Assembly: GCA_051294905.1 (NCBI GenBank) | Contig: CM119376.1 | Location: 25,172,001 to 25,236,000, forward strand | From: Botryllus schlosseri | Lineage: Eukaryota | Length of the DNA stretch: 64,000 nucleotides | Direction: 5' to 3' | Part shown: positions 1 through 64,000 of the stretch, piece by piece | How positions within the stretch are numbered: position 1 is the first letter of the stretch | How the letters are laid out: every line of letters starts with the position of its first letter | Made by a program: the position numbers and the translations under genes | The notes under the pieces: model-generated | What the model was told of the DNA's origin: nothing | The model's input: only the letters and a program-made list of their open reading frames with translations | Databases searched by the model: none

Positions 1-91
1 GGCGCGAAATTCATGAATCAAGTGTCTGGTATTTTGATGTTTCTGATTTTGATATTCTGGCAAGCAGAACCGAACTACTGGATATTCTTAC

Positions 92-1263
92 TTCTGTTTT
101 CCGTCCCATTTGAGAACCATTCCAAACTTGAAAATGATAGCGACGTCACGGCCGACTTTGCGAACCGCGAAATTATCCATCACAGATCCAAACGTCACTC
201 TCCTGCCGTTGACCTGGCAAGAACAAATTTGAAATAATTCCACAACCAAAGATAATATCTTCATCAGTTTAGTAAAACAAAATGCAAAATGACCGATGAC
301 ACTACAAATAGCGCAATTTTCGAATATATATTCTGTAGGCATGATGCAGCGGCTATTTCGCCATATTATTATGAAACTTTTACTCACAAAACTGACGTAA
401 ACCAATTCAAAAATACATTCTACTTTGCAAAAGCAAGTAGCTTTGCTTCAAAAATTTTTGGTTGAAGTGAAAATAGTCCGAAAAGACGATCATTTAATTG
501 GACTCTCGGAGGTACAGAACTTCAGCACACAATTGATTTAATATATTCTTATTGAAATAAAATATTTTAGGATAAAACTCGCCATGGATAGTCGTCAGCT
601 CCAAGTAGATATTGAAAAGAAGATTGTATATCAAACAATTGCGCATGAGAGCACTGTCGATGACGTCATATTTGGTGATACGATTGTTAAATTACAATGT
701 TCTTTTCAATTCTCTACTGGTTGCTGACAATTACTCTTCATGGGCGTCAGCTGAAAATATTTAGGTTTCATTACAATATGAACATTGAACATATTATTTA
801 ATACTATTCGCCATATAAGTGATGAAAGTAGACACAATTTGATTGAGTACTTGAAAAAGTGCTTAGTTACTGACCACCTCGGATTCTTATCATAGTGTGA
901 TGGTATCAAAATCGCCATACTCCTGTAACTTTCAAGTGGCGTAGATGACCTAGCAAACTCACCATAACTAGTTTTCCTCGAGCCAAAAGGATATCGTTTC
1001 CGGCCACTTTAACAATGACTTCTGCAGCGTTCGACAATATCGGGTTAGACGCCGATTGCATGTCGACCTCTATGGAAAACGGTGGTATAGTAGCGCCCGC
1101 TTTGGTCCTGATTAAGAACAAATTTAGCGAGCCAATCTAGGATAACATGAACGTCGAGTACATACTTAGCCATCATCAACAGGCAAGTCGTTGTGGTGTT
1201 GAATCGCGAGCCGTCGAACGTGATAAAATGCCCGTTGCCAAATACTTGACACTGTGCCTTTCG
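92..1263 (-). CDS. Module 9 (class B exon pattern), partial VWD9
   Basis: Exons 1166-1263 (98 nt), 963-1107, 92-213 (122 nt); QCQVFGNGHFITFDG, LKWDG. A further exon may begin at 25 and run off the window. Confidence 0.88.
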
Positions 1264-4200
1264 CTGTGAAGATACGGAATACATCAATTTTATAACTTGC
1301 CGACAAACACACCACACCACAGCCATCTATTGAGGGTGAGATCAATAAGCACATTCCCTGACCAGCAAAATCCATGAAATACCCCACTGTCAAAGGGATC
1401 ACAATATTATGGTCAAATTTAGGTTGTAACTTAGTTGACTCATAATGTGGCACTCAAGACAAAAGTAGAAGTAATATCATTAATTTCCACTTGAGAAAAA
1501 GTAACAATTTTCCAGTAGGTATTCTAGGGATGGTTTGTCTATAAAAACTGAAAGTAGAGATGGAAGTATTCCAAAATCGTAACCACTCGAGTAAATAGTG
1601 CAAATAACCAAAATATACTTGAGCATTCTGGAAAAATAGAAGTACTTCACCAATCTCTTCCAAATTCACGCAAGACCTAGTCGCAAGATATACTCACGCG
1701 CGGTTTTAACAGGCACTGCTGGAAGCCTCTTCCATCTTTTCCGCATCGAGCTCGTCTTATGCACGGTTTGCTGTCGACGCACTCGATCGCGCCGTTACCG
1801 ACGCAAGTGCACACCTTGCCGCATCCGTCGGAACGATACGAAAAGCCTGAAAGATGCAGCAGGTTGACTCAGAATTTGCCATGACACCGATGAAGTCGCG
1901 ATGCGATTACCTTTAGTGACAACTTTGCGATTGATGATGCAGCCGCCGCACGCAGATTTCGCGATGCACGCGCCGTTGGAGCGGATGTACCCTTTGTCGC
2001 AGACGCAGTCTTCCACTTTTGCGTATTTGCATCTGTCGAAGAAAGAGATCGATGTTTTTCTGATCATACGCTTCGTGCGAACCAGAGGCCTTCATAGGTT
2101 TGTTCAACAAATTTTTTTTTTCATACAAAAAAAACGTTGCACACCAAATTTGAGCCAATTCCGACTGGTAGAAGTGAAGCTATCAGATTTGAAAAATTTT
2201 GAACTGACCATAAAAAATGATTTTTTTTAATTTACTGTCTACCTTGTGGCTCAATTCCAACTGGTAGAAGCAAAGATATTGGCTTTCAAAATCGTGGATT
2301 TGAAAAATATAGTATTTACTGAGGGTAATCGAAGAATATTTAATAAAAAACTCAAATAACTTTACTTCTTCACGCAGGAACTGAGTCAAATTTGTTTGGT
2401 ATAGATTTTACAGCCAACATAACAATTTCAAGGGTTAGCCAGTCAAATTTGAGAAAAAAATCGCTATATTTTCAATAATAAATTCAACATATTCAAACTC
2501 TAATGGCTTCACTTTTACTCGTTGGAATTGAGCAAAATTCGGCGTCGACGTCTTTTTAGCTAACCTTACAATTTTAGCTAATAGCCGCAAAAATCTGAAA
2601 AAAGGTTATTTTCGAACAGTACTAACGTACGAAGGTAGGTTTTGCCTTCTTGCACCGCTCACTCAAGAGGTTATGTTTTTGACAACTTGCAATTTTAATT
2701 GGACAGTTTGGAGGCAAATCAACTTATTATAATTTGCATTTTAAAAACTAGAAAGTAGGTCTACTTTAATATAAGTGATTGTCCACTATGCTATATGTTG
2801 TAATCTTGCAAGTGAGTATAAATACATAACATCAATTCTTCTTGTATCGAGCACTGATATTGACCCGCTTCGACTGCCATTGGCTGTAATGCTAAATGCC
2901 AAATTGGATTTCTCAAAACCTCGTAAACTTACTCGGAAGTTTCCGAAACGCCGCACGTATCCTCACAAGCGTCGGCGCATCCCACGTAATGACTATTGAC
3001 AGGGCAGGCGATTTGCAGCATCAGGTCGCGACGCCATTCGCAGACCGGCGCGCCCGCAGCCGAGCATTCGTAGGCGTACATTTTCAAAGCCTGACCATGC
3101 AACACAGATGAAAGTGTTGCGTAAACGCGCATTCAGAAGGCTCCGGATATCACCTGTTTTAGGATACGTCGCGATCCGTTAGCGCGGCACATGTCGCTGA
3201 CGCATTTGTCGAAATACTTTTTGGCGTCAAGTAGTTTGCTGCAGTTTGAAAATTCGGATTTCTCGTCAAGGATAGCGCCGCATTTGTCGATACCGCTCCT
3301 AAAATGGGATGTGTTATATATTATATATTGAATAATGTATATTGAGCTCAAGTGATCTCTTCTCCTCGCTCGGTATTCGAAATTCCATGACGCTGACATC
3401 ATATTTTGTCATTTTACTACTTCTAGTATTTCTCAGATACTCATTTTCTACTTCCATTTGAAGTAGATTAGACAAGTCTTGGAAATAATTTACGGTCAGC
3501 TCTCAAGTTAACCGGACCCCGACCTGTCATGTCGATCTCGCCTTGACAGGCCACCTCGCTTGTTATTTTGTATTATCTTCGTTTACTCTTCATTCTGTGT
3601 GCATGCTTCCGCTTTACATCGCCTACTGGACCCGGGTGGGTGTCTGATTTCAAAGACTACTCCAAGTCGTTTTGACACCTTCCTATATTTTCATTATATC
3701 GCAGTCTTGCTGTGTTTTGAAATGATGAAATTCCTAATAAACTGATACTGATACGGTATTACTTCTACTCGGGTACAGCACCGCCAAGTACCAATACACA
3801 GATCATACCAGGCTGCCAGTTCAGTGCTTGTGCATAAAGGAGGCGGGCTTTCTTCCAGCCTGTGGCATCCATGCCCGGAATGTCTCAACGTAAATTTACG
3901 CTTGTCGTAGTTCTCCTTGTTTCCAATATAAAAGTCATCCTGCGGCTCACCGTTGAAGTTACCGCACAGGCCGCCGACCTGAAAAGCGCAAAGGAATGTT
4001 TTAAATGTGGAGAGAATAACTGCGGCAATGCGACATCTACTACAGAGCAGTATATGCGAGTGTTTACATTTGTTTGTCACAAAATTCCTCATCAAGCCAT
4101 ATAATCAGACTTGGAAACTAGATACAATGACAGAATGAATACAGTCAGCTCTCAAGATTATCTGACCTCGATCTGACACATCAACCTCACCTATGGACAG

Positions 4201-7200
4201 ACACTTTATTTATTTTCATAGGGTTACCATACGTCTTAAAGAGGATTTGTCCTCTTTTTTCAATAAATTGAAAGTGTCCTCATAGGGCGTTTAAATGTCT
4301 CTTTTTTGGGGAATTTGTCCTCTTTCACGTTAGAATGCCTCAACTTACCTTGCCCGCAAACTTGCTGGGTAGCTTGACACGCAGATGGTTCCCGTCGTAG
4401 GCCACTTCAAGACCGAAGAAAGTTTTCAAGACAACATATGATCCTCGTCTGTTGACCGTTATCCACCGGACGGGGTCTTTACCCTGCCAGTTGTAATAGA
4501 TCTTTCCGGCGATCTGGAAAATAAGTGAAATATTAGCATTACGAGAAAGGCCCAAGCTTGACATCCGACATTGGATTGATTAGGCCTACCACAAAAGGTA
4601 TGGCATTTTATTATCAGTCCGACAGGAACACAAATTTTAACATTGACGAATTGTCACAAGGATTTGACTTATGTGTAAAGAAGCATTAGTATTCCTTCAT
4701 AGATATCTGTACGATAATTTCTTACCATAGCAATATTATTATTATGGTAAATCCAAAATTGCAGACATCAATAACTTCGCTCCTTTCGGTTGCAATCGAG
4801 TCAAATTTTGTGTGAATGGTTTTTATCAATAGTAGATTTCCAAAAACAAATTTTTAACAGCCTCGGCGGAATAAGTAAACAACTAAACATATACACGAGG
4901 CTTACATGTTGTAGTGTGCTCCTGTAAGGGCTATTATGGGTAGTTCTTATAGGATATAAATTTCGTTTGCCTTGGTGAAATTATACTTATTAAATGATAC
5001 GTAATGCTGATAATCCAACAGTCCAAGATAAATTTCATCGGTACACATACAATATAAAACTGTCCGACAGAAACACATAGCGTAACATCTTACGGTCAGC
5101 GAGAACCTATTTTGAGTAAAAACGTATCCGTTTAGCTCGTGCAGCATGAACGCAGTAGAGTGTAGATACTTATCAACACCAAAGCATACAGTTCTGTGTT
5201 CAACTCACTCTGGCTTGCGCATCATCTCGTAAGAGCACCATGATGCCTTGCGAGGGAAATCGGACTCGGACATTCTTCGACTCGAAAACTCCCTTGATCA
5301 CCGGGTCGCTGCGAACGGTGACTTGAACGTAGAAGTTCCTTTCGCGGCTGCTCGGATCGCCTCGCACGATTTCGCGTTTGGCGGCGATGAAACTGCACTC
5401 GGTGGTCGTGTCGAAGGTGTGGTTATCGAAGGACTTGAAATGGGTGCTGCCCCACACTTGGCACACGGCCGATTCTGTACGCAACAAGACTCATTACGTG
5501 GTCATGCACTATATGGTTCACGATATGTACAGCGGTCAAGGGCAATTTACGGCTCGGAATACGAATCTAACCAGTACATAGGATGTATGTAGTATACACT
5601 AAACTGGAAATGCGTTTACTTTGAGGGTGGTTTAGTTAGGTACTGTGTGCAAAGTATACAGAAGTATGTAATATCACAGAACGCGCAGTTCCAAATGTAA
5701 CAATGGCGACAAACTAGGTTTCAACCAACTCTACAAAAAGAAAACGGTAACGCAGAAGTTGAATACGACAAAAACATACCGGTACAGGGAAGATACAAAA
5801 CTAATGTGAGACTTGCAATTTATACAGAATATTTTATTCTGCATAAACTAGATCAGTCAACTTGAATAAATGTTGAGTCCAACTTCAGCATTACTGTTTT
5901 TGTAATGTTAATTTCAAAGCTGTGCATTGCAACTGTTACGTTATGAAATACGCGGTCTGTGATTTTAATTTCATATGGTAAATAAATCTGCACAGTCTCA
6001 TTACCTAATATTAACACATTCACTCAGCAGCTTGTGTAAACAATGTCATTTACTGTTGTAAATTTACAATTGGATAGTGCATTCATATTGAAATGAGCCT
6101 GAATATTTTCGGCTGACTGGCTGGCCAGATTCCGTCAGGGGTAATTGTCAGCAACTAGTAGAGAATTGGAAAGAACATTGTATATCGACAATCGCATCAC
6201 AAAATATGACGTCACCAGCATGAAATTTCAAATAATGTGACGTCATATTTGTGATACGATCGCTGATATACAATGTTCTTTCCAATTCTCTACTCATTGC
6301 TGACGATTTCTGCTGACGAGTGAGTGTCAGCTGGAAATATTCGGGTTCATTTCAATATGAAGATACCATTCAATTGTATATTGAAGTTCTGTACCTCCAA
6401 GAAGCTGTTTTCAATTTAGAAACAAAATTAATATAGCATAAACTTTTGTATGCAGTACCTATGAAGAAGCTAGGTGCTATTGTTGCCATCAGGATTATAA
6501 ATTGATCTGTCAACTTACCGATAGCAACACAGGCGCGTTTTCCATCAGCGTCGAGCATACATTCTTCGTCACGGCCGCAAGTAGACTTAGTGCAGGTTAC
6601 GATTCCGGACTCGCAAACACATTTGGTCTCGCAACCTTCCGTGTAAAATGACTCGGCATTCTGAAATCGTAGTAAGTAGATGAATTTTTTGAACATATTT
6701 ATATTCCATACGACTTACCTTATGGTATTTGCCGTCTTTCAAGCATCCGCATTCTGTCACAGGCACATATTCATCGCCGGACAATACGTAACCGTCATCA
6801 GCCTGGCAGCCTTAAAATAAAAATATCATTGGTCAATGTGCTTGGAAAATTGTTGAGACTACGTAGGAGACTACAAAATCTGTAAGTTATCAATGTTACA
6901 AATATACGGTATTCGATATGAAGATATATAAGAACAAACGAAAAAAAAACATACCCACGAATATGATTACCGTTTGTGATACTAAATTTTACAAGCAATT
7001 AAATACTGCAACACTAACTCGGAAATAAAATAACCCGTTACACATTTGGATCCAACATACTTACATATGTAAAACCATGACATTAATACACATATCAAGC
7101 TTATGGATTGTCGCCGAATCACTATAATGCAAGCCCGACCTACCTTCAACACATCCTTTGGACGGGTCGTCCGTTCTGCATTCCGATACGTCCAAGTCCC

Positions 7201-10200
7201 AACATGTCGGTTGGCAAATGTCCATGCAGGCCGCAAAGTGGCTGTGCTCAGGACAAGTGACTTCAGCTGAATTGAAAATACATCTATGATCACCGCGAAA
7301 CGTCGGTAATTTGCGTCTCAAAAATGGCACACATTTAACAGGAGGTGGTCCGGTTGGTACTCAAGTAGAGGTAGAAGTAAATCTAAAACATTCTGCTCAT
7401 TCACAAGCAGACTTGCCATTTCCCAGACATGCCAAATCTACTTGAAGTGGAAGTGGAAAATGAAAATTTTAAATGTTCTTGTTTGAGTAGATTTAAAGAT
7501 AAAGTAGATCCTGGACAATACATGGCATATTTTAGGTGGTTGGTTTCGAAATGACAGGGTGCATCTTTGAGACTATCGCAAAATGACTCACGCCACTACA
7601 AATTGACGTGATTTTCAAAAATGTATTACCACAATACGAGGTCTATTTCAGTAAATCCAAAATTGAAAAAGTAAGCAGTTGTGCAGAAAAAACTGATAAA
7701 TGGAATTGGAAGTAGTTTTAAACCATAACCACTCAAGCAAACAGTGTGAGTTGGCAAAACCAACTTTGATACTCCGAAAGAGCAGAAGTGCCTCGTCAAT
7801 GACCCCCTCTCACTCAACAAATTCTTACTTATGTTAGCCTCCTGTCTCCAGGTGTCAGGCAGTTCCCCTCCTTCGGCGCGACAATCTTCCGTAAAGTCCG
7901 AGATGACTCTTTCCTGCACCGACACGTCGCCCGCGAAAGCGCACAAGTCCAAAATGCAGTTTTCGTACATCGTGGCAGAGTCCGCCAATCTCTGGCAGCC
8001 TCTCATGACGCCGGTGGGATTGATCAGAACCCCGCAGGCTTCCGCCGCGATGGCTCTGTCTTCTGGGCCGCACACGAATGGCGGAGATTCGCTGAGGAAA
8101 TCGGCCATAGGGCCAACGCAGCTAAAAGAGTAATACATTAGTATAAACACGGATATATCTACAACTAGTCATGAGATCTAACTAGATATCCTTGGCACAC
8201 GTATCATTTATATGGTGTAGTAGCAAGGGTAGCCACCGTGAGTGCTATTTTATCACAATCCAAATTTTTCGACTGCAATAACTCCGCTTCCACAGGTTGG
8301 AATTGAGCCAAATTTGGTGAGCATCGTTTCTGCAGACAGCCTAACAATTTCATGGGGTGAGCAGAAAATTTTGTTCAATTTCTGTTTGATTTTTACGTAA
8401 TAAATCCAAAACTTTCTTCTCTTGTAGCAAAGCGGCCACTCGTTGCAACCAAATTTGGTGTGCAGAGTTTATAATAACCAAAACAACAATTTTATCAAGT
8501 AGCCAGTGAAATTCGAAAGAAAAAGTTATTTTTGAACACCCCAAGTGGTCAGTACTAACTTTTTACACTCCGCATATAGTAAAGTAGAAACTACTTTGGG
8601 GATATGTTTGCATCGGTTTTATGAGTGAAATTGTAATAAAAACTTGGTGAAATAGAGCTCTTGTATTGAACAGCTAACATATGTTTGAAAATCGCACCCA
8701 GCCTATTTATAGCGCCTTTATTCATTTTGTGTCGGTCAAGAATACGAACGCCGCAATTTCGGGATGAAATACCTTCGGTTAACTGCTAAAAGTATGAAAA
8801 TCGGCGACCAAATTTTCTTCTTGAAACTGATTACTTTGGTACATTCCAGATATTTTTCAGATCTTCCTTTTCTAATTCCGCTTGCAGAAGTTTTGATGTG
8901 TCTCAGACATCGCTACTTTTAGATGTAATTTAGTAGAAATTTAGAGCGTTCCTTCAACTCCACCAAGATTCAAAAGTGCGAAAATACGAATACAATTCGG
9001 GTGCCATTTTCTCATATCGGAAACGCGTTGCTACAGGACACGCGTAAAGGACTCACGTGTCGTTGAAACCAAGGACTCTCCAAGACTCCACGTAATTCTC
9101 AGGGTCGGTCACGACCTCTCCTGTGATGGCGTGGGTGAGATCGTTGCTGGGATCGTCATTGAAGTCACCGCAGACGCCTTCGATCTTTTCTCTCAAGATC
9201 GCCTTGGCGTAGATCCTCAGTCTAAATCAGAAAATTTACCTCAGAAACAAACAAATCAAGCAAATGTGTACATAACGACAACGTACAACGAATTTGGTAA
9301 ACCGCATTTAAAGCTAGACTGTGTAGAGACAAGGGTACATGTTTGATCAGACTAGTTGACCTCCAAGGTCATATCGATCATTCCTATCTCATACCGAATA
9401 CTGTGAATGTATATTTTCTGTACCACCATTATTGGTGTCTGTTTATTAGGTATTTCGGTTGGATGAAAAATAAAAACTCTCTCTCGCATTTACCGAAGTT
9501 CACTCCTGATGAGAGTCAGTAGAAAAGCTTCAAATTTAACATATTTCACCACATGAATACACTATTTGTTGTAATATTGAAGATATGTACTTCTAGACAC
9601 CTATTTAACTCAACTCTACCGTTATTAATATCTCAATTTACCTGTCAGCGCCGTCCCAATTTACAGACAGGCCAAAGTTGAAATGAGCAGTGAGGAACCG
9701 GCCGGACTTCGCCAATTTCATCCCGGACTGTCTGGTTCCAGTGTTGACTTGCTCGCCGTTCAACTGCGATGCAACAAAGACATTTGTCAACCCAAAATAT
9801 TGATAGGGGTTCATAATTTCAATTCTGCAGGATATTTCTAAATGTCTTTGCGAGTGTGCAGTCCTATAGTAGAGGTGATTGAAGGATAATACAATCATTG
9901 TTGGCACTCAAGTAGAACTAATGTCGTAAATTCCTACTCAAGTATAAGTAATAGTAGCATTTTTCAAGTGAGCGAAAGAGAAAGTATTCTACATTTCTAG
10001 GCCTTGTTTTGCCTAAAAAACTGAAGTACAATCGGAAGTACTCCAAAATCATAACAGCTTGAGTAAGTACCGCAAATGGGCAAAACCTACTTGAGTACTT
10101 CATAGTAGTAGTACTTCATAACTGACCACCTCTGGCCCCTACATGTCCTTCCATTAATATCACTGTATTTTCAGATCAAAGATTGATGCGATTCCTAATT

Positions 10201-13200
10201 TTCATTGTATCGTAATTCTAACAGTATTTTGGATCGATAAAATTTCTAATAAAAATCCTCACCGTCGCAATTGGTCCTTTATAAAATGACAGCCGTTGTC
10301 CTCTGAAATCCATGTGTACTTCTTTCACAGTCGAAACCCGAATATTTCTTAGCGGCTGCGCGTTGACCGCGACCACCGAGAATGGATCGAGGCCGCTGTC
10401 GGATTTGGAGCTGAAAAATGAATTCGGTAATCGTGAGGCATCAACTCGTGATTTTTCAGCGTATCAGGGAAAAAAACCATTGATTTGTATATGAATTCTA
10501 GTCCTCACTTGAGATTACACGACATATCTGGTTTGCCTATCGTTGCATGGCACTTCATTTTCACAGCTTGTCCTTTTTCTGTTATCTTCGGTTACCTTCA
10601 ATTCATTCTGCATGCCTCTTATTCGCACGTTCTAGGTCAAGGGGGCGTTTAATTGAGAGCCTACACCAAGTCGTTTCGACTCCTGCCTTTTCGTGTTATG
10701 TTAATGCTGAAGTGTGTTTAATTGATGAAAATGAATACACCATTCAGTGTTCAAATATGGAATCATAGCTATCATGCATGTCTGAAAGCACAGTTTACAC
10801 TCACAACATTCAATTCAGTACGGCAAGAGCACAAGCTCAAACAAGACTCGCATGTGCAAAGCTAATATAATTGATGCCAATTTGAGATCGAATATCATCG
10901 ACCTGACAGTATTGCTAAAGTAGACCTTTACCTGACCATGGTGTACGAGCAGATCCCTTGAGAATCGAAAGTGTTTCCGTCGAAAGTCGTGTAATGCGGG
11001 TCCGTGATAGCTTTGCACACAGCCCTTTTCTGTTTTAAAAAGCGTCATGACTTCAATTTGAGTCTACCAATGAACAGAAAACACTTACCCGCGCTTTCGG
11101 CACGCACAGCATGAATCCCTCCGGTGTTGTGCCGCAGTTTTGAGTGTCCAAGCAGCCGCCTTCGATTTCTTTGCAGACGAATTCGTTTTGCCCGCGGCAA
11201 ACGCACTCCTGTCTGCAGTCGTTACGACGAAACTTGAAACCTGTCACATAGAAATTACAATGCAGGAAGAAATGCTGCTATCCAGTCTCAGTTGCAACTG
11301 TCTGAAAGAAGACTAGGTACTTTGTCAGTGAATCGACATGCAACTAACATAGGATGACTAATAACAAAGAAAACAAGTGTGATTTTTTAAATTACATCTG
11401 TTGTTATAGTAAATGGTGTGGGTTACCGAGTGACCACGTCAATTTTATAAAAGTGATGCCAATCCTTTAATCTACTGCTTACCACTACTTCGTACTTAAC
11501 AAAATCTAAAACGTCAGTAAGTAGTTTAGCTTCAAAAACTGTTAAAGTATAAGAATAGATACGTTGAATGGCTATCTTCTCAACAGCGAAAATTTGCAGT
11601 ATATACTACGCACATCGATGACGGTTTGATACCTAACATATTAAAACGTTCTTTCTCAGCTCGTGCAACCGGTCAAAAATGAGAAAAACCTAAAGCAAAT
11701 GTAAACGGCAATCAACGTAAGCAACCCACAAAATCTGTGAAGTTATTTGTTACACGTGCGGCGCGCATACCTTGCCACACATAAAATAAGTTTTATCCTT
11801 GCGAAACAAAGCGGTACCTTTCACGTAATAAATTCCACCAACGGTACATCCACAGTTTTCCGTCTTCACGCATTTGTTGTGCGACATCGTGTAGCCGGCA
11901 GCGCACCTGCATCCTGCGAACACAACACGAACGATTTCCAAATACGAGATGAAAAACTTGAAAAAGTCGACGTACCTTCGACGCAGTTTTCTCCCAGCAA
12001 GAACGGCAGCTTTCGCTTGCACAGAGTGGCTTCCGGGTCGCCGCACGTGGGCTGGCACTGGGGCATGCATCGCACGTAACGGCTGTTGGCGGGACACGGC
12101 ATAGCTGAAATTGGTTGGGCCATGTTCAAAAAACGTAACGTAACCGAGAGAGGCGCCTTTGTGCCGCTCCAAGTTTAGAATGGGGATCATACATACACTG
12201 GGTCATAATGCATCTGTGACGGCATAGCATTGTTAAAAATATTCACCCTCACTTCCCATATTTTCGTCCTAGGTACACCTATGCCTCTAAAAGCAAGTCA
12301 TTATCATGAGAAATGATTTAATTTTTGAGAGAAATAACGACATATCGCTATATACTTTGGTATTCTACTAGCCCTGGTGTACAGCGGCCTGGTGCAGGGA
12401 TGATATATTGTTATATTCGGAGATCTACAAATTACTGTTATTATTATTATCAATTATATGGCATCGATGTGTTTCAACAGACTTGTGATGACAAAATCGA
12501 GTCATGTTTCGTAAATCATTGACCCTCGTTGCATCGTAACATTGCTTAATAATAATTTCTCTTTGATTCGATTTCGTGAGCAATGTGATCATTTTCCATC
12601 GAAGGGTACTGCAAGAAACAGTAATCTCTTAATTTCTCGGATCTTGACGGAGTGTTTTAAGATGTTATCACAATTTGATCAAGATGTACAGCAGAGTTGA
12701 AACGCAGTCGGAAAAGCTAAGAGTTGTGCTTTACACCTTTGACGTATAGTATCGTAGGAATGCTTTTATTGCTCGACATTACATATCTTACGCAAGCCTG
12801 ATCGCCAGGGAGACGGTTGCCTGGAGGATTCCAAACAATCGTGAACGTAGGAAGAGAAAACTCGATTCTGCATGTCCTCGTCTCCGTCCATGTTACACAT
12901 ATCAGCCACGCACACGTCGTACGCCACGGCAGCATTTGCGACGCTGTGGCAGTTAGCGAAAGGCCCAAGAGGATCGGTCAGGACCGAGCATCTCGTCTCG
13001 TATCCGGCACGGGCCTGATCGGAACATTCGGACGACCCGCTCTGCGTATGGCCACACCTGAAATACATCGAACGGTACAGAAAATGCACAGGAATGCCTA
13101 ATTCACAAAGACTTGTCATTACTGTTATCAGTACAGATCTTTATCTATTTCTTATTGTTAGGTTTACAGATCAGTATCTGTTGCTATCTTTTACACATCT

Positions 13201-16200
13201 ATTTGCGTGTCCTTTTATGCAATCTTGTGCTACTTTTAATTCAGTGCAGATGCCTCTTATTCACATGTTATAGACCAGTGGTTCCCAACCTTTTTCGACA
13301 CATCGCTCCCCTTATTAAGTTCGACAGAAATTTTCGCCCCCCGCCCTGCATATTAACAGTTCCAAAAAATAGGACATCAAAACGGGGGATTTATTCACCT
13401 AACTCTGATCACTAGTGAATTGACTTGAAAACCGGTTCCCGCGACTACTTTCCGTTGGGCTTAACTGATTTTTTTAGTCAATTTTCACGTATTATACACA
13501 ATAAGTCGCCTTCACATGTATTTTTTGCCGTGTGAATTAAATATATCTCACTGGAGGTTCTATCATATTCGCCCCCCTATCCCTCCTTTGGTATTTTCGC
13601 CCCCTTGTCCACGTTGGGAACCACTGTTCTAGGCCAAGGTGGGTGTTTGATTACAAGTCTATCCCGAGTCCTTTCGACTATTTCTCACCTTTTCATTTTG
13701 TCGCAACCAAAATTTTTGAAATTACTGTACTCGTGTCAAAATTTGCGGTGCCTCGAAATGATTTGTGACTAGATAGTAGACTGATAGACACAACCGAAGC
13801 ACTGGACAAAGCAGATGTCTTGGCAATGCCGCCACTCACTTGGGCAGAGAGTAGCCGCGATAGTGCCAGCTCTGAACAAACTGTTCCACATCTGTGGCGA
13901 CCGCTCCGTTCGACATTGTGAAGTCATTATCGGCATCGTCATCGTATCTTCCGCACAAACCCTCTACCTTTCCTTTCAGTTCTTTTGATACGGTCACACG
14001 CAATCTGAACAAACAAATTCACAGTATTGATACAACATAACTGCAATTCATACTGTAATCGGTAATATTCTAGGCCAAGGTATGAGTATTCCTAGTCGTT
14101 TTGACTTTTTCCTATCTTTTCATTGTGTCACAATCTTGAAGTGTATTGAAAGGGCGGTTTAATAACTTGATGATGATGATAAATTAACTGCTATTGAGGG
14201 AAGGAACGGCTATTGTCACACGAACCTGTCTTTCTGGTCCCACCGAATCACTAGATTGAACGGGAACTCGACCACGGTGAAATGACCGATTTCGCGGATC
14301 GTGATGCCTTGCACTGTAGACCCCGCGTTGTACATCAATCCGTTGATCTGGGAAACAGAAGAAAATAGGAATTATGGAATCGTTAATTTGGTAGATTCGC
14401 GAGTTTTCAGTTATGATATGACATCAGACGCTACAAAGATTTCCAGTTTGTAAGGCAAAGCACAATGTTGTTTGATTATTACAGTTCTGCTTCCATATTA
14501 TATAGCTCCCTAATCATCCGCAAAAAAAGTCAGGAATACCCACCCTGACACGACGTCCCCGTTTCAATTCCACCACAGTGCTGTCGCCGAAAAGCACTCG
14601 TACAGCTCTGACTCTCGACGAAGTTTTCTGCAGCGTGTCCCGTTCGTTTGTCGCAACGACTTGGAACTGAGGCGCGTCGCTCGTACGGACATTTCTGTTA
14701 CGACACGAAATATTCACGGGCTATATCTACGTTGAAAATCGCCGCGGCGACTTTACCTGACCAGGGTGTACGCGCACCAAGCAGTAGCGTCAAAGGTGCG
14801 GCCGTCAAAAGTCGTGTAATGCGGATCGGTGATGACTTTGCAAGTGGCCCAACCCTGAAATGGATATGGGATTGAAATCATTGTAGATAGGGTGTTATGA
14901 CTAACAAGTCACATTCACTTTTGAAGAGATTAAAAATATTATAATCTTATGGCAGAGATCATAAAGTTGGCTTACTCGGGAGAATGCTAATCGTCTGATA
15001 TATAACTGTTGTATAATGTATATTCATATTGAAATATTCACGAATATTTCTGGCTGACACTCGTCAGGGGTAATCATCAGCAACTAGCAGAGAATTAGAA
15101 AGAACATTGTACAAATGTACATCCATAATCGTATCAGAAGCCATGACATGATACGATTGTTGATATACATTATACAATGCTCTTTTCAATTCTCTACTAG
15201 TGTCAGCCGAAAATATTTGGATTGATTTCAATATGAGTATATATTCAATTGTATACTGAAGTTCTGTACCTGCAAGTAGATTTTCTCTATTATATTTCGC
15301 CTTAACATAGCCATTCGTATACCTGCATACGTCTCGTGCATTTGAACTGCTCATTGACTTTATTGCATCGTTGCGACGACGCGCAAGGACTGACGGAATT
15401 GCAGACGACGTCCTGCGGTCCGCGGCATTCGCATTTGACGTCACACTGGCTGTTCAAGTATTCGAATCCTGGAAAACAGTAGCGAATATTTGTTACTTCC
15501 CAAGAAAGTAAAAAAGTAAGTATTCTAGACAGTTCTACCTTGAAAAACTAAAAACAGTGAAGTAGAAGTAGTGCTAGTAGGGAAAATCTACTTGAGTAAT
15601 TTAAAAAGTGGAAATACTTCGCTACTGACCCATGTCTGCTTACTATAGACATTAGAATCAGTGGATAAATGACTAGATATATATCTGCTGATGACCACTG
15701 CGGGTTGGAGGTCAACAAAACATACCGATTTCTCTGTATTTTCCGTCGATGACGCATCCGCATTCATCGCTTGGCACACATTTTGTTCCGCTGAGTACAA
15801 ATCCCTCGATGCAAATGCATCCTAAACAAGACACGGTGAGTTGGTAAGAGAATATGGGGCGAGTCGTATCAAATATTACCAGTTGTCGATTGCTCAGCAG
15901 AATTGGACGATTCTCGGCATATCGAACCGTCTGGATCTACGCACGTTGGTTGACAGAGAGAGATGGGCGTCGCAGAGACTGTCTTGTTTGGTCCACACTG
16001 TTCGTCACTCCGCGATATTGCTGCGATATTGTGCACAGTTTTTAAACACACAAATCAGATCCTCGAAGGCTTTGATTTGACGACAGAAAAATACCCTACG
16101 GATGATACACCAAACGCCAGCGTTTGAAAAGTTAAATATGAAGTCGAAGACAGGATCATGTGTTTTGTTATGTTGGTGGTCAGGAATGAAGTAATGAGGC

Positions 16201-19200
16201 AATCAATTAGACTTTGCCTACACTTCTACCAAAGGTTTTTGAAGCAAAATTACTTACATTTTTACACTGAAAAATATAGTAAAGCCGAAGGTGTAGCGAT
16301 TGTAAAAGCGAGTTCCTCTCGCTTGATGAATTGATTGGCTTGATTACCAATTAGTGATTCTATCCGTTGTGATTATTATTTCCTTCCATGTTGCAGACAG
16401 TTCACTGTTATGTTTATTTGAATGAATACACTTGATTACTTCACTGCCATGGAGGTGACGAGTAACAAGGCCTTTATTGGCCATATCGTCACCTCCAGTC
16501 AACTTTTTATGTTTGACGAAGCAATCAATGTCTGTCTGTCTGTCTGCCTTTTTCAATGTACTGTGTGCATGTCGCCATAGTTATGGTGGCTGTTACTAAG
16601 ATCGCTTGCAATAAACGCAGCTCTCTCTTCAAAGAAGCCTTTGGATAGGCTTTTATCGCTTATATGAGTGAAATAGTCATGACAACCGAGGGCCACTGAA
16701 TATTGCCTCAAGAAGCGCACCAATTCGCAAAGACCTTTCGTCTAGGTCGCGACGACACATCTTTCGATTTCGACTACCAAAGTACTCTCACAACTCCATT
16801 TGTTGCAGTATACATTTTCTGTTACTCACGCAACTCCTGCAATTCGTCCAAGCAATCCTCGACGTAGCTCAGCGTGTTCCTTTCGACGTACGTGTCGTCG
16901 CGCGAGTTGCACACGTCGAAAATGCAGTCCTCCTTGGCCTTGTCTGGGCTCACCGCCTGGTGACAATGCTTGTAGTCGCCTTCCGGGTCGGAGATGACGG
17001 AGCATTTCTTCTCGATTTCCGCATAGTTCTCGGTCTGGTTGCAGTACTCGTCGAATTGACCAGGTGGCAAGGTCGTCATTTCGGTGCACCTGGACGATAT
17101 AAAATCACATATGTAATTCTAAATATAATATAATATATACATTAAATAAAATAAGAAATACATATTTTTCTTACCCAATCGGACTGAATTCATTCACCCG
17201 CCACGACCTCACAAATTGATCTATGTCCGTCTGCGTTAGTCCGCTAGGCGTCACGAAATCATTTTCTGGATCATCGTTAAAGTCGCCACAAACTCCCTCG
17301 ACTTTACCCTTCAAAGACGCCCACGCCATGATACGCAACCTGATAAAAAAGCATAACACACAATGACATCTGTCGTTGAATTTTGGCGAAATATTGTTAG
17401 CGCTGGGGAAAATCGAGTAAATGGGTGATTCTACTCCCAGCCAAGTATCAAGCTTCAAGTCGATGTTCAAATATCGCCTAATCTGATGTCAAAACAGTAC
17501 TAATGGCCTGAAAGGTTCGAATATTTATCGTTGCTTAGACTCTAAGCCTCAGAGGCCGCAAAGAGAATGATGCCAGTTACAACTTGCAAGTCGTTCGAAA
17601 TAACTACGTATTTCTACACTATGAGTATTTTGCAGCGCTTTGTTACCGTCACCATGAATATTACTGACTTTGTGCGAAATGTGTTTCAATGCTCAACAGT
17701 AGCTAGTCGAGGATTTGGGGCTCCAATAGTGGGAATACAGTGTTAAAACTTAAATTTTTCATTGAGAATATATGTCTCTTGATGTATTTTACATATATAT
17801 TATTTCCGTTACTCGAAAAGATGTAATGTGCAAATGCAAATTATGGTTTCCAACCCAACTACCATACCTATCGACACCGTCCCATTTCACGACGAGTCCA
17901 AAATCGAATTCGGCGATCCTGAATTTGCCGACATGTTTGATCTGGACTGGTCCAACTTTCGAACCGGGAAGGATTTCTTCATTGTTAATCTGAAACGTCC
18001 GAGTAACTGTCAGTCGAGCTTCAAATTATGATAGTATTCTCGCCGCACTTACCATAACCGAACCCCCAGGTAGGAAAACGAGATTGAAATCATCTCCCAC
18101 TCGTATGTGGACTTCGCGAACGTGAGAGACCGGGTACGCCGGGTCTCGTTGTTCGTTCACGGTGATAACGCGGAAAGACCTGGACACGTCGGCGTTCTCT
18201 TTTGACCTGGCAGTTGACAGTAAAACATTAGTAATGCTTTCCACGGCATCTTAATAGACAAGTCATGATCTCACCTGACCATGAGATAAGCGCAGGTGCC
18301 CATTGAGTCGAATCGGTTCCCGTCAAATGTCATATAATGCGGATCTGTCACGGCTTTACAGGTGGCGCGTCTCTGTAACAAACCAAAAAGAGATGCTACA
18401 TATATATTATACATACATATATCTCAAGATTCAGGAGCATTGAAGCAAGTGGAAAATTTTAGCAATAGACTAAAACAAATCAAATTCGTACTCGGACATG
18501 TTTGAGACATTCCCTCCGTCCCTCATCGTTCACTCTGCAGCGGAATCCCTTTTCGCAACCTCCCGTCTCCACGCACTGCACCTCTTCCTTCCCGACGCAA
18601 CTGCACGCCACCGTGCAATTTATGTTGTTGTAGCTGAATCCTGCGTGGAAAAATTAGGCTCGAATTTACTTTGACACAGCTAAAAAGGAAACACCAAACC
18701 TTTTGGAACGTATCTGCCGTCGATCTGACACCCACAGTCCTCCTGCCGAATGCATTCGTTACCGGACAAGATGAATCCTTCGTTGCACTGGCAGCCTGTA
18801 CAATATTTACAATAATTCACATTGACATCGCCATGATAAAATCACTTATGATACTAGGATATAAAGAGCGAATTCCCCAGACACTAAAAAGTGGTGATCA
18901 TCAAAGTAATCACTTAGGAGTATTTGTACAAGTAATGGCCTTAATTTGTACTTGATTACAGGTAGATGTAGCGATTCTCCAACCATGTTAAAACTACTGA
19001 GTAGAGAATAAAAGTAGGCAGTTTGGCTTTAAAAAACTAGGGGAGTGGAAGTAGTCTGGAGACATAACAAGGATTTTTTTTCTTTTATGTGTCCTTTGCA
19101 GAAGAGAGGAATTCAAGAAGATGAAGTTAACTAAAGATCAGGCCAACTTTCAGATTCAAGAATCGTCGTATTCGGATTTGAATAAAATCCAAGAATCCGT

Positions 19201-22200
19201 CACATCCCCTATCCATTGATGTCCACGTAAAGAAAATTTTATTCATTGTAAAACAAAACTATATCCCAAGATTTGACAACTCACCTTCCACGCAGGCGCC
19301 TACTATCCCTTCTACAGGGTTACTAGCCCGACATATCGACGTGTCTTGGTCGCTGCAAGTGGGTTGACAAGGAGCAACGCAGGTCACAAACTTGGCGTTA
19401 TCCTGGCACAAAACGGCTGCGAAAACACAAGAATGGAATACATGATTTGACTTTGCCTGTAGAACAGAGTCTGCCACTGTTTTCAAATAATTTAATTAAT
19501 GAGGCTTAACACAAAATACCATCACTATTGGAATCGACATTGACGAGAATAGAGCCTATATACTCTTTATGGACATTATTAGTTCTGACAAGGATGTTAT
19601 GGAGGAGATTCTTCCGCTGTGGCTATCCATCTAAAAATGTCGAAAGATAATAGAGAAGAGGATCTATATCAGTTGTTCTGAACCTTGCCGCTACGGCCCC
19701 CAGGGTGCGATATCAATTCGAAGGAAGCAGAAATACTAGGGGGGGATATGGGGTGCTGATGAAATATGGTGTATCAGTATACCATTATAGTTCTCATAGC
19801 AGTTATACTTTTAACCGATTGATTATTTGGACTTTTCATCGCGCATGAAATATATCTACAACGGGCAATATGTTTCAACAAATACAGAGGTCACAAAAAG
19901 TCTTGTAAAATGTGAGTTACATCCTTTTAGGCCGCACAGTCACCCTTAACAAAGTTTGATCACACTAGATAAGGGTTTTCTCAACAAAAAAATTTAAACC
20001 AAGCATTGTGATATTGCAGCAAACTCAAAATCTCACAAGCAAGCTATATATAATAAGTGTTGTCTTGTTTGGAGTATACTAGCTAGAGGTAAGGACCTTT
20101 AAGACCCGTGTTCCATGAATATACTCTTTATTTAAAGCGGCATATAAATATGCACCTTCCAGTTCCGGTTCTCTGAAGTCCAAGTCGCCAGGCGGTTCCT
20201 CATCAGCTACAGCCTCCTCCCGGCAGTCCTCGGTGTAAGAGGAAATCACTCTCTCCCTGAGCAACACATCGCCAGGGCTGGCGCAGAGATCAAAAACACA
20301 GTCGTCGTAGATCGTCTGCGGGTTGACGATGCCAAAGCATGGCGCCAACGGTCCGTCGGCGTCACGTAAAACGCTGCAGTTGCCCTGAACTTGCTTGAGA
20401 CGTTCTGGCGATTCGCAAGCGAGCTCCAGGTCTTGTACGTCCGATTTGATGCAGCTGGAATTCGAAAAGGAAATAGTAGACTAAAGCAGTGGATCTCAAC
20501 TTTCTGATTTTGTTGCGTACCAACAACTTGACCAAAAATTCAACTTTATTCCAAATGTATTTGGGATTATTAACATGGGCGTATCAGCAAATAGGTCAGC
20601 CGGGAAATTCCGAAACAAACACAGCCCACGAGCTAATCCGCTCCTGATAACACAGACCAACAAGGCCAAATTAATGTTGTAATTGGAATTGTTTCTTCTT
20701 CACAAGCTGATCTAGGTGGAATGCAACTGAGTCGAATGACGCCTAAAGTATTTATCCGTGCATTCGATGAAGACATTTCATCCCCCAACCCTAATATATG
20801 TCATCCCTCAACCCTGATATCCGTCACGGTCATCCCTCAACCCTAATAAATGCAAAACACAATAAATTTTAACGTTTATAATTTTTTGTGTGGTGTTCAT
20901 GGGAAATATTTATTGCTGTCATGGGGAGCACTGTTTCGAGCTGGGGCTTATATCGAAGAAGCTCCGACAATTCTTACATTCGAAACAATTGTGTTAACGA
21001 TCTATTAAAATTGAAAACTAAAATTTTACTCTGAAAAAAAAATGCATTTACTGGGTACCACCTGAAATGATTCACGTACCACTAGTGGTACTTGCACCCC
21101 AGGCTGAGAACAAATGGACTAAGGAAGTATAGGATTGTGATTTCATATTTAGAGCTCAGACTACCTTGACTAGTGACGTTTTTAAACATCATTAATGTTC
21201 ACTTGTATCCAAGCATATCCCTAAACCTGAAACTTTGTCTCTCATTTTATGATTTTGAAAAAACTGAAATACTATAACGCATAACAAGTGGGTCATAAAA
21301 CATCACAAACTTACTCTTGCGTATCGTAACCCTCCACTTGCCAACTATTCACGAACGTGGTAATGTCTGTTTCCAATTGGCCGTCTGGCTTCCTGAGATC
21401 ATTGGACGGGTCGTCGTTGAAATCGCCGCATAGACCTTCCATTTGACCTTTCAGTTGCGAGTACGCCATGATACGAAGCCTGAAAAAAAAATAGGGAAAG
21501 TGATACAGATGTCATACCGGTATGATTTTTTGTCACAGAAATTTACAGACAACATTCTCAAACTCATGTGTGTTACATAATAAAACAGTTTTGGAAATGG
21601 AAAATGTTGACTGCAGTTTTTGAGGTGAATCTTGGCCTATGTAAAATACTTTTTTTCTTTACTACTTCTACGATGTTAAGCCTACTGCTTTAGGAGACAG
21701 AAAATCACATATAAAAAGAGAACGCAACAACAGATAGCCTATCCTGAATAATATTGTATTTGATTGACCTACACAAGGAAAAATCTTATCGCATTAACAT
21801 TGAAAGTACTTACCTATCCACACCGTCCCATCTCACGAACAGGCCAAATGGAAATTCAGCGACAGTAAACCGGCCGACTTGACGTACTTCAATTCCGTTA
21901 ACGGTAGAGCCGGGAAGTATAACCTCGTCGTTAATCTAAAGAAAACAATGACGTGTGAAAACTAGATCCCATTTCTCATCTCTTTTCAAGAGACAACAAT
22001 AAATAAACATACCCGGACCACCGGTCCTTCTTTGAAAGACACTGTTGTCTCGCCTACGTGCACGAAAACTTCTTTCACGTGCGACACGGACTGATTCGCG
22101 TTGGGCCTTTGGTTGACGGCCACAACCCGGAAAGCCGGCACTTCGGAACCCTCCTTTGATCTGTGCAAAAGTTTCATGTTGCACTATATGGTTTGTACTC

Positions 22201-25200
22201 ATTTTTATTCGAAATCTTCTGAGTTCATCTTCAATTTGATTGCATTGGGAACAGAGCTGGTCAGTACCAAACTACTATTTCGGAGTACTCAAGTAGGTTT
22301 CGCCTGCTTGTACTACATACTTAGACAAATATGTTTTTTGATATCTTCCACTTCCACTAAATATATCCTTAACCGCGTTTGATGTAACAATTGGAATTAC
22401 AAATCTGATACCAAAATCTTAACTGTAGACTTTCAAGAACATAGAGGAAACCGCGTTACAATAGAATTTTTATACCCAAAAATCGCTCTATTTGCCAATA
22501 ATTCTTTAGGCCAACTACTTATTTTTTAGACTATGGATTTTTTCAAGTAGAGAGTAGTTTTACGGTATGTTTCCGTCATATTTACGAAACTGTCATGACG
22601 ACTGTGCTAAAAAGCCCCTGTATCACGGTAACTGAATACATTTCTGAAAATTCCACTAATTTGTAGTGGAATTAGTTATTTTGCACTGATCTCAAAAATG
22701 CACCTGGCAATTTTAGAAATAGGCCTAATCAGCTTTGATCGACTACTACAAGTCTGGTACGTCTCAACCATAATCAACTTTTTGAAATTACATAATAGTT
22801 ATTGAAATCCTGCTTTTCTTCTGCCACTTGAATTGATTTTGACGTGTCTTTGAAATTGCTACTTCTACTTGTAATCGAGCAGAAATTCACAGAGTTACTT
22901 CTACTTCTACTTGGGTGCCAACAATGATAACTTGGACCTCCACTGTGTCTCACTGGGCATTCAACATACCTGGCCATAATGTAAGCGCAAGTGCCCATCG
23001 AGTCATAATAGACACCATCAAACGTTGTGTAATGAGGATCAGTGATCGCCTTGCAAGTAGCCCTTCGCTGTAAACAGAGTATGGCTTCTTTAGGACAATT
23101 TCCTCAAGTTACCGACAAAGTTTACGTACCCGGACGTGAGGAATACATCTTTTATATCCGTCTGTATCGCGCCTGCATCGGAATCCAGTTTCACAGCCGC
23201 TGACGGCAGTGCAGTTCATCGTACCATCCGTGCCGCATGTGCATTCGGACGAACAATCTTTTGTGCGGTACGTAAAACCTGAATTAACAAGCGGGTTTGA
23301 ATACGATGCCGCATACCTATCGCCAGAGCTGATCAAAGTAATCACTGTTGGTACTCAAGTACAAATAGAATTAACGATTTCAGAGTATGTAATAAAGTAA
23401 CTATTCGAGGCCTAGTTTTGCCTGAAAAATCATAACCTATTCCTATACTCCCTGAATTAGAAATACTTGATTACTGACCAACTCTGCCTACCACATATAT
23501 CAGTGGGCATGGGCATTTATGTAACTGATAAAAATAAGTATCGGGAAAACATGATTCCAAGTAAATGGTACTGTTCATAAAACAGAGACTCTATCCGCAA
23601 GAAAAACCCAAATAGTTCAAGTTTTGCCTACTTTATGGGGTTGTAGAACAAAAACTCTTGCCAAAAATGAAAATACACTTTCGACATTATGGTATACACA
23701 ACCGTATGAGGTTTTACTAATCAAAGAACACAGCCGAGACTATGAACTTTGCCACTGAAAAAAAAACAGAGAAAAAAATATAAAAACAAATAAATATAGA
23801 TACAATATATAAAGAAATATATAACATAAATAAAAATATTTGCTATCTCACCAAGAATTGAGTCAATATAGCAAGCAACGTCAACCTACCTTGCTGTAAG
23901 TAAGACCCATCGGTGTCGACACAGCCACACTCAGATTCCGGAACACACTCCGTACCCGATCTCACGTATCCGAAATCGCAGATACAACCTGAAATCAAGC
24001 GCATAACAATTTAGTTCATATCCAAAACGAATTCACAATCCTGATACCTTCCGCGCACTCATCCCGGAAAGAATCGCCCCGTTCGCACCGAGATCCGTCC
24101 CGATCGGTACAGGTTCTTTCACATCCGTCGGTACAGTTCACAAAGTGACTGTTGGCCTCGCAATCAAAAGCTGTAAATAGTATGTTATACATTAGCAGGG
24201 TTGTAATGACTCGAGTCATTTTTTCAAAATACGGAAATGACTTGACTCGAGTCAATCTGTGTATTGACTCGACAGGGACTCGAGTCATTGCGCATGACTC
24301 GAACCAAGTCATATGACTCGAGACTCAGACGGCCAAGACCAACATTTGATTGTAATTTCGAAGAATAGTAAAGTAACCACACTATTGGGATTTCGTCTAT
24401 TGGTACTGGTACTTGATAATGTGACCAGAAACTGCTAAAATTAAGGACTCGGACTTGACTCGGTGGTGAATTGAAAGTGACGACTTGACTCGAGTCAAAA
24501 CTATAAAAGTGAGATTGACTTGCGACTCGGTGCCTTGTGACTTGGTTACAACCCTGTACATTAGTGGTAAAATCAGTCAGCGTTGCTACTGTAGTAGAAC
24601 GAACGCAGTAATATTTTAGTCAATTACGAGTAAATGTACCAATTTCCAAGACGTGCCAAATCTATTTCAAGTGGAATTAGAATAGGAGAGATCTAACTAG
24701 TGCTCCAGTAAGTAGTTTGAAAAGTAGATTTGGTCGAGGGGACGCATGATTTTAGGAGTTATTCGGAGTCGGCTGCTTTCGAAATCGCAAGATATTCAGT
24801 TACCGTGGTACAGAGGCTATTTCAACCTTAAAAATGCTGCAAAACTTCACAAAACTACTTTCTACTTCTGAAATGAATTATAATTAGTAAGCTGTTTTGC
24901 CTGAAAATCTGAACAGCAATGGGAGTATTTTAAAAACATAACATAGTTGGCAAAACAAATGCTTCGAAAATTATTTATTACTCACAACCTCTAATATTAT
25001 CACAGGGATTTGCAATTGGTTTCGATCGTCAGAGGTATTGTTATTTTCATCCAGTCAAGACATGCAATCTATGCTGCAATACACCAGACGAAACATGTTC
25101 TAGTGAAATGATAGGAGGATGCCGAAATGACCTTGTGCAGTTCATCAATGTAACAATCACCTTGGCCTATGCCGATATTAATTAGTGTTAAATGTGATAG

Positions 25201-28200
25201 ATACCATATCGACATTACTTAAGCTGTTGTTGTTGTTCAACACATACTTGCTCTCTTATTATTTCATTTATCATCTCTCCTACTTACTACAACTCATTTG
25301 TTCCATTCTCTAAACAAGTTCTCTCCTAATGACGCAATGAAAATATGAACTATGGTACGATATACATGATATGAACTAACATTCCAGATTGTCGAGTTTC
25401 CTCCAATCTTCAACAATAGTGACGTTGCTTTGTCTGCATTCTTCCACAAACAAGGCGTAAAGACGTTCCTTGAAGGTCAAATTGCCGTAGGCACACGTGT
25501 CGAAAATGCAGTCGCTCATGTACTTTTCCGGGTTGACTATGCCCAGGCAAGCCGAGTAAGGAGAATCGGGCTCCACCAACGAAGAACATTCGTTTTGTGC
25601 CCACGCCAATTCCTCGTCCGTGGAACACATTACTGCCGGGACGTCCATCACAGCGGTACGGCAACTATAGTAAACGAAGAGGCAGTCAGACTAGATGACG
25701 ATTACAATCTGATTATATGAAGTCAACACCAAGATGTATGCAACGAAAGATTCTATTGCTAGGGTAGAAGTAAAAGTAATGGCATAAACTTCTACTCAAA
25801 TACAATGAAAAGTGAAGAGTGTGAAAATTACTTTAGGTAAAATTCGAATACGGTAGGTGTAAGAAATACTACGGTCAGCAGTACAAAGAAGTAGATTGAA
25901 TGTCATTCTCCAGTTTTTTTTTAAAGCAAAATACATTTAATGCAAAATGATGGCAATGAACATGGGCATAATTATCATAGGTATACTTTGTTAGCATCAT
26001 ACCGGGTCTGAATCTAGTCTGAACACTACTTTCCGCTCAACAAAATAAAAATGTAGAAAGCAAGTAGTTTGTCTACAAAAACTGCCGACATAGAAGGTGA
26101 AGTAATCTATTAACGTAGTCGCTTCAGTAAGTAACGGTAACGGAAGTAGACAAAACCCATTTGAGTACTTCTAAAAAGTAGTATTTTGTCACCAAGAAAC
26201 CTCCCAATACTCAACAAAAAACCGAAGATTCTAGCCACTCAGTAAATAATACTAGTCAAATTTATTACGAACGTACGTCGATCAAAGATCGCACCTGGAA
26301 TGCGGCTCAAAAATACTCCTGACCAAAGCAAGACCGGAAAATAGTTGGGTGATTATAAAACAAGTCGAATTCACTTACTCGTCGTTGTTATATCCCGCGA
26401 CCTGCCAGCTGTTTACAAACTCGGTGATGCTATCAACCAGTAAGCCATCGGCAGTTACAAAGTCATTCGAATCGTCATCATCAAAGTCCCCGCATACACC
26501 TTCCACCTTTCCTTTCAGTACGGCCCAAGCCGATATGCGCAGCCTGCGACAGGGCAACGTAATAAGCTTGTCTGCGTTGACCTCGCAAGGACACTGCAAT
26601 ACCTGTCTTCTCCGTCCCATTTTACGTAGATTCCGAAATTGAAATTCGCGATCCAGAATTTCCCCACTTTCTTGATTTCTACATCGCTGGTGGTAGTACC
26701 GGGTTCAACCACACGTCCGTTAATCTGAATATATCATGTTTGGTGATACAGCACAAGTCAGAAACGAAGTGCTGAAGAACTCAGGTAGGTCTTGCCTACT
26801 GCATTACTCTCTAAAGAGGTCATGTTTTCAGCTATTTCCACTTCTACTTCACAATATTTAGTCACCAAGTACTTACTAACTTTGTACAGTAGTTTTGCGA
26901 TTTGTATTCTGGAAAGAAGAGAGCAGTTTTGGAATACTTTTGCACCACTCTTACGGGTGAAATTGTCATAAAAACTGGGCGAAATAGCCACTGTAACACG
27001 GTAGCTGCATGTATTTTCAAAAATTGCACCTATTCGTTATCATTTGTGATTTTGCGTTATTCGCAAAGATGCACACTGCCAATCCGAAAGTAGTTGACTG
27101 CTAAAAGTATTTGACCGCACGACTGAAACACTCATTTGGAACTATTTGTTTGAGCGCATTTCAAACATTAACTATCTATTTCCAACTGAAGTAGTTTAGA
27201 CATATTTCGGACATTGAAGCATATACTTGTGAGTGAGAAGAAATTTTGGTATCTCTTAATTATGGTTAAAAACAGCTACATTCATGCACCATATCGTCGC
27301 TCTGGAATCAAAGTAGCTGATGCCCATTTTTCAAATTATGAGATCCATTTTTAAAACTTTGGGAAAATCAAGTTTTTGTACAATTTTCATAATCATATCC
27401 TGACCATGGTTATGTTTGTCGCATTGATGCAAAGTTAAGCATGGCCAAGTATGGCCGAAAGAAAATTGAAACTTCGCAAAAACTTGTTTCTTCCAAAATG
27501 TGTGCTTTCTTGGAATTATCACACTAGGGGGAAACCTAATCCTCTAAATTTAAAGCTATAGTATTCTATATTAATAAAATGAAGTTGAATATAGAAGATA
27601 CCGACTGTCCAAATCAACTTACTGTGATTACACCGCCACGCTGCATGCCAACAGTCAAATCACTGCCAACATGTATCCACGCTTCCTTCACATGAGATAC
27701 GGTCAAGTTTGGTGACGGTTGTTCATTTACCGCTACAATACGGAATTCAGGAGCATCGGTGCCTTCCTTATTTCTGTCAGAAAGTTGAATTTAATAACCT
27801 GTTCGCAACACTGATTCTGGCGAGCAAATCTCAATTGTACTGCATATGATATTTTCAGCATAGAAAAGCAATATATTGCCAATGCGTGATACATGCAACA
27901 CAGCAGACTACAATGCAATGGACACTTACTTGACCATGATATAATTACACGTTCCCATCGAATCAAACTTCTTTTTATCAAAAGTCATGTAATGAGGATC
28001 AGTTACTGCCGAGCATGTCGCTCTTCTCTGCAAACGAAAGTAAAGAATTCATGTCGTTGCAGACAAGTTTATTGGCTAATGTGCTAATGATGACGTATAT
28101 GAAATGAAATGCACTAAAAGCGCTAAATTTGATAACGATATAGTGAATTAATTATTGATTACAATACTTTGATTTGATCCAATGAATTGACAAAAAGCCT

Positions 28201-31200
28201 TCTTTTGGCAAAAATTGGTGTGACGAAATATAATGATATAGATCCAGTAAAATAATTTCCAACTCTATATCTACAGTATAATCAACTCAAATATTATTTC
28301 AATCACATAAAGAGAGTCCATAGACCGACTGCCATTTCAGCCCCCATAATTGCCTACTTATTGATGCAATTTTCTCTGAGAAGGTATACAGAAGTTTCAA
28401 TTTCTATTTGCTGAAATGTGTTATACACTGCAAAAGTAATTCAAGCCACTATTTTATTAAAATTTGTTTGTTTAAGTTTAGATTCATTTCAAATATGAGT
28501 ACGTACCCTCGGTCTCTGAACACATTGGAAATAGCCATCTTCCCTCTGCTTACAGGAGTCCCTATTTCTAGCGCAGCCCCCAGGAGTATCGCCACACTGA
28601 AGCTCTCCGAGTCCAAGGCAAGTGCACGTTTGAGTACAGTCGGTAATCGCAAAAGTAAATCCTAAATCAAAGAGAGTTCTTGAAAACATTTAAAAAACTA
28701 TGAAGATATGACCATTACCTTTTTCAATATATCTTCCGTTTACGTTACAACCGCAGTCTCCACTTGCAACGCATTTATTTCCAGACAGCACAAAGCCTTC
28801 ATTGCACACACATCCTGAAAAGTCATAGTTTCACATTTAAAGTCAAGTCAGACATTTAGCAATATGGTATCAAAGATGTCACTTCCATTACATGCTCGTT
28901 AATCCCACCTGATTTCACATACACCTAGGACAAAATAACATATACGTCATCGAAAAATAACTAAAAATAATCAAAGACGAAAATATTGTGGTGAAAATAT
29001 GATAATTATCTGCCAAAGGTGATTAATGTCCCGAGATTGTCTAGCTCAATCATTTTGTGTTTTCACCACCAAACGCAGACAATTTTACTTCAATAGGATG
29101 GTTGTGAAATTTATTGTTTTCAAAGCATTACAATTTGTGTATAAACAAACCGACTTGCGGCGAAGATTAGTTATTCAACATAAAAATATGTGGCACAATT
29201 TATTTTGATATTTGCAATCGTAGTAATGAGATATATAGGCAACGTATTCAAACAGAATATACCTTCAACACAGGCTTCCCCCAGTCGATTCGGACTTCTT
29301 TCCAGGCAAGTGGCAGCTGTAGGATCGTTGCACGTGGGCTGGCATTGTTGTATACACGGGCTGTAAATCCCATTGGTGCATTCCACTGTAAGTGGAGCAA
29401 TATTATTGAGAAATTAGAACAAATTGCAAACTACAAATTGGAGCATCATAACATAAACAAATGACATACCAACCAGTAATAATAATTATGCTAATATGTG
29501 TTGATGTTATAGTGAAATCGGAAACCAGGACCTGACTTCACCACAATCTTCCAATCAACTAAATCTAATCAAACCAATCTTATTGCGACTGAAATTTAGT
29601 AAATGTTGAACAAAAAAATCATCCTATAATAATGATAACAAAATCTTCTTCGTGAAAAGTAAGAGTGACGTACTTTGCATTTCCTCATCCCTCCACATCT
29701 GAACAATCCCGCCCGCAAGGCAGTCATCGGCGTAAGACGAGAAAATACGTTCCTTCATGTCTTTGTCACCACCCGATGCGCAAAGATCGTAAACGCACGC
29801 GTTGTAAACTGTGATGGGGTCTTCGTATTCGTGGCACGCTTGGAACCGGCCATTAGGGTCGGTCAAAGCTTGGCAATCCGATTGATACTGAGCCAACTCT
29901 GTGTTGTCAGCGCAAACAGGTTCCATTTTTTCCTCTTCCGGAAGGTCTTGGCACCTGAATAACACAAAGACAAAATATAAAGATACCGTTATTGATTGAG
30001 ACTGAATATTATGTCAGACATTCTTGTAAAGAATGTACATAACATTCGGTAATAGATTGGGAATGATCACAGCATCATTGAAGGTTATTTCTGTTCTGTT
30101 CACATCTGCAGTACAAGTAAATATTTACATCTACAATCTGACTGTATGACAATACCAGAGAGCTAATAGATAATGAGTATATCAACAGAAGCACATAGAA
30201 TGTCAGACTTATAAGCCATTTTCCATGTTAGAAACGAGAATAAGGTTCACTAATTTGGCCTTCACATACTGTTGCATTTAAAATATTGAGTTAAAAGACA
30301 CATATTGCTTCCAAAAAATAAACAATTATGGTAGACACAACACAAATTGAAGAGATTCGTGGTAGTAAGATTCAAGTACAATGCTTCACAGAGATTGGAA
30401 TTTCTTGTAGCTTCATGCAAGTAACAAAGTCCAATACCGCGCCTTACCCTTCTGTTCCGTATCCATCCACTCTCCAGCTTTCAGCAAAAGACACTGCATT
30501 CATTTCACCGCCACTGGATCTCACCGTCATATCGTTATCTGGATTGTCATCCCAATCCCCGCACAATCCCTCTATCGTATTCCTCAAATTCGACCACACA
30601 GTGATTCTCAACCTGGCAATATGTATTGCATTATACAATTATATCATTGGCTCATTTTTGTGCAGTGTGTGGATAGTAGATTAACTCACAAGTCATAACC
30701 GTCCCATCTGACTACAAGACCAAAGTCGAAGTCAGCGACGAGGTATCTTCCGATGACTCGAATATCAACGCCATAAATTGAACTTCCAGGAATAACCTCT
30801 TTATCGTCGAGCTAGGGAATAATTTGAAATAACAATTTAACACAAGCAGAGGAGCGCACAAGAAAATACGAAAGAGGAACTATTTATGACACGAGCAAAA
30901 CAAGGATTAAGACAAGGAATCAGATGTATCTTTGAGTTTCTCATGAAAAACTGAAACTAACACAGAAAACGAATAAGACATAAGCATAAGCAATTGCCAA
31001 AATGAACGCAATCAGTCAAAATTCTTGTTAAATCCAGTACTATTTCTCAATGATACCGGTATGCAAAAAGTCGCTTAACATAGAAAGCAAAAACTAAGCA
31101 CAAAATAGAACTAGAGTGCCACAAAGTGATACATGATTGCGATAAATGCAGTCGGTAGGAAAAAATATATGGCTCACGATACATACCATGGCCTTTTGAC

Positions 31201-34200
31201 CCTGCTTCAAAACGAGAGTGTGTTGTTCACCGAATTCAATGTGAACCTCTTTGACGTGTGATGCACTCTTGTTCTCTGCAAGTGCTTCATTCACAGCCAC
31301 CACGGTAAATGAAGTTTCCTTCACTGCCATACGCTTTGACCTGCCAGGGATGAAGCTATTGTTAGCAATATTGCTGAAAATAATGAAAAAATCAGTTCAG
31401 TTTATTATTAAAATTTTGTCACTTCAAAACAAAAAATCAATCTTAAGACAAAATCCAACCGACCGTCAAAATTCTACCATTTATGTAATACAGCTACCAG
31501 TATAAAAATGACGGATGTGACAATACTTGAACTTTTCCACATCCAGTTAGCCTGCAACAGATTAGTATTTTATCATGTTACATTTACCTGACCATGATGT
31601 ACGCACAAGTGCCCATTGCGTCAAATTTCGTGCCATCGAAGGTTTCATAATGTGGGTCTGTGATGGCTTTACACGTCGCACTCTTCTGCAAATGAATTCA
31701 ACAACGGTTATCATGAAACGTGTGTGTGTAGTCATATAGAGAGGCATAATTGATTGCAGGTTGATCATCACCAAATATAGGATAGCCACATAAAATACCA
31801 TACTATAGATAGAGAAAGAACATATAAACAATGTTCCCTCTATAAGCTGCACAGTGCACACGTGAGCAATTGCGCAGTGCTGACACGCAATGTTCCCTCT
31901 AATTTTTGCCGAGTCTGCGTACACTCACCAACCGAGCGAGATAGTGTAATGGTTATGCGTCCGGCTTCTCGAGCGGTAGGTCGTGGGTTCGATCCCAGGC
32001 CGGTCATACCAAAGACTCGAAAATTGGTATCCGCAGCTATCCTGCTAGGCGCTCAGCAATCACGGATAGCATGGAGGAGAAAAAAACGGGGGCGCAGACT
32101 AGATGACCTCATGGGGCCGTATCGCAACTCCGTCGTCAAAGCATCTCGATGGTGCAGGCGAAAAAGAATATCATATCTCTCTCTCTCTCACTGCTCAAAC
32201 CCTTGGACAACAGGGCGTAACGACTAAAAAAAAACATCACTTCGGATTATTTTGATCGCAACTTGGATTTTCTGTGCGCAAGGATCATATCAGCGCTGCG
32301 CATTTGCGCATGTGCGCAGCTTAGAGGGAACATTGCTGACACGGTATCTGCGCACAGGGAATCTAAGCTGCACACAAAAAATCCGAAGTGAAAAAAATCC
32401 TTTTTTTTATTAGTCGTCATGCACTGTTGTCCAAGGGACAGCGCAGTGAGTTGGTGATTGCGCATCAAAATAGTGGGAAAATTGCATACGAATATAACCC
32501 TGCATCAAAATATTAAAGGGGCACTGCACTCTAAAAATGATGTGGCCTTAAATTGAAGGACAAAACGAAAAAAAAATTGGCCGCAGCCGTTTTCTTCAGA
32601 ATGCCACTATAATGAAGCTGCAATATATTGAAATTTCCACAAGAACTTCACGCTCCAGCATTCAGAGATTGAACTTTATATAGTTGTCAGCCGATGTTAT
32701 GAAGGAAATATGTCGTACACGACAGAAATAGATTACACTAGGCCCGATTTCGAAATGAATCTCCTGACTGAACATCTTACGTTGACCGCGGTTTCTAAAC
32801 CAACTTGGCGTGTACGACATATTTCCTTCATAACATCGGCTGACAACTATATAAAGTTCGATCTCTGCGTGACTGCTGAAACGTGAAGTTCTTGTGGAAA
32901 TTTCAATAAATTGCAGCTCCATTACGGTACGATGGCGTTCTGAAGAAAACGGCTGCAGCCAAAAATTTTTTTACGTCTTGCCCTTCAATTTGAGACCACA
33001 TTATTTTTAGACTGCAGTGCCCCTTTAACTCATACATTCCAAATCTCATATACCAGTTCCAGCAGAATATAGTAGTTCAGCTAAAATCAAATTCAGTACT
33101 AACACATACCAAAGTGGCATACCGGTACTGGTACTTAATTTCCTCTTATCTGTCACCGACAGTCAGAAATAGATCGGAATCAATCAGCAATTAAACATGA
33201 AGCATTACCTTCTGTCGCCCAATACATTGATGAAATCCATCAGGGCCTTGTGCACAGTATTCCATCCCACTGCATCCACCTACATCCTGGCAGCCTTCTC
33301 CACAAACACACTCCTTAGTACAGTTTTCATTCCTATATGAAAATCCTTTCAAATGGAAAAATATGTAAGCTTACTTTTTATAAAAATCCGATGTAGAAAT
33401 AGTTCTTGTCCACAGTTATGTGACAAATACCAAACTATACGACACTTTAAAATGAAGCATTAGGGCACGAAATACATATTTTCGACTTCATTTAAATATA
33501 CCAAAATTATGCAGAAAAATGCAAGGACACAGGTGTCACAACGCGCAAGTAATAGATCCTCTCGTCATCATCATTTTTATTATCATTCTCATCAATTTTA
33601 GATACTATAAGAACAGGAAATAAATACAGTGAAATAATTCAAAGTCAAGCAATCAAACTCCCACCGTGGCCAATAAATAGGCTATAGTACCAAAATGTAA
33701 GAATATGTTAAAATATAGTTATGTACAGTTGGCAATGTCAATGGGTACGCTGGGATTTAGATCCTGGAGATATCAGATTGGTTTCGAATCGAATGTAGGA
33801 TAAAATAAAGTATCAATATAGACGATAGATTCACTGCGCATTGTGCATGGCTAGTGGCTACCTATATAAAGTGCTTTCGTTTTTTCCCACGTTTTTGCGA
33901 CCAAAATTAGCCAGAAAGATAAATATATTGTATGACAAACTATACACAAGGAAAGAGGATCTATGAACTCCATGAAATTCATCCAAACTATCCCAAGTCA
34001 TCGCTGGTATCTCTCCTCAATGCTTAGCCTATTTTCATACAGGGATATCTATATGTCGATCCTTGTTTTCACACCATAATGTTTACAAGCTAAAATTAGA
34101 TTATTCATTGTGGATTGATCTATTAGGGAACAGGACTTTAGATTAGAAAAATACATATATATGACCATTGAGTTACTCAGATCATACCGACTACAGAGAG

Positions 34201-37200
34201 GCATACTTTCAAATCGCATACTTTCCACGTATCTTAATTGTGCACAACGAAGCATCATAATCGGAAATATGATTTACACATACGGCATTTGGATGATTAA
34301 AGTATTATCGCTTGTGAATGATGTAGTTCGCGTGATATCAATGAGATAATCATGTAGATTACATATGAGGTGAAACTGTGAAAACACCGGAATGATGTTA
34401 TCAGAAATATATATTTGCTGACCATCAACGCAACTGTATCGTAAGTTTGTACCTTGAGAATTTCATGGATTCATGTTACAAAGTTCTACGACAACGCAGG
34501 TGACATCACAATTTTCAATGCAGTTACACAAATGACATATTGTTTCAAATTTATGTCGACATGACTAATGTAAAATTACCAGGTATGGAAGACAAAAATT
34601 CATGAAATGTTCAATATAACCGATGTGAAACTATACTAGAGTGACAAAATTGCTCAAAAATTCATATCCCCTATCCGTGTTTGAGTAACTGGAAACCCAA
34701 AATATTCCATTTCAAGGCCATTGATGGAATGAGAAGTTCTGTCGAAACCATTCAGATGGTTATCGCGACACTTGGGTAATCGTTTGAATCAAATATCTCA
34801 AAAGTATCATATAAGTGCATAATACAGGCATCCATACCTTTTGGATAATAGCTTTCGTTGATAATGCACCCACACTCCGATTCAGGAACACAGACACTTC
34901 CTGACAGGATAAACCCTTCATCACACATACAACCTGAAAAAATTTATTAATTAAGGTATGTTCAAGATGAAATTGTCCTTATTTCTATACCTTCAATACA
35001 GCTTTGGGATGCAATTCGACTGATTTTGGAATCGGCACAAGTTGCCGGTACAGTGGTCGCACAGTGTTCGTAATGAGAGAAAGGTGGACATTCCATAGCT
35101 GGTAAAATCAGGTATGCGGTGAGTCATTCATCAGAAAAGTGGTAAAATTGCATATATGCGATACCTATTCTTGTTTCTCTCCTCCAGTTGCAAACAGAAA
35201 CATCCCCTCTCTGGCACGTGTCAGCGTAAGCACTAATTAAAATGTCAAGTGCCGTGAAATCATTCGGAGACTTGCACATCACTTTCTTGCAGTTCTGTGA
35301 TGTAGATAAATGCAGTCGTTGATTGAAATGTACCAAAATTTGAACAGCTGCGGGCTGGCAGAGTTGGGAATTTTTGCTTGAAAAAATACAGTGCCTGCAA
35401 TGTTTTTCTGCAGTTTATTTCAGATTTGTGTAAAAGGAAGTGTTATACTACCTTAGCATTGCCATACAATGCCTCAATATTTGGTTATAGAATCCTAATT
35501 GATGTCTGATGACATGAATTTCCGCACTGTGGTTGGACGGAAACCACAATGTGCCCAATAACAACAGATTTCGTTACACGAAATTGTTTTTCTATATCTT
35601 GGCGAGTACGGGGTCATATTTTCAATTGCACAAACAGTACAAAAATCATACTTACTTCATAAAAGTTTTTGGGATCAACAACATCGTGACATTCTGTGAA
35701 GCAGCCTCCTTTCGTTTTAGTCAATATACCACATTTGCTTTCTGCTTTCATCAATGAATCGCTATCACAAGGCAGTTCATCTTTAAACTTATTCAAGCTT
35801 GTTGAGCACCTGTAATATGAGAATTATTTCAGAGCCTTGCTTGCAACTGCTTGAGTTGTTATTATGGGGGATCACAACTCTGATCAACAGTAACATACTC
35901 CCAAAATTTGACATTGATATAACACAGGAAATAATGCAAACAAAATGCAGAGTATATACTATATAGGTATATCAGGCCATTCTGAAATCACATCTACTTT
36001 CTCATATAATGATGATCATGCAGCAAAAATTCTGTACATTTCTCAGAAATGAGATGAGTGAAACCTCAATAATTTCTCATTGGTGTAATCTCACTAATCA
36101 AGAAATTGGTGATTCTAATATTCCAAATCCTCAATTTCGCTGTTGTGGTACAAGATGTTTACGTAAGTGCAACATGTAATTTTGGATTAGACCTTGATAA
36201 TGATGTGATGTTGATGATTTATGATGCCCACGGATGTTCATGTCCTTGTCAACAGAACATAACCGATTTTAATTTCCTTCGGATTATTCAAATTTTCAAG
36301 AGGAAGGAAGTGATGACCGAAATTCTTCAAATCAAGTTGCCCAATGATGCTAGCATCGCAGATTCAACACAGTGAAGTAGGCCTACTAAGACACTATGTT
36401 GGAAAATTTGGTTCCCGACTGGTGCGTAGCGTATCCATTCCTGGAATATACTTGTTTGTCACCCAATTTAGAAATTCTGCAATAATTTCTCTTTATCTAC
36501 TGTTCCCCTATAATGCTTAGATTTTGTTTAAGATGGCTTACACCGATTATGCTAGCAGGTAAGACAATCTGTTTGTGAATTACCCGGCATGTTTGCTTGA
36601 AAATTATCCACATTCCAGAACAAATTACATTTCTGTGACTTCCTCAAGCAATATAATTGTTCTCGTGTACAGTAAAAGCAGTGTTCACACCATATAGGGG
36701 AGATGTGGTACCGATGGATCACTGGGACCGAAAATACTTTGAAAATTCTCTATGATAATTCCATGATTACACTCCGTGAACTTGTCTACAATTGCATGCT
36801 GGCAACATCTTTCCCCACATACAAAAAAATTCGACGTGCGCGAACTATGGGGTCTCTCACAGATGTTTTTTGTTTTGGGGAGTGTAAACTAAATTTATAT
36901 CGACATATACATTTTTCTCTGTAACCTTCAACACGAACAAACCAGCATTCATTTTTATTGTGAAGTCTAGGGCTTGTATCAGGCTATATAATGGAACCTA
37001 CTATTTTTTTTAGTACTTTCCTTGAGTGGAATTTTTTTGATTCATGTACAAAATTAGTAGGGTGGGGACCGATGATACAATAGCCAAATCAAGCAAAATA
37101 ATCAAGCATACTAATCATGAAACAAATGAAACATGACTACGTACAGAAAATCTTTATGTAATGATTGCATATGATGTTTTATCGCTATAACGAGGTCTTT

Positions 37201-40200
37201 GGAAGTCACACTGACGATTTTCGGGCAATATGTATGTACCCTCAAATTTATAAGTCCGAGCCTAAATCGAAACGTGATTTTATGAAACATTTGAGTCAAT
37301 ATTTAATCTATATTTTGACGGTTGCGACCGAAAATTCTTCTTTGGCTTGCTGTAGCTTAGATTATAATACTGAGCAAGAAAAGTTGTGACATCTGAGTAT
37401 TTTAGGGTATATGTGTCATAGGTCCCTGGGTCGTGTGCCATTGGACCCACCGGGTTGGGACCGATGACACGTTCGAGCAACAAATTTGAAACGTCCATAA
37501 ATATTCTTTGAAAAGACGGATATTCACGTATATGTGCGCGATAGGTAGAGCTTGTATCAAAGTGCTGAGCCAGCAAAAGATCTGCTGTTTTCGGCTGAAC
37601 ATTTTGGGGCCAGCGATCATTTTCCAATTTTTGATCCATCGGTACCACATCTCCCCTATCCGGTTCTAAAGTCATGAAGTATACAGCTACATTTAGATTG
37701 TGAAATTCATGAAATTTCTAAATCCACATTGGGCGAAGTAGGTCGAGTTGTGTAATACGGCGATGCAAATGAATTAACTGCTTGATCTACATATTATTTC
37801 TATCATCGTGGAGTGTTAATAGAACGGATTCACTCACTTGAGCTTTTCTGCATCTACAATATAGCTATTTGTAAAGTCAACTTCATCAAACGCAAGGGCA
37901 GGCTGGTTCCGTAACATAAAATCATCGTCTGCTTCTCCGTTGTAATTTCCACAAAGTCCTAAAATGACAGGTTAGGACAGGTGACTTTCGTTTGCTACAA
38001 AAAATGCAACAATCAGGTATCTGTCTGCACGGATGTCAATAGGCAAATGAATTGTAATGAGGTGATTAAATGTACTCTGATTGTGTGCGCAATTCAACTA
38101 ACTGCCCTTTATTTCCTTTACAGTCGCATTATCTGTGAGATTATTCGAGTGGCCTGATAAGATAACTTTGATTATCACTAATTTATTGCTCTTTCTTCAC
38201 TTATGTAGATCAATATTGGTATTGATAATTGGCAAAACGAGTTGATAGGCGGGTGATAAATATTATTATCCGTAATTTGAAATTCTGGAGAATCCATCAC
38301 AAAATTGATTGGAAGATTTGTGTGCAATACGTTACATCAACGATCGTAATTAAATATAGTTACGAGCATGGCAAGGGATATACCATCGCAAGAAAAACCT
38401 GGATATTCAAGACTCAACGACAACATTCATCCGACATTTATTATACTCACCATTTACACTTCCCTTGTAGCTATTGGGCAATTGCACAGAAAGGGCTGCG
38501 TCATCCACAAAGATTTTAATTCCGAAGGAAAGCGTGATGGACAGTCCTTTCCCACTTTTTTCAACTCTTAAACCATCTTTAACTCTGATGGGCAGATTTG
38601 CTTGCACCTCATTTACCTGAGAATTCAAAAATAATCATTAGGCCTACCTCCTCAAAGATTTGATTAATGGTATGCAGGTCATCTAATCTTGCTTAAACCA
38701 GATAAACTGCAATAATACTGCTTTATACAAGATTTTCTTACGTATATGTGATTAATTCCTCCTGCATTTTTTATCGTTACTTTGTTTCCAAGAGCTTCGG
38801 CTTCAATTACAGATATTTTGACGTTGTTGGGCCTCGACAAGGTTTCTTCGTTTGAAAACTGAAAATAGAGTTGAAGGCGATGACATTGAAAATGAACAGT
38901 ACTATGTTACATATTTGCTAGCATATACTAAGCAATCCGCTCAGAATTCCATTCCATGTGTAGGCTACTACAGTTCAATGATTAAGGATATTATGACTCT
39001 AACGGAGGATTGCGAGAAGCTAGCACTGATGAGTAATACGTGAAATAGGACACATTGTACTACTAAAGCCACAACCGCCTTTTCGAACTTTCGGAAATGC
39101 ATCCATTAAAGGACACGTATATCAATATAATAACATGTTGGAAGAGTGATTATGCATATTACACTCGATCAGTGCTCAAGAATTCATCATAACAGGGTCT
39201 TAAAAATGCAATAGTGACTTCATTTCGTGATTTAATCATCTCTTATCAAAATATCTCTTCATCTATACCAGTGGTTCTCAACCTGGGGGGCGTGAAAGCA
39301 TCTGAAGGGGGGCTCGAAGAAGCGGTCAACTGATAAAAAAATTCGTGCTCTGCGCGATTTACCTCCAATTCACGCGTGTTTCTCTATATATAGACCGAAT
39401 TTCATATTTTTCAATTCTTTCATCAACACTCAACAGTCATAACCTTCCATGCCATCAAAAAAATCTGTTGCGGTTGCTGGCATCCCGGTTGGATTTTGTG
39501 ATATGACGATAAGGGGGCGCGAAATTTTTCACTATTATAAAGGGGGGCGTGTCTGAAAAAAGGTTGAGAACCACTGATCTATACTGTATGTATATACAGC
39601 AGTCTACTCACACATAGTATATAATACCATACACATTTTTGCAACTCACCGTCACGTTGAACGGTACAAGGCCAACAGCATGAGCGGACGTGGTCCCCAC
39701 GAGAAGATACTTGCACCTCCCATAGAAGTCAAACCTCGATTTATCGAATGTGATGAAATGTGAACCACTCACGACGGTACAAAAGTCGGTGGCTGTTACG
39801 AAAGAAGTATCAAGTTGAATTACGCGTGAACCATACCACATCACTCCGCCGGACTATTGCAGTAGGCTAGTTTAGTCGTACGCGGTTCCACACTGTATTT
39901 TGTGAATAGAGAGCGAAATCTGCAGTCAGCAGGTCGTCTCGAAACAACCAAACAACTTGACTGTTTATGTGACTGGTAAATTTATGCTTTCATCGTAACG
40001 CAATCCATTTGTCTTATTGAGTATTTTCTTTCGCTCAAATGACGACCTCCTGCATTTCAAGTACGGCATCCCAGGGATTGTCATACAAGCTTCTATTGCG
40101 ATGATATGAAATGGGCAGATATGAGAACCGAATCCAAATAAAACTCATGTAGTTTATTTCATACTATTTGCGTTGAACGTTAAGACATGCCGTGCTCTCG

Positions 40201-43200
40201 CACTACACATCATGTATTTCGAATTCATAAATCATTTAAGCACAAATCTCCCTACCTTTTGGCACTTCCACGGTTATGCACACTTGGTCGGATAGTACGC
40301 TGAAAGTAACGAGCATGTAATAATTGTCAGATTTTGTGAAAACTTCGCAAAGGACTCACTCATCGGAACTTCTCGCCGCGACGCAAATCAGGTTGGATCC
40401 ATCCTGATCTAAAGTTGGTGTCCAGTTAATCTCTGTTGTGTAAACGCCGTCGTTTTCGACGATGGGCGATTTTCTGACACCGATAGGCGCGATCAAAACA
40501 TATTCTTCGATGCTGGAATGTGAAACTCCAAGTCATGAAGATGTCATTCCCGTATTACCGCAGACCTTTATATAATCTCGCGAACGACAACATATCTATA
40601 GTCTCGAACAAAACGAGCAGGACCAGTAAAGTCGTAATTCGTAAATACCACATACGATAAGAAGATGTCAACTATTGCAACAACAGTAGAGTGATGAACT
40701 CTTGACCAGCGTGAAAGGTTACTTTTCAGGCGCGTGGAGTATACTCGAAAACAATCAATTTGCTATAAGTGGAAAGACGTTTTCATCCCTCAAGAGGGCT
40801 ATTTCTGAATGCAAATGTTGTTGCTGCAAAACTGATCATCTGCGGCGTCAATCACAAACCTACATTAAGTATATCTCACATTTTACTGGCCATCGTCACG
40901 AACCGGAAATCGTTATCAATTCAATTTCGATAATAATAGATTGGTATACTGGATTCAAATTAACAATTATCGCACAATTAAAGCGGACCTTCAAGGTTGC
41001 CTTCTCGCTTATTTGAGTCCGACAATTACCTTCAAGGTGCCTACCTGCTTGTGATATTACAGGGCGAACTTGCCACCGTAAATGTAAAGTTCTTGTCCAC
41101 TCGAACCGTGACGGGATTGTTCGGGGAAATAGAGGCTTCAATTACCGGCTTGTCCGCACAGTTAGCTGGTGGAACTTTAACTAAAATGCACAATTATTTC
41201 GAATGATAATAATTATTTACAATGTTGCAATCGATATTCTATCGTGAAAAATCATGCATTGACAACTTTAGACAAAATAATATTGCACCTCATTTTCCCA
41301 TAGCATAAATACCACCGATGCATTGACTCGTGTGGCAAGGAATGTTCTGCTTCACTCACGTATAACTAGAAACTGGATTGGGACGGCGCTCAAAGGATCC
41401 CTCGTGGCGAATGACTTCTTCCCCATTGTGATGACCGATTTCGGAAAATCTTCCACCATCAACGCTACCGGTACTTTTCCAGTCGTGTTGGACACCGGGT
41501 TGTAATGCAGCAAACAGTTCTCCTAGAAACGATCAGAAAGGTGTTTTGAGTAGAAATATTTGTCTGTAATTCAGCGGAATATTACTGCTGCAAAATGGCG
41601 ATAAATGTTTTTCATAATTTCTACATTTCTGCCTTAATCCTAACCGGGTGCTTATATATTTATAAATTGTTATAACATGATATTTTACGACGCCGTATGT
41701 AGCACAATGGCAGGGTCAAGCGAGTAATTGGTTTTCATGCATCAACATACTTCGCGTGGTTTACTTGGAGAGGTGTCTAAAATTCGCTACTATATTTAGC
41801 GACGTTTAAAATCTTGTAAAGGATTTAGATGTGCCGGGATAATTACACGGACAGGGTCTGGCAACCGGATATGATAACCTGGTAATCACGTCTCGGCAAT
41901 AGGAAAAACGAAGACATATCGCATGCTGCAGAAGTATATTTACCGTATCTAACGTGAATTCCGAAAATAGATTGCATATTGTCCCGCATTCTCCTTCATG
42001 CTTTCCAAGTCTGCATGTTATCCTGTCGCCATCGATATCCCTCACTGCCAGATCTATTACGTCGGGCACTCCCGACCGTAAACTGAAAGACAATATCAAT
42101 TGATCCTGTATTCATGAGCGATGTCCTTTCTGACTAATTGATATCACAACATATATTTATCTTAGGGTTACCATACGTCGTCGTTTAAGAGGATTTGTCC
42201 TCTTTTTCGACTTTTTTGAAAGTGTCCTCGGAGGACGCCCAAATGTCCTCTTTTTTGAGAAATTGTCAGGGTGCATGGTAAAATTCGACTGACATACAGT
42301 AAATCATCACTGAAGTGACGCTCCGGCGGCTATTTGGGGAGCCGGGCCGGAAAGTCGGCCTCTTTTTTAGTGAACCAACGGATAATGTGAAAGAAGAACC
42401 GTAATTCGGGAGTTGCGCCGGAAAGTTGACCTTTTTTGTTTTAGTCAACCGACCACGAAGTGGAAAAAAAAAATTCAGGATTTTCCGGTATTGCAAGTCT
42501 GAAAATTTTGAAAAAGTGTCCTCTCTTCAAATTCCCAACATATGGTAACCCTAATTTATCTGGAATTGATGGTTGTGTGATTTGCTGTCGATGAGGTTAG
42601 ACCCAATGAATATAGTAAGGTTTATTTTTGCTTTCTGTTGTGCTTTCATTGGTCCGAAATCGCACTAAGTTTCCAAACATAAACGGAATCTCGTATTGAT
42701 AATACCACTATAAACTTTTCCATATTGCTGCAATTTGAAATAATCATGGCAGAAATAAAATGATTATCAGCTTTATGTCGACAATAGTCGCCCGACTGAA
42801 TATTTCGCATTCAAGCTAAGTAAGTGCTATTGTTAGTTAGTTTTAGGTATCCCAAGTATTCACATGATGAGATTTTGTAATTGCGTTGAATTTGATCGAC
42901 TATGCGTTTGCGAACTTTGTACATCATGCGCTCAGACCTGGCACAGAGATTCTGTACTGCGTTTAGTAATTTCAGCGTGTGGAGTGTGGACATTCGCCTT
43001 AATCTTCGTATTTTGTCGCGACACTAAATGTAGGTTTGATTGCATTCCGATCCGTTGATATGCCATTCATCGAGAGCAATCACAAGTTTAATGAGACGAT
43101 TCCTTTGTCACGTTTCCCGAAATTGCCGCAATGTCATATTTTGACAGCGAAAACAACGGCGCATTGTTCCCGCCGTGATTAACACGCGCGATCATTCATT

Positions 43201-46200
43201 CAGCACTTCTGCTTACTGTCATGACGGTTTGTCGCGATTGACATTTCATTTTTCATAATCACTGGAAGTTCTGGATCGATTTCAAATCGAACGAACCTGT
43301 ATCCTCTCTGGCGACAAGATATATTCATACGTCACAGTGCCATAAATTAGTCGATAATTACGTTCTCCGCTAACTGGTAAATTAGTTAATCGTGCTCTTG
43401 AAGTATCGCAGTGCGAACTTGATAATCAAATACGGCTTGTTCTCTGAGAACTGTGTCCGACCAAACTGTGAATTTACCTACACTACACAGTCCGCAACTT
43501 CCGTCATGCACGGAATTATGTGGAAATGAAAACATGTGATTTCAAAGAGATCCGTTGTCCCGGCTATCACGTTTTTGGCCGAGTGGACGGATGCAACAGT
43601 GATGGATTATTGTTTCCGCCGTGTTTTCGGAATGCTTCAATTACTTACGTTATCATGGGCGCCATTGCCGTCACCGGCGACGAGTTTGGACGGCCGATAT
43701 CTGACCGAATGCCAAGGTTCACAGTTGTCGTCAAGGCCCATTCTCCTCCAGCCCCCACCACCAAATCGGTAAGCCAACAGCATTCCATGTACCTGGAATG
43801 ATACGCGGCATCGTACGATTTGATCTGTAAAATCGCAGCGAAACTTACGATATTTCGATCGGACCGTCGTCTTGGAATACGTATTTGAAAGTATTGCTGC
43901 CGTACATCCAATCATTACCCGAGCTGTATTCGGTACACTTTTCTCCTAGAAAATAGAGCTTATTTAGAGCTTTGGGAGATATAGTCTAGTCTTGACACCT
44001 TAAACTTTCAGTGTCTGCTTACAATTAATTGGGACGATGCCATACTATATATCATTTTTGTGTCATATTTCAGCGTCAATACCTATCAATTTAGGTCGCG
44101 GCTGTACGGAAACGTGTTATAGTAGCGCTCCTAACCAAGGATCGATGTTTCGCATACATCAAGACTAGCCTAAGGTCTAATATTATAACAACTCTGGATG
44201 CGAAAGTACAACGTACGCTGCCAGGTGTAAATTGTTTTGGATGATTTCCTGTATATTCTGAAGCATGGTTGGACGTGATACAGGCGTTTGATTGATGGAA
44301 TGTTTATATCGTCAAACCAGAGTTCATTCTCGTGATTTGGAAATGAAATACTACTTCTCCGTGAATGCCGCTGATAACCAAAAGTTTGATTACAATTGCA
44401 ATTCAATGTAACACTTGAAAAGGATCATTTTTGATGAGACCATGCTTCGCGCACCGTCCAAACTATCGGAATATATATTTAACATATAAAATATACATTC
44501 CATATTCGGTATTTTGTCAAGAATGATTCTGAATTTACGATACTAGTTTCACGAGGCCGCCCCTTACGGGGATTTGACTGATTATGACTGTTTGGATTTC
44601 AATATCAGTCTATCAGATTACTTTTGTATACAACAAGCCTTCCTAACTAATACTCTGCATACTTAGCATTAATTAACATGAAAATCTTTTCAAGGTGACA
44701 AATTCCAGATTGCGTGCCGCATATGCTACGCTAGTCGTAATTGCAGCTTGGATGTAACAGCCATCGAAATCAACACGCTATATTACTCACGTTGAAACAT
44801 TAATCGACATAGCCGACTGAAATGAATATATTGATAAATTAAAATGGGTGATAATTTTATTTGTCTCTGAAAGTACTCCTCGATTTTCATTGTACATATT
44901 TTTGACCGATTACCTTTCACCAATCAATGTACCGGCATGTAATTGATCGGGGAATCTCCTGTATATTAATCAATGGTTTCTTGCAGACTGTAGTTACTCG
45001 ATTTTTGATTGCTGGTTCCTGGGTTCTAGTCGCACTTGTGTTATCATCTTGAGCCATGAGATTTAATGTCGGATAACTCTGGAAAGGCGAAGTTATGGTG
45101 TGATACTCACGTGTTGAGGCTACCACGCCATCGCAGCCGTACATGCAAAACCACCTTGCGTCTTCCCCTACTAGCGTACCGAATGATATCGCTTTTTCGT
45201 CGCATGATATCCGCGATAACCTCCATCCGAGTTTAAAAGTAAATATAACCTGTAAAACAGCGATCGAAAACAGTCCTTATGACGTACGTACAATGGACAA
45301 TCTGGTACATCGTTTGTAATAAACGTACAGTGGTACATATATATTGCTGATAAGTATTTTCGGATATTTTACAGCCATTAAAGTGACAAACGACCTGTAA
45401 GGGACCTATCACTTTCTTAAATACACTCCAATTTCTTTATTTTTAATTCAAAGTAATGTAGCTGTTGGGTTCAGTCGTTTATATCAAAGATCATGAACCG
45501 AATATCAAGTTCAGTCCGGTAGTCGTATGATGAGGCCTTTGAGATCTATAACGAAATTACCTATTCGCTAACAATAGTTACAAGAAGGCCATCAATGGCA
45601 TTAATACATTTATACCGCATTCCGGACACTCTTACTATTAAAAAAGCTAGTAGAGTAATGTTATGGACAGTAAATGACTTTCAGCCGGCGGTATTAACCG
45701 ATGATTAAAGTCGACTAATCCTGGAATTACCAAATTTATTCATATTATCACTCTTGTGATTTTTCTAGAATGCTGGTCGTACGAGTTGCAGAGGATAACA
45801 AATTCGATCATTTTTTTCCTATGTCAATAGGTTGGGTTTGTTATTTGCAGGCTTTGTCACAAAACTCGGTGTTGTTGATTCGACCGACAACGACACTTCG
45901 CTGTAATAAATGTTCGATCTGACGTGATCGTGAAAATTATATGATTTTCTATTCTTCCGTGATGGATCGTTTGCGAGACAATAATTTAAGAGAACATGCT
46001 TTTGGGCGATCCGTAAGTTTCCAATATATACATCTTTTACTCCGGGATTCTTCGTGACAGAGTCATAGCGGTGAAATAGATGATACCACCATGTTGCGAC
46101 ATTGTATCGAGTATATTTACTTCGTTCATGAGAGATTAAATCTGAGTTCTGGTTCGAGATGGAACAATCGGACACCCATTATAACCGTTTCATAGTATTA

Positions 46201-47165
46201 TTCTACGACGATAATACTGCGTTTCGTGTCGCCCGTGCTTAGGTTAGCGATCCAATCTTCAAAGTCGGTTTCGATCCTACCAAAGAGTTGCGACGGTCGT
46301 GAAATAAATAGAGCATAATTTGACCACGTATAATACTATATTTATATACATCCGGAAATCGCAAATTGGATGGGTACGAGGAGAGTACATTTGTAGCAAT
46401 TACCAGACTTTACTGTTCTCCTGTTGCGATATTGCAAATGCAAATACATTACATATTTATAATACGCAATTGGATATCATGGGCAGGTCATTTAGTCCGT
46501 TTGGCATTCTTGAAGTTTTACCTGGTTTAATCAGCTAGTATTTTAAGTGTTTTAATATCGCGATTACAGATGTCCTTTTATAGATGCTTGTGCGTGGGTC
46601 TACATGCCTGATTGGAATCGCTGGCCTTTTTGTCTGATATATCAGGTGAGCAGCGATGATTTTCCAAGTTAAAGTAATTTGATAAAAAATAATTAAAAAA
46701 TAGAATATAGTGTGAGCACAGGACACTGATTCCACACAGGTCTACATGAAATATAAATATGTACGTACATTGACTTACTGATTGTGGGATAAACTTGAAC
46801 ACGAGCAATTGAACAAGATTCATCCATCCTATACCGGCAATTATGTTTATTGTAAAATCAAAACTTGATAGCGATTGCAGACCTACATTTCCGCTAATGC
46901 CGCTGCCAACAGGACAATGCATTTATTGATGAGCACGATCGCATTGTGATTCACTTATAACAGAAAATAAATGCATCGCGTCTAGTCTATCAGTTCATAC
47001 CTCTTTATAAGTTAATGAAAAACTGTCGCTTGGTTTCCAAGATATAGTTCCGCCCCGGAAATGCGTCGCTTGAACATTCCCTGATCCATCTCCAATCAGG
47101 CAGAGAATAATATATAAAAAAGTAACAAAAGGCAGGGCCTGATACGCGGCCTTCCTCGAATTCAT
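92..47165 (-). CDS. Giant secreted multi-exon FCGBP/zonadhesin-like protein (N-terminal HFRGG/Sib-like region + >=9 VWD-C8-TIL-E modules); 3' end lies beyond the left edge
   Basis: 76 exons assembled manually, all GT-AG with matching phases; summed length 11,030 nt leaves phase 2, as observed at the last donor (91). Repeated VWD (TFDG, G[LV]CG[DN]), C8 (DxC..Y..xC), TIL (CQPTC, GCxC..G[FY]V.SG..CV...CGC) motifs. Confidence 0.95.
505..800. mobile_element. Foldback/palindromic MITE family A copy
   Basis: Begins GGAGGTACAGAACTTCA, the reverse complement of the right ends at ~6395 and ~15270; internal arms mirror each other around TGACGTCA. Confidence 0.7.
1698..5474 (-). CDS. Module 8 (class A): VWD8-C8-TIL-E
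   Basis: Exons 5209-5474, 4349-4513, 3809-3978, 3154-3298, 2933-3090, 1911-2032, 1698-1846; VCQVWGSTHFKSFD, GGLCGNFNG. Confidence 0.9.
2130..2660. repeat. Degenerate dispersed repeat family C (related copy ~8280-8900)
   Basis: Shared motifs GCTCAATTCCAAC/GTTGGAATTGAGC and CACACCAAATTTG/CAAATTTGGTGTG in both loci; boundaries approximate. Confidence 0.5.
4219..4325. mobile_element. Truncated hAT-type MITE, same family as 42163-42553
   Basis: TAGGGTTACCATACGTC...GAGGATTTGTCCTCTTTTT...GAAAGTGTCCTC matches the left end of the 42163 element. Confidence 0.8.
6060..6400. mobile_element. Foldback/palindromic MITE family A copy
   Basis: >=130-bp imperfect inverted arms (...GAGAATTGGAAAGAACATTGTATATC...TGACGTCAC / GTGACGTCA...GATATACAATGTTCTTTCCAATTCTC) around a ~20-25-nt spacer; ends TGAAGTTCTGTACCTCC. 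Confidence 0.8.
6519..11029 (-). CDS. Module 7 (class B VWD/C8, different tail phases): VWD7-C8-TIL-E
   Basis: Exons 10932-11029, 10263-10410, 9642-9763, 9057-9221, 7829-8121, 7144-7266, 6719-6810, 6519-6660; VCKAITDPHYTTFDG, EGVCGDFND. Confidence 0.93.
9905..10134. mobile_element. Degenerate CAG-terminal element family B (fragments in many introns, e.g. ~810-882, 1450-1660, 7350-7760, 15500-15640, 18870-19070, from 22252, 23330-23486, 24570-25000, 25750-26240)
   Basis: Termini CAGAG[CT]TGGTCAGTA (22252) and ACTGACCA[AC]CTCTG (ending 10134, 23486); internal TACTTGAGTA/TACTCAAGTA motifs recur. Fragment boundaries approximate. Confidence 0.6.
11089..14854 (-). CDS. Module 6 (class B): VWD6-C8-TIL-E
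   Basis: Exons 14757-14854, 14544-14694, 14226-14347, 13840-14004, 12792-13057, 11976-12104, 11818-11913, 11089-11240; TCKVITDPHYTTFDG, EGLCGRYDD. Confidence 0.93.
13150..13720. repeat. Dispersed repeat family E (copies ~3560-3730, ~10560-10740, ~14065-14150); this copy is interrupted by a hAT MITE
   Basis: Shared GCCTCTTATTC.CA.GTT.TAG..CAAGG...AGTC.TTT[TC]GAC...TTTCAT motif string. Confidence 0.7.
13276..13626. mobile_element. hAT (Charlie-like) MITE
   Basis: TIRs CAGTGGTTCCCAAC / GTTGGGAACCACTG; 8-bp flanks TTATAGAC / TTCTAGGC (6/8). Confidence 0.9.
15015..15275. mobile_element. Foldback MITE family A copy (internally deleted)
   Basis: Clear similarity to 6080-6400, same right end CTGAAGTTCTGTACC. 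Confidence 0.75.
15323..18372 (-). CDS. Module 5 (class B): VWD5-C8-TIL-E
   Basis: Exons 18275-18372, 18053-18206, 17868-17989, 17175-17339, 16830-17089, 15880-16020, 15726-15821, 15323-15468; TCKAVTDPHYMTFDG, EGVCGDFND. The acceptor at 16020 is slightly less certain. Confidence 0.9.
16450..16550 (+). mobile_element. Probable Helentron-associated (DINE/HINE-like) element end or tandem junction
   Basis: 12-bp perfect inverted repeat TGGAGGTGACGA / TCGTCACCTCCA flanking AACAAGGCCTTTATTGGCC, followed by a (GTCT)n microsatellite; matches the subTIR + GTCY layout I recall for HINE/DINE-1. Confidence 0.45.
18492..23067 (-). CDS. Module 4 (class B): VWD4-C8-TIL-E
   Basis: Exons 22970-23067, 22013-22160, 21814-21935, 21315-21479, 20156-20454, 19285-19416, 18700-18795, 18492-18640; TCKAITDPHYTTFDG, EGLCGDFND. 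Confidence 0.93.
20487..21116. mobile_element. hAT-Charlie-like non-autonomous element
   Basis: Degenerate TIRs CAGTGGATCTCAAC / GCTGAGAACAAATG, subterminal GTACCACTAGTGGTAC palindrome, 8-bp TSD GACTAAAG / GACTAAGG (7/8). Confidence 0.8.
23130..28027 (-). CDS. Module 3 (class B): VWD3-C8-TIL-E
   Basis: Exons 27930-28027, 27623-27773, 26603-26724, 26379-26543, 25381-25664, 24048-24170, 23890-23988, 23130-23278; TCSAVTDPHYMTFD, EGVCGDFDD. Confidence 0.93.
24196..24556. mobile_element. hAT MITE with subterminal GACTCGAGTC palindrome arrays
   Basis: TIRs CAGGGTTGTAA / TTACAACCCTG; perfect 8-bp TSD TACATTAG at 24188-24195 and 24557-24564. Confidence 0.95.
28507..31685 (-). CDS. Module 2 (class B): VWD2-C8-TIL-E
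   Basis: Exons 31588-31685, 31187-31340, 30690-30811, 30448-30612, 29674-29954, 29263-29385, 28719-28814, 28507-28661; TCKAITDPHYETFDG, EGLCGDWDD. Confidence 0.93.
31888..32335. mobile_element. hAT MITE (inner), same family as its host element
   Basis: TIRs CAATGTTCCCTCTAA / TTAGAGGGAACATTG; perfect 8-bp TSD CTGACACG. Confidence 0.93.
31934..32234 (+). mobile_element. tRNA-derived SINE
   Basis: Pol III A box TAGTGTAATGG (31942-31952) and B box GGTTCGATCCC (31986-31996), a core CATACCAAAGACTCGAAAATTGGTATCCGCAGCTATCCTGCTAGGCGCTCAGCA resembling Meta-type SINE cores (from recall), and an A-rich tail at ~32226-32234. Confidence 0.8.
32517..33024. mobile_element. Kolobok-like foldback MITE with ~205-bp TIRs
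   Basis: TTAA|AGGGGCACTGCA ... TGCAGTGCCCCT|TTAA; arms 32517-32721 and 32809-33024, 87-nt spacer. AGG termini with a TTAA TSD fit Kolobok. Confidence 0.85.
33209..39792 (-). CDS. Module 1 (class A): VWD1-C8-TIL-E
   Basis: Exons 39650-39792, 38742-38858, 38451-38616, 37838-37958, 35656-35809, 35165-35294, 34991-35098, 34838-34933, 33209-33345; FCTVVSGSHFITFD, GLCGNYNG, GCMCDEGFILSG. Confidence 0.88.
36697..37656. mobile_element. Unclassified non-autonomous DNA transposon with TA flanks
   Basis: 25-bp TIR GGGGAGATGTGGTACCGATGGATCA / TGATCCATCGGTACCACATCTCCCC, TA on both sides; internal repeats of GGGACCGATGA. Confidence 0.8.
39269..39576. mobile_element. hAT (Charlie-like) MITE, 308 bp
   Basis: Perfect 16-bp TIR CAGTGGTTCTCAACCT / AGGTTGAGAACCACTG; perfect 8-bp TSD ATCTATAC. 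Confidence 0.96.
40256..45249 (-). CDS. N-terminal 'integrin beta-like'/Sib-like region, exons 2-9
   Basis: Exons 45111-45249, 43849-43945, 43649-43792, 41944-42082, 41360-41522, 41045-41180, 40360-40512, 40256-40299; translation VIFTFKLGWR...CMYGC...CTEYSSGNDW...WALTTTVNLGIRSDIGRPNSSPVTAMAP...DIDGDRITCR...ECGTIC...VALMVEDF...PLSAVPIQF...INWTP...LICVAA. The family assignment is recalled motif similarity, not a database hit. Confidence 0.8.
42163..42553. mobile_element. hAT MITE, 391 bp
   Basis: TIR TAGGGTTACCATA / TATGGTAACCCTA; perfect 8-bp TSD ATTTATCT. Confidence 0.95.
47001..47165 (-). CDS. First coding exon: signal peptide + start of mature N-terminal domain (MNSRKAAYQALPFVTFLYIILCLIGDGSGNVQA-THFRGGTISWKPSDSFSLTYKE)
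   Basis: ATG at 47165, hydrophobic stretch, VQA-like cleavage site, HFRGGTISW motif, phase-0 donor GAG|GTATGA at 47000 matching the phase-0 acceptor at 45249. Confidence 0.85.
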
Positions 47166-47224
47166 GCCTTGAATGCGGTGGTGAATGTCTGTTTCCGATT
47201 GCTCACAGTATAAATATGAAAAAG

Positions 47225-47240
47225 TTTACATATATAGGTA
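47225..47240 (-). promoter_or_regulatory. Possible TATA-like element upstream of the start codon
   Basis: CCTATATATGT on the minus strand ~65 nt upstream of the ATG at 47165. The background is AT-rich, and an untranslated upstream exon cannot be excluded. Confidence 0.2.
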
Positions 47241-47369
47241 ACGTGATCGAATCACGGCATAAAAATCTGTGTACAGATGCAGTTGGTGTTACTGAATCTG
47301 CTGTACATGATAACTTACACATCTGCGAATAATATATCTCAGCACATTACGTATATCGGCGGCGTGATA

Positions 47370-47495
47370 GTTTGTGATACGATTGCTGGTATACAATGTT
47401 CTAGTTGCTGACAATCACCCCTGACGAGAGTCATCCTGAAATATTCGGATTTATTTCAATATGAATATAATGATCAATTGTATATCGAAGTTGTG
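47370..47495. mobile_element. Family A right-arm fragment upstream of the gene start
   Basis: GATACGATTGCTGGTATACAATGTT...TTTCAATATGAA...CAATTGTATATCGAAGTT matches the family A right arm. Confidence 0.6.
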
Positions 47496-50400
47496 GCAAA
47501 ACCAGTGATATTTCGCAGAGTTTACATCTAGTTACCTATTGAGTCTCTAAAATAGTTTTTATATCCTGATAATTCGCCTGTGTGGTTCACCCTTTTGATG
47601 ATAAATCATATATCCCTCTACCATTGTGGCTGGTTTTTTCATTAGATCATCTGCAAATGCGTTTACTCCAATCCTCCACACCACAGTGCCGACTGGTGGT
47701 AATGCTAAACAGAGGACACACTCATCATATCTCTTTCGCAAACTTCATAATTCACTGAACGAAGCAAGACAATGTCCACGAATTTGGTGGATTTTACGAG
47801 ACTTTGTCATGTTTTACATGTTTACGTAAACACGAGACTATCAAATCGCACATTGATATATGATACCTGAGCATTGCGTGCACTATCTTGTACAGATCTA
47901 CATTTACGTATGAAGTCGCGTGCGTCTACTGTATACATCGTACTAGATGCACGCTATAAATTTGTCAATACTTCATGCGAGCATACGACACCTCTCTGTC
48001 TAAGCTCCAGTATTTTACCCATATCTCGAAGCCTCAACCTTTTGGCCAAGAACGCATCTTAGATGGATATCATAGTTATGGCTCAATTTGTATAGCCTGC
48101 GGCAGCTGTTTCTTTGTACGCACAAATCAGATCACTCCTTTATTAATAATCTCGATTTTTACCTAAATGTCACGCAAATGACGTAGGTACATTTTGACAC
48201 GTACTCCAGTGCCAATCATGCTGATAGCTAATGACTCGTTCGGAATGAGTGTAGTAGCACCACCTACATAGCAGGCGAAAAGTTATGTTTTTCTTTTTTC
48301 TTGTGGCACCTTATATACCACTCGCTATACACTATTCACGTCATGCGAAAAAAAACGTTTTCGTGAAAACAATATGTCGGAATTAGGACAATACCTGTTG
48401 GTTACATTAGGACCATACCCGCATGGTTACATACTACTATGATTTTACGATCAGCTCTTCTACTGACAATACAATGTATGAGATATAGTTATGCAGTACA
48501 ATGGTGGTAACGATTAACGAACCTTGGGTCCGGCCGGAATTTTGATTCGACTCCGAATCTATAGTAGCATTGTCATCTCGCTGATTAGTCGCGGGGATCA
48601 TTCGGCCCGATTTAAGCTCGAAATATTAAAAAAAAAATGGATCCCGAACTCAAATAACCCGAACCGAAGTCCGCCTCTACTAGTAATATGAGGACTTGAC
48701 TCTTCTGTAGACTATGCAGCCGCAGATGATACCAATATTATGGCTATTTCTTATTTGGATGTATGCGTGCCAAGTATAAATATGGGAGTGGAAATCGCAA
48801 TGTCAATCTTCTGGCAAAGCTATAGTCGATTTCCCGACTATCATCGAAAAATCGTAGTTATTTAGTCACGAGCTCGGTAATTGCGCGAAATTAATTTTTT
48901 GTTATCTCGATATGATATAGAAGCGAAACTTGCATTGGAATAAAGCTAATCCGCAGTCAAATAAGATTCTTCCAAATCTGATTTATTTACCGCAGCAAAG
49001 CGGCAATTGCTATAAAACCTGTCTTATCTCATCTTTTTAACGCATGCTGTACTGCTTGTTATCGCTGTTACGACTCAGGATTACAGCCCTGTTGTATTCT
49101 TCTCGCGAAATGGTGCCTTATGAGCGTAGTCTCACCCCCCCCCCCCCCTTCGGAACGAAACGCCCGCGTAGTAATAACCCCGTAGTATCCATAAATGAGG
49201 ATTGGGTGGCATCGAATATTCGAGAGTTGTAACAAATAACAATTTCGCATTGCTACATTTTCTATTCGACTGATATCAAAATTAATTTCTCATTTCTATC
49301 GTCCCTTTTCATATGTCTCCCTACTGATATAGCCGATGGAAAATCTCTGCGTGAAATGCGTAAATGTAGCAGTCTCAAGATATTATATATTGCTTGTGGC
49401 AAATTATAATTCTTTTACACATCGCAATGATTTTGAATGTATATTGTATATACTGCGACGCGTTATTTCCGATTTTAGTGGTGCGTTATTTGAGATTTTA
49501 GTCTGACTCTTGTCGCGATTTCCAGTACATTCAAAGCGCAATTGCATGTTCCTTGTGTACAGTCGATCTCTTAGATCGAATGTCTTTTTACATGCTGTTT
49601 AAAAGACTATACACCTGTCGGAAATTCGGAAATTTGCACGTTTCGCATATTAAATGTATAATTATTCTCAAATTTATATCTTGACTCACTCTGCAACATA
49701 CGGAAGGCGTGAATACATCCAATGATGTCACAAGTCTAATTTCGCTAAACACATAATCGGTCAATCTGGCTCTTTGCAACAGCATATTCACAAATCCACG
49801 ATCTGTAATCTTGTCGAGCGAATAATAGCTGGAAAGGGCAGTTTAATTGCAACGAAGCAGACTTCAAATCGTCAATTTGTTGCGTATATTTACCGCCTGA
49901 AACCGACATTCCTGTTTGATTAGTCTCGCTGTTGCGACGCCGACAACCAATTATTACGAATCGAACTTTTTGATTTTGGTCCGATACATCTGCCATTTTC
50001 AGCGCAGGAAGTTTCGACCGCATTGCTAAATGTTCAGTGAACGTGGAGTCGTATACACATATGGAGAGATTACTGGCCGTTTCTCCCCTTCTAGATAACC
50101 CGAAGTTCAATTTAGAGTCGCATATCTCTATCAGTCACTTTTTCATATCTATGATTCCATGTCGGACATACGAAATATTGATTTCATTATTGCTGTAATA
50201 TTCTATTTCGATCAGTTGTATAATCGACGTCGATAGACCCGGGAACTGTGTTTATCAATGAAATGATACCTCAAAAATCTCCTTTGTCGGTTACAATTGG
50301 TATGCATATGCTAAATTTCGAAATTTTGGTCATTCATTTCATCAAGACTGTTGAGAACTCTAAATGACACGCGATTCCAATGCCCTAACGGCTTCGTCAT

Positions 50401-52120
50401 GTCTATTATGCTGTCAAGCCCCGTGAAAACTGGACATAGCGTCTACAATGCAGTTCCGGACGTATGAACTGAACAATATGCTTGGGGCCGGCAACCTTTT
50501 GTGTGCAGCAAGCCAAAATGTCAAGAAATGTCAAATTATTACCAGCTTGAGTGTCAAACATCCAATTTAACAATATTTAACGTTTCAAGCAAGGAATGCC
50601 AATACTGTTTTTCTGCAGCTGGCAATTGCATCCGTTACGCCAGTGATTCTTGAATTATTGGTCGCGAAGGGAATAAGTTTTGGTCGCTATCGCTTACATG
50701 TACGTAATATTTGCAGAATTTATTTTCAGTCGCGAAATGATCGATCTTCTGTGGTTGATTTAGTCGTTTCCAAGTCCACTGTGTTCGGTACCATATCCAA
50801 GGGAGTAAAGTGACAAGCCAACCAGTGCTGTTACGATGATATGGTCTGATGATGAAAAATGTGCCCACCCCTATGCAATTCAAGTCAGTTTAGTGTCACA
50901 TTAAGGGTCGTCTGACACTAGATTCGTCTGCAAAGGACGCGGTAAAGCGGTGAAGATTGTTGTTGCTTCAGATATATTGGAATCGCTTGGACAGCAGACG
51001 AAGCTAAAAGAATACATCCTTCCGAGAGACGAACACGATTCCAAAATTCGTATTTCGACACGGGGCTCATTATTTTCCTCGGCGGGTCTCATTTATTATA
51101 CGAGCGGGTCAAGCTGCGTGCGCTGGACTATTCGGCGCTGGTCACTTCGGTACCTTGACAGTAAATAGACATATCAATGTCGAACGTTTTGGCCAGCATG
51201 CGGAGGTTATTTTGTTTCAAGGTTTTAACGCCGCCATGGTCGCATGTTGTCAGAAACTTTATGTCTAGAGCGTGTTTTATTTAGCGTGAAAATGCCCAGC
51301 GCAAGAATGCAGGTTCATATTATAGTTGCACTCCCGTAGGCTGCACAGTTAACACTCCTAGACTAAAGCATCCAAACGGTTTCATACGATATTCGGTTCA
51401 CGTTCTTTCTACTGCCCTAATACGGTTGATTCATTTCTGTACATTATGCATATTTTTTAAATACATTTTTTATATAGATATATATTTATTTATTTATTTG
51501 GGGTTCCCACATTATAATCAAGACAGCAGGTTGCAATAAATCCGCGCGAAGTGCGGCAAAAAATTTCTAAGATAAGTAAAATCTGCCTAAAATTTTAAGT
51601 CGATTTACGAAATAATTTTGGATCGCCTACGAGCTTTGTTCATTTTGAAAACTTCTGCTTCACTTTTTGCAAATGGTGTCAATATGTCGTTTGCGTAAAA
51701 TCATTTGGCGTGCAATGAAAAATCATCTCGCGTGCCGGAGGTTGCCGAGCCCCGAGCTATATAGTGGTTGAGCTTACTCCAACGACGTATATCACAATTC
51801 ATTCCGCAATTCATCCGTAGTTTCTACCAGCTGCCCCATTACTTGCGTACTCGAAACACCATTTTCTGATTTCTTATGATCGGTGGTTTGGTGGATTGGT
51901 TTCAAAATAGAAACTGACACGATACGTAAAGGATGCCATTCGCTTGTTTATTTGTTACATATTTAAATAATTTCAAAACACCACATGACTGCGATTTAAT
52001 GTAAAGATGGTAAGGATTCAAACCGATTTGAATGGAGTCAAACCACATATGAGATAAGGGATGTGGCATGTTATCAATATCCGACATGAGTAAGTCAGAT
52101 CGTGGCTCAGTAATCCGTAG

Positions 52121-52503
52121 CAGTGCGGAGCGGATCGATAAATTCTCTGGTCCGGCTCCGATCCGGATGCCCAATTCTCTGGTCCGGCTCCGGCCAAAAA
52201 TGAAAAAGTCCGGTCAGAAATCCGGCCCTTCACGGTACGGGGGTTCCGTGAATTGATAAATATGCCTCGTTTATGTTCGCAATGGCTTGGCGGTTACTTG
52301 CGTGTGGTTGGTTGGTAGTTATTTAGTTATAAAAGTCATGCTTATCCATAGAGATTCTGGCCGTGTCAAAAAGGTAGTGATCCAGCTCCGATCCGGCTCC
52401 GGCCGTAACAGAAAAAGTAGTGATCCGGCTCCGATCCGGTCCGGTCAGAATTGTAAAAATCCGACCGGATATCCAATACGGCTCCGGTCCATGCTCCGCA
52501 CTA
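52121..52503. mobile_element. hAT MITE with CCGGCTCCGATCCGG subterminal repeats
   Basis: TIR CAGTGCGGAGC / GCTCCGCACTA; TSD ATCCGTAG / ATCTGTAG (7/8, CpG-type change). Confidence 0.88.
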
Positions 52504-52956
52504 ATCTGTAGCGCAGACTAGTATTGTCACCCTGTTTTGTTTCTGAAATACGGGCTCGGGCACTTTGAACCTTCTTGGCCCGCATCTGCATCGCTATTCG
52601 CTACCAGCAACTTGATTGCATCTTCGCTGTTTTGTACTTTGCTTATCCTTTCCGTGGTTTATTCATTTACGAAGTAAAATACCTGTTTTCTGTCTGCTCA
52701 ATTTGGACTTTCCATATGAATGTCGTCCTTTGGTGGCGCAAGAGCACCAACAACAATTCAAGTTGTGATAGTGCAAATCAAATTTAGGATACCACCAGGG
52801 TTGTGCTTAAAACAAAAATCAATTTGAAAGAAACATGCTTAAAACAAGGGCCTTGTTTAAAACATGTTTTTATTGTTTTTCTTTCCGAGTCATGACGTAA
52901 CGAATATTCATTTGTGACGTCATAGTGAATTGATATTCACAGTTGACAATATAGGG

Positions 52957-54596
52957 CAGGGGTTCTCAACTTCCCTTGTATAACGGGCCGCATTTTAACA
53001 GCAAAAGACGCTGCGGGCCGCAGAACAATGTTACCTTGTATTCATGGGCTACTATTAAATTTAGGCTATTGTAGCCTATTTACCAGTCGTATACCGGCAT
53101 TTATAGTACATTTTTATGCATTATCAAGTAATAATGGAAAGCGTTCGTAAGTTTGCAGCTGCTGCTTGTGAGAATATGTATCTTCTAGCGGCGCATGTAA
53201 ATCGATTTACATCCCTTCATGGAGCGTTCATTACATTCGTTGTCAAGTCGGTATATATGCAACTTCAAATCCTTCCACCAGAGAGCCGAACTCTCTGTTT
53301 CAATGCGTGGGCGAGCAAGTATAAAATTACTATAACTTTTGCGTTACAGAGACCATTATCACATTGAGCTCTGAGTGATATGAGAAGACGTCTGGTGTTT
53401 GGGGGCATTTCCGAACAAACCAATCAACCTTTTTCCTTTCCGTTCATGCCTGGGGCCCTGTACCAATAGTTACAAAAGTCAGCTTTGTCAAGTTGATATT
53501 TTTCGCTGGTCCCCTCCCCACGTTTGCCCAGCCAGCATTTCTCTGCATTTGTCCACTCTGATAAAAATTCAACCAGATATAATTAGTTATACAATGTCGG
53601 TGGATTCATCTCAGGCTGTATAAAAGTAGTCTACGCAGCAACGTGTTTCAGAACAGGCGATAAGAGATTGACTGATATTGATGTTACTCGTCTGGTCAGG
53701 ATTGAATCAGACGATTGTATCTTCGAAATTTGTCAGGTGATGTTGTCCTTGCTGCTAAGTTCCGGAAACAGCAAATATTCGCAAAGTATGTTACGATTTT
53801 ATTGAAATCACACCTTCTATATCAGATTTCTTTGGTTTAGCTATATTCGAAGCAATTTTAAACGATGCTTCTGTAACGTCGTCGGCAATCTCAACAGCCG
53901 TTCGCAGTGAGTCAAACACTCTCTAAAAGTGTAGGCCTACTAGCGGGATTCTCTTGAACCAGAGTCCAGCCGAATAACGATTCAAAACAATAACAATCTG
54001 AAGTGGAGCATATATCAAGAAACGAGAACACATTGAAGCAGTGGTTCTCAAAATTCTTTAGTCACGCCCCCCTCCTTTTGATAGGGAAAATTTTCGTGCC
54101 CCCTCATCGTCGTATAACAAAATGCAACCAGAATGCTAGCAATACAAACGGCTAGTTTGATGGCGTCAAAGGTTATAGCTGTTGATTAGAGAATTCTCAA
54201 ATATGAAATTCGGACTATACACAGAGAAATAACTCTGAATTGGGGATAAATTGCGCGCAGCGCGAATTTTTTTTTCAGTTGACTGCAGCTTCGCACCCCC
54301 TTCAGATGCTTCACGCACCAAAGGGGGCGCGTGCCCCCCGTTTGAGAACCACACTGTCTTCTATAATGAGTAATCACACGAAACAGAGACGGTGCGATAA
54401 AAGAGCTAAGTATCTTAGTTAATTTGTAACAATACCGTGTCATTAGTAATTGCGTTTATAATGAAAGATGTCGCGGGCCGCAAAATATGCGGCACGCAAG
54501 AGTATTTTATAAATATAATTTTTCATAAATCGATTTCTCAATAGTTTTGTGGGGGCCGCAAGAAGGCTAGCTGGGGGCCGCGGTTGGGAATCACTG
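52957..54596 (-). mobile_element. Decayed hAT Charlie/Buster-type transposon with transposase relic
   Basis: Ends CAGGGGTTCTCAAC / GTTGGGAATCACTG with GCGGGCCGC subterminal motifs; minus-strand remnants TEASFKIASNIAKPKK (~53820-53875), DESTD (53596-53610) and a degraded DGAPAM.G-like segment, with stops and frameshifts. No clean TSD. Confidence 0.7.
54039..54356. mobile_element. hAT MITE, same family as 39269-39576 (inverted), nested in the Charlie relic
   Basis: CAGTGGTTCTCAA ... TTGAGAACCACACTG; internal GAAGCATCTGAAGGGGG...GTCAACTG shared with the 39269 copy. Confidence 0.85.
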
Positions 54597-55759
54597 ATTC
54601 AGACCGATGGATGGGAAGGCTATACAAAGGCCTCAACAGAATCGGATACCATCACTCCACTGTGAACCACACCAATTATTTCGTTTCGCCTGATACAGGT
54701 GCTCATACACAATGTATTGAAACATCGTAGGTATCGAGCTTCTTTTCAAGATCCAACGTCATAGTCAATGCCATGAATGGTGTATTCGCCCCTGGGTGAA
54801 ATACGTGATAGTGAAGGTCAGTGGCGTAGCAGCAACTTGGTGGTGGCAAAATGAGGCTGCACAGTGCACACAACAGCCGGCTAAAAGCAGCGTATGAATG
54901 GTAGCCTTTTAGTTGGCGACCAGAGAGCTCAAATTTATTCAACTGGTGTCAATCAGAAGTTAGCATCGCACTGAATCCGAAACACAAATTAAAATGTGAG
55001 ATTAACAATGGAACCACTCCGAACCGATTGTTCCGAACAACTCAAAATTCAAACTCGAAAAATAATTTCGTGGGGTGACGAAGTCCGACATATTTTTATT
55101 AATAGATCGCGACGACGAAACTTCATCAGAAAACGTAGAGCAAAATTTTATCTGCTTAAGGTTGAAAAGCATTGCGACCGAATGTACGAACTCATAATGA
55201 GTTTTACCAGATTATGAGGATGGAAATGTTTCGTAAATTAACACGATAAGAACTGGTGTGCTCTAATTTGTATTTGGCTAAATATGTAAATGCGCGTCGT
55301 AATTATAGAGGTAGCCTATTCGTTTACAGTGATTGATACGACGCAAAATGGCCTGTTATATTATGCATTACCAGTAAATGTAAAGTTGATATGCGTAGTC
55401 TTCAGTTCAATCATTTATCGAAATCTATAAAAGCACTACGAGAAAACTACTCTGATTGGGACATATTCGCGTTACAGCGATTGATACGACGCTAAATACT
55501 CCGAGAGTCACGGAGAACACGGCTCGACTTCGCCGAAACGCTCAATGGCGTCACAATGAGTACGAGGCGTCAATTGACCATTCAGCTCAGGCGCCCCTAT
55601 TGTTCAGAACAATGGAAATTTCGAACTTTGAGGTCGATTTTAGGGGGGTTCCAGTGCCCTGACCAGATTTTAATTTATATTTTCGGAATCAGTGTGAATA
55701 TATCTTTCGATTGAGACCGGTTTAAATAAATTTTGCGCTTGGGTCGCCAGCTATAAGAT

Positions 55760-56842
55760 TACCACTATGTTGATTAGTGCCTTCATACAGGCATGCGGTG
55801 GGGACTTAAATGACTTTGTGCTATCCAGGTCAACTATAAAGAGACGTAGAGAAGCTAATCGTCTTGAGATTTCGCATGAAATATACGAGTCATTTCAACA
55901 AGACCTACCGAATCATGCTGCTATACACTGGGATGGAAAGTTGACAGAAGACAGGTATGGAACAAAGTATGAAGCATTGCTGTTATTTTGTCTTCTCATC
56001 CTTTGCATACCAATGGAAAATTACTTGGAATTCAAAAGATTGAAAATGCCACAGGAGAGGTCCAAGCTAAAACTGCATTTGATTTGATAACGACTTGGAG
56101 TTTGCAGAATTCCATTGCCACGTTGGTATTTGACACGACATCAAGGAATAGTGGATGGAAAAAAGGAGCTGCAAAGTTACTGGAAGACCGCCTAGGTAAA
56201 TAAATGTTGTATCATGCTTGTCGCCATCATGTATTGGAGTTGGTGGTAAAGAGTGTCTGGACAATCATTTTTGGACCTGAAAATACATTATTCAACAATT
56301 TAAAAAAAAAAACTACCGATAAAGATGTTGCTGAATCTGCTCTCAATAAGTTGAAGAAGCATCCATGGTACATTGTGGAAGAAACTTTGGTTTATGCCTT
56401 GTTCTCAGAAAAAGAAAGTTGCGATACCAGAAAAAGTATTGCAAGCCGCCTACTGAAAGTTGAAAAACCGCAATCTTATCGACGCGGGCCACGCATTCTC
56501 TCATCAGAAGGGACTATAGAGGATAACACCACTTTGGCTGATTTAGTGGGCCCTCAGTCATGGCATTTGTTCAACGAATTTGAGTGTTCTGGAGAATGGT
56601 TGAATCAGCCTGTGGAACAATGGCCTAAGTATGAAACATACAATGAAATGAGCCATTTTGTAAGTAATGTCAAAGTCGTTAATGACGCTGCTGGACGAGG
56701 AGTTAAACTCAATACCGACTTTGCTTCGATCATCACAGATGATGAGCGCCAAAAGAAAAGTATGCTGCAAGTTGTTGAGCTACACCGTCAGAAGTATCAC
56801 AACTTCAATAAATCCACACTGAAATCCTATGAGCCTGCCTGA
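55760..56842 (+). pseudogene. hATm-type (Cc8K15.2-like) transposase pseudogene, internally deleted
   Basis: HWDGK, GKLLG, FDTT..NSG..GAA.LLE, ACRHHVLEL, HPWY.EE..ALF and VVNDAAGRGVKL motifs; frameshift ~55978, in-frame TAA 56201-56203; the expected AERG glutamate is GGA (Gly) at 56693-56695. Confidence 0.8.
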
Positions 56843-58552
56843 GACTAGAGCCTGTTGTTATCCACATTTTGTTTTTATGCTTACCTAATTCTCAACATGT
56901 TCTTCAATGATAATACCTGTCTTTTCATCTTTCACAATTGTCTCAAGTCACGTAAATGGTCGGCCTACTATGTCCGGATTTGTGTTTTGCCTTATTCTGC
57001 TTTTCAAGTTTGATAATGCAAATTTCCTTACAATAAATTCATCAAGTTTCAGAAACATAGTCTGTGCCAGATTTCTCAAGTTAACTCAGTTGTAAGCACA
57101 TACCATAGTGGGTGACGACAATGACTAATATGTATTGAGATTGTTTCTGTTTCCGTAAGAACACCGGGGACGTTTTCAGACAGAATCAGTGGCGGCTCGT
57201 GACAATATCGGGTGGTGGGGCAAGGGCTGCGAGCGACTTTTATCAAGATGACGTCACAATGGCGTTTTCCAACGTAAAAAAGTAACTTTATGATGGTCAC
57301 ATGAATTTCCCGACAACAGTGATTTTAACGTAGGTGCCGCGAGAGGTTTGCCGGTGAGCCGTGACTTGAAGTGTGGTAACAAATGTTTTATTCATTTATT
57401 TTTAATCAAAGGAATATTTTACAAAATGTACGTGAACTAAGAATCGTCCCTATGCCACGAATCAAGTATCAGGTCATCCTTAGTAGCATGCGTTTTGATT
57501 TCATGGTAGAGTTATAGATTACGCAAATCGATAGGCCCTAAAATCCGACCGTCACCCCAAATTCGAAATCCGGATCCAGTCCGGCCAGGTAAAAAAACAT
57601 TGAAATCCTGCTCCGGCTCCTGAACCGGACTGTGGCCATCTCTGGTTACGACCAGGTGATAATAGGCAACCAAAGCGGAGGCACCCGGCGTACGATTGGA
57701 TCAATAGACTGGACAACTTCTAGACCTCTCATTTTCGCTCTAAAGGCAACTGCGTAAACTACGTACGGAATAAAGATTCAATACGATTCATGTTCGCACT
57801 TGACTTGACCTGACTAATTCCAATGACTAGAACTCGAGAGATTGCGTAAGCCTAACTGGAAAGGTCAACGAGTTCGGACACATACGCAATTGTTATCTCA
57901 TAGATTGGGCCTGTCATATTGAATCCAGAACATCAATTTGAATGGTCTTTGAAGAACTAAGGACAGCAGCCTCGGAACTTCGGTCTCGGAACAACGTGGG
58001 ACATTTTGGCCTTGAAACTGGAGACTGTGACACAACACATACGGCTTACTGTCTATAAGTCTGCTGCGAAATCGCCGTTGGAAAATATATTAATCAATAA
58101 ATACATGAATAAAAGCCGTAACTTAGTATACTGTTACAAGAAATCATTGAGAAGTAGCATACGCAATCTCATAACCCATTCCGGTATGGTACACTGTCAA
58201 AATCAATGCAAACAGACGAACACCTAACTTTGAGTAAAATAGATCGAGGAATAGGCTGATCGAATGATCAGCTGTTAGCCGACATCGAAAGTGAAATAGC
58301 TATCGCAATTGACAGGGGATTGTAAGCAAATGGTTTGAAGGCCACAATTTCACAGTGAAATGGACATTGGCGAACATAAAATTATGTGAATATTTGAATG
58401 CAAACCGAGAATCTTGGTTAGCTGTTTCATGCGATCATCGAGATATACCATTGGAAATATCATCACCGATCTCGTTATGGAACGCAGACTATAGATTAGC
58501 ACAGACCGACACCGGCTTTTGCGTGAGATCCACAATGACGTAGGTAGGCTAA

Positions 58553-59638
58553 AGCGTAGTGCACATTTGCGTAATTCGTACGCGCGTACTGGACGCGTAA
58601 AGTATATTGGTAGTTTCTTTCCTTTCTCTGCTCTTCTCTCGTTTGCTCGTCGCGTAAAGAGCCTCTTTTCTCTCGTTTTTTACGCGGGCATTACGCAGCC
58701 CTTACGCGGAGAGAGCGATTCGTACGCGCGTATTGTTGACTTGCCAAGCTCCCAATCAGATATAGCTCCCAAATATGTTCCAGAAAAATGCCCGGCATTT
58801 TTACACCTACCTTGGCTAGGTAACGTGTCTAACCGTTTTGAAAAGCTTATTAAATCGGCTGTTCACCGTTGTTATTTCAGCGTTAACACGCATGTGGTGT
58901 AGCCTACACGACGAAATCCTTGTTGCCCATTGCCCAACTCTCGAAAATATGTACTTCCTGCCTTTAATGCAAGCAATGTTGTCTACCAATACAAGTGCCA
59001 CTGTGATAAGATTGTTTGAGCGTATTAAGCAGCATATCGCTTAACTGATTCGGCCAAAAACATGTGCAAATGATCACACTGAGCTCGCATGTCAGTGCAA
59101 ATTGGCTACCATAACAGACTGCTATGACGATTACCAAGCATATGCTTCATCAATAGGTCAGCATCTGAGTGAAAACCTCGCCAGTGCACAGCACTATAAT
59201 GACAATATCTTTACTGTCATTGCGCGTGGCAGATCTTTGTTGCATTTAAAAGTGTTGGAGTCTACTATTATTCAGTTGGACAAACGTATTTTATGCAGAC
59301 GAAAAGATTTCCTCTATAACCTACAAATTTCTCATTAGTGCATGTGTTTCGTCCGTGTAATTGTTTATTTACAAATTGCCTTGCTACTATAGTACCGTAT
59401 GTCCGTATATACTGCAAGTGCAAAGTTTGTTACTGTTGCCATTAGTGGTACAATGCGAATTTCATGGTCTGTGATTTTGATTGTTGCGTTGCTGACGCTC
59501 GGCAGCGACAACGTGCGGCACAGCGCTAAATTTATTCTCACTTTTCCATCAGCGATGACGTAAGCTCTCGTTTTGGCCAACTTAGTGAGAGAGTGAAAAT
59601 CGTACGCGCGTACGATTTACGCAAATGTGCACTAGGCT
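58553..59638. mobile_element. PIF/Harbinger-like non-autonomous element
   Basis: ~38-bp TIR AGCGTAGTGCACATTTGCGTAATTCGTACGCGCGTAC / GTACGCGCGTACGATTTACGCAAATGTGCACTAGGCT, with TAA on both sides. Confidence 0.8.
58733..59340 (+). pseudogene. Penelope-like retroelement fragment (thumb/linker + GIY-YIG region)
   Basis: CPAFLHLPWLGNVSNRFEK, SNVVYQYKCHCD, RIKQHI, SSIGQHLSEN, FTVIARGRSLLHLKVLE, LCRRKDFLYNL; frameshifted, with the YVG segment deleted. Confidence 0.8.
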
Positions 59639-59709
59639 TAAGTATCAGATCAGCGCGCATCTCTACCATACTCGACCTCGAAAACGAAATAACTGCCTCA
59701 ATCATTGAG

Positions 59710-60030
59710 TGTCAACTTTAAGACTTGGCACCGTGTTCGATACTAAAATCAAGACATACCGTGTGAAAGCTCATGACAGATCTAGGTATGGAACATCGTT
59801 AAAATCAATAGAGACCAATAACGGCTTTTGCGTAAATTTGTTGGCGATAAATGAAGAGTCAGCTCTTACTCGACTTTGGAAACGAAATTACCACCCACAT
59901 AGTTCAGTGACAAACTTAAAACTTGTTACAGCGGTCGATACTAACACTTACCGTGCCAAATGTCATGACCGATCTCGGTATAGAACATCGTCAAAATCAA
60001 TGGAGACCAATACCGGCTTTTGAGTAAAAT
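59710..60030. repeat. Tandem ~190-bp units inside the 57187 hAT element (more diverged units ~58010-58530, ~60110-60240)
   Basis: Repeated ACTT...GTTCGATACTAA...TACCGTG...CATGAC.GATCT.GGTAT.GAACATCGT.AAAATCAAT.GAGACCAATA.CGGCTTTTG.GTAAA. Confidence 0.75.
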
Positions 60031-61399
60031 CTGTTTGCTGTACTATGTACAATGTACATGATAGATCAGCACACACTGAACTTCGGAAACGGAATTACTA
60101 CCATTATCTTTAAGTAGCAAGCCTGAAACTTGGAGCAGTGTTAAATACTACCTTCACGACATATCATACCAAGTTTCAAGAATTATCATGGTGCGAAACA
60201 CCATCAAAATCGACCTATTCCAGCAAAGGTCGACTCAACGCATATTACGGTAACCGAGTTCAGATATAGATACGATTGTTACATCACACCTTAAGGGCGA
60301 GTAGGCATATTTGCCCCGGTTGCTCGGCCATTTTACGAATAGGAGAGAGTAAATCACCGTTTCTTTATTGTGCGCGGCTTTGAGAGAATAGATAGTGAAA
60401 GCTTGTTATGAGCGCTACCGGGGCAAGCCCCGGCTAGGCATTCACAAAGCGAAAACACAGAAGAGAATTCGATTTTCGCAGAGACTTCGCTATGTATGGG
60501 CGTTTGCAAGCGAAAGCACAAGAAGAACGCGGGTTTCGCTGTGATCTCGGTATATATTGATTGCTGTGCGTCTATAAATGGTTAAATTGTTATTGAACAG
60601 AATTTTAGGTGGGGCAATGCCCCAGTTGCCCTATAGGACGAGCCGCCACTGGACAGAATGCATTGGTAGTTGAGGATCAGGACCCCCATTTAGACTTACC
60701 TGTCATGATCATTTAAGAAGAAGCCTAGTGTCGTGAGCTTTTGACATTTGCATTCTGGCCGTATTCGCTACTGTGACAACGTCTTGGACAGGACAGGTCG
60801 GAGGTGGTGGGGGAGGGGGGGGGGTGTCAACTTTCTTTCAGACGTATTAGATACTGCAAACCTGATGCGGATTAGGTGAATTGAAGCTACTATAAAAGTG
60901 AAATTACATTCATATACAATATGTCTTTGATTAACATTTACAGAGTTGAAACCGGCTGGAAATGCCTGTATTCGTTCATTTCATACATAGGCCTACCACC
61001 CGGCTACCTATACCAAATACGGGAAGGTGAAACACATTTGGCATGTATAGGAATGTAGGTATGTTCAATTGTCAAAAAGATAATTCAACCTGATATTTCC
61101 CAGCTCTACTCGGCCGTTTTCTACCGCAAACTTCACAAAAGCTACAAACCAGCAATGGTGAATCGTCGCTAGTAAGGAGAATTGACCCATGGGTCTTTGG
61201 GGGCTTTGCGCGCAGGGAAGACCGCGATGAAAATGACCAAAATCGGTTTTAGAGGTGTTTTTATGCACTAAACTATCATTTGGAATTACGCAAAACAAGT
61301 TTCCAAAAAATTGCCCAAATCTGAACAACCCTAATGCACATACCTAACAAAACGTCAAACGGACGGAGGGTATTGTGTGTTTTCACAGACAGCAGATTA

Positions 61400-62159
61400 A
61401 ATCAATGAGTTACACTTGAAAAATACTAAAGTGGAAAGGAGATTCCCATATATGTTGAGGCGGCATGGTCTTAGAATAATCCACATCCACTGGATACACG
61501 TTCCTCTGGTGCATTAGATGCAGGAATTGAAAAGCAATTTTGAACCACACTGAAGAGCATTAGATACTCATCCATTCTAGTCGGCCAAAAATGCAAAGAA
61601 TCATCGCCTTCATATCTACACATGAGCTTATCAGTCTCTTCCAAGTAGGCTACTTGACCATCTGATAGTCATTTCTTTGGCTCTAATTGGACTTTGCTTC
61701 GATTGTTTGCTTGTATAATTGAAATGTCTTGAGTACTTTGTTGGCGGAGGATCTATTACCTCTTCATCACTGGATGATTTTGTACAATGCATTGCTATTT
61801 GCTACTATGTACCATTGTCTTTTGTTTTTTCGGCCGCGCATATCTGATATCAGACGAGTGCAACGAAAGCAGTGGTGACAAATAGCGATGTCGACCGAAT
61901 TCGTCACATGCGTTGATCTAACCATTGTGATTCGCAACTTTCTTCATCTTCAAGTCACATAAAATAAGCCGAGTCAATGACTTGAGTCGAGTCATGCGTA
62001 ATGACTCGAGTACAAGTCGAGTCATTCCAAATATTGACTCGAGTCGAGTCGAGTCATTTTCCCATTTCAAGAAAATGACTCGAGTCAAGTCGAGTCACAA
62101 AAAAATCGTGACTCGAGTCTGACTCGAGTCGAGTCATGACTCGAGTCATTACAACCCTG
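61400..62159 (-). mobile_element. Relic of a transposase-bearing hAT element of the GACTCGAGTC family
   Basis: Terminus GACTCGAGTCATTACAACCCTG at 62159 with a GACTCGAGTC array; minus-strand SIPASNAPEERVSSG (~61490-61530) resembles the hAT C-terminal dimerisation motif. Confidence 0.7.
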
Positions 62160-62509
62160 CCCATATCCCGATAATCATCACGTCTCTGCATGCGGTAGAA
62201 TTACTTAGTTTTGATATAGTCTAGCCTTGCACACATGCAAAATAGACATGGCCGAATCCAGCACCTGGACAAACATTGCGGTGGTGAAAGATAGATAATA
62301 ATAACCTATGCGGAAGGGGGGTCTGGGGGTCGGAGCCCCCCAGAAGTTACGGATAGATACTTATAGGGGGCCCCCCGGTAAGTCTCGCCCAGCCCCCCCC
62401 CCCCCCCCCGTTCGTAGGGCCACCACTCTATGTGGGTTATGAGACAATGGGGTGGGTGCCTACCCCAAAAACTTGACGTGATAGAGAAAAACGGGAGTCA
62501 TTTTTTTAA

Positions 62510-62680
62510 TTCAGCGCCCAAAAGTTAGTCTGATCAAAGTCAACAAAAATTGTGTTTACCAGTGCAATAGGTAAATCGCGAGGATCGCGGAAAAATTTCA
62601 GTAAACTACGGCTTCGCGCCCCCTTCACGTGCCTCCACACCCCCAAGGGGAGTCGCGCTCCCCCAGTTTGAGAACCACTG
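62510..62680. mobile_element. Half of a Charlie-like hAT MITE
   Basis: Ends GTTTGAGAACCACTG; GC-rich subterminal region related to the 39269/54039 family; left TIR not found. Confidence 0.65.
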
Positions 62681-63296
62681 CTCAAGTCACATCGCATCAA
62701 ATAGGCCTTTTGCACGACTTCGATCACGTGACTAGATACGCATAGCAACCACATATTGGTTAGCAAGCTACATTCTCGCGCACCTGCTTCAGTGCTAAAT
62801 ATCGCATAGTGTACTGTTGATTTCTGGTTGTAAACGTTTCGGAAATTTGTTGTAGAAGTCATCAGAGATTCACCTATGCTAGATGTCAATCCTCGAATAT
62901 GGTGAATACAGAGCACAGCTGCGCCCTCTAGGGAGCAGTCGTTCAATGTTTGCATCACCGATTTGCCTCAGTGACCCGTGATTGCGCAATCGTCGTCGCT
63001 GCTCAGAGCTCAGAGCAAGACCTGCTATACAGGATTCAGAGAATAAGCTGCAGAACTACAGATGCACCTGCACACTGCAGATCCTTCTTTGAGGCGGCTG
63101 TATAGGCTTTGAAGTCAAAACAGACAGGGAACGATGCGTTTCCAACAGACTTATTCTGAAAAAAAATCACTAAAATGCATGCAGATTAGAGGGTGCATTT
63201 CTGACGACTTGAGATCTTTCTGCATAATGACAGTGAAAGCTTAGTGACATTTTCGTGCTATGAGTCAGGCATCAGAGGCTTAGATTCGTCATTAAT

Positions 63297-63431
63297 TGTA
63301 GTAGCGTGACTGACGGTCTGTCTAATATACGAGACGTGAGTCCTCAAGCAGCCATGTATTCAGTGACGACCAAGCACCGAAGCACCTGCGATGTCGTCAC
63401 ACCCTAGTGGCGCCATAGAGCTACCACTACA
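63297..63431 (-). mobile_element. 3' LTR (135 bp) of a Gypsy-like retrotransposon
   Basis: Starts TGTAGTGG right after the polypurine tract AGAAGGGAGA (63441-63432) and ends CTACTACA (near-perfect inverted termini); contains an AATACA poly(A)-signal variant. Confidence 0.75.
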
Positions 63432-63615
63432 TCTCCCTTCTCGGGACAAGCACAAATGCTTATAAGCAGCACAAACATATACAACGCAAGCACAGAATGA
63501 AGACAATAAACAATCCGAATTGAGGCAGTTAGCGGTACAAAGGTATGAAGCAATTGGCAGGCAAGAGGTGAATGAAGAACACAACATATTTACACACACT
63601 ACTCCTATAACAACA

Positions 63616-64000
63616 TCAGTACTCCTCGATGTATCTGCGAGGTGCGGTTCTGTTCCGATCCGACCGTCGGACTATCGCCGCCTCATGATGGTCCTCACGA
63701 TTGACACTAGTAGCGCTCGAACTGCTATCTCCTCCCTGATCGGGAAATTTGAAGAATTCAGCTGCCTCACTGGTGGTAATGTCGACGCCTTCTTGCGGGG
63801 CATTCTCCGTCTGGTATCTCCGCACCATTCGGCGATTTCTTCTGAAGGTGCCACGCCCAGTTCTGATAACCAAGGATCTGGGTTGAGTGTCAAGTTTTTC
63901 CACAACACCTTGCGATTTGCAGTCCGGAATCCAGACGCGATCTCCCACCTTGAACTCATCTCCAGGTACTACTCTGTGTCTTTTGTTGTAATCACGAGTA
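63616..64000 (-). CDS. C-terminal end of a Gypsy/Ty3 Pol (integrase C-terminal region), open to the window edge
   Basis: YNKRH...FKVGDRVWIPD...GVV...PRSLVIRT..GTFRRNRR...RRSDR.R.AP.RY, followed by a 3' UTR, PPT and LTR. Confidence 0.85.
   Translation of the reverse strand, partial: TRDYNKRHRVVPGDEFKVGDRVWIPDCKSQGVVEKLDTQPRSLVIRTGRGTFRRNRRMVRRYQTENAPQEGVDITTSEAAEFFKFPDQGGDSSSSATSVNREDHHEAAIVRRSDRNRTAPRRYIEEY

Follow-up and report, generated by a model that had tools for sequence, protein, structure and literature searches.

Does a VWD domain need glycine in front of its Asp-Pro bond in order to cleave itself? Cleavage at the GDPH motif of FCGBP requires Asp and His, and the substitutions D to A or N and H to N abolish it; PMC10880436, which describes these mutants, reports no Gly mutant. 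The question is raised by a gene in the window (the whole 64,000-nucleotide stretch of DNA that was analysed), in which six consecutive VWD domains on the minus strand begin with C-K-A-[IV]-T-D-P-H-Y. A lineage that has long kept Thr (once Ala) at this position, with the rest of the site intact, is a natural test of whether cleavage depends on Gly and a cis bond or can do with Asp-Pro-His in the correct fold. As judged from sequence, TDPH is an old, conserved variant of the GDPH autocleavage motif, and the protein that carries it is otherwise typical of a well-known family, that of secreted mucus and matrix proteins. The motifs were located by direct translation and by a six-frame scan of the window:

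31650..31661, minus strand: TDPH motif of VWD2 (module M2), Thr codon ACA
27992..28003, minus strand: TDPH motif of VWD3 (M3), Thr codon ACT
23032..23043, minus strand: TDPH motif of VWD4 (M4), Thr codon ACT
18337..18348, minus strand: TDPH motif of VWD5 (M5), Thr codon ACA
14819..14830, minus strand: TDPH motif of VWD6 (M6), Thr codon ACC
10994..11005, minus strand: TDPH motif of VWD7 (M7), Thr codon ACG

The reverse complement of each 12-base stretch reads TDPH, in agreement with the positions given in the original prediction. The same spans had been described there as TDPHY; a Tyr codon adjoins the motif in all six cases, but the 12 bases themselves encode TDPH. The six stretches also bear out the statement that all four Thr codons are in use. 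In the six frames of the window TDPH occurs six times, each time at a homologous VWD site, DPH occurs eight times altogether and GDPH does not occur; the six-fold recurrence of TDPH is not due to chance. Nine VWD starts were found on the minus strand by the six-frame scan. Three of them, VWD1, VWD8 and VWD9, had been predicted to be without the Asp-Pro bond, and at the motif position they indeed read SGSH (near 39760), GSTH (near 5440) and GNGH (near 1230), respectively. The flanking assemblies to which these three belong, M1, M8 and M9, are predicted to be unable to cleave. The TDPH motif falls within profile positions 1-28 of the Pfam VWD family (PF00094), and Asp-Pro-His stands in all six domains at the VWD start, at the beta1-beta2 turn position of the GDPH autocatalytic sites. 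The residue before Asp, which is Gly in a GDPH site, is Thr in six modules out of six.

The window appears to be occupied by one intact, multi-exon, minus-strand gene that would encode an FCGBP/zonadhesin-like secreted protein with at least nine D assemblies in tandem. The modules, in the order of the protein, are as follows:

33194..39781, minus strand: module M1 (VWD1, SGSH, without Asp-Pro) with its C8, TIL and TILa exons
28507..31685, minus strand: module M2, 8 exons (VWD a-d, C8, TIL1, TIL2, TILa), 398 aa, stop-free
23130..28027, minus strand: module M3, 8 exons, 397 aa
18492..23067, minus strand: module M4, 8 exons, 403 aa
15323..18372, minus strand: module M5, 8 exons, 394 aa, with Pfam VWD, C8, TIL and TILa on its exons
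11089..14854, minus strand: module M6, 8 exons, 393 aa
6373..11029, minus strand: module M7, VWD a-d, C8, TIL1 and TIL2 assembled, 347 aa
1683..5487, minus strand: module M8 (VWD8, GSTH, without Asp-Pro)
1..1266, minus strand: start of module M9 (VWD9, GNGH)

The order VWD-C8-TIL-TILa is repeated in all modules, and the eight-exon cassette is conserved, with intron phases 2,0,2,2,1,1,1,0 and clean frames of 393-403 aa. Each module abuts the next at a phase-0 exon border, and no mucin PTS region intervenes. The TILa exon of M7 lies within the open frame 6714-6373, its 3' boundary being approximate, and the gene extends past the end of the window, where the VWD9 module has only begun. On the exons of M5, Pfam identifies, in this order, VWD (PF00094), C8 (PF08742), TIL (PF01826) and TILa (PF12714). 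The scores exceed the Pfam gathering cut-offs for VWD and C8 and fall short of them for TIL and TILa, for which the queries were single-exon fragments.

Nine VWD starts in the window place the gene among the multi-D-assembly proteins of the FCGBP/zonadhesin type. The best database matches are named IgGFc-binding protein-like or zonadhesin-like, and the best full-length matches, annotated vertebrate FCGBP/zonadhesin-like proteins, are 32-36% identical to whole modules. FCGBP (IgGFc-binding protein) of human and mouse (PDB 8rde, 8r0t, 8qci), which is known to be cleaved because several PDB chains begin at Pro, consists of tandem VWD-C8-TIL-E/TILa assemblies, as does the window gene. Exon a of the window modules aligns position by position with the GDPH starts of FCGBP D1-D5 (C-x-A-x-[G/T]-DPHY-x-TFDG-x-x-[YF]-D-x-[MQ]-G-T-C), so that TDPH sits exactly at the GDPH position and the VWDs are of the FCGBP type, as had been proposed. 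The spacing of the tether cysteines is the same in the two proteins, and in both, two VWDs that have no such motif come after the cleavable-type repeats (for FCGBP, PMC11796319). The window gene differs from FCGBP in having Thr for Gly at position -1 and Ile or Val at position -2 in its six cleavable-type modules, and its first VWD is also without the motif. Fishes, reptiles and lampreys have zonadhesin and zonadhesin-like proteins that are among the best full-length matches and are built of the same kind of module. Their sites read GDPH, except in one module type, where NDPH occurs, and they show no evident orthology with the window gene. The TDPH modules group in a clade of their own, nearest to VWDs of an ascidian (Clavelina) protein and outside vertebrate FCGBP, and the protein is best classified as FCGBP-like, not as FCGBP. 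The Asp-Pro-His core is also found in the VWD beta1-beta2 turn of MUC2 D4, MUC5AC, RGM, BMPER and SUSD2 (PMC10880436), each with a single site, with Gly at -1 and, in some of them, without the tether disulfide.

Apart from the residue at -1, the parts of the site that matter in FCGBP are in place. All six modules keep Asp, Pro and His, both tethering cysteines and the hydrophobic frame of the turn. In each of the six, one Cys stands at D-5, another at H+15, and the Cys of EGxCG lies 130-132 residues downstream of the Asp; in FCGBP the tether joins C472 to C611, 134 residues beyond D477 (PMC8267560). A disulfide that would keep the released beta1 strand attached to the domain is predicted from this match in position. 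Because Asp, Pro, His and both tethering cysteines are kept, we consider it likely that the TDPH modules cleave themselves at Asp-Pro. In an FCGBP-like mechanism the Asp side chain would attack its own carbonyl, and the Asp-Pro bond would break via a cyclic anhydride that would then be hydrolysed. The cleaved fragments would be held by one disulfide per VWD, and each domain would be stabilised, as cleavage stabilises the domain in FCGBP (PMC10880436); the reduced protein would come apart as fragments of about 45 kDa. The residue at H+12 (Q4094 in FCGBP D10) is Met, Thr or Gln in the window modules, and both Met and Gln occur in cleaved FCGBP domains. Met at H+12 was considered as a mark of lost activity and rejected, because the cleaved domains D1-D3 of FCGBP also have Met there.

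Thr poses a real question for cleavage, because the published Gly-Asp bond is cis. The cis bond is present in the only high-resolution cleaved structure, and simulations, in which the Asp carboxylate reaches attack distance only in the cis form, suggest that this form, by bringing the nucleophile close, drives the reaction (PMC10880436). The beta-branched Thr disfavours a cis bond to the following Asp far more than Gly does, and so could retard or prevent the reaction. TDPH might then be cleavage-dead or strongly slowed, with Asp-Pro-His kept just for the beta1-beta2 turn and its hydrogen bonds. In a survey of the 150 best homologues, which gave 364 VWD starts of the form xDPH, x was Gly at 340 sites (93%), Asn at 18 and Thr at 2, from which it can be argued that Gly matters. 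The residue at -2 is always Ile or Val in the TDPH clade but is one of these two at only 16 of 338 GDPH sites, a hint of an altered turn. Context matters too, as recombinant MUC2 D4 can remain uncleaved despite its GDPH (PMC10880436). However, Asp, Pro and His do not vary among the modules, whose silent sites are saturated, and the tethering cysteines, which serve mainly to hold a cleaved chain together, are retained. In the same protein M1, M8 and M9 lost Asp, Pro or both together with cleavage, and for that reason an unused Asp-Pro would be expected to decay. Among the ITIH proteins only ITIH3, 5 and 6 are listed as having GDPH (PMC10880436), and the references given in PMC8267560 indicate that ITIH1 and ITIH2 are coupled via a C-terminal Asp; this coupling suggests that cleavage at non-Gly sites may be possible. 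On balance, we regard a dead or strongly slowed site as rather unlikely.

The history of the modules indicates how long Thr has been kept. In a tree of VWD domains, the six window modules, a module of a diverged relative that reads ADPH (L002_M2, the sister of window M2) and a TDPH module from a further assembly (L010) form one clade (support 100/99). The window modules are pairwise 36-49% identical, their synonymous sites are saturated (pS 0.7-0.9) and dN is about 0.5-0.7. T, D, P and H are nevertheless among the 60 of 331 ungapped columns that are invariant in the six-module alignment, and the Thr column is within the 18% most constrained columns of the six paralogues, which upholds the claim that the residue was conserved while silent sites diverged. 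Gene conversion as the cause of six identical motifs was rejected in view of the saturated silent sites and the use of four different Thr codons. The original prediction that the protein may self-cleave six times is accurate in the number of TDPH sites but overstates their independence, because the six modules form one clade; evidently they derive from one founder module that was duplicated and then conserved, and not from six events. In the founder module, Gly of GDPH would have been replaced by Thr through two base changes, probably via Ala or Ser. Duplication of the eight-exon cassette would have followed, at a time before at least one other species had branched off, and purifying selection would since have kept a small residue at -1.

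A single origin is also compatible with a Thr that has no functional meaning: a founder substitution, replaceable by any small residue, that was spread by module duplication. The likely orthologue of M2 in the diverged relative has Ala (codon GCT, against ACA for Thr in window M2, which we count as one base change), and Ser, Ala, Val, Asp and Asn are also found at -1 elsewhere. Free substitution of Thr in close orthologues had been named beforehand as evidence against the prediction, and ADPH in this one likely orthologous module goes part of the way towards it, while TDPH is kept in three other sampled relatives. Thr is present in seven of the eight sampled clade members and in a short contig (L009), Ala once; several Logan contigs, too short to reach exon a, fall outside this comparison of -1 among relatives. 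The L010 module has kept Thr, as has a TARA metagenome contig that is 80% identical to exon a of M5, and there is no reversion to Gly among nine sampled class-B sites. Set beside the invariance of Thr in six such divergent paralogues, these observations make a Thr without functional meaning somewhat unlikely. Such a reading is compatible with self-cleavage at TDPH, as it addresses why Thr is present and not whether the site cleaves.

The original prediction took as its precedent a D-T-D-P-H site in ITIH1 that is cleaved and esterified to glycosaminoglycan. The ITIH site continues as PHFII after the cut, unlike the FCGBP-like PHY-x-TFDG of the window modules. It had the window protein act as a multivalent covalent cross-linker of matrix or mucus, with cleavage at each of six TDPH sites and reaction of the Asp anhydride with the hydroxyl of a glycan or with an amine. 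With six potential sites per chain, the proposal draws on established chemistry, the esterification of ITIH3 to chondroitin sulfate (PMC8267560). Cleavage at Asp-Pro in ITIH takes place in a VWD-like beta-sandwich (PMC10880436), and the Asp is transferred to chondroitin sulfate with release of the downstream propeptide. The closest characterised protein, FCGBP, points away from the proposal: its anhydride is hydrolysed, no covalent partner has been detected, the new Asp is buried and FCGBP is for the most part not attached to MUC2 (PMC8267560, PMC11796319, PMC10880436). The conserved tethering cysteines of the window modules and their FCGBP-like sequence after the cut also speak against it, and we consider six-valent cross-linking highly improbable. 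One could speculate that Thr, by delaying cleavage past secretion, would place the anhydride near partners. The six sites would then be latent, the X-Asp bond being seldom reactive in the ER, with cleavage after secretion (through pH, calcium or force) and capture of the anhydride by glycans of the mucus net or tunic. A latent TDPH site would, if this were true, make the protein a timed covalent cross-linker, unlike FCGBP; we think this quite improbable. Still more remote is a part for the Thr hydroxyl itself in the chemistry by an N-to-O acyl shift, of the kind by which SEA and GPS domains are cleaved.

A profile of the six C8 exons, searched against 1.84 billion representatives, returned no protein with several TDPH sites, and neither the gene nor any orthologue of it seems to be represented in annotated protein sets. 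Word-indexed searches with exon-sized queries yielded just 2 and 5 short fragments. JGI metagenome matches to TDPHYxTFDG, on four contigs, were discarded, as all are an unrelated gene. A literature search returned no published description of the TDPH variant, and none of the best-ranked matches to "TDPH" concerns a protein motif; among the matches listed for closely related motifs, none deals with VWD or ITIH. A second conserved non-Gly lineage is present at the same position, in the NDPH module type of FCGBP-like proteins of shark, turtle and caecilian (e.g. P0004, P0017), where the context CRVHNDPHY recurs at 17 of the 18 NDPH sites. It differs from TDPH in having Asn and in being vertebrate, and is equally uncharacterised. 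Non-Gly forms such as these represent conserved lineages and not sequencing noise.

Translation of the window confirmed six TDPH sites in every detail of the original prediction except their extent: the 12-base stretches it named each read T-D-P-H on the minus strand (6/6) and thus span TDPH rather than TDPHY, the next residue being Tyr in each. The Thr codons, read from the window, are ACA, ACT, ACT, ACA, ACC and ACG. A six-frame scan located nine VWD-start motifs on the minus strand. Across all six frames, the window contains no TDPH beyond the six VWD sites and no GDPH at all. The other three motifs are:

~39760, minus strand, VWD-start motif SGSH (VWD1), six-frame scan
~5440, minus strand, VWD-start motif GSTH, six-frame scan
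~1230, minus strand, VWD-start motif GNGH, six-frame scan

The repeated exon set consists of minus-strand stop-to-stop frames that match one another, and the Pfam order on the exons of one module is VWD (both profile ends), C8, TIL and TILa. Splice-site analysis gave eight exons common to each module (VWD a-d, C8, TIL1, TIL2 and TILa). The module junctions are all GT-AG, with intron phases 2,0,2,2,1,1,1,0 and one uncertain junction in M7. Joined at these junctions, modules M2-M6 have clean frames of 393-403 residues with zero stops, and M7 without its last exon has 347 residues, also with zero stops. Both borders of each module are in phase 0, which makes the module a cassette capable of tandem duplication. 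The gene extends beyond window position 1. Its introns of ~57-63 bases, like the ascidian protein found as nearest outgroup in the tree below, are in keeping with a sea squirt genome. At the M7 TIL2-TILa junction (6660-6719) the top-scoring splice falls in phase 0, with a few extra residues (...GKYHK|NAESFYTEGC... across the junction), whereas its counterpart in M2-M6 is phase 1. Either the intron has slid or the splice call is mistaken.

Pairwise identity among the six TDPH modules is 36-49%, with pS of 0.7-0.9 and dN of ~0.5-0.7. Among 331 ungapped columns only 60 are invariant; they comprise 16 Cys columns and also include T, D, P and H. Because silent sites are saturated and only this minority of columns is invariant, recent gene conversion was ruled out as the cause of the identical motifs. 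Judged from these comparisons, purifying selection acts on the TDPH site.

A profile of the six C8 exons, searched against 1.84 billion representative proteins, returned 946 matches. The homologues whose records were examined carry the names IgGFc-binding protein-like or zonadhesin-like, and their sources are fishes, sharks, reptiles, amphibians and lampreys; whole modules are only 32-36% identical to them. The residue preceding DPH was counted at 364 VWD starts among the best 150 of the 946 homologues:

Residue x at xDPH VWD starts
G, 340 of 364
N, 18 of 364
T, 2 of 364
S, A, V and D, 1 each of 364

Thr before DPH, though rare, is therefore not confined to this gene, and there are conserved lineages without Gly. 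The two Thr cases are one VWD each in a protein of the ascidian Clavelina lepadiformis (P0128:783 and P0151:1031) and in one of Lampetra planeri (P0048:1103). These lone TDPH VWDs adjoin GDPH VWDs in proteins that otherwise differ, the Clavelina protein having additional N-terminal repeat regions. Seventeen of the 18 Asn cases belong to a single coherent module type (CRVHNDPHY...) in vertebrate FCGBP-like proteins, a second conserved non-Gly form that is apparently uncharacterised. Such modules, G[IV]CRVHNDPHY[ND]TFD..., recur in P0004, P0006, P0008, P0009, P0017 and others; the carriers looked up, P0004 and P0017, are from shark and turtle. No protein with several TDPH sites was found among the best 150 of the 946 homologues, so annotated proteomes appear to lack both the window gene and its orthologues. 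An unrelated eukaryotic gene on JGI metagenome contigs (L005:7670-7698, L008:8411-8439, L006:2069-2097, L007:727-755) encodes CCQ[AS]ITDPHY[IV]TFDG followed at once by an intron. It keeps TDPH between two diverged versions (GC 0.41 vs 0.46), and no further exon of it resembles the window's modules.

Related loci were reached via short gene fragments from public assemblies. Logan contig L002 (SRR10746997) appears to represent the orthologous locus of a diverged relative and contains modules 1 and 2 of the apparent orthologue. The motif of its VWD1 (L002:2294) is GGPH, against SGSH in the window. Its VWD2 (L002:8410), which matches window M2 best, has ADPH (codon GCT) in place of TDPH. In L002, TIL1, TIL2 and TILa form one unbroken tblastn match (11332-11859), a sign that introns present in the window may have been lost there. 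Logan contig L010 (SRR25569774) has one complete module with TDPHF, and the TARA Oceans contig L009 has TDPHY and is 80% identical to exon a, the first VWD exon, of M5. Free substitution of Thr in close orthologues, which the original prediction named as grounds for its refutation, is partly seen: the second module of L002 has Ala, and L010 and L009 keep Thr.

In a maximum likelihood tree of 40 VWD-C8 segments, from which L009 was left out as too short, the six window modules, the L002 second module and L010 form one clade (support 100/99), within which the L002 module pairs with window M2 as its sister (94/41). Less well supported is the position of the two Clavelina VWDs as the closest outgroups. 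The Clavelina TDPH VWD is sister to a group of the Clavelina GDPH VWD and the window clade (84/94), and its Thr either shares an origin with that clade or was gained separately; the lamprey TDPH VWD lies elsewhere. Thr is present in 7 of 8 clade members, plus L009. The simplest history would be that a founder module gained Thr, two base changes from Gly, that duplication of the cassette followed, ahead of the separation of these species, and that Thr was retained except for one single-base change to Ala. The constraint at the residue before Asp looks like a small residue, with Gly not needed, rather than Thr only. The residue before that is I or V throughout the clade, as in only 16 of 338 GDPH sites.

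The original interpretation is supported in part: a predicted autocleavage site of FCGBP type, its Thr conserved, holds up. Exon a shows a gapless alignment with the GDPH starts of FCGBP D1-D5 from solved structures. Several PDB FCGBP chains start at Pro, i.e. are cleaved. All six modules have Cys at D-5, the beta-1 tether position, and the presumed partner, the EGxCG Cys, lies 130-132 residues past the Asp; in the FCGBP tether, C472-C611, it lies 134 residues past D477 (PMC8267560). Cleavage of FCGBP D10 is abolished by D->A, D->N and H->N and reduced by Q4094A/E (PMC10880436). The position equivalent to Q4094 is M, T or Q here, and FCGBP domains that are cleaved can have M there too. Modules M1, M8 and M9 of the same protein lack cleavage potential, having lost D, P or both, which suggests that an unused D-P does not persist. 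We predict, with modest confidence, that the TDPH sites are cleaved. A dead or much slowed site is less likely: the cis geometry before Asp is less accessible with Thr, yet the Asp and His required for cleavage are invariant in the six modules and the tether Cys is kept. The crystal structure of the cleaved form shows a cis Gly-Asp bond, and in simulations the carboxylate comes within attack distance only in the cis form; whether that form precedes cleavage was left open by the authors (PMC10880436). Among ITIHs only ITIH3, 5 and 6 are listed as GDPH proteins (PMC10880436), and ITIH1 and ITIH2 are described, in work cited in PMC8267560, as coupled via a C-terminal Asp. Together these statements hint that sites without Gly can react.

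Six-fold covalent cross-linking, the further step originally proposed, is very unlikely, because the sequence around the TDPH site is FCGBP-like and FCGBP itself gave negative results. FCGBP was once believed to cross-link mucus via anhydrides, but direct tests contradicted this: cleavage at every GDPH site takes place early, in the ER, the cleavage-site Asp is recovered as a free carboxylate, the anhydride having been hydrolysed, no covalent partner was detected, and most FCGBP is not MUC2-bound (PMC8267560). In later structures the Asp is buried and cleavage stabilises the domain (PMC10880436, PMC11796319). Only a delay of cleavage by Thr until after secretion would make cross-linking more plausible.

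The window gene thus adds a new and unannotated protein to a known family, and its modules, by their sequence, bear a conserved variant of a known motif, of which no description was found in the searched literature. The TDPH modules offer a natural experiment on the need for Gly in GDPH.

Short repeats, probably interspersed repeats, lie in the gene's introns and upstream (10014-10094 vs 1542-1622; 7687-7800 vs 1541-1654; 26935-27036 vs 8603-8704; 15067-15153 vs 6138-6224; 47437-47493 vs 6333-6389; and 59757-60094) and are visible as pseudo-protein matches between intron frames.

What the first reader, a model, noticed from the sequence alone, without database searches (positions are those of the whole stretch)
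40256..47165. Unusual fusion: HFRGG/Sib-like N-terminal region heading an FCGBP-type VWD polyprotein
Seen in sequence: nine in-frame exons encode a signal peptide and ~360 aa with HFRGGTISW, C..GC, NSSPV, DIDGD and VALMVEDF motifs, spliced (phase 1) directly onto VWD1 of a >=9-module VWD-C8-TIL-E array. Established: vertebrate FCGBP begins with an IgGFc-binding domain, zonadhesin with MAM/mucin regions and alpha-tectorin with NIDO. From recall, HFRGG-type N-termini occur in patchily distributed invertebrate 'integrin beta-like' proteins, Dictyostelium Sib adhesins and some bacterial surface proteins. Inference: exon shuffling placed an adhesion-type head on a mucus-scaffold body, giving a possibly undescribed class of secreted mucus, adhesive or microbe-trapping protein.
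Basis: partly seen in the sequence, partly recalled or inferred. Interest (0 to 1): 0.8.

Follow-up and report, generated by a model that had tools for sequence, protein, structure and literature searches.

The report
Sib-type head on VWD mucus scaffold
This is one real, transcribed animal gene (other notes of this scan say a sea squirt) that puts a three-domain head, otherwise found on amoeba and mollusc adhesion proteins, at the front of a long chain of mucus-type cross-linking modules; I found this combination nowhere else, and its function is untested.

Summary
Nine minus-strand exons (47165-40256) encode a signal peptide and a 393-residue head. RNA contigs from two runs join that head, in frame and at GT-AG sites, to the first VWD exon at 39792.

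The head belongs to the family that holds Pfam SIBA-E_N. It is 35% identical over its whole length to bivalve "integrin beta-like protein A/C". It scores 315 bits against a family profile built without the window. Five of the six introns of the clam gene lie at the same position and phase.

A confident model of the clam relative shows three beta-sandwich domains. The same head opens Dictyostelium SibA, coral, echinoderm and fish ZP proteins, mollusc EGF proteins and Bacteroidota surface proteins.

Downstream lie eight complete VWD-C8-TIL-TILa modules and the start of a ninth. The gene then runs off the window.

No search found this head on such an array. The nearest case is a mussel protein with head + NIDO + one VWD. 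Proteins over about 2,000 residues could only be searched with a single 53-residue exon, so absence is weakly shown.

Verdict: a real gene and a new domain combination of known parts. A binding role for the head is inferred, not shown. Interest is moderate.

The parts
47001..47165 (-). Exon 1: start codon, signal peptide (about aa 1-33) and the HFRGGTISWKP strand that opens head domain 1
   Evidence: ORF and donor GTATGA. Its join to exon 2 follows from an X2 contig loose end that maps to 47003-47032. It aligns to the N-termini of family members.
45111..45249 (-). Exon 2: head domain 1, with the W..C..GC motif
   Evidence: The joint 43944/45110 is present in X1, X2 and X3 contigs. Frame checked.
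43849..43945 (-). Exon 3: head domain 1 (C-T-E-Y-S..DW..G)
   Evidence: Joints on both sides are in X1, X2 and X3. A 56-nt intron follows.
43649..43792 (-). Exon 4: end of domain 1 and the linker (RSDIGRPNSSPV)
   Evidence: Joints 43789/43846 and 42082/43649. The intron position and phase are shared with the clam gene.
41944..42082 (-). Exon 5: head domain 2 (cadherin-like) with the DIDGD..C motif
   Evidence: Joints. Alignment. The domain 2 fold comes from the P0009 model.
41360..41522 (-). Exon 6: head domain 2 (VALMVEDFP ... PIQFLV), the most conserved stretch
   Evidence: Joints. This exon was the query that recovered the family among 1.84 billion representative proteins.
41045..41180 (-). 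Exon 7: start of head domain 3 (Ig-like)
   Evidence: Joints 41180/41360 and 40512/41045.
40360..40512 (-). Exon 8: head domain 3 (WTP...G...IC.A motif)
   Evidence: Joint. The contigs differ from the window over the last 3 nt of the exon (40362-40360), which looks like a polymorphism. Donor GTGAGT.
40256..40299 (-). Exon 9: 44-nt microexon that gives the last strand of domain 3 and ends in phase 1
   Evidence: Joints 40299/40363 and 39792/40256 in X1 and X2.
39650..39792 (-). First exon of VWD domain 1, spliced in phase 1 to the head
   Evidence: Pfam VWD at E 2.4e-07. The joint 39792/40256 skips 463 nt, with CT..AC ends on the + strand, in 3 contigs of 2 runs.
33194..38858 (-). Rest of D module 1: VWD exon 2 from 38858, VWD C-terminal part 37971-37837, C8 35823-35127, TIL 35123-34755, TILa 33370-33194
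   Evidence: A transcript loose end maps to 38844-38858. Pfam C8, TIL and TILa hits. Iterated profile searches.
1680..31685 (-). D modules 2-8, each VWD-C8-TIL-TILa. VWD starts are at 31685, 28027, 23067, 18372, 14854, 11029 and 5474. Modules 2-7 carry TDPHY.TFD.
   Evidence: The TILa of module 7 (6714-6373) was seen by eye only.
1..1263 (-). Start of a ninth VWD domain. The gene runs off the window, so its C-terminus is unseen.

Best explanation
This is one gene on the minus strand, spanning at least 47 kb, with its 3' end outside the window. It encodes a secreted giant glycoprotein.

Shown: a signal peptide is followed by a 360-residue head homologous to the N-terminal head of Sib / 'integrin beta-like' proteins. 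In a confident model of a clam relative, the head consists of an FN3/Ig-like domain (the Pfam SIBA-E_N part), a cadherin-like domain carrying a DxDGD motif, and an Ig-like domain. The head is spliced in phase 1 to at least nine FCGBP/zonadhesin-type D modules (VWD-C8-TIL-TILa).

Inferred: the gene arose by intron-mediated exon shuffling. This put an old, vertically inherited head cassette onto the module-boundary intron of a VWD array. The array probably works as in FCGBP and mucins, as a disulfide-rich scaffold that can be cross-linked into mucus or matrix. The distal head probably acts as a terminal binding module whose ligand is unknown. Candidates are particles, microbes, a glycan or a cell surface. 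Binding may depend on calcium.
For: - Gene structure and transcription: all joins, including 40256/39792, are present in RNA contigs of X1 and X2, and the upstream joins also in X3. Splice sites are GT-AG and the frame is continuous.
- Head identity: blastp to P0009 and P0050 ('integrin beta-like protein A/C') gives 35% identity over aa 10-391, E about 1e-64. Those relatives pass Pfam PF24907 at 31.8 and 28.4 bits against a cut-off of 28.1. The head scores 315 bits against a family HMM built without the window rows.
- Fold: the P0009 model has pLDDT 86.9 and pTM 0.84. It shows three beta-sandwich domains. AlphaFold DB matches at TM 0.74-0.84 cover the N-termini of SibA Q54KF7 (11-375), coral and fish ZP proteins, Mytilus and rotifer proteins, and bacterial T9SS proteins.
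- Shuffling: five of six clam introns are identical in position and phase. The head-to-VWD1 intron sits 11 nt before the first Cys, and the inter-module introns sit 12 or 11 nt before it. The same head carries EGF arrays in bivalves, ZP in coral, echinoderms and fish, and NIDO-VWD in a mussel.
- Array.
- Scaffold role: by analogy with FCGBP (PMC8267560, PMC11796319) and with the ascidian gel-forming mucin Ci-GFM1, which adds chitin-binding domains to a VWD scaffold (PMC6109156).
Against: - No functional data exist for this protein or for the head in any organism. In the SibA papers I read, the integrin analogy rests on the VWA domain and the NPXY tail, and the text I read assigns no role to the N-terminal head (PMC12686525).
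- The fold matches are generic beta-sandwiches (Z no higher than 7.7), so binding is only a plausible role.
- Continuity of the transcript beyond the second VWD exon was not shown.
- Six modules have TDPH instead of GDPH. Asp, Pro and His are kept, but the Gly whose cis bond favours cleavage is lost (PMC10880436), so FCGBP-like autocleavage is uncertain.
- The C-terminus is unseen, so 'secreted' could turn out to be 'membrane-anchored'.
- The window's own head could not be given to Pfam or to structure prediction, because a spliced product has no reference. Fold statements therefore rest on a relative that is 35% identical.
Confidence: 0.55

Rival explanations
1. The gene is the same, but the head is not a ligand-binding module. 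It would be an assembly or capping device, for example one that dimerises or orients N-termini during packing and polymerisation. The D1-D2 propeptide of VWF and the mucins plays such a role.
For: The head recurs at the extreme N-terminus of proteins whose bodies polymerise or form matrices: ZP, EGF arrays, NIDO-VWD and VWD arrays. It appears in tandem copies in fish proteins. No specific ligand-binding fold was recognised.
Against: It also heads bacterial T9SS surface proteins and the amoeba adhesion receptor SibA, which are not known polymers. The cadherin-like DxDGD domain is typical of adhesion modules.
Confidence: 0.22
2. The protein is a membrane-anchored adhesion receptor. In that case a transmembrane segment would lie in the unseen 3' part, as in zonadhesin or in the bivalve and Dictyostelium head-bearing proteins. 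The VWD array would then be a stalk that holds the head away from the cell.
For: The head-bearing relatives P0039 and P0050 end with a transmembrane segment and a tail. SibA is a type I membrane protein (PMC12686525). The gene's 3' end is outside the window.
Against: There is no evidence in the window either way. FCGBP-type arrays of nine or more modules are secreted in the characterised cases (PMC8267560).
Confidence: 0.15
3. Artefact: these are two neighbouring genes (a short head gene and an FCGBP-like gene) joined only by rare read-through or by chimeric assembly of contigs.
For: NCBI models the clam relative as a 368-aa stand-alone gene with the next gene 552 bp downstream. An X1 contig shows an unspliced stretch upstream of exon 2.
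Against: The join uses a proper GT-AG intron, is in frame and is seen in three contigs of two runs. It has the same depth as the other joins of the same contig (18.8 in X1; 51 for the main X2 contig). No stop codon ends the head: exon 9 ends in phase 1. The clam 'stand-alone' model lacks the last strand of domain 3 and is itself collinear with the EGF exons that follow, so it looks mis-split.
Confidence: 0.04

Closest known systems
FCGBP (IgGFc-binding protein) and zonadhesin-type VWD-C8-TIL(-TILa/E) polyproteins
   Same: It has a signal peptide, a distinct N-terminal head, and then a long tandem array of D assemblies. There are eight complete modules plus the start of a ninth here, against 13 in human FCGBP. 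There is no PTS mucin domain in the part seen. An Asp-Pro-His motif sits at the FCGBP cleavage position in six modules.
   Different: The head is a Sib-type three-domain module, not the FCGBP H domain, the zonadhesin MAM/mucin region or the tectorin NIDO. The motif is TDPH rather than GDPH. The C-terminus is unknown.
Dictyostelium SibA-E ('integrin beta-like proteins') and Pfam PF24907 SIBA-E_N
   Same: The N-terminal head, about 365 residues directly after the signal peptide, has the same three-domain fold (TM 0.74 between the model of the clam relative and SibA 11-375). The family's opening H-[FY]-x-G-G strand is present.
   Different: No VWA domain or transmembrane segment was seen in the part of the gene that lies in the window, and the 3' end, where an NPXY tail would lie, is outside it. 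The body is a VWD array. It is therefore not an integrin-like receptor in the sense of SibA (PMC12686525).
Bivalve 'integrin beta-like protein A/C' (for example XP_060583837.1 Ruditapes, and the Mercenaria, Crassostrea and Mya proteins)
   Same: These are the closest sequence relatives of the head (32-35% identity over its full length). Five introns are shared in position and phase.
   Different: There the head is followed by EGF arrays, and a transmembrane segment and tail follow in P0039 and P0050. Here VWD modules follow it.
Sinanodonta woodiana hypothetical protein ACJMK2_041103 (P0106)
   Same: It is the only protein found that has both this head and a VWD domain.
   Different: Its body is a MUC4/SUSD2-like cassette (NIDO, one VWD, C8-3_MUC4) followed by EGF_CA repeats. 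It is not a repeated VWD-C8-TIL-TILa array.
Ci-GFM1, the gel-forming mucin of Ciona (PMC6109156)
   Same: It is an ascidian precedent for a VWD scaffold that carries added recognition modules (chitin-binding domains).
   Different: It has the VWF/MUC2-type D1-D2-D'D3-D4-VWC-CK layout with different added domains, and no Sib-type head is described.

Membership tests
Sib-type N-terminal head (Pfam PF24907 SIBA-E_N and the two domains that follow) | Significant sequence match to the family | tested here: met
   The window's head scores 315 bits (E 4e-98, single-sequence search) against an HMM of 18 family rows that excludes the window. Blastp to P0009 and P0050 gives E about 1e-64 over aa 10-391. 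Those relatives pass the PF24907 gathering score. The Pfam model itself could not be run on the spliced head, and single exons gave nothing.
Sib-type N-terminal head (Pfam PF24907 SIBA-E_N and the two domains that follow) | Position directly after the signal peptide, opening with H-[FY]-x-G-G | tested here: met
   Exon 1 encodes a hydrophobic leader and then ..QATHFRGGTISWKP. The layout is the same in all aligned members.
Sib-type N-terminal head (Pfam PF24907 SIBA-E_N and the two domains that follow) | Three-beta-sandwich fold shared with SibA residues 11-375 | tested here: inconclusive
   This is met for the 35%-identical relative P0009 (pLDDT 86.9; TM 0.74 to Q54KF7). The window's own head could not be folded, because the spliced product has no reference.
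Sib / integrin beta-like adhesion receptors (SibA-E) | Extracellular VWA domain, transmembrane segment and cytoplasmic NPXY talin-binding motifs | tested here: inconclusive
   None was seen in the 47 kb of the gene held in the window. The exon segments scanned gave only VWD, C8, TIL and TILa. The 3' end lies outside the window.
FCGBP/zonadhesin-type D-assembly polyprotein | Tandem VWD-C8-TIL-TILa(E) assemblies | tested here: met
   Pfam hits to VWD, C8, TIL and TILa on exon segments. Nine VWD starts and eight collinear complete modules.
FCGBP/zonadhesin-type D-assembly polyprotein | GDPH autocatalytic cleavage motif in most VWD domains | tested here: inconclusive
   Six of the nine VWD starts have TDPH. 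The other three have SGSH, GSTH or GNGH. Asp and His are required for cleavage, and the cis Gly-Asp bond favours it (PMC10880436). Whether TDPH is cleaved is unknown.
FCGBP proper | FCGBP-specific N-terminal H domain | tested here: not met
   The N-terminus is the Sib-type head.
Gel-forming mucin / VWF | PTS mucin domain, VWC and C-terminal cystine knot | tested here: inconclusive
   No PTS-rich reading frame lies on the minus strand of the window. The C-terminal part lies outside the window.

The most novel reading that the evidence does not exclude
The Sib-type three-domain head may be a general, ancient 'front end' for extracellular polymers and surface adhesins, spanning bacteria, amoebae and animals, that recognises a common class of ligand such as a microbial or particulate surface. 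In this filter-feeding animal its fusion to an FCGBP-type scaffold would then make a dedicated particle- or microbe-capturing component of secreted mucus, for example the pharyngeal feeding net or the gut barrier. That would be a mucus protein with a built-in adhesin, of a kind not described in vertebrates.
Probability: 0.15. Interest if true: 0.65.

Novelty: new variant of a known kind. Interest (0 to 1): 0.42.

Why it matters
VWD-array proteins (FCGBP, zonadhesin, tectorins, mucins) differ mainly in what they carry at their ends, and those end modules decide what the scaffold binds. [quoted passage not shown] A relative whose head is a recognisable adhesin-type module gives a tractable handle: express the head, find its ligand and localise the transcript.

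The work also shows that the poorly annotated Sib-type head is a conserved cassette of about 360 residues and three domains, of which Pfam covers only the first 119 positions. Its exon structure is conserved between bivalves and this animal. It has been attached to EGF, ZP, NIDO-VWD and VWD-array bodies. This is a clean example of exon shuffling in extracellular proteins.

If the gene proves to be expressed in the mucus-secreting zones of a filter feeder, it becomes a candidate component of the feeding net or gut barrier.

Tried and rejected
- Pfam on single head exons gave nothing useful. The domains are split over exons, and a spliced product cannot be referenced, so Pfam, AlphaFold and the atlas were run on the relative P0009 instead.
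- I first predicted an extra exon between 43649 and 42082 and an exon 3 start at 43942. The RNA joints rejected both.
- The one exhaustive protein search was run with exon 6 alone, which is 53 aa. It found 20 hits. About half were unrelated proteins (LRR, ankyrin) or very short fragments, and the window's full-length product is not in that library.
- Word-based homologue searches with P0009, A1 and A2 are limited by protein length to about 2,000 aa or less. They could not see a 4,000-aa array protein, so 'no other head + VWD array' is only weakly supported.
- The atlas feature searches and the fold searches found no VWD-bearing cluster.
- PDB sequence and fold searches found no solved relative of the head. 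They returned only generic Ig, FN3 and cadherin sandwiches, plus EGF matches to the tails of alignment rows.
- Literature searches for HFRGG, for integrin beta-like protein + VWD and for IgGFc-binding protein + ascidian returned nothing relevant.
- I considered a histidine-brace (N-terminal His) reading and dropped it. The conserved His is the second residue after the likely cleavage site and lies in the first beta-strand of the model.
Full report
**The sequence.** The finding lies on the minus strand. Stop-free segments and splice-site inspection gave a tentative exon chain. One read-laying run on 39400-45399 with three runs kept as transcript contigs and one raw-read run then fixed it.

- The contigs carry these joints: 45110/43944, 43846/43789, 43649/42082, 41943/41521, 41360/41180, 41045/40512, 40363/40299 and 40256/39792.
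- All joints have CT..AC ends on the + strand, which is GT-AG for a minus-strand gene.
- The critical last joint, head to VWD, is in one contig of X1 and two of X2. In X1 and in the main X2 contig it has the same depth as the other joints.
- The upstream joints are also in X3, which comes from a different study.
- A 255-nt loose end of the X2 contig at 45251 maps to 47003-47032, which joins exon 1 to exon 2.
- A loose end beyond 39650 maps to 38844-38858, so the transcript continues in frame into a second VWD exon.

Splicing the nine exons gives a 393-residue head with no stop. It ends in phase 1 and reads straight into VWD. The RNA data removed an exon I had predicted between 43649 and 42082, and moved the start of exon 3 to 43945. 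One X1 contig runs on unspliced above 45251, which is either retained intron 1 or an alternative start.

**What the head is.** Single exons gave no Pfam hit apart from two chance-level matches below the curated cut-offs, except for the VWD exon.

An exhaustive phmmer search with exon 6 against 1.84 billion representative proteins found few true relatives:

- a clam protein, P0009 (XP_060583837.1, 'integrin beta-like protein A', Ruditapes philippinarum);
- fish proteins with two or three tandem heads, one of them named 'ZP domain-containing' by UniProt (Pfam found no domain in it);
- two MetaClust proteins with two heads each.

P0009 passes Pfam PF24907, 'Integrin beta-like protein A-E, N-terminal', at 31.8 bits against a cut-off of 28.1. 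P0050 from Mercenaria does too.

The spliced head aligns to these bivalve proteins over aa 10-391 at 34-35% identity, with E about 1e-64. It scores 315 bits against a family HMM built without the window rows. Homology stops exactly where the head stops. EGF repeats follow in the bivalve proteins, and VWD follows here.

**Fold.** The window's product cannot be referenced, so I folded P0009 with alignment A1. The model is confident (pLDDT 86.9, pTM 0.84) and consists only of beta structure.

- VIA-align splits it into three sandwiches: residues 22-150 (FN3/Ig-like), 154-272 (cadherin EC-like) and 275-368 (Ig-like). All matches have Z of 7.7 or less, so they are generic (Foldseek against the PDB likewise).
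- No solved structure of the family exists.
- In AlphaFold DB the whole three-domain head superposes at TM 0.74-0.84 on the N-termini of several proteins: a 1,236-aa ZP-domain protein, a fish ZP protein, proteins without informative names, and Dictyostelium SibA (Q54KF7, residues 11-375). It matches bacterial proteins more loosely (TM 0.58-0.67); one is named for PF24907 and another has a gliding-motility C-terminal domain.
- The ESM Atlas adds mollusc EGF proteins, echinoderm ZP proteins, rotifer proteins and Bacteroidota CHU_C or Por-tail proteins.

The conserved unit is about 360 residues long, three times the length of the Pfam model.

**Origin.** I reconstructed the exon structure of the clam gene exactly from its locus and mapped it through a global alignment.

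- Five of the six clam introns fall at the identical residue and phase as introns of the window's gene. In window/clam numbering these are 55.0/39.0, 133.67/120.67, 181.67/168.67, 228.0/214.0 and 327.67/313.67.
- The clam model ends where the window has its eighth intron. It lacks the last strand of domain 3.
- It is followed 552 bp downstream, on the same strand, by a 2,013-aa EGF gene that is collinear with the bivalve head+EGF proteins. The clam 'stand-alone head' is therefore probably a split annotation.

Within the window, the introns that separate D modules lie 12 nt (phase 0) before the first Cys of VWD. In module 8, and at the head/VWD1 junction, the intron lies 11 nt before it in phase 1. 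The head was thus joined at a pre-existing module-boundary intron. These facts support intron-mediated exon shuffling of an old, vertically inherited head cassette.

**The body.** Iterated profile searches seeded with the window's own exons find collinear sets on the minus strand only:

- nine VWD starts (about 39.8, 31.7, 28.0, 23.1, 18.4, 14.9, 11.0, 5.5 and 1.3 kb);
- eight VWD C-terminal parts and eight C8 domains (nine C8 segments, because module 1 is split);
- seven or eight TIL halves and seven TILa. An eighth TILa, at 6714-6373, is visible by eye.

Pfam confirms VWD, C8, TIL and TILa on ten sampled exon segments. The window therefore holds eight complete D assemblies and the start of a ninth, and the gene leaves the window.

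Modules 2-7 carry TDPHY.TFD at the position of the GDPH autocleavage motif. Modules 1, 8 and 9 do not. In FCGBP the Asp and His are essential for cleavage and the cis Gly-Asp bond favours it (PMC10880436; PMC8267560). Cleavage here is possible but uncertain. No PTS-rich frame is present. No second head copy exists in the window.

**Is the architecture known?** I found no protein with this head on a VWD-C8-TIL array in any of these searches:

- the exhaustive exon-6 search, which has no length limit but low sensitivity;
- three word-based searches covering lengths up to about 2,000 aa;
- AlphaFold DB clusters and the ESM Atlas;
- the literature.

The nearest case is P0106 of the mussel Sinanodonta woodiana. 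It has the head, then NIDO, one VWD and C8-3_MUC4 (a MUC4-like cassette), then EGF_CA repeats.

The searches could not properly see proteins of 3,000-5,000 residues, and the window's own annotated product is not in the libraries. The claim of novelty is therefore provisional.

**Organism.** Other agents' notes on this genome call it an ascidian. I did not test that. If it is true, the precedent of Ci-GFM1, a Ciona VWD-scaffold mucin carrying chitin-binding domains in the gut barrier, is relevant. So is the endostyle mucus net used for particle capture (PMC6109156).

**Mechanism.**

- Shown: there is a transcribed gene for signal peptide + Sib-type head + FCGBP-type array.
- Inferred: the array serves as a disulfide-rich, cross-linkable scaffold as in FCGBP (PMC8267560, PMC11796319).
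- Inferred: the head, placed at the free N-terminal end, serves as a binding module, possibly calcium-dependent through its cadherin-like DxDGD domain.

The rivals are an assembly or capping role for the head, a membrane-anchored receptor whose transmembrane segment lies in the unseen 3' part, and, very unlikely, a read-through artefact. In the SibA papers I read, the integrin analogy rests on the VWA domain and the NPXY tail (PMC12686525), so the head's function is open in every lineage.

**Verdict.** The observation and the structural interpretation are correct. This is a new combination of two known kinds of module. It is interesting as a clean shuffling case and as a handle on both the uncharacterised Sib-type head and FCGBP-like scaffolds. 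It is not a categorically new system, and no function has been shown.

**Tool limits.** Spliced proteins cannot be handed to the family, atlas or structure tools.

Noticed in passing
window 42150-42550 and 39400-39600: Two intronic stretches have very high contig depth in all RNA runs (up to about 65,000 in X3) and many partly matching reads with unlike ends. They are probably copies of an abundant, transcribed short repeat (SINE-like or a transposon fragment) inside introns of this gene.
   Followed up: no
window 45251-45399 and beyond: One X1 transcript contig continues unspliced from exon 2 into intron 1 for at least 150 nt, and about 190 nt further beyond the stretch laid. This is either retained intron 1 or an alternative 5' end that would lack the signal-peptide exon.
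   Followed up: partly
L001 10001-23364 (Ruditapes philippinarum JAKTTH010002866.1): The clam gene annotated as a 368-aa 'integrin beta-like protein A' lacks the last strand of its third domain. It is followed 552 bp later, on the same strand, by a 2,013-aa EGF gene collinear with Mercenaria head+EGF+TM proteins. The two models are probably one gene.
   Followed up: partly
P0106 (Sinanodonta woodiana ACJMK2_041103, partial): This mussel protein combines the Sib-type head with NIDO, one VWD, C8-3_MUC4 and EGF_CA repeats. It is another undescribed body for the same head.
   Followed up: partly
P0003, P0004, P0006 and about 40 teleost proteins: Teleost fish have a large family of uncharacterised proteins of about 425 aa made of this head. 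Some have two or three tandem heads, mucin-like tails or a ZP domain. Pfam recognises nothing in most of them, so vertebrates do carry the Sib-type head.
   Followed up: no
window 31685-9056 (VWD starts of modules 2-7): The motif is TDPH rather than GDPH, and it is conserved in six consecutive modules. The modules are also similar in their inter-module linker (LQRRATCKA). This suggests recent tandem duplication of a module with a variant cleavage motif.
   Followed up: partly
window 55767-56842 (+): Two adjacent ORFs of 106 and 212 aa lie on the plus strand upstream of the gene and look like remnants of a transposon protein. They were not examined.
   Followed up: no
window 39650-41521 exons versus RNA contigs: The transcript contigs of X1 and X2 differ from the window at several exonic sites (for example 39689, 39717, 39728, 39746, 41077, 41093, 41400, 41484), and over 40360-40362 they carry three letters the aligner could not place. 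Upstream exons are identical. This is allelic polymorphism within the species.
   Followed up: no
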